This document shows positions 1 through 64,000 of a stretch of DNA of 64,000 nt, one piece after another. Position numbers and translations under genes: made by a program. Each line of letters opens with the position of its first letter. Positions within the stretch are counted from its first letter, which is position 1. The stretch is from Spironucleus salmonicida (lineage: Eukaryota): assembly GCF_000497125.1 (NCBI RefSeq), contig NC_090604.1, positions 124,001 to 188,000 on the forward strand, in the 5' to 3' direction. The notes beneath the pieces are model-generated. The model ran no database searches. It was not told the DNA's origin and worked only from the letters and a program-made list of their open reading frames with translations.

Positions 1-1
1 T

Positions 2-3000
2 TTGAATATGCCTATGAAAGAAAAGTACGGTTGTATTAACTCCCACGAACTTATCCGCTAGCTTATTTCTCATGGTGGTTGGTATGATTTAAAAGAAATT
101 ACGTTCAAACAGATTATCGACACAAATGTCATCTGCTCCATGTGCCCTGTTGGCGGTGCCAGAAATGCTGTTAACTAACGACTTGTAAGGCATTTCAACG
201 TCATCAACTTCCTAGAGCTCAATAATACTCAACTAGACATGATTTTCTCACAGATAGTCAATTTTTGGACCGAAAAAAGCTTCGACAAGGAAGTTATCGG
301 TGAGGCTCCATTTGAGGTAATCAAATCGACACTGGCCTCGTTCATCGACTCAGAATTAAACATTTACAACGAAACCAAATTGCAGCTTCTCCCAACGCCA
401 TCAAAAATGCACTATACGTTCAATCTCCGCGACTACTCGAAAGTATTCCAAGGCCTGCTAATGGTCGACCCATAATTCATTTATTTGGACGGAAAAACCT
501 CGAAAGAGACCTCTCAGATAACGATAAATTCACCAGAAGACATCAAACGCAATCTGCAAGAGCTATTTATCCACGAAAATCTTCGCGTTTACTACGACCG
601 TTTAATCGACGACAAGGACCAGGATTTCTTTGTTTCCACTCTAAAGAAGAACATCGACCAGTCACTTCTCCAAAGCACAGACTTTGGCACCTTGATTTTC
701 GGTGATTTCATCCAAAATTTCTCCATCAAAAACTACTAAAAACAAGACGATTTGGTCCAAATGAAGCAGAAATTGAACTCAGTTTTAGTAGAATACAGCG
801 ATTACACACAGCAACCGAGCGATTTGGTGCTCTTTACGTCTGCAATTCAGCATTTGGCCAGAATCGTCAGAATCTTGAGACAACCAAATTCGAACCTTTT
901 GCTCATTGGCGTCGGGGGCGTTGGCCGTCAGTCTTTGACGAAAATCGCAGCTTTCATCCTCAAACTTGAAATTTTCCAAATTGAGCTCAAAAAGCAATAT
1001 TCAATAACGGAGTGGAAAACCGATATTAAAACGACTTTGCTCGAATCCGGTCTAAACAGCAAAAACCAGATTTTCCTGATTTCGGACGCTCACATTTTCG
1101 ACGATAAGCAGCTCGAAGACGTTTCTTTGATGCTCAATTCCTGCGACTTTTAGAGCCTTTACGAGCCGGCCGAACTTGAGCAAATTTACACGAAAATGAA
1201 GCCAATTTGCGTAGAAAAATAGATGTAAACCACAAAAATCAACCTATATGACTTATATTTGTAAAATATTAAACTTAATTTCCACATTGTGCTCTGCTTT
1301 TCACCGTCTGGAAGCGCGCTCAGAACGCGTTTAAGGAAGTTCCCAGCGCTCGTTTCGTGCACGTCCATTAACTACATGTTCAACTGGCCCACGAACGCGC
1401 TGAAAGACGTCGGAAGACAGCTTTTGGGCTTCAACGAGCTGAACGACCAGGAGGCAATTCAATTCTTGAATAACTTCCTTATTAACGTTTCTAACGACAA
1501 CAAGGAGCTTTTGCAGAACCAGATCATCGATTTTTGCGTTTACGCGCACCAGTCAATTGAAAAATTCAGCGTTCAGTACAAGCAAGTTCTGTCAAGATCC
1601 AACCACATCACGCCAACGCTATTTTTGAACCTTCTGCAGTTCCTGCTAAAGTTCTTGTAGCAAAAATTCAACTCCTTGAAGACGTATCAAGTACAGCTTT
1701 CGAACGGGCTTACGAAACTCGTCGAAACGCAGCAAAAAGTCTCAGAAATGCAGGAACAGCTCACGAACTTGCAGCCGCTGCTAAAAGACAGCCAGGAGCG
1801 CGTAGCGGTCCAGGAGCAGCAAATTACAGCTGATACAACGCTCGCAAATGAAGCTAAAAATCAAGCCTCAATCGAGCAAAATCTGGCAGCTGAGAAGCTC
1901 AACTAATGCCAGACGATCGAGGCGGACGCCATGCGCGATTTGGCGCAGGCGCAGCCCCTTTTGGACGCTGCGATGACCGTTTTGAACTCGCTCGAGAAGA
2001 AGGATTTCACGGAATTGGGCAGCTACGCGAATCCAGCGCTGGCAATTCGGCAGTGCATGGAGAGCGTCTGCATCCTCTTTCAGCTGAAGCCGAAGCGCGT
2101 CGCGGACTCGCAAAACGTCGGAAAATTCCTCGAGGACTACTGGGACGAGAGCAAGAAACTGCTCGGAAACAGCGGCGCGCTGATGACGAATTTGAAGACT
2201 TTCGACAAGGAAAACATCCCAGAAAGCGTGATCAAAAAGCTCGATTTCTACATCAAATTGGAGGATTTCAACCCCGTTTCCATGAAGAACAAATCCGGCG
2301 CCGCGTCCGGCCTCTGCGCGTTCGTTATCGCCATGTACAAATTTTATTATATCAATTTGGAGGTCATTCCGAAGCGCAAGGCGCTCGAAAAGGCGCGTAG
2401 CGAGCTCGGTGAGGTCCAGGAGAACCTCAAAATCACGAATTAGAAGGTTAGCGAGATTTAGAGTAAACTTGATCTGCTGTAAGAACAGTTCACGGGGGCC
2501 ATAAACGAGAAAAATGCGATCAATTCGAACGTCGAGGAGACCGGAAAGAAGCTCCTGCGCGCCGAGCAGCTCATCCAGAGCCTCGGGGGCGAGCAAATCC
2601 GCTGGCAACAGCAGCAGAAGGACGTCGAAATCGACATTTTGGCCGTTCTGGGCGACGCGATGCTCGCGAGCTGCTGCCAGATTTACATTGGCGCCTTCAC
2701 GCCCGATTTCAGGGCCAAAATCGTCGAAAGTTGGAAGCTGAAACTCGAGGAATTGGGCATCAAATTCAGCGGAAAACAGGCCATTGACATCATGTCCGAT
2801 CAAGTTTAGATCATGGAATACGTGAATTAGTACAAGTTGCCGCAGGACATGAACAGCATGGAGAACGCCGTATTTCTCTTTAACAGCATCAAGCAGATTC
2901 TGATCATCGACCCCCAAAATCAGGCCCAGAGCTTCCTGCAAAACTACTATTCCGAGTCGATTATCACCTGCAAGGCGAACGACAAAGACGTGAGCAAAAA

Positions 3001-6000
3001 ACTCGAAAACGCGCTCAGATTTGGCAAATAACTAGTAATTACGAACTTGACGGAAACAATAGACCCGATTTTCACTCCAATTTTGGAATTTAACCCGTAG
3101 AATTAAACTTCGATAAAAATCGATAATTAAGTAATATAATATAATAATAACTTTAAATTATTTTTAATTACGAACCTTTCCAATCCGGAATTTTCGCCTG
3201 AGCAGTTCGTGAAATGCTGCGTTTTGAACTTTTCGTTGACGCAGTTAGGCCTGCAATCGCAGTTGCTAGGCGTGCTAATTCAGCTGGAACGGCCCGATTT
3301 GGAGGGCCTGAAATCGTCACTTTTGCTCTCAAATTCGAAAATGAAGAGTGAAATTAAAGAGCTCGAGCAGCGCGTTCTGCTGCTTCTGAGCACCTCCGAA
3401 GGCGACATTTTGGACAATATTCAGCTCATCGACACGCTCAGTTTGAGCCAGAAAACGGCCCTCGAAATCACGACGAAAATGACCGAATCGCTCCAAACAG
3501 AGCGCGAAATCGACGAAATCCGCCAAAAATACGTCGTAATGGCCGAACGCGGTGCGATTCTGTACTTCTGCATTCAGGATTTGAAGGAAATTGAGTTTAT
3601 GTACCAATATTCATTATAATGGTATATTAATATATATAAGTAAAGTATACAAATGACGGAATAAGAAGCGGAATTGGAAATTCGACTGGAAAAACTGATC
3701 GAAGTTTTCACGTATTTCCTGTTTTAGACGATTTCCAGGAGCCTCTTTGAGAGCCACAAATTGATTTTCGCGATGTTAATGTGCGTGCGAATTCAGATGA
3801 ATTGGGGCAAAATCACGATTTCAGAATTGAAGTTTTTGCTGATTTAGAGCGAAAAACCGATTTCAAAGTCAATTCCGAACGATTGGCTGACCGAAAAATA
3901 GTGGAATTATCTGAACTAATTAGAGGAAATTAGTCCGAATTTCATAGGAATTACGGAATCGTTTTCGACGCCTTCCACGTGCCAAGAATGGAAGATTCTC
4001 GTGGAATCGAACGCGCCGGAAACGCTCGATTTCCCGAAGCCGTTTGACAGCAATTTAACGCCATTCCAAAAATTCCTTCCACTCCTTTCACTCCGCCCTG
4101 ACAGAATAAACCAATACATTACTATTTACATATAATAATCATTGTCCAAACAATTCGCTGAACCACAAATTTTCAACCTCGAAAAGTCGTTTTTGGAGTC
4201 CAACAACATCACCCCGATCTTATTTGTGCTCTCTGACATGGCAGACCCGATTTCTGACCTCATAAAGTTCGCTGAGCAGATGCGCATGAGCCGAAAAATG
4301 CAAGTTCTATCGCTCGGCCGCGGCATCGAACAGACCGCAATTAACCTCATTAAGGACTACGCAGAGCGCGGCAGCTGGGCCGTGCTACAAAACTGCCATT
4401 TGAGCGTGAAATTTCTACAGATTTTGAACAATTAACTCGATATATTATATAGTAATAAGCAAGAAATACATAAAGATTTCCGCCTCTTTTTGTCGTCGCA
4501 GGCCTGCGATGAATTTCCGGTCCAAATTCTGCAGAATTCGGTCAAAGTTTCAGTCGAAAACCCGAACAATCTGAAGAGCAATTTGCTGCGCGTTTGGCAG
4601 GGCTGCGTGAGCGACAAAATGCTCAACGAGAGCTGCCAGAATATCGCGAATTAGGCGAATTTCAAGAAGCTCGTTTACAGCCTCAGCATGTTCTACGGCG
4701 TCCTTTTGCAGCGCAAGAAATACGGCCCAATCGGCTTCAATACGCCCTACGCGTGGTCAGTTTCCGACATCGAGACTTGTATCAGTTCCCTTCCAGTCTT
4801 TTTGGACCGCTACGAAACGTACCCCAAAGAGGCATTATTGTACCTATTTGGGCAGATAAACATCGGCGGCTGCGTGACGGACAGCACGGATTAGCGCACC
4901 GTTGACGCGATTTGCGTCGATTATTTGAGCCCTGAAAGCGTCAAAAACGGCTTCAGTTGGCAGGCCCAAAAAGTTGATATAACGCTGAATTTGCTCTCTC
5001 AGGTAAGCGACGACTTGGACTATTAAGGCTTTTTGGCTCACATCGACCGCTGCATTCCGCTAAATATCGACCCCGAAAATCTCGGCCTCAACAGCAACTC
5101 GAATATCACGGCCGAACTGAAGGAATCGAACGAGTTCTTAACGGCGATGTTGCGCCTCCAGCAGCGCGTTCTGAGCGACAATTCGCACTCCGCCGAAGGC
5201 GATAACGCGAATTCTGACGTCGCGCAGATCGAAAATCTGCGCAAATTGATTCCTCAGGAATTCGATATTGAGGCCGTGCAATTCAAGTTTCCGACGCTTT
5301 ACGAGGAGTCTCTGAACTCGCTTTTGGTGCAGGAATGCGGCCGCTATAACACGCTTTTGCGCGTCATGAAAACGTCGATTTCCGAGCTGATTCGCGCGAT
5401 TTCGGGCCTCACGATTTTGTCCGCTGAGCTCGAGGAGGTCCAGGGCGCGATTTTGACGAACAAAATCCCGCTCCTTTTCGACAAATACTCGTTCCCGAGC
5501 CTGAAACCCCTTTCCAGCTACATGAAAGACCTGATATAACGAATTCGGTTTTTCGAGAATTGGATCAGTTTCGGGAAGCCAGAAATCTACCATTTGCCGT
5601 CTTTCTTCTTCGCTAGCGGCTTCCTGACGTCCTGCATGCAAAATTTCGCTCGGAAGTACAAGATTGCGATCGACACAATCGAGTTCAATTTCGACGTTAC
5701 GGGCGTCGTAATTAACGATTCTGAGCACATAAAAGGCGGTGCGAAAGGGGTCGAAATGGACGTTTTGCGTGACGGAATTTACATCTCGGGGCTCTACCTC
5801 GAAGCAGGGCGTTACGACGTGCAGAAAAAGGTGATTCAGGAGGCGATTCCGCGCGAGCTCTACAGCAAAATGCCGGTTATGGTCTTCACGCCCAGCGACG
5901 TTCCTGACGCGCGTACGGACTTCTACAGCTGCCCCTGCTACCGCACGCTAGCTCGTTTTGGGCTTCTCAGCACGACCGGGCACAGCACGAATTTCCTGCT

Positions 6001-6085
6001 CTTCATAAACGTGCCCTGCGAGGAGGGCACATAGCGGCACTGGGTGAAGCGCAGCGTTGCGCTATTTGGCAATTTGAGTGATTGA
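2..6085 (+). CDS. Axonemal dynein heavy chain, 3' part (AAA3 to C-terminus; 5' end lies outside the window)
   Basis: All dynein-like ORF fragments share frame 2 and are joined by TAA/TAG=Gln. Motifs: LNMPxKEKYG..ELIRQ, HYTFNLRDYSKVFQG, AAA4 P-loop GVGGVGRQSL, stalk coiled coil, SLGRG..WAVLQNCHL, TTGHSTNF, HWVKRSVAL. TGA at 6083-6085. Confidence 0.96.
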
Positions 6086-7319
6086 TGGAGTGGAAATTAT
6101 ATATTATAATGTATAATAATAGGTATTTGGTGGAGGGGAGGGGAGAGTTTGGAGTGGAGTGGAGTGGGGAAATTTTAAATATTGTTTATAGTATATAATA
6201 ATGATAAATTTGGTGGAAGGGGAATGGATGCTAGAAAGATAGCGAGGCGGGAAGCGGGCTAAGGACGGAGGTTTTGGGGGCTGATCGATACCTGATGGGG
6301 GCAGATAGTGCGGATTCGGCGTGGATTAGAAATAGCGGTGGATAAAGCTAAGGAGCTTGGTGTAAATCTTGAAGATTTACTGCTCTAAGATGCAGTTCTG
6401 CTTCTCAGCTACTGCTAATTAAGCGCTTGGATAAAATTATCAGGAAATAACATTTTAGTGTAAAAGTAAGCAATTAATGTTGCCAGCAGGGCAGTCGGAC
6501 TTTGGTGGTTTTAAGTGGTGAGGTTTCAGTTTTTGTAGATAAACTAATGAAATTTAGATGATTTTAGTTAGTATTTCTTTATTTTTTGTATTTTAATGAT
6601 TACTAAATGAATGAGTTTAGATAGTTAGACTTTAAGTGCTACTAAGGTTGTTTTGCTAGCCTATAAAACTGAGAATTTCGTATGGCATGTAGGTAGTTTT
6701 ATTTTAAGTGTATTAGTATATAATAATACGTTCTTAAATAATTATTTTTGAAATTACGGGAACATTCAAAAACACCAATTCTTAAGTTAAAATTTATTCT
6801 AAAACTAATACGTGGATAATAATTATATATTATTAAAGCAATATATAAGAATAATTCTAGCTACTGATTATAAATTTAATACATTAAGCATAATAAAGTA
6901 GAATATAGAACTCAAACTATACATTAGAAACTCAGTTTTATCAGACTAATCTCAAGCGCAAACCGCAAAAAAGCGGTTAAGTCTATTTCTGATTCTAAAC
7001 TCAATGTCATTTATTACCACATCTCGAGTTTCTCGTTTAAGAATTGGAAAACAACTTTATATTCTATATAAAAACTTTATATTTTCTGCTAGCGAAACTT
7101 AAAAAGTACAAATATGCTCTTTAATACAATATATTTAATTTATTTCACTCTATACGTGACGTATTTGCAACTAAGACTGCCTTTATTACAATGCATCAAA
7201 TTACATTCCATTTATACTTCTGCCATATTAAACCAATTATGACCATAATAATTCGTTTCTCGCCAATAAGCTCTATCTATCACGTTATTTCATATATAAC
7301 GCCATAATCAAAACCCAAA

Positions 7320-8210
7320 ATGACACATGATACCAAATGCACCCTCGACACCAACAGCTGCCCGGAGAGCACATTCTGCCCCGCCACCACCTCTGCCCCG
7401 GCACGCTGCTTGCTCTGCACTGAAAACTTGATCGCATACGGCCAAGGCTGCAATTGCACCAGCGAGCTGGCGACGCGAAACTGCAAATAATGCGCAGCCC
7501 AGACCTGCTCAGAGTGCCTTCCAGGCTACACACTAAAAACCGGATTATGCGAACCGAAGTCACCAGAAACGTGCGCCACGAGCCAGGAGTGCCGCGACGC
7601 CGGTTCTGGCTACTGCGACGAAGCGACCAGAAAGTGTCTGCCGTGCCAGGCAGGCTGCGCCGTCTGCACGTCCCCCACCTTTTGCGCCGCCTGCACCGGC
7701 GCGCGAAACGTGACGAATTCGGACGGCACGTGCACGCTGCCCTGCCGCTAATTCGTCACCAGCAGCTTCTGCCGGAACGGGAGCCCCGATTTCTGCTCCA
7801 AGAACATCACCTCGCCCTGCGACTGCGACGGCGCGGCGCACTGCAGCACGTGCGCGTACGCCAAAAAGTGGCGCTGCGCGTCCTGCCTCTAGAATCGCAG
7901 TTTGAGCGCCGAGGGCGACTGCGGCGCCTGCGCTGAGGGCTTCCAGGCCGTCGGCGCGCTGTGCGTCGAGCGCGAGCGAGTTTATTCTGGGGAAGTTGTG
8001 GAAGGAGGGAAGGGAGGGAAGGGGGTGAGTATAGGTGCGATAATTGCGATAATTGCGGTGGTTGCGATAATTGCAGTTTGCGTGATTTTGGGATGCGGAT
8101 TTGCGGCGAAAGCGTACCGGAAGCGGCAGAAAAGTATTAAAGATGGCGCGGAGCGGTGTGGAGCGGAGCGGAGCGAAACGGGGGTAGAGGCCGCGGTGCA
8201 CATCGCGTGA
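7320..8210 (+). CDS. Cysteine-rich membrane protein (CXXC/CXC ectodomain, C-terminal TM, basic tail), 296 aa
   Basis: ATG 7320 (MTHDTKCTLDTNSCPESTFCPA) is in frame with ORF 7902-8210. Many CxxC motifs, TM IGAIIAIIAVVAIIAVCVILGCGF, tail RKRQK, ends at TGA. Confidence 0.88.
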
Positions 8211-9201
8211 GGGGGATTTCAGGTTTTGCAGTTTGATAATTTGATAATTTGATAATTTACTAAGTTACTAAGTTTGCAGTTTTGCAATTTAGGAAAGAAA
8301 AATAATTGGAGTGGAAATGTGATTTTAATTTGATATTAGGAGGTAAATAAAATTGTATTCAAATAATATTAATTTAATTCAAATTAATTCAAGTTTACGC
8401 GATCTACCGCCCAGTCGAATTACTTGCTATTTCGCAATTCTTCAAACTGCGAAATCCAGCAGCCGCCGCAACGCTCTTTGCTGCCTCAACGGCGCTCAGA
8501 ATCCCAAAAATAAAAGCGCGGGACGCTATTTCGACGCTTAAAACCCGTTGCTGGAATTTAATGGCCAGCGAGAAATTTCAAAACTGCGGGCAAAAGAAGC
8601 GGAAATTTCGCAACGCGGCTGCGCTCAGGGCTGGAATTAGCAAGAACTAGTAGTTATATATATATATATATATTGTAAATGATATTTAATTTGGCGCTAA
8701 CGGCGCCGTTGAATTTTGGCAAAATAATCGACGGTTCGACAACGGAAATGTTATGAAAATGACATAGTTTGCATACATCGCAGGTCGCCGGATATAGTTT
8801 TGCGCACGTGTAGCAGCAATGCTGGGACCCGTGATAATTAGTTTTTAGTAATTTATATTATTATTATACAATAATTGATAATATTGAATTTTTCAAAATT
8901 CCGAAGCTGGTCGAGTGAAGCTTGAGGATGCTGAGTTGTTGAAATTGGGCTATGCGCTGGAGTGGGTGTATAGTATTTAGTGGGTGGCGTTATAATCAAT
9001 TTATAGGAGTAAAGTTTTTTGTCGCGTTGCTAGGTATTAATACATGAGTTGTATTAGTGGTTAGCTTATCTAATTAACTACTCTGTACAAAGCTGTAAAT
9101 TTCACCATTATGTCCTTTATTTTTATTGCGATCTGGTGTACTGATACGAGTTGGTTGCATCAATGATATAAAAATTGTGCTTAAATAACTCAATAGATTC
9201 T

Positions 9202-10548
9202 TCACTCAGCAGTCATAACGCCAGAGCCGAACCTGACCTCGGAGCCCTTCTCGGCTTCGCTGCTCGCAGCGGGTGCAGAGCCGGTAAGGATCATCTGGAT
9301 TTCCTCCTGGGTCTTGCCCTTCGTCTCAGGAGTGGTGAAGAGCAATACAGCGGTTGTGACTCCCATGACGATCAAGTAGGTAACGAAGGGAGACCATTTG
9401 GCAGCCTTGGTAAGGATGGGGAAGAGAACGACAACGAAGATGTTGGGGATGTAGTTGAAGCTGAGCAGGATTGAGGATAGGAGGGACTTGGCCTCGACGG
9501 GGAAGAGCTCGGAGGCGAAGACGAAGAAGATGGGACCAGGTCCAATTTCGAACCCGATGATGAAGACGATGGAGGCCGTGATGAGGAGGGCGGTGTTGGG
9601 TGTGGCGATGATGTAGTTGATCATGAGGGCTACCTGTGCAGCGAAACAAATACCGACGCCGCCGAATAAGAGGATCTTGCGGCCGAGCTTCTCGATGAAG
9701 GCCAGGGCGCCGAGGGTGGCCACAAAGTTGACACCGTTGATGATGATGGAGCCGAAGACAGAGGACAACGCATGTGTTTTGCCAGTTGAATCTTTGAAGG
9801 TGTCTTTGAAGGTCTCAGTGGCGTATACGATAACGGCATTGATACCGGTGCACTGCTGGTTGAGGCCGAGCATGACAGAGAGGATGAGGACCTTGAAGTA
9901 CTTCTTCTCCTTGAACAGGAGCATGGGAGAGATTTCCTTCTCCTCTCTGGGCTTGACGTCAGGTACAAAGAAGAGCAAGACAAAGCCCATGAGAGGCCAG
10001 ATCAGGGTGACGATGAAGTTGATCCACCACGCGTTATAAGTATCTTGATAAGTACGGATGGCAAGTAAGACTAAGGAGGCAACCAAGATCCCAAGGGTGA
10101 CGTTGAATTGGAACATGACACCGAGGAGACCTCTCTTACTGGCCTCAGCGTGCTCACCCACGATGATGATGCTGGGCTGCTAGAACAATACAACGAAGTA
10201 GCCTGCAAAAAGCCTCATAACCAGCCAGTAATAGACATTGAAAGGGATGCAGAGGAGAACATTGAAGATGGCAGCACCAGCAGCACCGACTAAGCCGGTC
10301 TTCTTGTAGCCTATCCAGCTGACAATAGGAGCGAAGGTGAGAGAAGCGAGTAGGAAGCCTACCAGGGAGGCGATAGATAGATAGGGTAGTAAAGTTTGGA
10401 CATCACCATCAGCAACTACAAAACTACTTGAAGTACCAATAGCCATATAGTAAAGTTTTATGATGTCAGAAGAAAAGTTTGCAATGGTGAAGCCGAGCGT
10501 CTCGGCGGCAAGCGATTGGATTGCGAACAGGATTCCGAATGAAACCAT
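9202..10548 (-). CDS. Sugar porter family MFS transporter, copy 1 (448 aa)
   Basis: Two ORFs joined across TAG at 10180-10182. Signatures QQCTGINAVIVYA, IEKLGRK, GPGPI, SELFP, PETKGKT. Confidence 0.93.
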
Positions 10549-11565
10549 TTTGATGGAAAGCACGCTTCTTTTTCGAAACTTTTAATATTAAATTTTGAAG
10601 CTAGTTTTTATATTAGATGTCGGACCAATAAAATATTGTTTGATTATATCCAAAAACAACATAATTAATAGGTATTAGTTATTCCACTTCTAGACACTTA
10701 TTAGTAATCTGTAGTATAGCATTTATAAAAACTAAACTTAAGTTTTACTTATTTCTTAAAACGTAATGAATATTTTATTAATTTCAATACTTATTCAATG
10801 CTAAAATTTAGTCTTCACACTTTTCTTGATTTATTAAGTTAAACTCTCCACGTTAATTAATCTGATTAAACACCACAAATTTAACTTTCGGTTTGTAAAA
10901 TTTATGCATATAATTTATATATACCGAAACCTAAAAACGTATTAAACTAACCTTTACATATTTTATTATACTAAAATATTTATTTTTTGAATAAGTTAAG
11001 AAATTAAAAATATCAACATCTGCTTTTCAAAAGGACCCTATTTACTGACCCAAGCCAGCCGGTTCCCTCTAAAATCCGCCCTCCTCTCGCTACTCTTACC
11101 CTTCAAAACCAACTCTATTCGCCCCTCCCCACCTTCTACCTCTCTCAGAAACACCCTATTTAGACTCCGCACACCGCTGAAAAATCTACCGCAAAAACTA
11201 ACTTATCACATAAATCACATAATAATGTAATACCAATAATCTGGAATTACATTAAAAACTCGAGCCGCCTTGGCTGTATCTAGCCTTTTTCGTTCCAGCG
11301 ATCCAGCAAACACCGATTTTGCCTCCAGGCGGAGCGGCCCATTTTCCTGAAAAATCAGTCTGCGCACATAGCGCCCTGACCGTAAATTCCTCAATTTTCG
11401 ACTGCCGCACCCCCCTCAACTTCACCATTTCACCCCAAATCTGACAGGAATCTCTGCCAAACAGCGGTATGGGCCCGAATTCTGTTACGCCACAAAAGCA
11501 CTTTTGCGCCTCCGCCGTTCGGGCGAAACGGGCGCAAAATCCACTCCGTTTCTTTTTCTTGATGG

Positions 11566-11772
11566 TTATTATTATTATATTATTATATTATTATTATATT
11601 ATTATATTATTATATTATTATATTATATTATTATATTATTATATTATTATATTATTATATTATTATTATTATATTATTATATTATTATATTATTATATTA
11701 TTATATTATTATATTATTATATTATTATATTATTATATTATTATATTATTATATTATTATATTATTATATAT
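11566..11772. repeat. Pure A/T microsatellite-like tract of TATTATTA / (TAT)n variants
   Basis: About 205 bp with no G or C, built from 8- and 11-nt permutations of TAT/TTA. Confidence 0.9.
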
Positions 11773-12110
11773 AATATATATCAGTATTTTGGAAAAGCTG
11801 TAACACGCGCTTATTCTGCTTGTGCGATAAAATGATCCAAATCGTGATGTTACACGCACTTTGTAGTAATATAGCTTGCGCCAGATCGATTGGCCAGATA
11901 ATAGCATATACCACGTTGCGGCCCTTGCCGAAGTTCTGTTATTTTATTATTATGGAACTCATATATTATATTTTACATATAATATCGTTAATATTAATTA
12001 TTTCCCTTAAGATCGAAGTTATATATTTTGATATTTAAGTTTCAAGATGAAATTTGAGTTTTGTAAACCAACTAGTCACTCTATCTAGGATATGATAATT
12101 ATTATCCCGA

Positions 12111-12413
12111 TCAAAAGAACTGTAGGAGATCAAAATCAATTTCTTACAAAATACTTAAATGTACATTGGCTAAGCGTCTGGTTGATGATATGACACCTGC
12201 ACTCTGTGCAAATGTCGTGAATGTTTCTTAATCATCGTTTAGCAGTTGCCTTACGATGTATAAACACCCAAGTTTGATAAGAATATGGTCGTCAGATATA
12301 CTCAATCTGTTATATATCCGCATTGCAACCTTAAGTTCATGTGGTGCAATAGGTCGCTTTGCTTGTTGATGATGCTTGATAGGCTCAGATAGTTCGTGTG
12401 CATGAATGATCAT
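12111..12413 (-). CDS. Hypothetical protein (100 aa)
   Basis: ORF MIIHAHELSEP... extends through TAA=Gln to TGA at 12111-12113. No recognisable motif. Confidence 0.45.
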
Positions 12414-12909
12414 TTTGTAGTTTACTCGAATTGATTTGGTCTATATTATTACTAATATTAGTTTATTGGGAAATAAGGTTGTATAAAATAAGGAGGGGTA
12501 ATTAATATATAATAATGTTAAATTATAAAACTATAGTTTAAGAAATAGAACAAACAAGTTTGTAGTTGTTAAAAGCCAGTTTCAACTATTTTAGTTTCAA
12601 AAATTAAAAATAGAACTAGTTAGTTAAGTGATTGATAACGCATCATAAATTTACAAAATACAAAAATAATAATTTTTTCCTAGATATCTATATTTAATAT
12701 ACAATAATGACATATTATATTTATTGATTGGCAAATTAATTGATTAAAATAAACTAATCTACTATAATTTTATAGTTTAATAGGTGTTTAACCTACTTTA
12801 TTTATGAATAAAAAGAATGAAATTCCAAGTTGAACTGTTTATTTTAAAAATAAATAAAAATATTATTATATTGAAATATATGTATTGAATTTCTTTATCC
12901 TCTAAAAAA

Positions 12910-13527
12910 ATGGATACTGTTGTAGCCTTCACAACTACTGATTATCTGGTTACGCTGACGGATACTGTTGCTACGTCAAATATCTTTGTTCTTGGTCGTG
13001 ATTTTGATAAATCCCGCACTCTCTTGAATAATCATCTTATGATTTGTACTGGAAATGCAGGTGATCGTTGCTCTCACGGAGATTTTCTTAAAGCTCAGCT
13101 AGAGTATTTATAGCTATAAGAGGGTCATATTTCTGTTTCTGCGGCCGCTAATTTGATAAGAAACGACGTTTGGAGCGCTCTGCGCGAGCACCCTGTTTAG
13201 CTCAACTTTGTATATGGAGGATACGAAGAAGGTGTTGGCCCATAACTTTATGGTATTGATAACTATGGAGCACTGCAGGTTACCGACAGAATTGCCCAAA
13301 ATTACTCTATGTACTTTGGTCTTGCTGTTTTGGACGAAGGTCTTGTCCAGAAAAATTTGACCAAAGATCAGATTTTAGCTTTGTGCACGAAGGTTGCCAC
13401 AGTATTAAATAGGAGATTTTTGGCTCAGCAGAGGAGATTTTTGATCAAAATTGTTGGCAAGGATGGTATCGAAGAAATAAGCTTAAAGCTAGACCATTAG
13501 GAGGTATAAGTTGGTACTAAGAAGTGA
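12910..13527 (+). CDS. Proteasome subunit beta type-2 (beta4/PRE1-like), 205 aa
   Basis: MDTVVAF start, GNAGD, GGY..GVGPQLYGIDNYG, LNRRF. Read through TAR codons to AAG TGA at 13525-13527. Confidence 0.88.
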
Positions 13528-14153
13528 TATTTGGTCAAAAAATTAAATAGTATCTTATTTGGATGCAGGGTCGATCTATTTAACTTATATTTATATAGTT
13601 AATAGGATTAATTTAATTGTGGCATTAATAAAAACTAAAAGTAAATATAGATTAATCCAGGTATATATGTCTATGTTGAATGTTAACGAGTATTTAGGGA
13701 TATGTAAGAGTTTCAGCAAAAAAATAACTATATTAAATTATATTATAATCTGAATATCTTTATTATACTTAAAAATAGATAGTTTTAATGATCCAGAAAA
13801 TATTGTTAAAAACAAATTTGATAGCATAATTAAGGTATTCTCAGTAAAAGCATATACTAGATCTGATTCATAAACAGATTCAAATAAAAAACTGGAGTTA
13901 ACTCTCGTACATATTTTCTAAATTATGAATCATTATAAAATATATCTTTATAATTTTTAATAACACGCAACTAAATATTCTAAAATTTATGTTAATAATT
14001 AATGTCAATAGTAAATTTCATATGTACTAAATAAAAAATATTTAAATATGTACTTAAATTCTTTACAACCAAAACAAACATAAATTGATGTTAAATCCAG
14101 TTTTATTTATAAAAATGATTATCTTTTATAGACTTATAAAAATACAGAGAAAA

Positions 14154-15509
14154 TCAGACATTGTACGCTCCTGCCCTGCTACTTCCCTATCTCTTGCGCC
14201 TAATGATAACAATGGATGATATGCTACCCGCAATTGCACCTAGCACTGCCAAAACAATCGAAATAATTCTAGCATAATATTACCACCCCTTAGGTTGCTT
14301 TAAGTTGATGAAGCTGCCATCATCTTTATCCAAGCCAGTTGTACCTCGTTTAAGGCTATACGCACTAGGAAATTTTTCTGTGAATATACCGTCATTCGGA
14401 TTGTACTACTTAGGAATAACCGCATAAGCGTATTATTCCATACAAAATTAATTAGTACCACGCTCAACGTACATGTGGCCTTCGCTACCCCAGCCAGATC
14501 CCCAAGAATTTTTAATAACCCAAACCTTAACACCCTTGAAGGTGCCGTAACCTACAATCAAAACTTGATGGTCGCTCTTTCCAGAGCATTTAAAGCCCTA
14601 AAGAGCGTAATTTCCTGCATAACTAGTGAGTATCGATGAAGATTAGGATGATACTTTGGTATTTATTGAAGTAATTACAGCCAGACCCCGTGCAAGATAC
14701 ATCTGGACCTTCTAAATGTCCATTTACTTGCTGCCTTTAAGAAGACTAACAGCTGGTGTTTTTAGAGTTCCTATAACGTCTGTCAAGTTGCTTCTATAAT
14801 GCTCTTTGTAGGGCAATAAATATTATTCTTGGGCTAGTTTTGGGTTGAAATATGTATTCTATGTATGATAAATCTTATTCTTTATCTAATTATATGGATA
14901 ATTTGCTGTAGTTTCAACAGTTTTCCATATTTTGGGATTTTCAATTTAGAAGTTAAGTGCAGACACCGTGTCTCCACCTTCACAATACTTGCTAAATCCA
15001 TATGTATTAGAAAGAACAAATTGTTCAGATAAATCTAAAGTTAGAGCATTTTTTTTAAAAGTGGTTTAAGTAAGCTTTTTCTGATCCCTCAAGATGGAGT
15101 TTTCTAGCAGTGCAATAGTACCAAAAGACCAACATGACCCGCACTATAATTGGTTTTTAGCCTTAGTAATTAACCCTAACTCTCTTAAATCCACTTATTA
15201 TGGAAGACTTTTCAGCGCTGGAAGCGGGTCTGGAGCAGAGCAGTAGACCTGCTGGCATGTTGAACTGGCTTTAGCAGAGGGCACATGCTAAAGAGGTTAA
15301 TGTCCAGTTAAAAATTCTTCAGAAATATCAAAAATTTCAGTGACTTCACATAGCTCGCATATGGGTTTTATCTTTAAAAATTATGCAAAGTTCACACAGA
15401 ATGTTTGTTATTTCTCAGATGAGTATTATTTATTGAAGTGATTAGTAAACTCCGTATAAGCAACTATACAATCTTAAGATTTAGGCATAAAAGCCAAAAT
15501 TACAATCAT
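14154..15509 (-). CDS. Papain-family (C1A, cathepsin L-like) cysteine protease with C-terminal TM anchor, 451 aa
   Basis: Absent from the ORF track. My translation gives VDLRELG..KNQLQCGSCWSF (catalytic Cys), [11 protein letters not shown] (His), [12 protein letters not shown] (Asn), then [26 protein letters not shown]. Confidence 0.92.
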
Positions 15510-17028
15510 TTTATGAACAATTTATAATAGCTCATAATACTCTATATTTAAGAAAGTAATTTTTTGGTTTTTGATTATATTATAACTATTTTATGTTAAT
15601 AGTTAGATAAAGTAAGCAAAACAAAATCTTGATAATACTTAAAAATATACGTATCTCCTTAATAATACAAATAAATCATGTATTAAAGGCTAAATTTCAC
15701 CTTATTTTGCAAGCTGAAACTAGTAAAATAACTATAATTCCTGCTTTCAATGCTCTTCTGCGGTCCTATATCTTACTAATTTTATACATTTGCGCAAGTG
15801 GATCGGTTTCTACTTCTTCTCATTTAATCAATATCGAAATTTTAGTCTGACATTATAATATCAGAGTAATGGATTTTCACTACATTAAAAAATTATTGAA
15901 CATAATTATTAGATATTTAATTATAATTAATTTACTTCCAAAATTTTAATAAATCTCAGACGAAATTTTGACATCCCAATACAGAGTTTCAGACTGCATC
16001 GTACCAGCAGTTTTAGATGCAAAAGTAATAGCACAATTATATGCTAATCGCTTTTATTAGATTTGATTTACTGATATAGGGTTGTAAACGAAAAATTTTA
16101 TAATATGTGAGTTTCAATAGGAGAAATTTGAAGGCTATTCCTGTAAAACAGCGTGTACAGAGTCCCAAAATTTAAAAAAAATAACGTTACTAGCTCTAAA
16201 TTATCTAAATCTGTATAAGCATTACATTGTACTATAGCAGGTCTAACCGGGAAATAAAAATACAGATTTCATCCAATATCGCAAGAAATTCCGTTTTTAA
16301 ATATATCATTATTATATCATATATTTAATAATATATATTTGCTTCATAAAATGGGCGGAATTTGTGAAAAAAAATTATTTCTTATTTCAAGCTTCTAAAA
16401 ACCTTTTAAACACTCCACTAGCCTTATCAAGTAATTTTAAGCACACTGCACGATTTTAGCCACTCATTTTTCAACGCATTTAACGCTAAATTGTTTTCCA
16501 ATTTTTAAGCCAAAACTCAAAGAAAATCGCCTTTTAAGCTATAAAACCTCTACACCACCTAACAGACATCGTATATTCTTTGTTTTCAGCACCAAATATC
16601 GTTTATCTACATAATTCTTAAGCCATGAAAAAAATTGTATTTTGCTTATATTAACGTATAATAATTAAATATTAAGAAAATATCTACAAACTTGAGATTT
16701 TTCTCAAAAATAAATTCACCCATTCAACAGTTTCTGCAGATTTTCAAGCTTTCTGCCGCCCAAACTCCAGTTTTCAGTAGTTTCCGCGCCTCGGAAAATT
16801 GCGAAATCGGCCATCAGTTTTTCTGGTTTAATTTTAGTTTTTTACGCAAAAATCGCAACACAAAAAACGTTATTCATATTATTAAACGCTAGAACTTCTT
16901 TTATTCTGAATTCGGTTTTTGCGGATATCTGCGGCTAGAATTTTTTGCCCGAAATACGCAGTAATATGATTATTATATCCTACTTCGTATCCACTCAAAT
17001 TTCCGCAATAAATTACGCTCCTTCACAA

Positions 17029-18366
17029 ATGAGAGAGTTAGTCCATATGCAAGTAGGCCAGTGCGGTAACCAGATTGGTGCCAAGTTCTGGGAGGTCATC
17101 TCCGACGAACACGGTATCGACCCCTCTGGCGAGTACCGCGGTGACTCCGAACTCCAGATCGAGCGTATCAACGTTTACTACAACGAGGCCACCGGTGGTA
17201 GATACGTCCCCCGTGCCGTCCTCGTCGATCTCGAGCCCGGAACCATGGACTCCGTCCGTGCCGGCCCCTTCGGTCAGCTTTTCCGCCCCGACAACTTCGT
17301 CTTCGGTCAATCCGGTGCCGGTAACAACTGGGCCAAGGGTCACTACACCGAAGGCGCTGAACTCGTCGACGCCGTTCTCGACACCGTCCGTAAGGAAGCC
17401 GAAGCCTGCGACTGCCTCCAGGGCTTCCAGCTCGTCCACTCCCTCGGTGGTGGTACCGGTTCCGGTATGGGAACCCTCCTCATGGCCAAGATCCGCGAGG
17501 AGTACCCCGACAGAATGATGTGCCCCTTCTCCATCGTTCCCTCCCCCAAGGTTTCCGACACGGTTGTCGAGCCCTACAACGCCACCCTCTCCGTCCACCA
17601 GTTGGTCGAGAACGCTGACGAAGTCTTCTGTATCGATAACGAGGCCCTCTACGACATCTGCTTCCGTACCCTCAAGCTCACCTGCCCCACCTATGGTGAT
17701 CTCAACCATCTCGTCTCCCTCGTCATGTCCGGCATCACCTGCTGCCTCCGCTTCCCCGGTCAGCTCAACGCCGACCTCCGCAAGATTGCTGTCAATCTCG
17801 TACCCTTCCCCCGTCTCCACTTCTTTGTCGCTGGCTTCGCTCCCCTCACCTCCCGCGGCTCCCAGATCTATCGTGCTCTCACCGTTCCCGAACTCTTCTC
17901 CCAGATGTTCGACAACAAGAACATGATGGCTGCCTCCGACCCCCGTCACGGCCGTTATCTCACTTGCCTCACCCTCATCCGTGGTCGTGTATCGACCAAG
18001 GAAGTCGATGAGCAGGACCACAACATCCAGAACAAGAACTCCTCCTATTTCGTCGAGTGGATCCCCCGTAACATCATGGTTGGTATATGCGATATCCCTC
18101 CCAGAGGTCTCAAGATGTCTGGTACCTTTGTCGGTAACACCACCGCCATCCAGGAGCTCTTCAAGCGCGTTGGCGAGCAGTTCACTGCTATGTTCCGTAG
18201 AAAGGCTTTCCTCCACTGGTATACCGGTGAAGGCATGGACGAAATGGAATTCACCGAAGCCGAGTCCAACATGAACGATCTCATCTCCGAGTATCAGCAG
18301 TACCAGGACGCCTCCGTCGAGGAAGAAGGTGAAGGTGCCGAAGAAGAAGAAGGCATGGAAATGTGA
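17029..18366 (+). CDS. TUBB: Beta-tubulin (445 aa)
   Basis: [17 protein letters not shown] start at ATG 17029, GGGTGSG, acidic C-terminal tail. Confidence 0.99.
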
Positions 18367-19407
18367 TCCTTTCATTTCTTTTATTATATTGTTTCTCTTA
18401 TATTAAAGTGTTATAGTTACTATCACTTCTTAAAATATTGAATATGTTTTATTATTTTTTTAAAGCTTAGTATAGTGTTATTTGATTTAAATAATGTACC
18501 TTATGTCGTTATCTTATTTATAGGGTCAGTTTATCATATTTTTAATTATATATTTTCAGAATAAAAATAACTTAAAAATCATTTTGCAGCAAATCTACTA
18601 ATAATGTCATTCATTAATTCGTATCTCTAAGTTTTTCTACGTTACCCTCCTTAACTATGAATTGTTTGATATCATTATTATATTCAGAACTATTTTCGAT
18701 CCTCTTCTTTAAATAATAAAATTTAAACATAATTTAATTAACTGTGAGCTAAGAGAAATATAACTTCTGTATTATTACCCATTAATTTCCGTATGTGTTT
18801 ACGGCTTCCAATAGAATATTCTTCTTAGACTCAGTCCAATGAAAGTTTGTCATTAAAATCGAGATTTATATCAATCGATAATATCACAAATAAATACACT
18901 ATATGCACAATATTTTACTAAATGTAAGATTATCAATAATATTTGGCATAGTTATTTTTTAAATTAATTAAAAAAAGTAAATAACTGATGTTTTCTTATG
19001 TTTGTGATCATTAAATGTCCCATAAATAATTATTATTAGCTTTTATTTAGATATGATTCTTTATTCTTTACAAACTATTTTTGTTATATTTGTTCAGACA
19101 GAGAAGGTGTTTGTTGAGGTTTGCATTACTATATCGTATACAACTATAAAAAGTACACATTAACTCATTTTTCATTTCTACATTAATTCGCAGGATTTTA
19201 TTATTGTCGTTTATTATTCACTGAATATAAGCAGTAGATTGCTTACCTAAAATTGTTTTCGTAAACATCCTATACTATTATAATTATACCAAATTGCCAA
19301 ATCCAAACTATTGTATATTTTATTTTACTAAAATATTCCTAATGTATTAAAAGTATTAACACGCAATTTACAATTTAGCCATTTTACACTATTAATTGTT
19401 TCTTGCT

Positions 19408-20756
19408 GAATCCTGTTCGCAATCCAATCGCTTGCCGCCGAGACGCTCGGCTTCACCATTGCAAACTTTTCTTCTGACATCATAAAACTTTACTATATGG
19501 CTATTGGTACTTCAAGTAGTTTTGTAGTTGCTGATGGTGATGTCCAAACTTTACTACCCTATCTATCTATCGCCTCCCTGGTAGGCTTCCTACTCGCTTC
19601 TCTCACCTTCGCTCCTATTGTCAGCTGGATAGGCTACAAGAAGACCGGCTTAGTCGGTGCTGCTGGTGCTGCCATCTTCAATGTTCTCCTCTGCATCCCT
19701 TTCAATGTCTATTACTGGCTGGTTATGAGGCTTTTTGCAGGCTACTTCGTTGTATTGTTCTAGCAGCCCAGCATCATCATCGTGGGTGAGCACGCTGAGG
19801 CCAGTAAGAGAGGTCTCCTCGGTGTCATGTTCCAATTCAACGTCACCCTTGGGATCTTGGTTGCCTCCTTAGTCTTACTTGCCATCCGTACTTATCAAGA
19901 TACTTATAACGCGTGGTGGATCAACTTCATCGTCACCCTTATCTGGCCTCTCATGGGCTTTGTCTTGCTCTTCTTTGTACCTGATGTCAAGCCCAGAGAG
20001 GAGAAGGAAATCTCTCCCATGCTCCTGTTCAAGGAGAAGAAGTACTTCAAGGTCCTCATCCTCTCTGTCATGCTCGGCCTCAACCAGCAGTGCACCGGTA
20101 TCAATGCCGTTATCGTATACGCCACTGAGACCTTCAAAGACACCTTCAAAGATTCAACTGGCAAAACACATGCGTTGTCCTCTGTCTTCGGCTCCATCAT
20201 CATCAACGGTGTCAACTTTGTGGCCACCCTCGGCGCCCTGGCCTTCATCGAGAAGCTCGGCCGCAAGATCCTCTTATTCGGCGGCGTCGGTATTTGTTTC
20301 GCTGCACAGGTCGCCCTCATGATCAACTACATCATCACCGCACCCAACACCGCCACACCCAACACCGCCCTCCTCATCACGGCCTCCATCGTCTTCATCA
20401 TCGGGTTCGAAATTGGACCTGGTCCCATCTTCTTCGTCTTCGCCTCCGAGCTCTTCCCCGTTGAGGTAAAGTCTCTCCTGTCCTCAATCCTGCTCAGCTT
20501 CAACTACATCCCCAACATCTTCGTTGTCGTTCTGTTCCCCATCCTTACCAAGGCTGCCAAATGGTCTCCCTTCGTTACCTACTTGATCGTCATGGGAGTC
20601 ACAACCGCTGTATTGCTCTTCACCACTCCTGAGACGAAGGGCAAGACCCAGGAGGAAATCCAGATGATCCTTACCGGCTCTGCACCCGCTGCGAGCAGCG
20701 AAGCCGAGAAGGGCTCCGAGGTCAGGTTCGGCTCTGGCGTTATGACTGCTGAGTGA
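19408..20756 (+). pseudogene. Sugar porter MFS copy 2, 5'-damaged (possible pseudogene, or N-truncated protein from ATG 19497)
   Basis: Near-identical to copy 1 from 19408. The native ATG GTT TCA TTC GGA is replaced by ATT GTT TCT TGC TGA (in-frame stop at 19407-19409). It also carries a 15-nt in-frame insertion (ITAPNTATPNT). Confidence 0.7.
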
Positions 20757-22459
20757 AGAATCTATTGAGTTATTTAAGCACAATTTTTATATCATTGATG
20801 CAACCAACTCGTATCAGTACACCAGATCGCAATAAAAATAAAGGACATAATGGTGAAATTTACAGCTTTGTACAGAGTAGTAGTAGTAGTAGTAGTATGT
20901 AATACATACTAAATACATAAATCTTGGGAAAGATATTTTTTAAAAATTCAAGTCTTTTACGGGAGCAATGCGACTGTAAGAAGGATTGAATATTTTAAAA
21001 ATGACTTTCGCAAGTTTGTGCTTTTAGTCTGTGTTGCATACTACTCTATAGCTTTCTTAATTCAGATATTTTAAAAAGATAACAAAACTTAATTCAGTAT
21101 AGCTCTTGCAAAGCAGTTTTTACCATTACTAAGTATCTCATCAAAGATTTACTTATTCATTTTGACTTAAGAAGGCAATCGACATAATTTTTCCATCTTA
21201 AATAATATGTTTTATATTTACAAAAATAAAAATATTTGATATTCAATTTTTGCTAATTGAATATCCTATATATCGTTTGTCTATAATAATTTTGAAATCT
21301 ACAATTTATCTTGCTGATATAAATTGTAATAATTTACCTAATTATCTCTTTAATTCTTCTCTATGATCTTAAGAAATAATTCTATTAGCAGCTTCATTTA
21401 AGAATCTTGTCATTTCTTCGAATTTTGAATTTTATGCTTTTAGTAAATTATTATTTCTATCATACGTTTCCTAGTTTAATATAATATTAACTAATTTATA
21501 TATCATTTATAATTTTCTGTTTGATCACTTCTAGTTAATCGCTTAAAATATTTACGTATTTATAAGATCTTTCATATTATTAATTATATATATTATCTGA
21601 ATGATGTTATGTTTCGATTTTTTATAATTATTTAATGTGTTGCTTTAAGTTCTTAATTTACTAAATGGATGCATCTTCATTAACAATTCCACTTAAGCTA
21701 TATTCAAGTAATTTAAGTATTGAGATTTATAATTTATACTCTTAAACATTCTTATCATATTCTTCTTTAGCTATTTGTCCATTGAATTACTATAAATTAA
21801 CGAACGTGAAACTATTTTTAATAGCTTTTATATGTCATATCAACATTTTTAATCGTGGACTACCATTTTATATATATTTAAAAGATATTTTGTTAAAATA
21901 CAAATTTAGGAGATTTATTTTTTGAAAATGTTAGATATTTTATGCGTCACAGCGTGAATAATAAAGTGGATAATCTTTTGGAAAACACTAACTACAAATT
22001 TGTGTGGAAGTTGATGGTCACTAATTAATATATATATAGATAGATAATTTTAGTATTGTATATACATTATTGAGGGCTTTGGTAATGGTACTATATACTA
22101 CTTTCATTAAAAAATTGCAATAATCCATAGAAGCTACTAGTTTACTTAGAGAATGTTTATATTATCACTGTCAAAGTATCATATTTAACCATAAAATTAC
22201 TTTCATTACGGAAATTGAAATAGAATTATATAAAATAAATACAGTATTATGAATAATAATTATAACAAATAGCGTAAAAAGATTTATAAAAATTATTATA
22301 ATACTATTATTTAACATTTATACTATTTGTTTAAATTAAAATAATTTTGTATTCTTTGATAATACAAAATAATACAAGTTTATATTATTACTATACTTTC
22401 ATTTAATATTTTATTAGTATAAAATATTTATATTATTTGAATTTTCAACTCCTCTAAAT

Positions 22460-25400
22460 ATGAAATTGACGTTTTATATTTTAAATTAAGAAAGCAATTT
22501 GCTGTTTGAGCTTTATGCTACTTTCACAGATAACTTATTATAAATAAGTAGTGTTCCAAATTAATACAAAGATTTCCTATAGGATTATAATAATTTAGTG
22601 AAAATAAATATTAATACTATTTAAGATTTAAAGATTTTCCATGTCTTTTTAGTAATGTATTCACAGAAAATGATATTTAACAATTTTAAATTGAATAAAT
22701 TTATTATTAATTACTAAATTTATGAATGTGAAATTAAAAAATTTAATATTTCTGAACTATGGGCAAACATAGGAATTCTTATATTACATTTAGGTTATAA
22801 TGTATGTTAGAGTTTATAAGAAGTTAAATTTACTCCATAAGCTACTAATTATTTCCATGTTAAAACAAATCTATTTCCTTCTTTTTAATTTTATGAACTG
22901 TAAACAGCTTCTGTACCTCTGTTAAGTTTATCTCCTTTAAATATTACTGTAATTTTATTCAAATATGCTTTGAAACTTAAGGATTAATATAATTCAAGTT
23001 TTTTGGCATTTATTTATGGTCTATCTGCTAATTTTTTAACTTTAACTGATAACAATTAATAATTAAGCAGCACTTAAATTAAATATTTCATGTAATAAGC
23101 TGAAAATCTTTATTATAGATCTGATAAAAACGAAAATATAGTAATGCAAAAAGCGGATAATATATTTCACCTTCCGACTCATTTTTTATTGGATGTCTCT
23201 ATAGATTTCTTTAAATTTTTATGTATTCCCTCTTTTATTTTTAAAACGGAGTATTTTATTGTTCAAACGGTTTCTGAAGGAGATCAGCAATAGATTAGTG
23301 ACATTAAAAATGGAGTTTTAAGTAACAGTTCCAGATCTGGAAAATCTGTATCTTTGTTATCAACGTATTATTACTATTATTTTTCGCTAAGAAATACAAC
23401 AATTTATATTTAGTGTGCAGATAAAAATTCATAACCAATTTATAATAATTCTAGTTTAAATTACTCAAAAGCTTTATCATTACTTTTTAATTCAGAAAAT
23501 TATGTCCATGAAGATCTCAAATATTAATAAATCTAAGCAAATGTTCGTAAAGAAATAGTTTAGTTATATTAATTGAGCTAACAATTTATTTCATAAAAGA
23601 TCTATTTATATAGTTATAATTAGCTATTTGTTAATAGTTCTTCTATAAATTTTTATTAGTTTTATTATAGATTTTAGAAAAATTTAGATAATTTTTTTAA
23701 TTTTACTTTATTCAAAATTATAAATTATATAAACGAAACCAAAGATTCTTAAACTTATGTCGATAACATTAGTATTGATGAACATGAATAGATATTGAAA
23801 TACATACTTGATCATTATATTTTTAACGCCCATATTATTTATCCAATAGAATCTACTTATAAATAGTTGAAGTTAGATTTTTAGAATAATTAAAATATTT
23901 AACTTATTAATGTTAAGCAAATAGTATTTATCTTCAATGTATATTAAAACACTATTTTTTGCAATTATTTTGAATAGAAGTAGCTGATACTATTTGACAA
24001 AATTATTAATAAGTATATTCTAAAATTGGAAGGCTATGTCAACTGGTAGGATGAGTAGTATTTATATAGTTAGAATACCTTTAAGTTATAACTGAGAACT
24101 AAATAAAAATAGTCTTTATGTAATATAGTAATAAAATGTAACTAATTTATATTAACTACAAAGGAGGTTATATTAAAAGCAAGTCAAGATACCATAGTAA
24201 GCGCTAAAGATAAGTAAGTTTTGGCTAAGACCCATGACGAATCTTGGAGCACTTAGGAAATATCAACGCTTTTAAATTTATTCCAGTAACTACTAAATAT
24301 TTGTCCAGATTTTGCCGATAGCAATTTACTGTATGATATCCAAAATATTTTAGATTCTTTTAAGGTGGAACCAAATAAATTACAGTTCGCTATATACTTA
24401 GATAACATTATAAAAGTTTCCAAACAAAATAATACTACGTTATATAGCAAAGACACAATCGCGCTGATAGATTACATTGTGGGGTACATTCGTAAATTTG
24501 TAGAGGAGAACCAGTAGTCTTTATCAACGAAAACCAAAGCCGTGGTTGAACGCTAGGCTTCCAAGGACATTCTCGATCGAGATGAGTCGGAACCGTGGGG
24601 AAAACAGAAGATTTTGTCTCTGTTTGCTCTCCTCAAGTAGTTAGTTGTGTCATGCCCAGACTTCGGAGATTAGGCGCTATTCTAAAGGATAGAGCAGGTG
24701 CATTTAGGAGTTTCCTAGTAAAATAATGACGTTAAAAATATCGAAAAGATGGCAGACGAAATATCGAAGGTTGAAAATGGACAAGTAAGTTCATAAAGCA
24801 AAGACACAATCGCGCTGATAGATTACATTGTGGGGTACATTCGTAAATTTGTAGATGACAACAAGCAGCTTTTATCAGAGGACGTTAGAACTATCATTAG
24901 AAGTTAGAACTATAAATAAATATTATCATAGAAACATAATATATCATTATAATACAATTATATCTACCAATTCATTTTAGTTTGTGTGTCCTGTTATTTT
25001 TCAATTTTATCACTAATATTTGGTTAAAAAATTAAAAAGCAGAGATAATAGAGAAAGAATTATAAATATCATAAAACTACAGCATTAAATATATCAGACC
25101 TGTTTGCTCTCCTCAAGTAGTTAGTTGTGTCATGCCCGGACTTCGGAGATTAGGCGCTATTCTAAAGGATAGAGCAGGTGCATTTAGGAGTTTCCTAGTA
25201 AAATAATGACGTTAAAAATATCGAAAAGATGGCAGACGAAATATCGAAGGTTGAAAATGGACAAGTAAGTTCATAAAGCAAAGACACAATCGCGCTGATA
25301 GATTACATTGTGGGGTACATTCGTAAATTTGTAGAGGAGAACCAGTAGTCTTTATCAACGAAAACCAAAGCCGTGGTTGAACGCTAGGCTTCCAAGGACA

Positions 25401-28400
25401 TTCTCAATCGAGACGAATCGAAACCGTGGGGGAAACAGAAGATTTTGTCTCTGTTTGCTCTCCTCAAGTAGTTAGTTGTGTCATGCCCGGACTTCGGAGA
25501 TTAGGCGCTATTCTAAAGGATAGAGCAGGTGCATTTAGGAGTTTCCTAGTAAAATAATGACGTTAAAAATATCGAAAAGATGGCAGACGAAATATCGAAG
25601 GTTGAAAATGGACAAGTAAGTTCATAAAGCAAAGACACAATCGCGCTGATAGATTACATTGTGGGGTACATTCGTAAATTTGTAGATGACAACAAGCAGC
25701 TTTTATCAGAGGACGTCAAAGCCGTGGTTGAAAGCTAGGCTTCCAAGGACATTCTCAATCGAGACGAATCGAAAGCGTGGGGAAAACAGAAGATTTTGTC
25801 TCTGTTTGCTCTCCTCAAGTAGTTAGTTGTGTCATGCCCGGACTTCGGAGATTAGGCGCTATTCTAAAGGATAGAGCAGGTGCATTTAGGAGTTTCCTAG
25901 TAAAATAATGACGTTAAAAATATCGAAAAGATGGCAGACGAAATATCGAAGGTTGAAAATGGACAAGTAAGTTCATAAAGCAAAGACACAATCGCGCTGA
26001 TAGATTACATTGTGGGGTACATTCGTAAATTTGTAGAGGAGAACCAGTAGTCTTTATCAACGAAAACCAAAGCCGTGGTTGAACGCTAGGCTTCCAAGGA
26101 CATTCTCGATCGAGATGAGTCGGAACCGTGGGGAAAACAGAAGATTTTGTCTCTGTTTGCTCTCCTCAAGTAGTTAGTTGTGTCATGCCCGGACTTCGGA
26201 GATTAGGCGCTATTCTAAAGGATAGAGCAGGTGCATTTAGGAGTTTCCTAGTAAAATAATGACGTTAAAAATATCGAAAAGATGGCAGACGAAATATCGA
26301 AGGTTGAAAATGGACAAGTAAGTTCATAAAGCAAAGACACAATCGCGCTGATAGATTACATTGTGGGGTACATTCGTAAATTTGTAGATGACAACAAGCA
26401 GCTTTTATCAGAGGACGTCAAAGCCGTGGTTGAAAGCTAGGCTTCCAAGGACATTCTCGATCGAGATGAGTCGGAACCGTGGGGAAATTATCTCTTTCAA
26501 AATCTATTTTAACTAATAGATACATTATTACACTACATTACTTAATATTTTGAGGGTAAAGATTTTAAAAGTTTGCCTTTAGATATTTCTATGTTTCAGG
26601 AATCTGCGGAGTATAAAGTAGTATACTATAATAATTTTTGTTAATAAATATACTAGTTTATATTTAATATATAACAGAACAATGATCACCATTCTTGTAA
26701 TACTAATTTAGTACTTAAAAACTATAGTGGTTAATTTTATTATACTAGCAATTTAAATATATATCACATCCTTACATAGAGTATAGAATCAGTTATAACC
26801 ATTAATAGTATATTTTTATCATTTTATGATCAAAAGTTAAGTATTTTATAAAGATTAATTTTAATATAAGATTCTAGTTATTTAAAAAATAATATTAAAA
26901 ACTATGAGAATTTTAATTTTATTATTTAAGTGTGCTTTAAAGAATTCTCTAAGGTGTCTTCTAATTAAACTTTTTATTGTAGTTCAGCAATTAATATGTT
27001 TGATTTATAATTTAAAGTATTCTTTTGCATAACTATTTTAAAATAAAGTTAATTGGTTACGTTTATAAATAGTCAGTTTTTATAATAGCTAAATGAAATT
27101 CTTTTGTAAATCTATAAGGATAAATAAATCTATGATGACATAATACAGGTATGTTCAATATATAATGATGTAACTATGTTTATTGAGAGTCAAGCTAATA
27201 AAAATTTGTGTAAACTAGCGTAACAGTGTAGTAGTATAATAATACAGCGAAAACATCAATTTACATAATATGATTCTGAGGTATTTACAGAGTAGGAATC
27301 TAATTAAATTTTGACTAAGACCCATGACGAATCTTGGAGCACTTAGGAAATATCAACGCTTTTAAATTTATTCCAGTAACTACTAAATATTTGTCCAGAT
27401 TTTGCCGATAGCAATTTACTGTATGATATCCAAAATATTTTAGATTCTTTTAAGGTGGAACCAAATAAATTACAGTTCGCTATATACTTAGATAACATTA
27501 TAAAAGTTTCCAAACAAAATAATACTACGTTATATAGCAAAGACACAATCGCGCTGATAGATTACATTGTGGGGTACATTCGTAAATTTGTAGATGACAA
27601 CAAGCAGCTTTTATCAGAGGACGTCAAAGCCGTGGTTGAAAGCTAGGCTTCCAAGGACATTCTCAATCGAGACGAATCGAAAGCGTGGGGAAAACAGAAG
27701 ATTTTGTCTCTGTTTGCTCTCCTCAAGTAGTTAGTTGTGTCATGCCCGGACTTCGGAGATTAGGCGCTATTCTAAAGGATAGAGCAGGTGCATTTAGGAG
27801 TTTCCTAGTAAAATAATGACGTTAAAAATATCGAAAAGATGGCAGACGAAATATCGAAGGTTGAAAATGGACAAGTAAGTTCATAAAGCAAAGACACAAT
27901 CGCGCTGATAGATTACATTGTGGGGTACATTCGTAAATTTGTAGAGGAGAACCAGTAGTCTTTATCAACGAAAACCAAAGCCGTGGTTGAACGCTAGGCT
28001 TCCAAGGACATTCTCGATCGAGATGAGTCGGAACCGTGGGGAAAACAGAAGATTTTGTCTCTGTTTGCTCTCCTCAAGTAGTTAGTTGTGTCATGCCCGG
28101 ACTTCGGAGATTAGGCGCTATTCTAAAGGATAGAGCAGGTGCATTTAGGAGTTTCCTAGTAAAATAATGACGTTAAAAATATCGAAAAGATGGCAGACGA
28201 AATATCGAAGGTTGAAAATGGACAAGTAAGTTCATAAAGCAAAGACACAATCGCGCTGATAGATTACATTGTGGGGTACATTCGTAAATTTGTAGATGAC
28301 AACAAGCAGCTTTTATCAGAGGACGTCAAAGCCGTGGTTGAAAGCTAGGCTTCCAAGGACATTCTCAATCGAGACGAATCGAAAGCGTGGGGAAAACAGA

Positions 28401-30907
28401 AGATTTTGTCTCTGTTTGCTCTCCTCAAGTAGTTAGTTGTGTCATGCCCAGACTTCGGAGATTAGGCGCTATTCTAAAGGATAGAGCAGGTGCATTTAGG
28501 AGTTTCCTAGTAAAATAATGACGTTAAAAATATCGAAAAGATGGCAGACGAAATATCGAAGGTTGAAAATGGACAAGTAAGTTCATAAAGCAAAGACACA
28601 ATCGCGCTGATAGATTACATTGTGGGGTACATTCGTAAATTTGTAGATGACAACAAGCAGCTTTTATCAGAGGACGTCAAAGCCGTGGTTGAAAGCTAGG
28701 CTTCCAAGGACATTCTCAATCGAGACGAATCGAAAGCGTGGGGAAAACAGAAGATTTTGTCTCTGTTTGCTCTCCTCAAGTAGTTAGTTGTGTCATGCCC
28801 AGACTTCGGAGATTAGGCGCTATTCTAAAGGATAGAGCAGGTGCATTTAGGAGTTTCCTAGTAAAATAATGACGTTAAAAATATCGAAAAGATGGCAGAC
28901 GAAATATCGAAGGTTGAAAATGGACAAGTAAGTTCATAAAGCAAAGACACAATCGCGCTGATAGATTACATTGTGGGGTACATTCGTAAATTTGTAGATG
29001 ACAACAAGCAGCTTTTATCAGAGGACGTCAAAGCCGTGGTTGAAAGCTAGGCTTCCAAGGACATTCTCGATCGAGATGAGTCGGAACCGTGGGGAAAACA
29101 GAAAATTTTGTCTATATTTGCTCTTCTTGTGCAACTAGTTGTGTTCTATCCAGATTTATAGAAATTTATAGAATTATATATTCAAGCATTATCGAATAAG
29201 TCTGAGTAAAAGTATGTTTTATAGAGTAATAACAATCTTTTATTACTAGTAGACGAAGTTTTGCATTAATAAAATATAAGACGAGAAAAAAATCAAACTA
29301 ATATTTTAAATAAGTATGAACAATATCTTAGATTAGATAATCCTTTGGATTATTTGTTGTTATTAGTTTAAAATTCACCATCAATAACACATTAAAGAGA
29401 TTTAGAAAGTATCAAGAGTCACTATACTAATTTGATTACTGAGAATGGTAAGTTTCATGGGTTATTCTTATTCATATAGGAACTATATAATTTAAGATCC
29501 ATAGAGTCTATATTTTGGAGAAACATCACTCATTATTTATAGAATAATCGAAATGGCCAAACAGACTAAATTCTGATTACAAATCAATGTATATATTCTG
29601 GAACTGATATGTCCTTATTCAATTTTATAAAAGTTAATAAGATTTAGTAACATTTTTATTCTAGCGGAACCTCTTTAGAATATTAACATGGCAGAATTAT
29701 TGGGTTACCATATCCTCATGTTACATTATGCAAATAGTTAAATACTAACTAGGAAATAATTATTGCACTAGCTACGGATGAGTTTTTATAAAGTTATTGT
29801 AGATCATTAGCATAAATTAATTATACTGATTACTATAATATTTAATGTCCTGAAAATTCGTTACTAAAATAACTTTATTTACCACTTATATCGCCATAAT
29901 TATGGTTATGTCCAAATAAAAGAGAATAATCTGTGCAGTTATCTTTCAATTCTTTGACTAAACTAAAAATTAACAATCAATATTCATATTTTATAAATAA
30001 ATAAAGTTGCTTTAATAAATATTTTGAAATTAAAAAAGTTAAAACAGCAATCTAATATCATATCAATCTTGAGGAATAGGTGAAATCGACTTTATTAACT
30101 ACTTCTTCTGGGTATATTAATTTAAAATATATTGCAGTGTTTTATTATTTAGTATAACAGCAGTTCGATGAGTTAATTATTAATATCGATATTTTGAGTA
30201 TAAAATAATTATTAGTTTAATAGAAGCTTCAATATTTGACAGAAATTAATGCTTTATTATTATTCTTGTATACAATTGTTAAAAATGAAAATGTTTTGTC
30301 TAAATTTAAATTGATCTTATAAGAATAAAAATTGTGTTCAATGTATTTTAGTATTGTCGGTAGCTTTATTTCATAGAGAGAATCAATGGATTTACTAAAA
30401 GAGGTATGCTAAGGCTCTAACTTTATATTATTACAATAACCTTTTGACGATTTTATTTATGAAAATACTAGTTTCAGTTAATTTTAATAAAATATTCGAG
30501 CTTATGGTGTTAATTATTCGAAACTAGTTTTTGAATCACTAAAGCAAACAAAATAGATAAAAACCTTAATTTGCGCTATCTCTATTGATAAATAGAAGTT
30601 TTTTTCTAAATTTTTAAAGATTGACTAAAAACACCCTGACTTTTTAGTTACTTTTCATGGGTTTGAGGGTCTAGAATAAATAATGAATGTTTAAGATGGA
30701 GTTTATTATGTTTCATATGATTCTGGTAATCATAGCTACGTTGGTTTACATGAAAAAACTAAAAACATTTCTAGGTCTATTATTTAAGTAGGACCAAATT
30801 AATCAGATGTTTTGTTGAATTTTTCAGAAATTAAATTCAATTAGTAATTATTGGTTAAATAAGTAGAGGAACTAAATTAATTTTTGAATAGTCTTAATCA
30901 AAAGTGA
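22460..30907 (+). CDS. Giant hypothetical protein (~2815 aa) with 117-aa tandem repeats
   Basis: Frame 2 had no TGA in every segment I translated from ATG 22460 to AAG TGA at 30905-30907 (spot-checked, not every codon). Repeat spacings of 351, 480 and 3090 nt all preserve frame. Confidence 0.8.
24225..26487 (+). repeat. Intragenic 351-bp tandem repeat, block 1
   Basis: CAAAGACACAATCGCGCTG recurs at 24448, 24799, 25279, 25630, 25981 and 26332. One unit is interrupted by unique sequence at about 24890-25098. Confidence 0.95.
27315..29130 (+). repeat. Intragenic 351-bp tandem repeat, block 2
   Basis: Same anchor at 27538, 27889, 28240, 28591 and 28942. The leader 27315-27537 duplicates 24225-24447 (offset 3090). 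Confidence 0.95.
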
Positions 30908-31136
30908 CGATAAATATCTCATTTATATATTATATTTTTATAATATATAATAATTGCTATAATACTTACTGTTATGTAAAATAATTGGTTTACTCTATAT
31001 TCAAAAATTTTGTAATTTTAAGCTCAAAATTTATTTTCCTCTGCAAAGTGTTACTTATTAATAATAAGCTTCGCTAAATTGATACAAGTAGCTTACTATC
31101 GCTCTAATTTCTAATGTTTATAGGGACAATATATTC

Positions 31137-31310
31137 ACACGAAAGCCTCAAGCGTCTAGACCCTATCCGTGAGGGTGAAGAGTAGCACCTTCTATATGGC
31201 CATGCACCTCATGAAGTTCCTTAACTGGGGAGTATTCAGGAGCCGTCTATCCGCACTACAATCATAGGCCTAGGACGGGAGCCCTAACTTAAGGTACTGG
31301 AAGCTCGTGT
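31137..31310 (+). ncRNA. Candidate structured non-coding RNA (~175 nt)
   Basis: GC-richer island in AT-rich intergenic DNA with nested complementarity: ACACGA/TCGTGT, GCCTCAAG/CTTAAGGT, CGTCTAG/CTAGGACG, CCTAT/ATAGG, GAGGGTG/CACCTTC. Family not recognised. Confidence 0.3.
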
Positions 31311-31793
31311 TACTAAAATTTAACATTTGCGAGAAGATGGCGTGTAGTAAATAAAATTGCGATATATAACTCTGATATGAAAAAATATTTACTTAACAAA
31401 TAGATATATATATAATAGAGTAACGATAATTTGTTTTAGACAATTGAATACAACGAAATATTATATTTCAATTACTATATAAATTCTATAATGACTAATC
31501 GTAAAAATTAAACAATGCATATTGTGACTGGCAGTTGGTGAGGTTGGCTGGGCTACAAAAATTAGCATACAGTGTGTTTTAAATACAATATTGTTATTAT
31601 ATACATATTTAAACTAGTGGATTAATAGTTTGCCAAGTTCATATGATGGTTTTTATCAATAGCTAATAAATATAATAGTTAGGAATATACATTTCCAAAT
31701 AATAAAAAGAAAAATTCCTAATTTCAGTCATTCTTAAGATTACGAAGGATGATGCGTACTATGTCTATTATTTAGATCGAAAAGTTTATGACA

Positions 31794-31973
31794 TCATTTT
31801 TTAAACCGTAACTTAGGTAAGTCTTCTGTGCTGACCGCACCAACTAATTAATCTGTTAGCTCCACTGAAAACATATCAATTTCTATTAAATCTGATAATA
31901 TTTTCTCTTAACGCGGAACCATTTCACTCTCTTAACTATCTGACATGTAAGGTTGAGAAGATCCGCAACCCAT
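31794..31973 (-). CDS. Small protein (59 aa) with N-terminal MGCGSS dual-acylation motif
   Basis: ATG 31973 gives MGCGSSQPYMSDSQESEMVPRQEKILSDLIEIDMFSVELTDQLVGAVSTEDLPKLRFKK then TGA. Confidence 0.6.
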
Positions 31974-32261
31974 TTAAGCCAAAAAATATATAATATATAT
32001 TTATATATTATATATTAGTTTTTACATGTCTTCGAAGTCCAACTTTGTAGGGTTATAGATTAATTATTCACTTATCTTCTGAAGATAAATCTAAAAATAG
32101 TAACGGTAAAATTATGTAATGATCCATATTTCTAAGAAGTACTTACGTATAGTCAACTTTCAATCACTTTACAATGAACGATGTTTCATGATCAAATCTA
32201 ATTTTATAATTTTTATCCTATACCGTGCCAAATTAATAATAATTATATTTAATATATAAAA

Positions 32262-32585
32262 ATGCCGCTAATTTCAAAGGATTATATACTGCTAAAGCGT
32301 CGGTAACAGTCCAAAAGTAATTAGTAAAATGTCTCACATAATCTAATTTTACTACCATATATCCCATAGCCTATATTAAAATAAAAGATTTAAAAAAGTG
32401 AATCGCGGCTTGAAATGCTGGCTGTCCCTGTGGACCACCCTATTTTTTTGTTATTAAAAGATATGAAAATTACTCTTCGAAAAATGAGGTATTCAGTGGA
32501 TAACTTTCTCAATATGTTAGAGGATATTGAATCAGCCCTAGAAGAACGCGTAATGGAAAGCGAATTTATGAAGGGTTGGCAGTGA
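32262..32585 (+). CDS. Hypothetical protein (107 aa)
   Basis: AT-rich leader, ATG 32262, open in the TAR=Gln code to CAG TGA. Convergent with the ZIP gene. Confidence 0.55.
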
Positions 32586-32600
32586 TATTAATAAAGCAAT

Positions 32601-33515
32601 TCACTACTTAGTTATGGCCTCAACAATACTTCCAATACTAACTATCGAAAATCCGCCACATACTGCTAAAATACGTTTCAAAACCTCATATTTGTTCTTA
32701 TTCAAAAGTTCTTCAGCAAATATTTCCATGAAAATAATAGCTATAAAAGTTCCGCAAGCAAATGATAGGAAGAAGTCTTATAAAATTAAAAGCCAAAGTG
32801 CAACTTCCTACTTCTGAGTTGTAAGAACCGTAAGAAAGCCAGCAATTTATGCTAATGGTGATGCTAATGAAAGGGGAATGATAAATAATATATTCTGTTT
32901 CATCGATATACCCTATCGCATTCCTGTGATTACCTAACAAGTGGATTCACACCACTTATGGAGAATTATCGCTATTGATAAGAAGAGTGCGGGAGTAAAT
33001 TCTGTCATTAAGCCCAACATCAACCCTTCAGATATATCATGTACCAATAGACCTGTTAAAAGCATCCATATAGATGGGGATACTTTTTTGTGCTTTTAAG
33101 GTTTCTTAATAGAACTGTCTAAAAGACCTAAAGACTCTTGAGAGCCATCTCCAGTTTCAATATTAATTGCTTGCATCTGAATATCGCTATGATGATGTAC
33201 CTAGTCACCTTCATGATGATTATGGCCAATTGATATCATTAAGGTCATTAACATCATTCCGATAAAAATTATTAAGTAAGAGATAGGAAAATCATTAACA
33301 AGAGGATTTAATGCAGCTCCAGAAGCAGGAACTAAGTCTAATAAAGCTACTCCTGCCAGAACTCCACCTGAAGCAGCATTAAGGTAGGACATTGCCATAT
33401 CCAATTTAGGGTGATTAATAAAGAAATAAGGTAAAGCACCTCCACAAACTGACATAAATAAAATGATGACAGAAGTAACAGGCTATAATATTTTCAGTTA
33501 GGCTAGGTCTAGCAT
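32601..33515 (-). CDS. ZIP family zinc/iron permease (304 aa)
   Basis: NAASGGVLAGVALLDLVP, His-rich loop HNHHEGDQVHHH, HDISEGLMLG, HKWCES. Ends TAG TGA. Confidence 0.9.
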
Positions 33516-33856
33516 TTGTGAAACGGATTGAGAATATAAATCTAAATAATATATAATATTGGTTACCAATGTATTGTATAATTTTATTCAAAGAATTATT
33601 TAGAGTCAATATATAATATTATACTTCTTCCATTACAAATATGAAGTTTTTATTATTTGTAAACGGGTAATGCTGATTTTAATTATTATATTATTATATT
33701 AATAATTATGAATTATTTATCTTTTGTAGAAATTTCTATAATCTAACATTATATAACATATAATAAAGTAATAATTCTCTGCTCAAATTTTTATTTATAT
33801 TCTTTAAAACAAATTATTATATATAAATATACTAAAATTTAACCACTCCTTTAATA

Positions 33857-36800
33857 ATGTAATCCCTATATCTAGACAATATTATCTAATATCGATTCTC
33901 TAATAAGTTTAGACTTATTAACCCTAATCCATACAGATTATAAGTAAATTTAGATACTTCTTCTATGCACAAATTCTTTGATATGCATCCATGTTCAGGA
34001 TAAATTATTGAAATACCAGATAATGATACGTTATATATTTAAACCAATATAAAGCGTTACGTATATCCGTATAAGCGTAAAATTATATCAGAAAATATTT
34101 AAATGTAGCACTTTCAGTTATTTTACAAGTAAATGTATTTTGAACCTTTGACGTTTAATTTTCCTGCACTTAATCCCGAAGTTAGCCCAAAAGATATCAG
34201 GATTATTAGTCTTATTAACGAAATAAAAGATCATTAATTTAATACACTAGTCAAATAATAGTATCAGCTTGTATTAGATGATAAAGTATCATTCCGCCTT
34301 TTTATTAATTTTTTCATTTAATAACTTGCCAAAATTTAGTCTCCTTAAAATTTTACATTTGGGCGCCCTAATTCAGCAAGTGTCGTATAAGCTTTATTCT
34401 CCATTGTTGCTAAATAAATTCCGCATGTATAAGGTGGGAAAGTATTTTAGCCTATTAATTGTTATGAAGTTCTTAATAATGTAAATATTCTCTAACTTAA
34501 TTAATTCATACCTGAAACCATTAACCTGGTTAGAATGTCCTGTTTTTGGTCTAGTATTAAAACTTTAGCAGAAGACTACTTGATCAAAAAAAGTAGGTAA
34601 TATGTTGGGAAATAGCTATTTGTGATAAAGTAAGATCAGCTAAAAAATAAAGAATATACTAGTTACAACACTGAAGAATTACCATTTTATGTAGAGGAAG
34701 ATATTGAATTTCATGTTATGAAAAATATGATTTCTTAAGGTATAGTACCAACTTAGAATAATATGTTTATTTTACTTAAAAATGGTTACAAAATATAAGA
34801 CTTAGATACTGCTATAGCGCTTAATGCCATCGAATTTGAAGGGTAAAATACTGAATTTATCCTTACTCCATAAATGTAAAATCAAATAAACTAAACTGTT
34901 GTAGGAAGAGTAGTTTTTATTTAAAGGTATATTAAGCTTAAAATTGCTTCTAAAAATCCTAAAAAACCTTGTTCAAAAACGACTGATATTCTGTTTAAAC
35001 AAGAAATTAATTCAAACAATTCTTGCTAATAATATAAAATAAATCAATTCAATACTTAATTTCGAGATTTTGACGATACTCCGGAGGAAACTAACGAAAA
35101 TTAAGCTGATTAAGCAATCAATGACGATATTTCCCAGCTCACAAATGACATTATTGAAGACGAGGATGAGCTAGATCTCATCCGAAATCAAAATAATGCT
35201 TCTTAGGACTCAGTATCTACAACCAGTATAAGCAACATCATTAACAACCAGTCGTCATCCGACGAATAGTAGGAAATTTTCAACCAAAACAGCGTCGTTT
35301 CGCCGATCAACGATGAAATAAGTCAAATTGTAAATAACCAAGATGAAGATATTAACAGCTCATATAATAACTACTTTAACCAGAATCTCAAAACTTCAAA
35401 TTACTCCCAAAAAACTCAGAATTCAGCATCATACCAAAGCGCTTATTCGAGCTATTTTTACGACAATTAATCGTCTCAGCAGCAGCCGTCGGCTCCCGCT
35501 ACCGAGCTCGCTGCCTCGGCTTTTTTCGCCACAAAACGCGCAAAATCTGTCACGTTTGCAGACGAAAAAACCGACCAAATCAGCGTTAGCCAGCTCCTGG
35601 AATCCGCCGGAAACTTGAAACTCAGCGGTGTTTCGGGCGAAAACGCGAATTCTGGCCGTTTGGAGCTCGAAAATTTGGTGCGAAAAATCGAGAATTTCGA
35701 TTTTAGCAGTGAGGAAAATAGTGAGTAATTTGGTGAAGAAAATTCTGTGAGTATTAGAACTGATATAACAAAAAGTGAAATTGACGAAATGAGCGAAATT
35801 TTGAATCGCTAAAACGGAAGTTGGGAGGACGGAGAATAAGGGGTTAATTAGGCGGAGAAAGTCAGTAATTACGTGGAAGCGAGCGACGAAATTTCGGATG
35901 TTCTGAATAGGGTGTTAGGAGGTGAGGATGAAGAAATTAACACAATTTATTAAAATAACAACATTGACCAAAATGACGAATTCAGCGAAATTTTAAATAA
36001 GCAAAACTCCGATAACGACGTTTAAAACGCAGAAATTTCTGAGCTGATGAACAAAATTTAGAGATTCGAATCTTCCAGTTTTGAAAATGACGAACTCAGC
36101 TAGCTGCTTAATAAGCAACAAGAAGCCAGCGATGAGGATTTTGAGAATAGCGCTAATTTGCGACATGGCGAGCTTGAAAATGGTGAGTTAATAAGCAAAA
36201 TTCACAGCCCTGGTTCGCAAAATGGAAAGGTTGAAATTGATGAAAATAATGAAATTTCCGAACTAATAAACAGAATTCACAGCTCTAATTCGAATCCTTC
36301 GAATCCAGACCTCTCTGGGTCAATTATTCACTAGGAAAATGACAATTTAGCACTAAAAGTAAATATTATATCTGAAACGGTCGATATCTACGCCCCTGAG
36401 GTCGTGCTGTCGCAAAATAACGGCAATGGTCGCTAACTAGGCAGTGAGAATGAGCAAAATCTGCAGATTAATCCGAATTTTGGAGTCGAAAAATGCGATT
36501 TTCCAGCGTCAATTGCAGGGGAAATTGAAGAAACTAGCAGCAAAACTGATATCTCGAACAAAAAATTCGTGAAGTAAATCGTGAAAATACAGTAAAAAAC
36601 ACGCGAATTTTTGAAAAACCAGCTTCTGAAAAACGGTCCGTATCAGGCAGAGCTTATAAGCATAGCCACAACGATTATTTAGGCCAACTTCAGGGGTGCA
36701 AATATAAGAAAAACTGTTAAATTCGCGAAATCTCATAATTTATTATATCTTAGTATATAATAATCGCTTAAATCAATTTAAACTGTAGAAAAATTTTACC

Positions 36801-38116
36801 AAAAAATCCTTTTGGTCAAATCAATTATTATACGTTAATATTACGAAAATTAAGGATTTTTAGTTAACAAAATATTGTCAAAAATTGATATCGAGCCTCT
36901 ATTATAATTCATCAATGTATATTCGCCTAAAACTCAACTTTTTACTCTGTAACTTGTTTCCTATTTCGAATCGTAAGTAACTAAAATACAAAATAAATCC
37001 CATTCCTTTTTGGCAAAAAAATCGCGCAAAATTTGTGCCGAAAATTCAGATTTCGAGGTTTCGATTTTTGCGAATTTTTGGGCTCCTTCTAATTTTCCTC
37101 AAAAAGTACAAAAAGCACTCAAATCGGCACTTCTGATTCAGGCAGCTGGGCGGTATTTTCTGCATAAAACCTCTCTCTTGATTTCGAGCGATCTTGCATA
37201 TCTAGGCCTCCTGCCTTCAGGTGTTATTTTGGCGAAAAATGCGTTCCAAAATGCTGCTCAAACAATTTAGAGATTTTTCAGAATTACTAGCGATTTTTAG
37301 CTTAGAAAGATATAATAATCAGTATTATTGATTTAAAAATTCTACCGCGATTTTAACTTTGATATTAATATTATAAAATAGCATATAATGGCAAATTAAA
37401 AATATAAAGTGAAAAAATTAGAATAACAAAGGAAAGAACAACTAAATTTTATTATTATTATACAATAATAGATAAGAAATTTGTAAAGGAGTGGTGGAGT
37501 TTTTTTATATACTTGTAAATATTATACAAATAATTTAACTTTTCCACTCTGGAAAAGCTTCAAGACCATTCAAGCTATCTGCCGAATCCAATCGTCTTAC
37601 AAAACATTAACATTCCTACAATCTAACCAGAATTTGGCTCTCAAAACGCGATAAATCATGCACAGAATAGCATTTCTAAAATCACATCCCAGCGTCTCCT
37701 TAACGCTCCATTCCAAGCTGCTCATTCAGACCGAAAACCCGCAAAAGCATATCCGGAGTCTAAAGATCCTCCAAAAACTAAAAATTCCGTACCACGAAAA
37801 TCTCATTTCCGCTTTATTAAGTTGTTGCAAGTTTGATGCTTCGAGGAACTTGGCGATAACAATTTTGGGAGATATTTTGCCGTAGAATTTCGTAGAATTT
37901 ATCGAATTTGATAGTACTGGCATGGATATAATAAAGTATTGTTTGCTCGAAAAAACTGTAGAATCCGCTCGATTTTTGAAGAATTTGGCGAAATGTCAGC
38001 CGCTTGTTGGAGTGGTTTTCGTCCGGGAAGTGATATAATGGAGGAAAGTTGAGCAAGACGAGGAGGTGCGGAGGCTGCTCAAGGGTGTAGTCTGGTGGAG
38101 CGGTGAGAAGAAGTGA
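33857..38116 (+). CDS. Large IQ-motif-containing protein (~1419 aa) with acidic low-complexity middle; possibly ASPM-like
   Basis: Single frame-2 ORF in the TAR=Gln code. IIQANFRGANIRK at about 36674-36712, with further IQ-like motifs IQAAGRY, IQRFFR and IQKFYR. Ends AAG TGA. Confidence 0.7.
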
Positions 38117-39062
38117 GGCGTGTGAATTTGTGGAGTGAAAAATCTAATTTGAATTGGAATCTATGAAAAAATTGATACCTGCAGAAGGTTATGATAAAGT
38201 CTGAATAATGATTTTGGAGACTAAAAGCGTTTTGATGCTTTTTCGGCTTTAAATGGACAGTAAACCAACTGATATATTAAAAATTGGAATACTCGCAGCT
38301 GATTTGAAAGTTATAATGTGAAATTGGAATAATATTCTTTGTATCTCGCAGTAAAAACAGTACTGATTTCAAAATTATATATTTTCGTTATCTCTAAATG
38401 TAATCAATTTTAAACTCATATTGTACAAGATTTCCCACTCCAGTTAAACCCGCAGTGAGTAAAATTTAAATAGGAACTAGTGAAATCGTATAATAATCAT
38501 TTTGATTATCTGAAAACATTCGTTTCAAGAAACCGAATTTCGCATTCAAATTTCTGTACTTTTTGATCCAAGTAATGTTGGTTACTTAAATTTATCAGGG
38601 AATTTCCATAGTAACTGAAAATTTTAAGTTATAAAATAAATATTTTGAATAAAGCTAATATAGTGAAAAGGAATTTAAAATATAGTATAAAAGTAAATAA
38701 AGTGAGCAGCGTACAATATGTAGATGACGAAGCCAGTCAAAATAGCGGATTAAGGAATATTTGAATTAAATTGAATATTAAGTAATATTATGGTATTATA
38801 ATGAGTAATATAAAAAATTAATTTTGCATTAAAAATGGCGTTTCAAACCATTTGATAATGAAGTTTCAAGATAGATCATTATAATGCTTAATATTATACT
38901 CAGAATCTAAATATGGAGTAGAAAGACTAATCAGTTTTATCGTATATTTTAGTATCTTTGAAAGTCTGACTCTTTCAAATTCAATAAAATTATACTTCAT
39001 TTAAAGCTAAAACTATTTAGTGAACAAGAAGGTAGTATCCCAGAAATATAACAATAGATTCT

Positions 39063-40409
39063 TCACTCAGCAGTCATAACGCCAGAGCCGAACCTGACCT
39101 CGGAGCCCTTCTCGGCTTCGCTGCTCGCAGCGGGTGCAGAGCCGGTAAGGATCATCTGGATTTCCTCCTGGGTCTTGCCCTTCGTCTCAGGAGTGGTGAA
39201 GAGCAATACAGCGGTTGTGACTCCCATGACGATCAAGTAGGTAACGAAGGGAGACCATTTGGCAGCCTTGGTAAGGATGGGGAACAGAACGACAACGAAG
39301 ATGTTGGGGATGTAGTTGAAGCTGAGCAGGATTGAGGATAGGAGGGACTTGGCTTCAACGGGGAAGAGCTCGGAGGCGAAGACGAAGAAGATGGGACCGG
39401 GACCAACTTCGAATCCAATGATGAATATAACAGAAGCTGTAATGAGAAGGGCGGTGTTAGAGGTGGGGAGGATGTAGTTGATCATGAGAGCAACCTGTGC
39501 AGCGAAACAGACACCGACACCGCCGAAGAGGAGGATCTTGCGGCCGAGCTTCTCGATGAAGGCCAGGGCGCCGAGGGTGGCCACAAAGTTGACACCGTTG
39601 ATGATGATGGAGCCGAAGACAGAGGACAACGCATGTGTTTTGCCAGTTGAATCTTTGAAGGTGTCTTTGAAGGTCTCAGTGGCGTATACGATAACGGCAT
39701 TGATACCGGTGCACTGCTGGTTGAGGCCGAGCATGACAGAGAGGATGAGGACCTTGAAGTACTTCTTCTCCTTGAACAGGAGCATGGGAGAGATTTCCTT
39801 CTCCTCTCTGGGCTTGACGTCAGGTACAAAGAAGAGCAAGACAAAGCCCATGAGAGGCCAGATCAGGGTGACGATGAAGTTGATCCACCAGCCGTTATAA
39901 GTATCTTGATAAGTACGGATGGCAAGTAAGACTAAGGAGGCAACCAAGATCCCAAGGGTGACGTTGAATTGGAACATGACACCGAGGAGACCTCTCTTAC
40001 TGGCCTCAGCGTGCTCACCCACGATGATGATGCTGGGCTGCTAGAACAATACAACGAAGTAGCCGGCAAAAAGCCTCATAACCAGCCAGTAGTAGACATT
40101 GAAAGGGATGCAGAGGAGAACATTGAAGATGGCAGCACCAGCAGCACCGACTAAGCCAGTCTTCTTGTAGCCTAGCCAGCTGACAATAGGAGCGAAGGTG
40201 AGAGAAGCGAGTAGGAAGCCTACCAGGGAGGCGATAGAGAGATATGGTAGTAAAGTTTGCACGTCACCATCAGCGGCTGCAAAATTAGCTGAAGTACCAA
40301 TAGCCATATAGTAAAGTTTTATGATGTCAGAAGAAAAGTTTGCAATGGTGAAGCCGAGCGTCTCGGCGGCAAGCGATTGGATTGCAAATAGGATACCGAA
40401 TGACACCAT
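39063..40409 (-). CDS. Sugar porter family MFS transporter, copy 3 (448 aa)
   Basis: Intact paralog of 9202-10548, joined across TAG at 40041-40043. Confidence 0.93.
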
Positions 40410-41053
40410 TTATAGTGGAAAGAGCTCTCAATCTCGAAAACTCAAAATATCAGTATTATGCTGAAATTACAGTAACTTTATTATTTCTTTGCAAATTATA
40501 TAATATAATGTCAATATAACGATATTAGTGAATGTTAGTTACAATATTTAGAAAAATATTATCTTTACTTTGCGTATTTTTAGTTTATAATACTTTCACT
40601 TAATTTTTAGTAAACTTTAAAAAAATTAAATATAGTATAATAACCTTGAATTTTAAATAAAACATAGAAACTGATATACAACTTTCAACTAAGTTTAATT
40701 TAAAAATATTTATTTAGGATATTCTAATATAATAAATATTGGAATACTACGACTTTTGTTCTTTTAAAATTCCTGCAAATTGTAAAATGATATTTTTTAT
40801 ATTCTCTATTTGGTTTTATATTTTTCGAACTAAAGTATTTATTCCTACTTATAATTTTATGATACTGTTCAAGTTTTGATATTATTCTTAGTTAATATCA
40901 TTAGAATATCAGTTTTTGGATAATTTAACTTATATATTGCTAATATTAAGCAATTTTACCTTAAATTTATATTTTATTGAAAATATCTATTACCAGTTAT
41001 CGTCATTTCATTTAAAAACATAATTTATCAAAATGAGTATTGCACCGAAAACA

Positions 41054-41713
41054 TCACTTTTTAATTCCTAAAATCTCAATCTATTTCTGTACTCTATCAA
41101 GCCTGTTTTATAAGTCAGAACTGGCAAGACTGCTACAATGACTAGAATTACGGATCTCCCTGCTTTATGATAATGATTTTGTGATTGACATTAATGCACT
41201 CTCTACTGTTTTCAATCTTTCGTCTACTCGTAAGGTATGCTATAATTAAGACTCAGATTACGCTAATTTTTCTCGTACCTTATTGGCTACCATCTGCTCC
41301 AGCTCTAATTAAGACACCATTAAGTATCCAGCTGGAACTTATATATCTTATATATTTTAATTTGAAGATTAAACTGGAGGATGGAATGGTGTGTTCATAA
41401 TATTTTTATTTTGGAAAGGGTTATGGAAGACTGATTAGTTATCATTTTGTTGCTGAATCGCTCCAGAATTATTAAGTTAATTAACTTAGTTTGTGAGCTA
41501 TTAGATTTATTCTTAAAGCGACTACACGGCATCATATGTGTCATGTGATTTTGGAACTGCTGGGGTCTGCATGGGTTGGGGTGTCGAAAACGGTTATGGT
41601 GAAGATTTGGAGCCAGGCATTGCTGACGATGGAATAAGTGGTTCTGGTGAGTTCTAAAATATGGATTATTCCAAATTATCCATGAATAGCGAATCTCCGT
41701 TGAGAGTAGACAT
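41054..41713 (-). CDS. Hypothetical Pro/Gln-rich coiled-coil protein (219 aa)
   Basis: ATG 41713 MSTLNGDSLFMDNLEQ..., open to AAG TGA at 41054. Confidence 0.7.
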
Positions 41714-41895
41714 TTAAATTTTTGGAGTGTAAACTAGTAAATACATTATTATGTAGGAAAAAGTAAATATGGTGATGTTCAAGTATTGTTATAATATATA
41801 TTATTTTTCATATTAAAATTAAAAATTATATAATAAATATTATACAATAATATTTGATAAAATATTTTTACGCGCACTTTCCACTTAAGAGCAAA

Positions 41896-42447
41896 ATGAA
41901 CGAATACGCCAACGACTCTGACGGAAAGAACGTCTACAACAGAAAACCAAATTCCAAACCTATTATCAGAGTCGGGAACTGGGTTGAGGAGCTGGTAATT
42001 TTTGAAGAAATGGAACGCAGAAGGCTCAACAACGAGGAAGATCCATCGGCACAGTCTTGTATTGTGGACCCTACTGTCGATCCCAAAGACCATTATACTA
42101 CAACCAACTCAATATACGGTAAGTTTTCGAAGAGGAAAGATGGTAATACCGTTTATAGGGAGCCAGGCCTTTCTATTGTTAAGGAGGAGTACGTCAATCC
42201 TAGAGAAGCCAAAAGGATATTCCAGCAGAGCTTATACGCTAATCCCGGCGGTCATGACGTTCTGAACACAGATATTTTGAAGAAAGAAAAAATGATGAGC
42301 ACCATGAACGTTGAGTTCCAGAAGGTCGAGTATGAACCTACTACGTACGGAAGCATACCTTAAGATACAATTTCAGTGCACAACTGTACAGGAAACGTTG
42401 TTTTTAAGAGAAGTGGTGCGTTTACGAAGCCAATTGAGGACTAGTGA
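41896..42447 (+). CDS. Probable ciliary microtubule inner protein (NWE-motif; SPAG8/FAP143- or CFAP107-like), 183 aa
   Basis: RVGNWVEE, YTTTNSIYG and C-terminal FKRSGAFTKPI. Extends past TAA 42361 to TGA at 42445-42447. Confidence 0.6.
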
Positions 42448-42703
42448 AAATGGTATTTTACTTAGTTATATTTATTATTGGGTCTATATAGTAACCACTC
42501 TAACTTTACTTTTCGATTCGGAAATTTCCAGCAAGTAAAATTTCAATTATCTGATCTGCTATATTTATCTTATATAAACATATAATAATTAGTAGCATAT
42601 AAATAATTATACTTCATTATACTAAATACCTCAATTGATTAATTATATACAGTTTGCTAGTTTCCCAGCATATACTAACATCACAATTCTATAATAAAAT
42701 ACT

Positions 42704-42937
42704 ATGACAATTGCCTCCAAAATGAACCCACGGCGCGCCCTTCACCGCCTGTCGACGTATTCGAGCCTGAGCGGCGCAATACAGCTCAACGGTAACCGCC
42801 CAACCGTTGTGAGAGAGCTGCTCCCCTACGCTGCCGTGAAGCAGTTTTTCGACGCCTACTCGCGGCAAAAAGTTCTCCTGCTGGAACTAGCCGAGCGCGT
42901 AGGAAAGCTAGAGACCGCCCTTAACAGGTGCCAGTGA
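42704..42937 (+). CDS. Hypothetical protein (77 aa)
   Basis: GC-rich ORF after an AT-rich leader. C-terminal coiled-coil pattern, ends CAG TGA. Confidence 0.6.
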   Translation: MTIASKMNPRRALHRLSTYSSLSGAIQLNGNRPTVVRELLPYAAVKQFFDAYSRQKVLLLELAERVGKLETALNRCQ

Positions 42938-43037
42938 CTACCGCATTTTCGCCTCCCACTCCACATGCGAAAAATCCCCTTCCACTAATTATATATACCT
43001 ATTATTATACATTAATATATACAAATTTCCCTTCCAC

Positions 43038-44555
43038 TCACAATTCGTCAATTTCGATTTTCGCGGCCGCCACCTTTTTCAGGCGCGGCTGAATCTTGCA
43101 AAACAGCACGAGCGCGCAACCCGCCGCCGCCGTAACCGCGCAAACGCCCAAAATCGAAACTTCCAAAATCACAATTTTCAGCTCGACGGAAAAGTGGAAA
43201 AACGGCTCAAAAACGTCGAAATCGACGCCGTTTTTCGTCAAAATCAAAATCCTGAACTCGTACGCCCCCTTGAGGCGCGCCACGGCGCTCTCCGGCACGC
43301 CGCTTACCCCCACCTCCAAATTTCTCCCCAGCACGAACTTCTGCTCGCGCAGCGCCACCGCGCGGTCGAAAAAGTAGTCCAGCGGCGTCTCGTAGAGCAG
43401 AATCCGCAGAAGTGCGAAGTGCGCCGTTATATCACATTCGCTCCGCGCCGAAATCGTCAATTTAGCGTCCAGAAGCGTCATTTTCGCGTCCTGGAAGCAG
43501 CTCCGCTGCGCCGGAAAGTGGTCGAAGTAGACCCGGTCGAACGGTGCGTTTTCGGCGTCCAGGAGCGCGAAACTGACCGTCCCGAGCGCTGGTTCTAGCA
43601 CGCGTTCCGTGCAGGCTCCGAACTCGGCCGCGTCGCTGCCGAACGTGCGCACGTCCATGTTGGCGGCGAAAAAACCGCGAATTGCGATGTTGTTTTTGAC
43701 GCTTTCGGCAGCAAAATCAGCCAGGAGCTCGCACGCGCCGTCGTTAAGCGAGATTAGGATTGAGGCCGTTTCGGCGCGCGCGAGCTGCTGCTCGAAGTAG
43801 GCGCTCTGGCTCAGTTGGACGAAAATGCCGGTCGGGAATATGTTGAAACGTGAAATTTCGCCAGGTGAGGGTTATTTGAAGTAGATGAGCTCTGAAACGC
43901 TGATTTCGCCGGTCGCAAGGACCGAATTCGCGCCGAACGTGCATCGCAGCGTGATTGTTGAGATGCCGGTGAGGTACAGGATTTGGGAGAGCGCGGAATT
44001 GGGAAATTCTAGCTGGAGCGTGAAATTGGCTAGGGTCACGACGGGGGCGCCTGAAAATTTGACGGTGTAGGTCGTATCGAAATTTGAAATTAGCAGCGAT
44101 GCGTCTGTGACGTCCAGCGCAGTGAAGGTGCTTGGAAATCGCGTTGTGGCGGTGAAAACCGTTTGGTTGTATTCAACTTCTAGAGAGTGGAAAACTGAGC
44201 TGGTTTTGAAGCGCGTGAGCGTGATTTGCTGGATTTGGAGCAGAAGGATTTGGCTGTAGCTGCGCAGCTGCATAAGCGTGCCAGAGAGGTTTAGGTAAAT
44301 GGATAGGTCAGGAGCGCTTATAAAAATGGACTTCGTTATCTCGTACTAGAAGTCGGTGACGACTTTTTGGAGGTCTAGAGAGCTGTTTGTGAACCGCAGC
44401 TGGATCTGAACTGCGGTGGGGAGGGCTGCGCAATCTGCGTTTTTGGATGAATCGAGGTGGATGATTATGCCGTTATGCATTTCCGACACTTCGAGACGCG
44501 TCTGCTCATTGTAGCACGAGCTGAGCACTGTGTAAGATGCTAGTAGAGTCATCAT
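43038..44555 (-). CDS. Type I transmembrane protein (505 aa)
   Basis: Three in-frame ORF fragments joined by TAR. N-terminus MMTLLASYTVLSSCY, C-terminal TM VSILGVCAVTAAAGCALVLFC plus a basic tail. Confidence 0.75.
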
Positions 44556-45842
44556 TTTTGCAGAATGATTTGTGTAGATCGGATGATAGGTATTTGATTA
44601 TTTTCTACACGATGCAAATACTTGTTGTTAGCATATTAAAAATACAATATTTAATGTTAGTTTCTACAGCAAAAAGAGTAAACAAATAGTATTCAATTAG
44701 TATGTTAGGAGTAATTGCTAGTGTGATTAGGAATGGAAAGTATACACAATTCGCTATTTCTGTTAGTATTGATAGTAGATTCATAATAGGTGATAAAACA
44801 AATTCTTGATAAATATAGTCAGATATTAGGGGATTAAACAGTTCTGGAGCTGAAGTGTCAAGCTATACGTAAATATTTGCTTATTTCAGTTTCCTATTAT
44901 TCGATTGCGATAAATTTACGCTAAAATACATCATGATATTGTGCTTAAATATTCATTTCCCTACAGTTATTTCTGATGAGCATAATATATAACACCATTT
45001 AATATTGTCAATGCATATTTACTGCATTTAAAGCTATGTTGAATCTGAGTTTGATAATAATTATCTTGGGAATGATCAATATCTGAAATCAAGTAAATAG
45101 ATAGACTCTAATAAGAAAAATAAATTTGATATTATATCTAGTATTAAACTAAAATCATCTAAGGTTTTATAGCTTGCGGCGATCTATTATCTACATTGTT
45201 GAAAAGTATGGAGTTTGAGCATCATAGCTTAAAATTAGTATATTGTCTCGTTCATACTTTATAAATCTTTTATAAAATGATAAATAAATACCACGTCACT
45301 GTGTAGGATATCCCTATAGCATAATCATAATCATTTGATGATTTTATAGTTAGTAAAATCTAATTGTGATGTTTAGGAAATATTGCGAATTAGTGAATTC
45401 AGTATTTCTTATGGATCTGTTTCAAATGTAAGTAAGTAATCGTAATCGCAAATAATTTATTTGGGGGGATCCGTGAGAGGTACTATATTTGCATGGTTGC
45501 ACGCTAAATGATAGAAACTATTTAGGTTCATTTTATTTATAAATATATTATATCAATATAATATATATTTTTATTTTTATATATTATATAATTTATGTAT
45601 AATATTTATTGAAATTTAAAATCCATTATACTAATAAATGTATATACTACATATGAAAGATGAAAGATTATTCTACTTTTCTTTAATTATATTAATTTAT
45701 CTATAATACTTTATAGGCGTAATTGTTATTTTCTTATTTGCAAAACATAGACAAATTAAAAATTTATATTTAATTTTTGATAAAATCAAAAAACTTATAT
45801 TATTATCATTATACTATAATAACTAATCTACGTTAACTAAAA

Positions 45843-46361
45843 ATGATACCAAAACTGAATATCCCTACAAATCCTACTTCGCTTCCCATTAAACCATCAA
45901 GCTCGTTCCACTCACTTTTATCAAATAGAACGTTCGAGCATTTATCCGAAATTAAGCTCACCGACGTTGCCACAAACTCTAAATTTAAACTTGGACTTAC
46001 CATTTTGCACATGCTTAATACATCATCACATTACGAAGTTCTTACTTCTAGAGATGGATAAAATTATAAGACGTCCAAAGTCGTTACTCCTGAAATGGTA
46101 GATATGTTTGCAATGTAGTTAAGGATAAAGCCTGAAGTTATGTAAAAAACACTTGATACTTGCAAGGAAGATTAATTGTGGTAAAATGAGTTGGGATCTT
46201 GCTATTTTGCTGTTTTAAACTATCTTGATAAACACTACAAAACAAGTCAAATCTGGGAAGTTGAAAATCCCTGGAAGCTGCTCGATGGAAAGTATTTTAA
46301 AGATTTAGAAATGGAATTCGAGAAGGTGATGAAGGCTACACCTAGGTCTTTTAGAATGTGA
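45843..46361 (+). CDS. Hypothetical protein (172 aa)
   Basis: ORF 45843 read through TAA codons to TGA at 46359-46361. Confidence 0.65.
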
Positions 46362-47837
46362 TTGACGATTTATTTTTCATACGATTAGGCTAGCAAAATA
46401 ACTGTGGTTGATAATGATGATAGTGTTTCCTAATAATTAAAATTAGATAATTATCATCATTTGAACACGAAATTTAGTTGATATATAGATATAGATGCTA
46501 AAATATGACATATAATTATACATACGTAAATTTAATTGAGGTTACTGTCATAAACTCCTGGCAATATTATTATTTATTTAGGTTACTTTAACATAATTCT
46601 AAATATAAATACCTATTAAGTAGTTGATAAAAATATTGTATAATTAGATAAATTAAGATTTTATCATTTTACTATCTAATTTCTATGAAGAATATTCATA
46701 TCTTTGATGGTTAAAATTTTATTTAAAGATTCATATTCTAATCACTATAAATAATTTTTATGAAAGCACTATAACTTATTTAGATTCTTATTTATTTATT
46801 ATAATCCACAAATAATTGTTGTTGTCTATAATGAAATTTATTCTCCACATTGAAAATTTATTACGTCCTGTATTAACTTAAACGTCAAAAAATATTTTCA
46901 TCATATTTTATAGTACCACTAATCGGAAAAGAAAACTATAACCTATATTATCAGCTTTTCAGTTTATATTATTATAATCATTATTACCTAATATATATCG
47001 GATTTTAATTTTAATAATATATTTCTAGCAATCATTTTCGTGTTAATAACCAAATCAGTAAAATTTAGTTTAAATTAAAAATCTGTATCTACAATTAAAC
47101 TAATAGTCATTTAAATTCTTACAAATTATTTAATTCAGCAGAATTAACTAGTTAGAAAAATACTTTAACCCCTTCAGCTTTAAGTATTTCTGGTATGTAA
47201 ATAAATTATGTGCCCTGATAAAGGGCAAATTATTATTTTGTAATTAACAGTAATGACTTCACATTCCAATATATATTAACGGTAAGCACAACCGTTCAAC
47301 TATAACTGTTTACTGCATAAACCTTATTCTATCATCCTCTTTTCATTCTAAAACCTAATAAATCCACTATAAGAGTATAATCTCTCTATTTTGTTGAGTT
47401 TTCTATAATTTTTGTAAAAAACTACAAGATAATGTACATCTTACTAATAAATATTAATCAAATATATGCAGTAATTACTCAATTATAAAACCAAGTATTT
47501 ATTATACCAATTACAATCTCCTTATAGTTTTTATAAACCAAAGCTTTGTAGTTTTTGTAAAAATAAATCTCCGTCATAAAATATTTTAGAATATAACTAA
47601 CTCACATCTTAGTATACTACATTATCTCTAAACAAGCTTTACCCTACCCAATCATGTAAATTAACAGATCTACCCCCAATACCAAAAAATCATCATCATC
47701 CTATTTAGAAACTTTTCACATTATTATATTATTTAACGTATAAATCACTTTTTCACCACTCCGTTTTTACAAATATGTATATTACTAAAATATTATAAAA
47801 TAATCATATTATAAACATTTTCACCATTCCTAATTAG

Positions 47838-48215
47838 ATGGAAAAAGTGATCAACATAATAACGGCAATTGTTTGCGTAGTTTTGTCGATTATCTGCTTT
47901 TTGGCGGTTTATATCGACAACATAACGGTGCTAATACAGGCCGCTTTTGTGATCCTCATTTTGCTCATTTTAGCAGCAGCGCCGTTCAAGGGCGCGGCGC
48001 AGTTCGGCGTCCTGAACAATCCCATCGGCAGGCCGATTGTGCTCACGTTCGTCAGTGGCTTCTACTTCCCTAATTTCAACGCCTTCTGCTCCAGCGGCTG
48101 GATCTCCTGCCTGCTAAACATCGCCGGTATCATTGGTTTCGTTTACGGGCTAGTTCTGCTGATCATCAATATCGTTTTGATGGCGATGAAAAAAATTGAC
48201 TATAAGCAGTGCTGA
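47838..48215 (+). CDS. Small 4-TM membrane protein, possibly COPI-associated/TVP15-like (125 aa)
   Basis: Four hydrophobic segments. FGVLNNPIGRPIVLTFVSG resembles the FGFL...GRG.FY.F.G pattern. TGA followed by AGTGA. Confidence 0.65.
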   Translation: MEKVINIITAIVCVVLSIICFLAVYIDNITVLIQAAFVILILLILAAAPFKGAAQFGVLNNPIGRPIVLTFVSGFYFPNFNAFCSSGWISCLLNIAGIIGFVYGLVLLIINIVLMAMKKIDYKQC

Positions 48216-48375
48216 AGTGATTGGTGGTATTAAGTTTGTATAATAATAATAGTATAGAAAATTTAAAGTATATGATTTTTGAGAAAATGCATGTTTTTCT
48301 AAATTTTGTTATATCATTTGTTTAAATATTATATCGACATTGATTTTCACTTCTTTAACGAAAACCCTCAAATCT

Positions 48376-49236
48376 TCATTCTGCTGCCTCGTCCTCGCCC
48401 CACCAAAAATTGAGCAAAATCTCTTTGAAGTAGTGTTGGCCGTCTGTGTCGCTCACATCAACCAAAACGCTCCAGTCAATCTTGCAGTCTTCCGTCACGA
48501 AGCTACAGAAAGCCTCCTGCAGTCTGAAAAGTGGAATCTTGAAAGGCACAATTTCGCCCCGAACGGGCGCCCCTTCCATCGCCTGATATCTGAAAATATC
48601 CTCCCAATCGTGTACAAAAATCTGGTTCCGCTCCTTGTACTGGCTCCGGACACGTAGAATGACCTCCATTTGCACGAACTTTTTCTAGCAAAGCAAGAAA
48701 TTTACAGAACCTAAAAAACTATCTCGGGCGAGATTTAGAGTGGTATTTGAGGTTTAAATTTCAATTTGAATTGCATTTTCCGCTCCTACTTCGGTCTTGA
48801 ATGGCGTAATTTCGCGCTGCGGAGATGGCACGAAACGCTCAAAAAAGAGTGCAGACGATGGGGTTTCTAGGTATTTTGCTGTATTAGAAGTTTTAAGAAT
48901 CGCTTTCAAGCAGTATATGATCTCTATCGAGCCTGCTTTTCCGGTGCTGTAGGGTAGCTAGACCTACCCTAGGTCGAACGGTATGGAACGCGGAAGTGTT
49001 GACTTCTCCGCTCCAAAAATATCCTTCTGGAGCTCGAAGAACACTGATTTGATGAGCTTGTTGACAAGAACGAGGCCAGTGATTTAGACGGAAATTCCCT
49101 GGTGCGAGGTTGCCTTCAGCGGCGTGAATATAACAGTTCCAGCCAATTTTGTTGTAATTTTGGTCAATGGCAGGCCATTTGATAAAGGAAGCATCTGGAG
49201 CGCTGGCACTTATAGGGCTAGAGTGAATTTAGACAT
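48376..49236 (-). CDS. VPS26: Retromer subunit Vps26 (286 aa)
   Basis: KTEVGAENAIQIE, YQAMEGAPVRGEIVPFKIPL and DTDGQHYFKEILLNFW match Vps26 motifs (KMEVGIEDCLHIE, YEIMDGAPVKGESIP, DEEDRRYFKQQEIILW). Confidence 0.88.
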
Positions 49237-49458
49237 TATTGGAAAGGCCGATTTAACGATATATATCAATATTATATATGAATAAATGATAACCTAAACA
49301 GTGATTTAAAAATTTAAAAATTTATATTATATAATAAAATATATATAAAAATTTAATTATAATAACTATTAACTACTAAAACATAATACAAAAAAAAATA
49401 ATTCTAAAAGTATGGTATATATTTATTATATATAAAATTTTATTACTACCGATATAAA

Positions 49459-49872
49459 ATGGAATAGTTTAACTTTGCAAATTATTTGCTTTTCGAGAAC
49501 AAATTTCCTTAGGTAGCTGCAAACTTACCAGCTACCAGAAAGTAAAAAATAATTTCACTGTCGTACTCGGACTCTATGAATATGTTCCTCCCTTCATTGA
49601 GGTCCAGCCAGATAATATTCAGAAATACCACATAAAGAGGCTTAAACCTACCCGAAGTTGTCGAAAAGGATATTTTAAAATAGTTCAATTCGACTCTAAA
49701 GACCAAGCAATGCCCACAGCAGCATCAATAAGTTCGCAGGGCCCAGATATTCGCACAACCAGCTGCCCCCCTTATTCGTCTTAACAGGTCTATGTAATAA
49801 ATTAGCTAAAGCCAGAGCCTGCGAAAAAATGGAGAGGCAAAAGAGTACATCAAAAACTATAAATTTGTCTGA
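49459..49872 (+). CDS. Hypothetical protein (137 aa)
   Basis: ATG 49459 after an AT-rich leader, open in the TAR=Gln code to TGA at 49870-49872. Confidence 0.55.
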
Positions 49873-49914
49873 CAAGTACATTGAAATATCCTGACCTGAG
49901 TATCAATAATTCTC

Positions 49915-50859
49915 TCACTCCACTTACTCCAAGACTCCCTTGATCACGCCTTTCATCTCCTCTGGAATGTGTTTAGGGAACTCCACAATGAACTCGATCT
50001 TCAGGTCGCCGAACCCTCCGTTGATTTTTGGCATTCCTTCACCATGGACAACTTTGATGCCGCCGCTCTAGATTACCTCATTGCACTCTACGTGTAGTGC
50101 ACGACCGTCCAGAGTCTTGATTTCGCTCGAAAATCCGCATAGTGCCTCGGCGAGCGAGATCTTCAGTTATATCATCAGATCATCACCGTTCCTCTTAAAA
50201 ATTTCGTGTTATTCCTCCTAGATAATAAAAATGACATCAGAAGGCACGATTCCGAAGGCTTCATTACCTAATTCTCTGAAACGAATTTCTGTGTTCTACT
50301 TCCATCCTTTTTGCACCTGGATTTCAACAATTTCAGGCTTTTCGTAGAAAGTAGAATCAGCATTCAAAATTCTCTTTAGAATCTTTCTCTTCTTAACACA
50401 GCCGAAGTATAACTCTTCTAGATTGAGTTTCAAATCTACGAAAATATCGCCGTCTTTTTCGCTTCTTTTTACTCTAGGTCTCCAGTTTCTCTCATCCGCA
50501 CCTGGGAAAGCGCCGAAATCAGAAATACCTACATCATAGTCGCATGAGAATGGGTCTGATGAGCCGAATATTTACTCAAAGATGGTTAGGGAAGTGGATA
50601 GGGGAGGGAAATTTTCGCCGGATGTAGATAACTTTCCATCATTTTCCTAGAATTTAAAGATTTCTCCGAAGCGATCGAAGCGAGCTTTAAGTTCGGGGTT
50701 GGATAGAATCTGGTACGCAGCCGTGATGTTTTAGAAAGGAAGTGTGGGGGAATCTTTGTTCCTAGAAGGATGAGTTTTAAGAGCTAAGCGACGATATGAG
50801 GATAGTATTTCCTGTGGGGTAGTAGTTGGCTGCAACTATAAAATCTCGTAGTACGTCAT
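49915..50859 (-). CDS. Class B DnaJ/Hsp40 with non-canonical HPS motif (DNAJB13/RSP16-like), 314 aa
   Basis: Absent from the ORF track. MTYYEILQL..SYRRLALKTHPSRN..AAYQILSN..FDRFGE, LNLEELYFGCVKKRKI, GWKQNTEIRF, ISLAEALCG, EGMP..GDL. Ends GAG TGA. Confidence 0.88.
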
Positions 50860-52260
50860 TGCGGTAATTTGGAGCGGATTGTAATTAATTTAAATAACAT
50901 ATTATTATATATTTAACAGACAATAAATATTTTACTTTTTACTAAATAATTAAATATTAATCTAGCGTATAGGAAAGTTAATATTTGTAAAAAATAAAAT
51001 TAAGATCAGGAGCCTAAATCTTAGTTTCGCCATAGTTCTAACAGTTGTCTCGAACAGAATTATGGTTACCATTCAATTTCAAGTATGCATATAGTTTCTG
51101 TTGAATATTGTAGTTCTAAGCCTTTTATCAATTACCATATAATTTATCTTATACTAAGAGCATATTTTCATATTATTATATACTTAGAATCAGGTATCAG
51201 TATTTGAGTAATAAAAATCTAATATAATTAATTATATTTTCCATTGTTTTATTTTCTATCCATGTTTCCTAGCAAAACTTCATAGTAAATTATCAAAATC
51301 TAATTCACAAAATTCTGATGCAAAACTAATTAAGCTATAATAATAATGAAAATCAAATTTTCAGTTTCTACATAGCGGCCCAGTCATTCTTGTAGTCATC
51401 TTCGCTGTAGTATAAATCAAATTCTACTAGCTCGGTGAAAAGCATTTCTAGCTTAACGAGCTCAACATCTTGGATCCCACTCACAGCACAGATTTATTTT
51501 ACCCATACGTACTTGTCATTGAAAAATTTATTTAGTAACTGGAAGGATACTGTGACGAGCTTCTGCCAGGAATATGGATTGATGGAAAAATCAATTCGCT
51601 TATTCAGTCTGGTAATAAGCATATACGCTTATAGAAGCTATTCATCGCAGATGTGGCAACGGGTGAGAAGCCTGTTGACAAACTTTTGGACGACCTCTAG
51701 CGAAGGGGAAGGGGCAGTTTAGGACAGGAATACAGAATACTAAGATTATGCAATACGTCGTAGTTCCTGCTTATTTGGAGGTAATTTTATCTGATTATAG
51801 ATTAACTCTGCAAAAAACTATGGGTTCATTCAAATTTTGGAAGGGAGCATACTACTATTTATCGTATTATATTGTATACATTTGCAAATGCACGCAAAAA
51901 ATAATATTAATATACTCATATAACTTATCATATTATCAAACTCCCGATATCTTGCCGGCTGAGAATATCAGGAATACTCGACCTGATACAGCATCAAACG
52001 CCTGTTCTTTTTCTTGAAATAATCAAAGTAATTCAATAATATCAATCTGAACATATTGGTAAGATGGTACAGTACTTTTGCATTTCTCGTTAATTTGGAA
52101 AAAATAAGCCTTTCTGACTTGCAGAAAATGCATCTGAGACCTTCATTAGCACGTACACTGTCTCAAGAGCAGAATTTGAAGCCGCGGACCCCGGGCGCTG
52201 GGCGGGTGCTGGGAAGCGGGCCCGCCCATCCCGAGGCGGGCGGTGCGCGAGAAAGATAAA

Positions 52261-52376
52261 ATTCGGCACAGCTCTTTCCCTCGTAGTCTCCCAGCGAAGT
52301 ACTCAATACTGCCAGGTCAGGCTTCACTTCACAATTTGGAACAAGATGTGGTGTTTAACTGACTGTATGACCGAAT
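52261..52376 (-). rRNA. 5S rRNA copy 1
   Basis: Minus strand ATTCGGTCATACAGTCAGTTAAACACCACATCTTGTTCCAAATTGTGAAGTGAAGCCTGACCTGGCAGTATTGAGTACTTCGCTGGGAGACTACGAGGGAAAGAGCTGTGCCGAAT then TTT. Helix I ATTCGG/CCGAAT, helix II CAGTCAG/CTGACCTG, helix III with AA bulge, box A-like AGTGAAGC, loop E AGTA and box C-like TGGGAGAC, oligo-T terminator. Confidence 0.92.
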
Positions 52377-52473
52377 CGAGAGTACTGGGGCGTGGCCGCG
52401 GACCCGGGCGCTGGGCGGGTGCTGGGAAGCGGGCCCGCCCATCCCGAGGCGGGCGGTGCGCGAGAAAGATAAA

Positions 52474-52589
52474 ATTCGGCACAGCTCTTTCCCTCGTAGT
52501 CTCCCAGCGAAGTACTCAATACTGCCAGGTCAGGCTTCACTTCACAATTTGGAACAAGATGTGGTGTTTAACTGACTGTATGACCGAAT
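52474..52589 (-). rRNA. 5S rRNA copy 2
   Basis: Identical to copy 1, offset +213. Confidence 0.92.
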
Positions 52590-53022
52590 CGAGAGTACTG
52601 GGACGGCCGGAAAGAAGGGGCGCCTCGCGCTGTTACTTTGCGACGCTTCCCGTGAGGCGCTAGCTCGAAGTGGGCCACGAGATGCTTCAGCTACCGCCCT
52701 GGGAAGCCAAGGTGAAAGTGCGTGGCTAAAGTTTGGGACGTACCAAGCCACTACGAAGTGGGAGTGAGACAGCATACTTAGGGGAGGCGCTGTGAAGGCA
52801 GATGACGGAGAAGTGACGGCTGCCCTTTCTAGCGTTTGGTTAGCTTGGGTGCATAGCCTCTGCTGGTAGATTTTGTTATAGGTGCAGTTAGTAAAAGCTA
52901 ATGCTAGGGCTAGGCAATTAATAGAATAAATACTGCCGAAACGTATAAATAAATCATTAGCATAGCTTATCAGCCAGCTAGAGTGGAGGGACGTGAGGGC
53001 GCTATAAATCAAGTAGGGTCAC

Positions 53023-54249
53023 TCAGATCTCATTCCTCTGCACGAGGGGGAGCTCGGTGTGCATTCTCTGCTTCCTGCTGCGCACGGCGAAGGCCACGAC
53101 ACCGATGACCGCGGTCAGGGCGACGACACCGCCGAGGACGGCACCGATGGTGGCGGCCTGGGAGGCTCTGTTGGCGGGCGCGACGCACTGGTGGGCCTGG
53201 AAGAGGTAGCCGGGTCTGCACGCGGCGCAGTAGCGCTCGTCGCAGGACAGGCACCCCTCGGGGCAGGCGGCGCACTGGCCGGTGGTGGTCTGGCGGAAGC
53301 CGACCTCGCACTCGTTGCAGGAGTCGCCGCTCTGGACCTTGCAGTTGGCGATGCCGCCGGGGACGACTGGTGGAGGCGTGGGAGGGTTCACCGAGCCGCA
53401 GGAGCTGGCGTCGGCACAGACCCCGGCTGGGGTGAGGTAGAAGCCGAGCCCGCAACCGAGGCACTCGGAGGTGCTGCAGATGGCGCAGCCCTCGGCGCAG
53501 GGGACGCAGAGCCCGTTGGTGAGGGCGTGACCGGGGTGGCACACGAGGCAGCCGTCGGCGCCCTCGATCTGACAGGAGTTGGGCTTGGGCACGCATACGT
53601 TGTCCTGGACGGCGAGGCCTTCCTTGCACACGACGCACTTTTCTTCGTACTGGAAGTCGCAGTTGGCGACGGCGGCGAAGCAGTTGCCGCCCTGCTGGAC
53701 GAAGCCTGGGATGCAAGTGGTGCAGCCGGAGGCATCGGAGGATGCGCAGAGGGAAGGGTTGGTGACGCAGGTGTTGTTCATGACGGCGAAGCCCTCGCGG
53801 CAGTTGACACACTTCTCCTCGTACTGGTAGTCGCAGTTCTTCACGCCGGCGTAGCAGTTGCCGTTGGTGTTGGAGTAGCCAGGCTTGCAGCTGATGCAGC
53901 CCTCGGGGGTGTTGGTCTCGCAGAAGGCGGGGTTGGTGACGCACTTGTTGCCGGCGTTGGCCATGCCGTCCTTGCACACGACGCACTTCTCCTCGTACTG
54001 GAACTCGCAGTTGGCGACAGCCGCGAAGCAGTTGCCGTCCTGTTCGACGTGGCCGGGCTTGCAGGTGGCGCAGCCGTCGATGCCCTGAACGGAGCAGAGG
54101 GCGGGGTTGGTGACGCACTTGTTGTCGGCGACGGCGAAGCCCTCGCGGCAGTTGATGCAGGTGGCCTCGTACTGGAACTCGCAGTTCTTGATGTTGGGGA
54201 TGCAGGTGTTGTTCTCACGGTGGGTGTTGGTCGGGCAGGTCGCGCTCAT
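53023..54249 (-). CDS. Cysteine-rich membrane protein (VSP/CRMP-like), array copy 1, 408 aa
   Basis: Likely start MSATCPTN at 54249. Four 58-aa CxxC-rich repeats, TM IGAVLGGVVALTAVIGVVAFAV, tail RSRKQR, TGA followed by GTGA. Confidence 0.9.
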   Translation of the reverse strand: MSATCPTNTHRENNTCIPNIKNCEFQYEATCINCREGFAVADNKCVTNPALCSVQGIDGCATCKPGHVEQDGNCFAAVANCEFQYEEKCVVCKDGMANAGNKCVTNPAFCETNTPEGCISCKPGYSNTNGNCYAGVKNCDYQYEEKCVNCREGFAVMNNTCVTNPSLCASSDASGCTTCIPGFVQQGGNCFAAVANCDFQYEEKCVVCKEGLAVQDNVCVPKPNSCQIEGADGCLVCHPGHALTNGLCVPCAEGCAICSTSECLGCGLGFYLTPAGVCADASSCGSVNPPTPPPVVPGGIANCKVQSGDSCNECEVGFRQTTTGQCAACPEGCLSCDERYCAACRPGYLFQAHQCVAPANRASQAATIGAVLGGVVALTAVIGVVAFAVRSRKQRMHTELPLVQRNEI

Positions 54250-54436
54250 TGGTAGTGGAGTGGGCGGGTCGGATCGGGGGTATAATACGGTATTAGGCCG
54301 ATAATCTATTTCGGGCCGAGTTAGAATAGGTGGAGCGGAGTTGGATTGCCTTGGGTATCCGCGCCATCGTGCAGAATACCCGGCCGGGTGGAAGGGCGGA
54401 CCCATCCCGAGGCGGGCGGTGCGCGAGAAAGATAAA

Positions 54437-54552
54437 ATTCGGCACAGCTCTTTCCCTCGTAGTCTCCCAGCGAAGTACTCAATACTGCCAGGTCAGGCTT
54501 CACTTCACAATTTGGAACAAGATGTGGTGTTTAACTGACTGTATGACCGAAT
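54437..54552 (-). rRNA. 5S rRNA copy 3
   Basis: Identical to copy 1. Confidence 0.92.
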
Positions 54553-54649
54553 CGAGAGTACTGGGGCGTGGCCGCGGACCCGGGCGCTGGGCGGGTGCTG
54601 GGAAGCGGGCCCGCCCATCCCGAGGCGGGCGGTGCGCGAGAAAGATAAA

Positions 54650-54765
54650 ATTCGGCACAGCTCTTTCCCTCGTAGTCTCCCAGCGAAGTACTCAATACTG
54701 CCAGGTCAGGCTTCACTTCACAATTTGGAACAAGATGTGGTGTTTAACTGACTGTATGACCGAAT
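54650..54765 (-). rRNA. 5S rRNA copy 4
   Basis: Identical to copy 1. Confidence 0.92.
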
Positions 54766-54862
54766 CGAGAGTACTGGGGCGTGGCCGCGGACCCGGGCGC
54801 TGGGCGGGTGCTGGGAAGCGGGCCCGCCCATCCCGAGGCGGGCGGTGCGCGAGAAAGATAAA

Positions 54863-54978
54863 ATTCGGCACAGCTCTTTCCCTCGTAGTCTCCCAGCGAA
54901 GCACTCAATACTGCCAGGTCAGGCTTCACTTCACAATTTGGAACAAGATGTGGTGTTTAACTGACTGTATGACCGAAT
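54863..54978 (-). rRNA. 5S rRNA copy 5 (variant AGTGCT)
   Basis: One substitution at 54902. Confidence 0.88.
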
Positions 54979-55411
54979 CGAGAGTACTGGGACGGCCGGA
55001 AAGAAGGGGCGCCTCGCGCTGTTACTTTGCGACGCTTCCCGTGAGGCGCTAGCTCGAAGTGGGCCACGAGATGCTTCAGCTACCGCCCTGGGAAGCCAAG
55101 GTGAAAGTGCGTGGCTAAAGGTTGGGACGTACCAAGCCACTACGAAGTGGGAGTGAGACAGCATACTTAGGGGAGGCGCTGTGAAGGCAGATGACGGAGA
55201 AGTGACGGCTGCCCTTTCTAGCGTTTGGTTAGCTTGGGTGCATAGCCTCTGCTGGTAGATTTTGTTATAGGTGCAGTTAGTAAAAGCTAATGCTAGGGCT
55301 AGGCAATTAATAGAATAAATACTGCCGAAACGTATAAATAAATCATTAGCATAGCTTATCAGCCAGCTAGAGTGGAGGGACGTGAGGGCGCTATAAATCA
55401 AGTAGGGTCAC

Positions 55412-56638
55412 TCAGATCTCATTCCTCTGCACGAGGGGGAGCTCGGTGTGCATTCTCTGCTTCCTGCTGCGCACGGCGAAGGCCACGACACCGATGACCG
55501 CGGTCAGGGCGACGACACCGCCGAGGACGGCACCGATGGTGGCGGCCTGGGAGGCTCTGTTGGCGGGCGCGACGCACTGGTGGGCCTGGAAGAGGTAGCC
55601 GGGTCTGCACGCGGCGCAGTAGCGCTCGTCGCAGGACAGGCACCCCTCGGGGCAGGCGGCGCACTGGCCGGTGGTGGTCTGGCGGAAGCCGACCTCGCAC
55701 TCGTTGCAGGAGTCGCCGCTCTGGACCTTGCAGTTGGCGATGCCGCCGGGGACGACTGGTGGAGGCGTGGGAGGGTTCACCGAGACGCAGGAGCTGGCGT
55801 CGGCACAGACCCCGGCTGGGGTGAGGTAGAAGCCGAGCCCGCAACCGAGGCACTCGGAGGTGCTGCAGATGGCGCAGCCCTCGGCGCAGGGGACGCAGAG
55901 CCCGTTGGTGAGGGCGTGACCGGGGTGGCACACGAGGCAGCCGTCGGCGCCCTCGATCTGGCAGGAGTTGGGCTTGGGCACGCATACGTTGTCCTGGACG
56001 GCGAGGCCTTCCTTGCACACGACGCACTTTTCTTCGTACTGGAAGTCGCAGTTGGCGACGGCGGCGAAGCAGTTGCCGCCCTGCTGGACGAAGCCTGGGA
56101 TGCAAGTGGTGCAGCCGGAGGCATCGGAGGATGCGCAGAGGGAAGGGTTGGTGACGCAGGTGTTGTTCATGACGGCGAAGCCCTCGCGGCAGTTGACACA
56201 CTTCTCCTCGTACTGGAAGTCGCAGTTCTTCACGCCGGCGAAGCAGTTGCCGTTGGTGTTGGAGTAGCCAGGCTTGCAGCTGATGCAGCCCTCGGGGGTG
56301 TTGGTCTCGCAGAAGGCGGGGTTGGTGACGCACTTGTTGCCGGCGTTGGCCATGCCGTCCTTGCACACGACGCACTTCTCCTCGTACTGGAACTCGCAGT
56401 TGGCGACAGCCGCGAAGCAGTTGCCGTCCTGTTCGACGTGGCCGGGCTTGCAGGTGGCGCAGCCGTCGATGCCCTGAACGGAGCAGAGGGCGGGGTTGGT
56501 GACGCACTTGTTGTCGGCGACGGCGAAGCCCTCGCGGCAGTTGATGCAGGTGGCCTCGTACTGGAACGCGCAGTTCTTGATGTTGGGGATGCAGGTGTTG
56601 TTCTCACGGTGGGTGTTGGTCGGGCAGGTCGCGCTCAT
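55412..56638 (-). CDS. CRMP array copy 2 (4 amino-acid differences)
   Basis: As copy 1, with E>A, Y>F, Y>F and G>V. Confidence 0.9.
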   Translation of the reverse strand: MSATCPTNTHRENNTCIPNIKNCAFQYEATCINCREGFAVADNKCVTNPALCSVQGIDGCATCKPGHVEQDGNCFAAVANCEFQYEEKCVVCKDGMANAGNKCVTNPAFCETNTPEGCISCKPGYSNTNGNCFAGVKNCDFQYEEKCVNCREGFAVMNNTCVTNPSLCASSDASGCTTCIPGFVQQGGNCFAAVANCDFQYEEKCVVCKEGLAVQDNVCVPKPNSCQIEGADGCLVCHPGHALTNGLCVPCAEGCAICSTSECLGCGLGFYLTPAGVCADASSCVSVNPPTPPPVVPGGIANCKVQSGDSCNECEVGFRQTTTGQCAACPEGCLSCDERYCAACRPGYLFQAHQCVAPANRASQAATIGAVLGGVVALTAVIGVVAFAVRSRKQRMHTELPLVQRNEI

Positions 56639-56825
56639 TGGTAGTGGAGTGGGCGGGTCGGATCGGGGGTATAATACGGTATTAGGCCGATAATCTATTT
56701 CGGGCCGAGTTAGAATAGGTGGAGCGGAGTTGGATTGCCTTGGGTATCCGCGCCATCGTGCAGAATACCCGGCCGGGTGGAAGGGCGGACCCATCCCGAG
56801 GCGGGCGGTGCGCGAGAAAGATAAA

Positions 56826-56941
56826 ATTCGGCACAGCTCTTTCCCTCGTAGTCTCCCAGCGAAGTACTCAATACTGCCAGGTCAGGCTTCACTTCAAAAT
56901 TTGGAACAAGATGTGGTGTTTAACTGACTGTATGACCGAAT
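56826..56941 (-). rRNA. 5S rRNA copy 6 (helix III variant)
   Basis: One substitution at 56897. Confidence 0.88.
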
Positions 56942-57374
56942 CGAGAGTACTGGGACGGCCGGAAAGAAGGGGCGCCTCGCGCTGTTACTTTGCGACGCTT
57001 CCCGTGAGGCGCTAGCTCGAAGTGGGCCACGAGATGCTTCAGCTACCGCCCTGGGAAGCCAAGGTGAAAGTGCGTGGCTAAAGGTTGGGACGTACCAAGC
57101 CACTACGAAGTGGGAGTGAGACAGCATACTTAGGGGAGGCGCTGTGAAGGCAGATGACGGAGAAGTGACGGCTGCCCTTTCTAGCGTTTGGTTAGCTTGG
57201 GTGCATAGCCTCTGCTGGTAGATTTTGTTATAGGTGCAGTTAGTAAAAGCTAATGCTAGGGCTAGGCAATTAATAGAATAAATACTGCCGAAACGTATAA
57301 ATAAATCATTAGCATAGCTTATCAGCCAGCTAGAGTGGAGGGACGTGAGGGCGCTATAAATCAAGTAGGGTCAC

Positions 57375-58601
57375 TCAGATCTCATTCCTCTGCACGAGGG
57401 GGAGCTCGGTGTGCATTCTCTGCTTCCTGCTGCGCACGGCGAAGGCCACGACACCGATGACCGCGGTCAGGGCGACGACACCGCCGAGGACGGCACCGAT
57501 GGTGGCGGCCTGGGAGGCTCTGTTGGCGGGCGCGACGCACTGGTGGGCCTGGAAGAGGTAGCCGGGTCTGCACGCGGCGCAGTAGCGCTCGTCGCAGGAC
57601 AGGCACCCCTCGGGGCAGGCGGCGCACTGGCCGGTGGTGGTCTGGCGGAAGCCGACCTCGCACTCGTTGCAGGAGTCGCCGCTCTGGACCTTGCAGTTGG
57701 CGATGCCGCCGGGGACGACTGGTGGAGGCGTGGGAGGGTTCACCGAGCCGCAGGAGCTGGCGTCGGCACAGACCCCGGCTGGGGTGAGGTAGAAGCCGAG
57801 CCCGCAACCGAGGCACTCGGAGGTGCTGCAGATGGCGCAGCCCTCGGCGCAGGGGACGCAGAGCCCGTTGGTGAGGGCGTGACCGGGGTGGCACACGAGG
57901 CAGCCGTCGGCGCCCTCGATCTGGCAGGAGTTGGGCTTGGGCACGCATACGTTGTCCTGGACGGCGAGGCCTTCCTTGCACACGACGCACTTTTCTTCGT
58001 ACTGGAAGTCGCAGTTGGCGACGGCGGCGAAGCAGTTGCCGCCCTGCTGGACGAAGCCTGGGATGCAAGTGGTGCAGCCGGAGGCATCGGAGGATGCGCA
58101 GAGGGAAGGGTTGGTGACGCAGGTGTTGTTCATGACGGCGAAGCCCTCGCGGCAGTTGACACACTTCTCCTCGTACTGGTAGTCGCAGTTCTTCACGCCG
58201 GCGTAGCAGTTGCCGTTGGTGTTGGAGTAGCCAGGCTTGCAGCTGATGCAGCCCTCGGGGGTGTTGGTCTCGCAGAAGGCGGGGTTGGTGACGCACTTGT
58301 TGCCGGCGTTGGCCATGCCGTCCTTGCACACGACGCACTTCTCCTCGTACTGGAACTCGCAGTTGGCGACAGCCGCGAAGCAGTTGCCGTCCTGTTCGAC
58401 GTGGCCGGGCTTGCAGGTGGCGCAGCCGTCGATGCCCTGAACGGAGCAGAGGGCGGGGTTGGTGACGCACTTGTTGTCGGCGACGGCGAAGCCCTCGCGG
58501 CAGTTGATGCAGGTGGCCTCGTACTGGAACTCGCAGTTCTTGATGTTGGGGATGCAGGTGTTGTTCTCACGGTGGGTGTTGGTCGGGCAGGTCGCGCTCA
58601 T
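57375..58601 (-). CDS. CRMP array copy 3
   Basis: Protein identical to copy 1. Confidence 0.9.
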   Translation of the reverse strand: MSATCPTNTHRENNTCIPNIKNCEFQYEATCINCREGFAVADNKCVTNPALCSVQGIDGCATCKPGHVEQDGNCFAAVANCEFQYEEKCVVCKDGMANAGNKCVTNPAFCETNTPEGCISCKPGYSNTNGNCYAGVKNCDYQYEEKCVNCREGFAVMNNTCVTNPSLCASSDASGCTTCIPGFVQQGGNCFAAVANCDFQYEEKCVVCKEGLAVQDNVCVPKPNSCQIEGADGCLVCHPGHALTNGLCVPCAEGCAICSTSECLGCGLGFYLTPAGVCADASSCGSVNPPTPPPVVPGGIANCKVQSGDSCNECEVGFRQTTTGQCAACPEGCLSCDERYCAACRPGYLFQAHQCVAPANRASQAATIGAVLGGVVALTAVIGVVAFAVRSRKQRMHTELPLVQRNEI

Positions 58602-58788
58602 TGGTAGTGGAGTGGGCGGGTCGGATCGGGGGTATAATACGGTATTAGGCCGATAATCTATTTCGGGCCGAGTTAGAATAGGTGGAGCGGAGTTGGATTG
58701 CCTTGGGTATCCGCGCCATCGTGCAGAATACCCGGCCGGGTGGAAGGGCGGACCCATCCCGAGGCGGGCGGTGCGCGAGAAAGATAAA

Positions 58789-58904
58789 ATTCGGCACAGC
58801 TCTTTCCCTCGTAGTCTCCCAGCGAAGTACTCAATACTGCCAGGTCAGGCTTCACTTCACAATTTGGAACAAGATGTGGTGTTTAACTGACTGTATGACC
58901 GAAT
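58789..58904 (-). rRNA. 5S rRNA copy 7
   Basis: Identical to copy 1. Confidence 0.92.
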
Positions 58905-59001
58905 CGAGAGTACTGGGGCGTGGCCGCGGACCCGGGCGCTGGGCGGGTGCTGGGAAGCGGGCCCGCCCATCCCGAGGCGGGCGGTGCGCGAGAAAGATAA
59001 A

Positions 59002-59117
59002 ATTCGGCACAGCTCTTTCCCTCGTAGTCTCCCAGCGAAGTACTCAATACTGCCAGGTCAGGCTTCACTTCACAATTTGGAACAAGATGTGGTGTTTAAC
59101 TGACTGTATGACCGAAT
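59002..59117 (-). rRNA. 5S rRNA copy 8
   Basis: Identical to copy 1. Confidence 0.92.
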
Positions 59118-59550
59118 CGAGAGTACTGGGACGGCCGGAAAGAAGGGGCGCCTCGCGCTGTTACTTTGCGACGCTTCCCGTGAGGCGCTAGCTCGAAGTG
59201 GGCCACGAGATGCTTCAGCTACCGCCCTGGGAAGCCAAGGTGAAAGTGCGTGGCTAAAGGTTGGGACGTACCAAGCCACTACGAAGTGGGAGTGAGACAG
59301 CATACTTAGGGGAGGCGCTGTGAAGGCAGATGACGGAGAAGTGACGGCTGCCCTTTCTAGCGTTTGGTTAGCTTGGGTGCATAGCCTCTGCTGGTAGATT
59401 TTGTTATAGGTGCAGTTAGTAAAAGCTAATGCTAGGGCTAGGCAATTAATAGAATAAATACTGCCGAAACGTATAAATAAATCATTAGCATAGCTTATCA
59501 GCCAGCTAGAGTGGAGGGACGTGAGGGCGCTATAAATCAAGTAGGGTCAC

Positions 59551-60777
59551 TCAGATCTCATTCCTCTGCACGAGGGGGAGCTCGGTGTGCATTCTCTGCT
59601 TCCTGCTGCGCACGGCGAAGGCCACGACACCGATGACCGCGGTCAGGGCGACGACACCGCCGAGGACGGCACCGATGGTGGCGGCCTGGGAGGCTCTGTT
59701 GGCGGGCGCGACGCACTGGTGGGCCTGGAAGAGGTAGCCGGGTCTGCACGCGGCGCAGTAGCGCTCGTCGCAGGACAGGCACCCCTCGGGGCAGGCGGCG
59801 CACTGGCCGGTGGTGGTCTGGCGGAAGCCGACCTCGCACTCGTTGCAGGAGTCGCCGCTCTGGACCTTGCAGTTGGCGATGCCGCCGGGGACGACTGGTG
59901 GAGGCGTGGGAGGGTTCACCGAGCCGCAGGAGCTGGCGTCGGCACAGACCCCGGCTGGGGTGAGGTAGAAGCCGAGCCCGCAACCGAGGCACTCGGAGGT
60001 GCTGCAGATGGCGCAGCCCTCGGCGCAGGGGACGCAGAGCCCGTTGGTGAGGGCGTGACCGGGGTGGCACACGAGGCAGCCGTCGGCGCCCTCGATCTGA
60101 CAGGAGTTGGGCTTGGGCACGCATACGTTGTCCTGGACGGCGAGGCCTTCCTTGCACACGACGCACTTTTCTTCGTACTGGAAGTCGCAGTTGGCGACGG
60201 CGGCGAAGCAGTTGCCGCCCTGCTGGACGAAGCCTGGGATGCAAGTGGTGCAGCCGGAGGCATCGGAGGATGCGCAGAGGGAAGGGTTGGTGACGCAGGT
60301 GTTGTTCATGACGGCGAAGCCCTCGCGGCAGTTGACACACTTCTCCTCGTACTGGTAGTCGCAGTTCTTCACGCCGGCGTAGCAGTTGCCGTTGGTGTTG
60401 GAGTAGCCAGGCTTGCAGCTGATGCAGCCCTCGGGGGTGTTGGTCTCGCAGAAGGCGGGGTTGGTGACGCACTTGTTGCCGGCGTTGGCCATGCCGTCCT
60501 TGCACACGACGCACTTCTCCTCGTACTGGAACTCGCAGTTGGCGACAGCCGCGAAGCAGTTGCCGTCCTGTTCGACGTGGCCGGGCTTGCAGGTGGCGCA
60601 GCCGTCGATGCCCTGAACGGAGCAGAGGGCGGGGTTGGTGACGCACTTGTTGTCGGCGACGGCGAAGCCCTCGCGGCAGTTGATGCAGGTGGCCTCGTAC
60701 TGGAACTCGCAGTTCTTGATGTTGGGGATGCAGGTGTTGTTCTCACGGTGGGTGTTGGTCGGGCAGGTCGCGCTCAT
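59551..60777 (-). CDS. CRMP array copy 4
   Basis: Protein identical to copy 1. Confidence 0.9.
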   Translation of the reverse strand: MSATCPTNTHRENNTCIPNIKNCEFQYEATCINCREGFAVADNKCVTNPALCSVQGIDGCATCKPGHVEQDGNCFAAVANCEFQYEEKCVVCKDGMANAGNKCVTNPAFCETNTPEGCISCKPGYSNTNGNCYAGVKNCDYQYEEKCVNCREGFAVMNNTCVTNPSLCASSDASGCTTCIPGFVQQGGNCFAAVANCDFQYEEKCVVCKEGLAVQDNVCVPKPNSCQIEGADGCLVCHPGHALTNGLCVPCAEGCAICSTSECLGCGLGFYLTPAGVCADASSCGSVNPPTPPPVVPGGIANCKVQSGDSCNECEVGFRQTTTGQCAACPEGCLSCDERYCAACRPGYLFQAHQCVAPANRASQAATIGAVLGGVVALTAVIGVVAFAVRSRKQRMHTELPLVQRNEI

Positions 60778-60964
60778 TGGTAGTGGAGTGGGCGGGTCGG
60801 ATCGGGGGTATAATACGGTATTAGGCCGATAATCTATTTCGGGCCGAGTTAGAATAGGTGGAGCGGAGTTGGATTGCCTTGGGTATCCGCGCCATCGTGC
60901 AGAATACCCGGCCGGGTGGAAGGGCGGACCCATCCCGAGGCGGGCGGTGCGCGAGAAAGATAAA

Positions 60965-61080
60965 ATTCGGCACAGCTCTTTCCCTCGTAGTCTCCCAGCG
61001 AAGTACTCAATACTGCCAGGTCAGGCTTCACTTCACAATTTGGAACAAGATGTGGTGTTTAACTGACTGTATGACCGAAT
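60965..61080 (-). rRNA. 5S rRNA copy 9
   Basis: Identical to copy 1. Confidence 0.92.
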
Positions 61081-61177
61081 CGAGAGTACTGGGGCGTGGC
61101 CGCGGACCCGGGCGCTGGGCGGGTGCTGGGAAGCGGGCCCGCCCATCCCGAGGCGGGCGGTGCGCGAGAAAGATAAA

Positions 61178-61293
61178 ATTCGGCACAGCTCTTTCCCTCG
61201 TAGTCTCCCAGCGAAGTACTCAATACTGCCAGGTCAGGCTTCACTTCACAATTTGGAACAAGATGTGGTGTTTAACTGACTGTATGACCGAAT
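61178..61293 (-). rRNA. 5S rRNA copy 10
   Basis: Identical to copy 1. Confidence 0.92.
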
Positions 61294-61726
61294 CGAGAGT
61301 ACTGGGACGGCCGGAAAGAAGGGGCGCCTCGCGCTGTTACTTTGCGACGCTTCCCGTGAGGCGCTAGCTCGAAGTGGGCCACGAGATGCTTCAGCTACCG
61401 CCCTGGGAAGCCAAGGTGAAAGTGCGTGGCTAAAGTTTGGGACGTACCAAGCCACTACGAAGTGGGAGTGAGACAGCATACTTAGGGGAGGCGCTGTGAA
61501 GGCAGATGACGGAGAAGTGACGGCTGCCCTTTCTAGCGTTTGATTAGCTTGGGTGCATAGCCTCTGCTGGTAGATTTTGTTATAGGTGCAGTTAGTAAAA
61601 GCTAATGCTAGGGCTAGGCAATTAATAGAATAAATACTGCCGAAACGTATAAATAAATCATTAGCATAGCTTATCAGCCAGCTAGAGTGGAGGGACGTGA
61701 GGGCGCTATAAATCAAGTAGGGTCAC

Positions 61727-62953
61727 TCAGATCTCATTCCTCTGCACGAGGGGGAGCTCGGTGTGCATTCTCTGCTTCCTGCTGCGCACGGCGAAGGCCA
61801 CGACACCGATGACCGCGGTCAGGGCGACGACACCGCCGAGGACGGCACCGATGGTGGCGGCCTGGGAGGCTCTGTTGGCGGGCGCGACGCACTGGTGGGC
61901 CTGGAAGAGGTAGCCGGGTCTGCACGCGGCGCAGTAGCGCTCGTCGCAGGACAGGCACCCCTCGGGGCAGGCGGCGCACTGGCCGGTGGTGGTCTGGCGG
62001 AAGCCGACCTCGCACTCGTTGCAGGAGTCGCCGCTCTGGACCTTGCAGTTGGCGATGCCGCCGGGGACGACTGGTGGAGGCGTGGGAGGGTTCACCGAGC
62101 CGCAGGAGCTGGCGTCGGCACAGACCCCGGCTGGGGTGAGGTAGAAGCCGAGCCCGCAACCGAGGCACTCGGAGGTGCTGCAGATGGCGCAGCCCTCGGC
62201 GCAGGGGACGCAGAGCCCGTTGGTGAGGGCGTGACCGGGGTGGCACACGAGGCAGCCGTCGGCGCCCTCGATCTGGCAGGAGTTGGGCTTGGGCACGCAT
62301 ACGTTGTCCTGGACGGCGAGGCCTTCCTTGCACACGACGCACTTTTCTTCGTACTGGAAGTCGCAGTTGGCGACGGCGGCGAAGCAGTTGCCGCCCTGCT
62401 GGACGAAGCCTGGGATGCAAGTGGTGCAGCCGGAGGCATCGGAGGATGCGCAGAGGGAAGGGTTGGTGACGCAGGTGTTGTTCATGACGGCGAAGCCCTC
62501 GCGGCAGTTGACACACTTCTCCTCGTACTGGTAGTCGCAGTTCTTCACGCCGGCGTAGCAGTTGCCGTTGGTGTTGGAGTAGCCAGGCTTGCAGCTGATG
62601 CAGCCCTCGGGGGTGTTGGTCTCGCAGAAGGCGGGGTTGGTGACGCACTTGTTGCCGGCGTTGGCCATGCCGTCCTTGCACACGACGCACTTCTCCTCGT
62701 ACTGGAACTCGCAGTTGGCGACAGCCGCGAAGCAGTTGCCGTCCTGTTCGACGTGGCCGGGCTTGCAGGTGGCGCAGCCGTCGATGCCCTGAACGGAGCA
62801 GAGGGCGGGGTTGGTGACGCACTTGTTGTCGGCGACGGCGAAGCCCTCGCGGCAGTTGATGCAGGTGGCCTCGTACTGGAACTCGCAGTTCTTGATGTTG
62901 GGGATGCAGGTGTTGTTCTCACGGTGGGTGTTGGTCGGGCAGGTCGCGCTCAT
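61727..62953 (-). CDS. CRMP array copy 5
   Basis: Protein identical to copy 1. Confidence 0.9.
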   Translation of the reverse strand: MSATCPTNTHRENNTCIPNIKNCEFQYEATCINCREGFAVADNKCVTNPALCSVQGIDGCATCKPGHVEQDGNCFAAVANCEFQYEEKCVVCKDGMANAGNKCVTNPAFCETNTPEGCISCKPGYSNTNGNCYAGVKNCDYQYEEKCVNCREGFAVMNNTCVTNPSLCASSDASGCTTCIPGFVQQGGNCFAAVANCDFQYEEKCVVCKEGLAVQDNVCVPKPNSCQIEGADGCLVCHPGHALTNGLCVPCAEGCAICSTSECLGCGLGFYLTPAGVCADASSCGSVNPPTPPPVVPGGIANCKVQSGDSCNECEVGFRQTTTGQCAACPEGCLSCDERYCAACRPGYLFQAHQCVAPANRASQAATIGAVLGGVVALTAVIGVVAFAVRSRKQRMHTELPLVQRNEI

Positions 62954-63140
62954 TGGTAGTGGAGTGGGCGGGTCGGATCGGGGGTATAATACGGTATTAG
63001 GCCGATAATCTATTTCGGGCCGAGTTAGAATAGGTGGAGCGGAGTTGGATTGCCTTGGGTATCCGCGCCATCGTGCAGAATACCCGGCCGGGTGGAAGGG
63101 CGGACCCATCCCGAGGCGGGCGGTGCGCGAGAAAGATAAA

Positions 63141-63256
63141 ATTCGGCACAGCTCTTTCCCTCGTAGTCTCCCAGCGAAGTACTCAATACTGCCAGGTCAG
63201 GCTTCACTTCACAATTTGGAACAAGATGTGGTGTTTAACTGACTGTATGACCGAAT
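63141..63256 (-). rRNA. 5S rRNA copy 11
   Basis: Identical to copy 1. Confidence 0.92.
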
Positions 63257-63353
63257 CGAGAGTACTGGGGCGTGGCCGCGGACCCGGGCGCTGGGCGGGT
63301 GCTGGGAAGCGGGCCCGCCCATCCCGAGGCGGGCGGTGCGCGAGAAAGATAAA

Positions 63354-63469
63354 ATTCGGCACAGCTCTTTCCCTCGTAGTCTCCCAGCGAAGTACTCAAT
63401 ACTGCCAGGTCAGGCTTCACTTCACAATTTGGAACAAGATGTGGTGTTTAACTGACTGTATGACCGAAT
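63354..63469 (-). rRNA. 5S rRNA copy 12
   Basis: Identical to copy 1. Confidence 0.92.
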
Positions 63470-63902
63470 CGAGAGTACTGGGACGGCCGGAAAGAAGGGG
63501 CGCCTCGCGCTGTTACTTTGCGACGCTTCCCGTGAGGCGCTAGCTCGAAGTGGGCCACGAGATGCTTCAGCTACCGCCCTGGGAAGCCAAGGTGAAAGTG
63601 CGTGGCTAAAGGTTGGGACGTACCAAGCCACTACGAAGTGGGAGTGAGACAGCATACTTAGGGGAGGCGCTGTGAAGGCAGATGACGGAGAAGTGACGGC
63701 TGCCCTTTCTAGCGTTTGGTTAGCTTGGGTGCATAGCCTCTGCTGGTAGATTTTGTTATAGGTGCAGTTAGTAAAAGCTAATGCTAGGGCTAGGCAATTA
63801 ATAGAATAAATACTGCCGAAACGTATAAATAAATCATTAGCATAGCTTATCAGCCAGCTAGAGTGGAGGGACGTGAGGGCGCTATAAATCAAGTAGGGTC
63901 AC

Positions 63903-64000
63903 TCAGATCTCATTCCTCTGCACGAGGGGGAGCTCGGTGTGCATTCTCTGCTTCCTGCTGCGCACGGCGAAGGCCACGACACCGATGACCGCGGTCAGGG
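63903..64000 (-). CDS. CRMP array copy 6 (3' end only, cut by window edge)
   Basis: Same TM/tail-coding sequence and TGA at 63903-63905. Confidence 0.88.
   Translation of the reverse strand, partial: LTAVIGVVAFAVRSRKQRMHTELPLVQRNEI

Follow-up and report, generated by a model that had tools for sequence, protein, structure and literature searches.

A 5S rRNA gene array that carries a cysteine-rich membrane protein gene in Spironucleus salmonicida, probably an incidental linkage

Why should a gene for a membrane protein sit in every repeat unit of a 5S rRNA gene array, and is it a working gene there or a passenger? The locus that raises this question lies at the end of a 64,000-nucleotide stretch of Spironucleus salmonicida DNA (NC_090604.1, positions 124,001 to 188,000), which we call the window. 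Linkage of 5S rDNA is known with rDNA, histone, snRNA and spliced-leader repeats, and a 5S unit carrying the gene of a parasite cysteine-rich membrane protein (CRMP) would be a new linkage type. Our analysis makes it likely that we are looking at one end of the S. salmonicida 5S rDNA locus, a compound array with a living CRMP gene, in which the linkage came about as a by-product of how the array evolves; the association of the two genes is unusual but probably incidental.

Layout of the repeat unit and its 5S genes

The array stands out by its GC content (0.59–0.61, against 0.21–0.49 elsewhere in the window) and by its repeat structure. Its left edge, at about 52181, falls within a 5S-5S spacer, and it continues past the window end at 64000. 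Tandem Repeats Finder gives a period of 213 bp with 99% match, made up of one 121-nt 5S gene and a 92-nt spacer, and the repeat units of 1963, 2176 and 2389 bp, in steps of exactly 213, vary in length solely through one, two or three copies of this cassette (successive ORF start-to-start distances are 2389, 1963, 2176 and 2176 bp, and the groups in the window hold 2, 3, 1, 2, 2 and 2 5S genes). The features are the following.

52181..64000, minus: compound 5S-CRMP tandem array, part inside the window (GC and repeat structure)
52258..52378, minus: 5S rRNA gene, RF00001 66.8 bits
52471..52591, minus: 5S rRNA gene, RF00001 66.8 bits
53023..54249, minus: CRMP gene copy 1, 408 aa and stop (ORF list)
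54434..54554, minus: 5S rRNA gene, RF00001 66.8 bits
54647..54767, minus: 5S rRNA gene, RF00001 66.8 bits
54860..54980, minus: 5S rRNA gene, variant A79G within AGUA of the loop E region, RF00001 62.2 bits
55412..56638, minus: CRMP gene copy 2, divergent (5 nt differences)
56823..56943, minus: 5S rRNA gene, variant G47T with loss of the C31-G47 pair of helix III, RF00001 61.2 bits
56944..57374, minus: spacer from CRMP stop to next 5S group, 431 nt, one example (stop context TGAGTGA)
57375..58601, minus: CRMP gene copy 3 (ORF list)
58602..58785, minus: gap from 5S terminator to CRMP ATG, 184 nt, one example of five
58786..58906, minus: 5S rRNA gene, RF00001 66.8 bits
58907..58998, minus: 5S-5S spacer, 92 nt, GC-rich (0.76), one example
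58999..59119, minus: 5S rRNA gene, RF00001 66.8 bits
59551..60777, minus: CRMP gene copy 4, same sequence as copy 1 (sequence comparison)
60962..61082, minus: 5S rRNA gene, RF00001 66.8 bits
61175..61295, minus: 5S rRNA gene, RF00001 66.8 bits
61727..62953, minus: CRMP gene copy 5 (sequence comparison)
63138..63258, minus: 5S rRNA gene, RF00001 66.8 bits
63351..63471, minus: 5S rRNA gene, RF00001 66.8 bits
63903..64000, minus: sixth CRMP copy, 3' end only, cut at window end (same C-terminus and stop)

Five successive head-to-tail units each contain 5S and a CRMP gene, all on the minus strand and with constant spacing and orientation (5/5 units), which makes the array linked (compound) 5S rDNA. 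The units are nearly identical: four of the five complete ORFs differ by at most one silent base, the 184-nt gap is the same in all five units, and the 431-nt spacer, which matches no Rfam family, shows at most one difference. An earlier sequence-only reading of the locus had proposed just such a co-oriented tandem unit with one to three 213-bp cassettes, and both points held up. It placed the last 5S about 190 bp before the ATG, correct as to the close spacing, but the measured distance is 184 nt; of its "at least 6 CRMP copies" five are whole, with 408 aa, whereas the sixth is cut to its last 98 bases.

Rfam cmscan matched RF00001 to 12 of 12 5S genes in 52181-64000, covering model positions 1–120 on the minus strand, with scores of 66.8 bits for ten copies and 62.2 and 61.2 for one each, against a gathering score of 38 bits. 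A related 5S gene (70.5 bits) was found in metagenome contigs, and in comparison with it 8 of the 39 predicted pairs are changed on both sides yet still pair, so that the three-way junction fold is kept via compensatory changes, as far as two distinct lineages can tell. All copies end in TTTT at the 3' end, where the metagenomic relative has four to six T. The number of 5S genes, the canonical fold and the oligo-T terminator were read correctly from the letters. Taken alone, the sequence has an unremarkable fold energy (z −0.89). The accompanying remark that Giardia lacks a recognisable 5S is contradicted by the Giardia WB reference paper, which lists 8, then 10 5S rRNAs (PMC7000408).

Chromosomal setting and assembly

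Genes for dynein, beta-tubulin, sugar transporters, cathepsin, a ZIP transporter and DnaJ lie in the flank of the array, where TAA and TAG stand for Gln. This codon use, and the beta-tubulin, which matches two S. salmonicida records for that protein at 100% and 99% identity, place the DNA in this species. According to a 2022 paper, S. salmonicida has 40 5S copies "in tandem array on chromosome 9" (Xu et al. 2022; PMC9509377), and since species, tandem arrangement and gene agree, that array is almost certainly the present locus. Taken together, the flank genes, the tubulin identity and the published array support a genuine chromosomal context. The sequence-only reading knew of no description of the linkage, which has to be narrowed: the 5S array itself is already in print, and the part that may be new is its interleaving with a protein gene, as a CRMP gene in each repeat unit goes unmentioned in the four places where the text of PMC9509377 speaks of chromosome 9, of an array or of interspersed genes.

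Could separate 5S and CRMP repeats have been wrongly interleaved during assembly? Long near-identical repeats are error-prone to assemble, and the older S. salmonicida assembly had only 5 5S genes (PMC9509377, Table 1). However, the 5S-gap-ORF and ORF-spacer junctions are tiled or spanned by contigs from runs of two studies, and in three runs of the second study single contigs of 1471, 1580 and 1614 nt each span 5S, gap and ORF, which argues that the adjacency is no assembly artefact. Moreover, any two unit lengths are an exact multiple of 213 bp apart, and long-read pile-ups over the largest chromosome 9 repeats were checked, according to the authors (PMC9509377). We regard a misassembly, named beforehand as something that could overturn the proposed linkage, as extremely improbable.

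The cysteine-rich membrane protein

All five complete ORFs are intact and encode 408 aa from MSATC, or 460 aa if an ATG further upstream, within the spacer, is taken as the start. The protein has 51 Cys in 408 aa (12.5%), with 15 CxxC, and a C-terminal anchor (best 19-residue Kyte-Doolittle window 2.6, residues 371–389). The AF2 model (pLDDT 80.9) is a rod of disulfide hairpins and a helix at 365–379, the latter at low pLDDT. An N-terminal hydrophobic stretch is absent, as the best 19-residue window reaches 0.23 in the 408-aa and −0.16 in the 460-aa form, so that the label "type I membrane protein" given earlier is an assumption. A signal peptide is missing across the whole S. salmonicida CRMP family (PMC3916229), which the array protein resembles in this respect.

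To which family does it belong? It is not a VSP by Giardia criteria, as it lacks the CRGKA C-terminus, a Pfam VSP domain (no Pfam family, VSP included, matches at E≤0.1) and an N-terminal signal peptide. From the definition of CRMP-1 (Xu 2014) it has the at least three CxxC/CxC and the C-terminal transmembrane domain, but not the tail motif, since [KR][KR]x[KR][KR] gives 0 regex matches after the membrane anchor, where the tail reads RSRKQRMHTELPLVQRNEI. Because this motif is missing, and CRMP-2 proteins are defined by at least three CxxC/CxC and a C-terminal transmembrane domain without the five-residue tail motif (PMC3916229), the array protein is a predicted CRMP-2 by the published definition. 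A sequence search returned 272 proteins at E≤1e-3, the best being only ~30% identical; the named proteins among the best 20 of the 272 are from Tetrahymena, Angomonas and Entamoeba or are PCSK5-like, and none is named Spironucleus. The nearest language-model clusters, a lead only, are "Cysteine-rich membrane protein 1" and VSP-bearing clusters of Fornicata (scores 0.86–0.89).

The array protein shares Cys/CxxC richness and the C-terminal membrane anchor with S. salmonicida CRMP-1 and CRMP-2 and with Giardia VSP and HCMP (PMC3916229), but those are diverse paralogues, whereas the array holds many identical copies. The label "surface antigen" given to it earlier is not borne out: both the CRMP-1 tail motif and CRGKA are lacking, and when three CRMP-1 proteins were tagged, a single one localised to the surface and flagella, while another was on the cell body and the third in structures resembling the ER (PMC3916229). 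Furthermore, ~20 near-identical copies increase dosage but add no diversity, which speaks against a part in antigenic variation; amplification of one Spironucleus CRMP as identical copies would rather point to a bulk structural or protective role.

A living gene and the origin of the linkage

The 184-nt gap contains TATTATA at −38 to −32 and a C-rich TCCACTA at −10 to −4. TCCACTA is matched at the same offset in a sugar-transporter gene, and a C-rich −10 motif is common to the neighbouring genes. A promoter with TATA and C-rich elements has been described for S. salmonicida (PMC3916229), and the gap motifs would fit it. At the other end, the stop context TGAGTGA contains an AGTGA-type signal. 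The codon bias is extreme, with a GC3 of 0.92 and CAG for Gln in 18/18 cases. At four-fold sites C makes up 79% and G 12%, against 67% C and 1% G in beta-tubulin, while C and G are about equal there in three other GC-rich window genes. The C skew of about −0.74 at these sites on the coding strand compares with −0.24 to −0.35 in the non-coding parts of the unit, which are likewise GC-rich. Since the spacers share the GC and C bias, part of the CRMP codon bias is a regional or strand effect and not expression selection.

What do the sequencing runs tell about transcription? Three runs of the second study are guessed to be RNA, none being on record as such, and the CRMP gene is in no run recorded as RNA. 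In the guessed-RNA runs, contigs cover the ORF and extend into it without interruption from a point 73 nt before a 5S gene, by way of 5S and gap. They share one variant, with six differences in two runs and five in the third (I32V, Y133F, Y141F and silent ones), and carry a single-5S upstream junction. This combination occurs in 0/5 window copies, so the contigs are no direct evidence of the window copies' own expression. In one run 5S pieces at a depth of 950–1698 end in sequencing adaptor, although contigs cannot give ends or size.

Copy 2 and its neighbourhood differ from the rest. It carries E24A, Y133F, Y141F, G285V and one silent change, it is flanked by both variant 5S genes (A79G and G47T), and a frameshifted CRMP version, P0002, is also on record. 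Four amino-acid changes against one silent, together with P0002, are compatible with relaxed constraint and lend themselves to a neutral explanation, in which the CRMP copies are silent or nearly so, stay intact only because the array is young and homogenised for its 5S genes, and make a protein with no role of its own. The shared bias of the spacers and the absence of the gene from runs on record as RNA agree with this, as does the lack of a cysteine-rich ORF beside the related 5S gene in 3/3 metagenome contigs, one of which is a 1036-bp tandem unit, too short for a CRMP-type gene. The preference for C at four-fold sites, however, far exceeds that of the spacers and is tubulin-like, the promoter-proximal motif keeps the offset seen in neighbouring genes, the five ORFs are intact and the guessed-RNA contigs cover the ORF. 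A silent passenger is, in our opinion, unlikely, and would be a mere curiosity of array dynamics. With its intact ORFs, TATA-like box, C-rich −10 motif, tubulin-like codon bias, relatives, AF2 model and spanning contigs, the CRMP gene looks alive on sequence grounds.

If the gene is alive, is its position beside 5S used? Pol III genes are known to have barrier activity in yeast. By analogy, Pol III-bound 5S genes could serve the CRMP gene as barrier, open-chromatin element or transcription entry, the 184-nt spacing and the orientation would be under selection, and CRMP output would track 5S rDNA activity. Constant spacing and orientation fit this, but homogenisation alone gives constant spacing. 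Contigs bridging 5S and ORF are unexpected for a short 5' UTR from a proximal promoter and may reflect read-through or coupling, and on the coding strand no further run of four T occurs from the 5S terminator to 127 nt past the CRMP stop. Yet a contig that covers two genes is no proof of a single transcript, TATA-like and C-rich elements are present within the gap itself, and the linkage is missing at the related 5S loci found. We consider such coupling very improbable. A bolder version, in which all 5S genes of the parasite lie in an array that also produces its most-amplified CRMP, only particular units such as the single-5S variants give mRNA, starting at or upstream of 5S, and Pol III genes gate the copies of a coat-type protein whose dosage follows 5S copy number, is improbable as well.

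We propose instead that the linkage arose as a side effect of array dynamics and is no regulatory device. The unit of ~2.2 kb consists of 1–3 5S cassettes, each with a 121-nt Pol III gene ended by a T-run terminator, then, 184 nt downstream, a separate co-directional Pol II gene for the CRMP, and then the 431-nt spacer. The CRMP, whose 408 aa are rich in cysteine, carry a C-terminal anchor and probably form a rod of furin/EGF-like hairpin repeats, would be made from a living gene that is transcribed from a promoter of its own and ends in its own poly(A) signal. Such a gene, lying beside or among 5S genes, may have been drawn into the amplified and homogenised unit, with unequal crossing-over and gene conversion amplifying and homogenising the 5S-CRMP unit and slippage at the 213-bp level altering the 5S number per unit. 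A living CRMP gene inside the array would have a high, 5S-coupled number of near-identical copies, that is, dosage and not variation. The locus would offer a natural case of Pol III and Pol II genes held 184 nt apart in ~20 near-identical copies, and is a compact place to study Pol III/Pol II interplay and GC- and C-biased evolution in homogenised arrays.

Compound arrays have parallels. The histone H4 and reverse transcriptase array on chromosome 3 of S. salmonicida (PMC9509377) likewise co-amplifies a high-demand gene with an unrelated one, but the partner genes are other ones and a Pol III gene is not among them. The histone-5S repeats of Artemia salina and Asellus aquaticus (PMC3215682) do combine Pol III 5S and Pol II genes in one homogenised tandem unit. 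There 5S is joined by a housekeeping multigene family whose products are needed in bulk, while in S. salmonicida the partner belongs to a large, fast-evolving family of cysteine-rich membrane proteins, and, unlike in those repeats, a unit can carry 1 to 3 5S genes.

Layout and uniformity of the array

The 5S rRNA genes and a cysteine-rich membrane protein (CRMP) gene share one repeat unit in the array at 52181–64000. The Rfam 5S model (RF00001) has 12 minus-strand matches from 52258 to 63471, all of them over the full model and above the gathering score of 38 (66.8 bits for ten genes, 62.2 and 61.2 for one each), which bears out the 5S identity proposed in the sequence-only reading. The minimum free energy of the single 5S sequence is not unusual (z −0.89); ordinary folding energy is common for 5S and does not count against this identity. 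The cassettes repeat with a period of 213 bp at 99% match (Tandem Repeats Finder), with 121 nt of gene and 92 nt of spacer in each. The 5S groups, which contain 2, 3, 1, 2, 2 and 2 genes, are separated by five complete ORFs on the same strand as 5S, each encoding 408 aa if read from MSATC and 460 aa if an ATG within the spacer is taken as the start, and a sixth copy (63903–64000) is cut by the window end. The interleaved array is real, and the "at least 6" CRMP copies counted earlier are five whole copies and one cut copy.

Successive ORF starts are spaced by 2389, 1963, 2176 and 2176 bp, the length differences between units being exact multiples of 213 bp. The 184 nt between the end of each group's last 5S gene and the ATG are identical in all five units, the 431-nt spacer from the CRMP stop to the next 5S group has at most one difference, and the array edge falls at about 52181, within a 5S–5S spacer. 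Among the 12 5S genes, ten have the same sequence; one variant carries A79G, which falls within AGUA in the loop E region, and the other G47T, which breaks a helix III pair. These two variants flank the divergent protein copy (55412–56638), which has five base differences, four of them protein-changing, while the remaining four ORFs are at most one silent base apart. A permissive Rfam scan of one unit revealed no further RNA family (three 5S genes and a chance-level miRNA match, E 0.65), and no tRNA gene was found across the window with ARAGORN.

The GC content of the array is 0.59–0.61, against 0.21–0.49 in the AT-rich remainder of the window. The genome paper, in the parts that concern this locus, describes a large tandem repeat on chromosome 9 and a higher GC content of duplicated regions (PMC9509377), and from the size of the chromosome 9 5S array published there, the window holds roughly one third of it.

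The array protein and the probable expression of its gene

The array protein contains 51 cysteines (12.5%) and 15 CxxC motifs, its gene has an internal repeat of 174 bp in about 3.2 copies (Tandem Repeats Finder), and its only strong hydrophobic stretch lies near the C-terminus, the N-terminus having none. We considered whether the array CRMP is a 5'-truncated copy that lacks its signal peptide and set this aside: according to the relevant section of the CRMP study, signal peptides were found in none of the CRMPs (PMC3916229), and their absence is therefore a family trait. Since the motifs and the anchor are present and the tail contains no [KR][KR]x[KR][KR] (nor CRGKA), the predicted protein fits CRMP-2 by the definitions set out in that section. 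Of three tagged CRMP-1 proteins described there, one was found on the surface and flagella, another on the cell body, and the third in ER-like structures (PMC3916229).

No Pfam family matches the array protein at E≤0.1. An exhaustive HMMER search returned 272 proteins at E≤1e-3, the true ones at about 30% identity; among the best 20 of the 272, those that bear names are a Tetrahymena surface protein, PCSK5-like proteins, an Angomonas membrane protein and an Entamoeba receptor kinase, with no Spironucleus name among these 20. AlphaFold predicts an elongated rod built from cysteine repeats that form beta-hairpins, plus a helix at 365–379 (pLDDT 80.9), and the Foldseek matches in the PDB are to EGF/furin-like repeat proteins (LRP2 EGF regions, R-spondin Fu1-Fu2 and NELL2), weak matches at TM 0.1–0.4 of target that indicate a fold class only. 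The nearest clusters in a language-model atlas, from Fornicata, bear the names cysteine-rich membrane protein 1, high cysteine protein and VSP (scores 0.86–0.89) and serve as a lead only.

The sole match in a word-index protein search was a frameshifted self-copy, P0002, a 357-aa gene call on the same 623,396-bp contig as the Spironucleus tubulin records. It is doubly frameshifted, with the frame correct at both ends and off for about 200 residues, and is either a genuine pseudogene unit or the result of homopolymer errors in a different assembly.

Several features of the array suggest that the protein gene is probably expressed. All five whole ORFs are intact. Upstream of them are TATTATA at −38 to −32 and a C-rich stretch with TCCACTA at −10 to −4; this heptamer also precedes a sugar-transporter gene in the window at the same offset, and the tubulin, ZIP and DnaJ genes have similar C-rich elements at a comparable position. 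These elements match the TATA box and C-rich −10 motif that are tied to high expression in the promoter passages of PMC3916229. The stop codon TGA is followed at once by GTGA, forming an AGTGA-type signal. Codon usage is extremely biased (GC3 0.92, with CAG for glutamine in 18 of 18 cases), and C makes up 79% and G 12% of four-fold sites, the same pyrimidine preference as in beta-tubulin (67% C, 1% G), whereas C and G are about equal in dynein, the other CRMP-like gene and a third GC-rich ORF. Against a living gene, part of this bias is regional, since non-coding sequence of the unit shares the high GC content and, on the coding strand, the skew towards C (−0.24 to −0.35); the homogenised array may owe this to biased gene conversion or to mutation linked to transcription. 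The four replacements versus one silent change in the divergent copy and the recorded frameshifted version also count against it.

Eight sequencing runs of the same organism, from two studies, contain the array stretch, none of them recorded as RNA; four (X5–X8) are RNA by guess only, and we examined one DNA run and three guessed-RNA runs. Contigs of the DNA run tile the entire stretch, while each guessed-RNA run has one contig of 1471–1614 nt that covers the ORF and continues through the 184-nt gap into a 5S gene, in two runs going 62 letters further, into spacer-type sequence. Whatever the molecule, these contigs support the adjacency and co-orientation of 5S and ORF from a second study. As evidence of transcription they are only suggestive; a contig across two genes is not proof of one transcript, and contig depths cannot rank expression. 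All three contigs share the same variant (I32V, Y133F and Y141F, plus silent changes) together with a single-5S junction, a combination absent from all five window copies, so if they are RNA, their source units lie outside the window. The spacer after the stop (57000–57365) is uncovered in the three guessed-RNA runs and covered in the DNA run; because the three come from one study, this difference is not counted as evidence. The X7 contig diverges from the window at 57473, within the membrane-anchor coding region, with 107 unlike letters following, and may represent a paralogue or array variant with another C-terminus, or a chimeric contig.

Probable origin of the compound unit, and its relatives

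This arrangement is best explained as a compound 5S rDNA unit, in which a CRMP gene next to 5S genes would have been drawn into a segment amplified and homogenised by unequal crossing-over and conversion, with slippage of the 213-bp cassette giving 1 to 3 5S genes per unit and the protein gene retaining its own promoter and poly(A) signal. Many identical copies would provide dosage rather than variation, so a role of the array CRMP in antigenic variation is unlikely. It had also been proposed from the sequence that the 5S genes could act as insulators and that CRMP dosage is coupled to 5S. Barrier activity is known for Pol III genes in yeast. Such coupling is possible, but the data favour it only through the constant 5S–CRMP spacing, for which homogenisation is a sufficient explanation, and through the contigs bridging 5S and ORF.

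Linkage of 5S to spliced-leader and snRNA genes is also known. In the histone-5S repeats of Artemia and Asellus, as treated in part of PMC3215682, 5S shares a tandem unit with protein-coding genes, similarly to the compound unit here, where the partner is a cysteine-rich membrane protein gene instead of histone genes. The same Spironucleus genome contains an array of histone H4 genes with interspersed reverse transcriptase genes, as the corresponding passage states (PMC9509377). The passages of that paper on chromosome 9, arrays and interspersed genes make no mention of a CRMP gene inside the 5S unit, the consulted portion of an rDNA review (PMC6562748) has nothing on 5S linkage, and our literature search found no paper stating the 5S-CRMP interleaving. 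As far as that search reaches, a cysteine-rich membrane protein as 5S partner is a new type of linkage; the locus itself is already in the published, annotated assembly. The earlier remark that Giardia is without a recognisable 5S does not hold, as the reference genome paper gives 8, then 10 5S genes in the pertinent section (PMC7000408).

A degenerate loop C pattern led to three metagenome contigs (L001, at 1–1177, L002 and L003) with a related 5S gene, presumably from an uncultured relative; an exact 22-mer scan of the metagenomes gave no match. The metagenome gene scores 70.5 bits and is about 80% identical to the window 5S; in the alignment of the two, 8 of 39 predicted pairs are changed on both sides with pairing kept, and a T run ends the gene in both lineages. 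The contigs are short (1.2–1.4 kb) and carry an identical 5S gene in three different contexts, the common sequence being 5S only (133–138 nt). One context is a tandem unit of 1036 bp, in which a 1.2-kb ORF cannot fit, and none of the three contigs has a cysteine-rich ORF downstream of 5S within the 0.3–0.9 kb present there. A related 5S gene with no cysteine-rich neighbour weakly suggests that the 5S-CRMP linkage may not be old.

Genes in the AT-rich flank

Reading TAA and TAG as Gln is needed to obtain long ORFs in the flank: outside the array there are 47 ORFs of at least 200 aa with this code versus 6 under the standard code. Their products include a dynein heavy chain, beta-tubulin, three sugar transporters, a cathepsin-type protease, a ZIP transporter, DnaJ and a small cysteine-rich membrane protein, and the beta-tubulin is 100% and 99% identical to two Spironucleus salmonicida beta-tubulin records. 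The gene of the small cysteine-rich protein (7191–8210 (+), 44 kb from the array) encodes a C-terminal anchor and a basic tail (…YRKRQKS…), has a GC content of 0.58 with C and G about equal at four-fold sites, and its product shows marginal similarity to the array protein (BLASTP E 0.005).

Codon usage is strongly split among the genes of this one window. At four-fold sites, beta-tubulin (16966–18366 (+)) and a sugar transporter are nearly restricted to pyrimidines, with C 0.67/0.50, T 0.28/0.33 and G 0.01/0.07, respectively, and TAA/TAG Gln codons are missing from beta-tubulin and numerous in the AT-rich cathepsin, DnaJ and ZIP genes.

Sugar-transporter paralogues and repeat-containing ORFs of the flank
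9202–10722 (−), sugar-transporter paralogue
11027–12235 (−), ORF with a QQYNNIII repeat run
19497–20756 (+), sugar-transporter paralogue
22460–30907 (+), 2815-aa ORF with 196 TAA/TAG Gln codons
39063–40409 (−), sugar-transporter paralogue

The 2815-aa ORF contains a long run of repeats of about 110–165 aa (…WGKQKILSLFALLKQLVVSCPDFGDQALF…) and has only sub-threshold Pfam matches and no known family. The QQYNNIII ORF is likely a coding-frame reading of an intergenic microsatellite-like repeat. The three sugar transporters are near-identical MFS (Sugar_tr) paralogues that share their C-terminus and lie on both strands inside 31 kb, and this trio is a local segmental duplication in the array flank.
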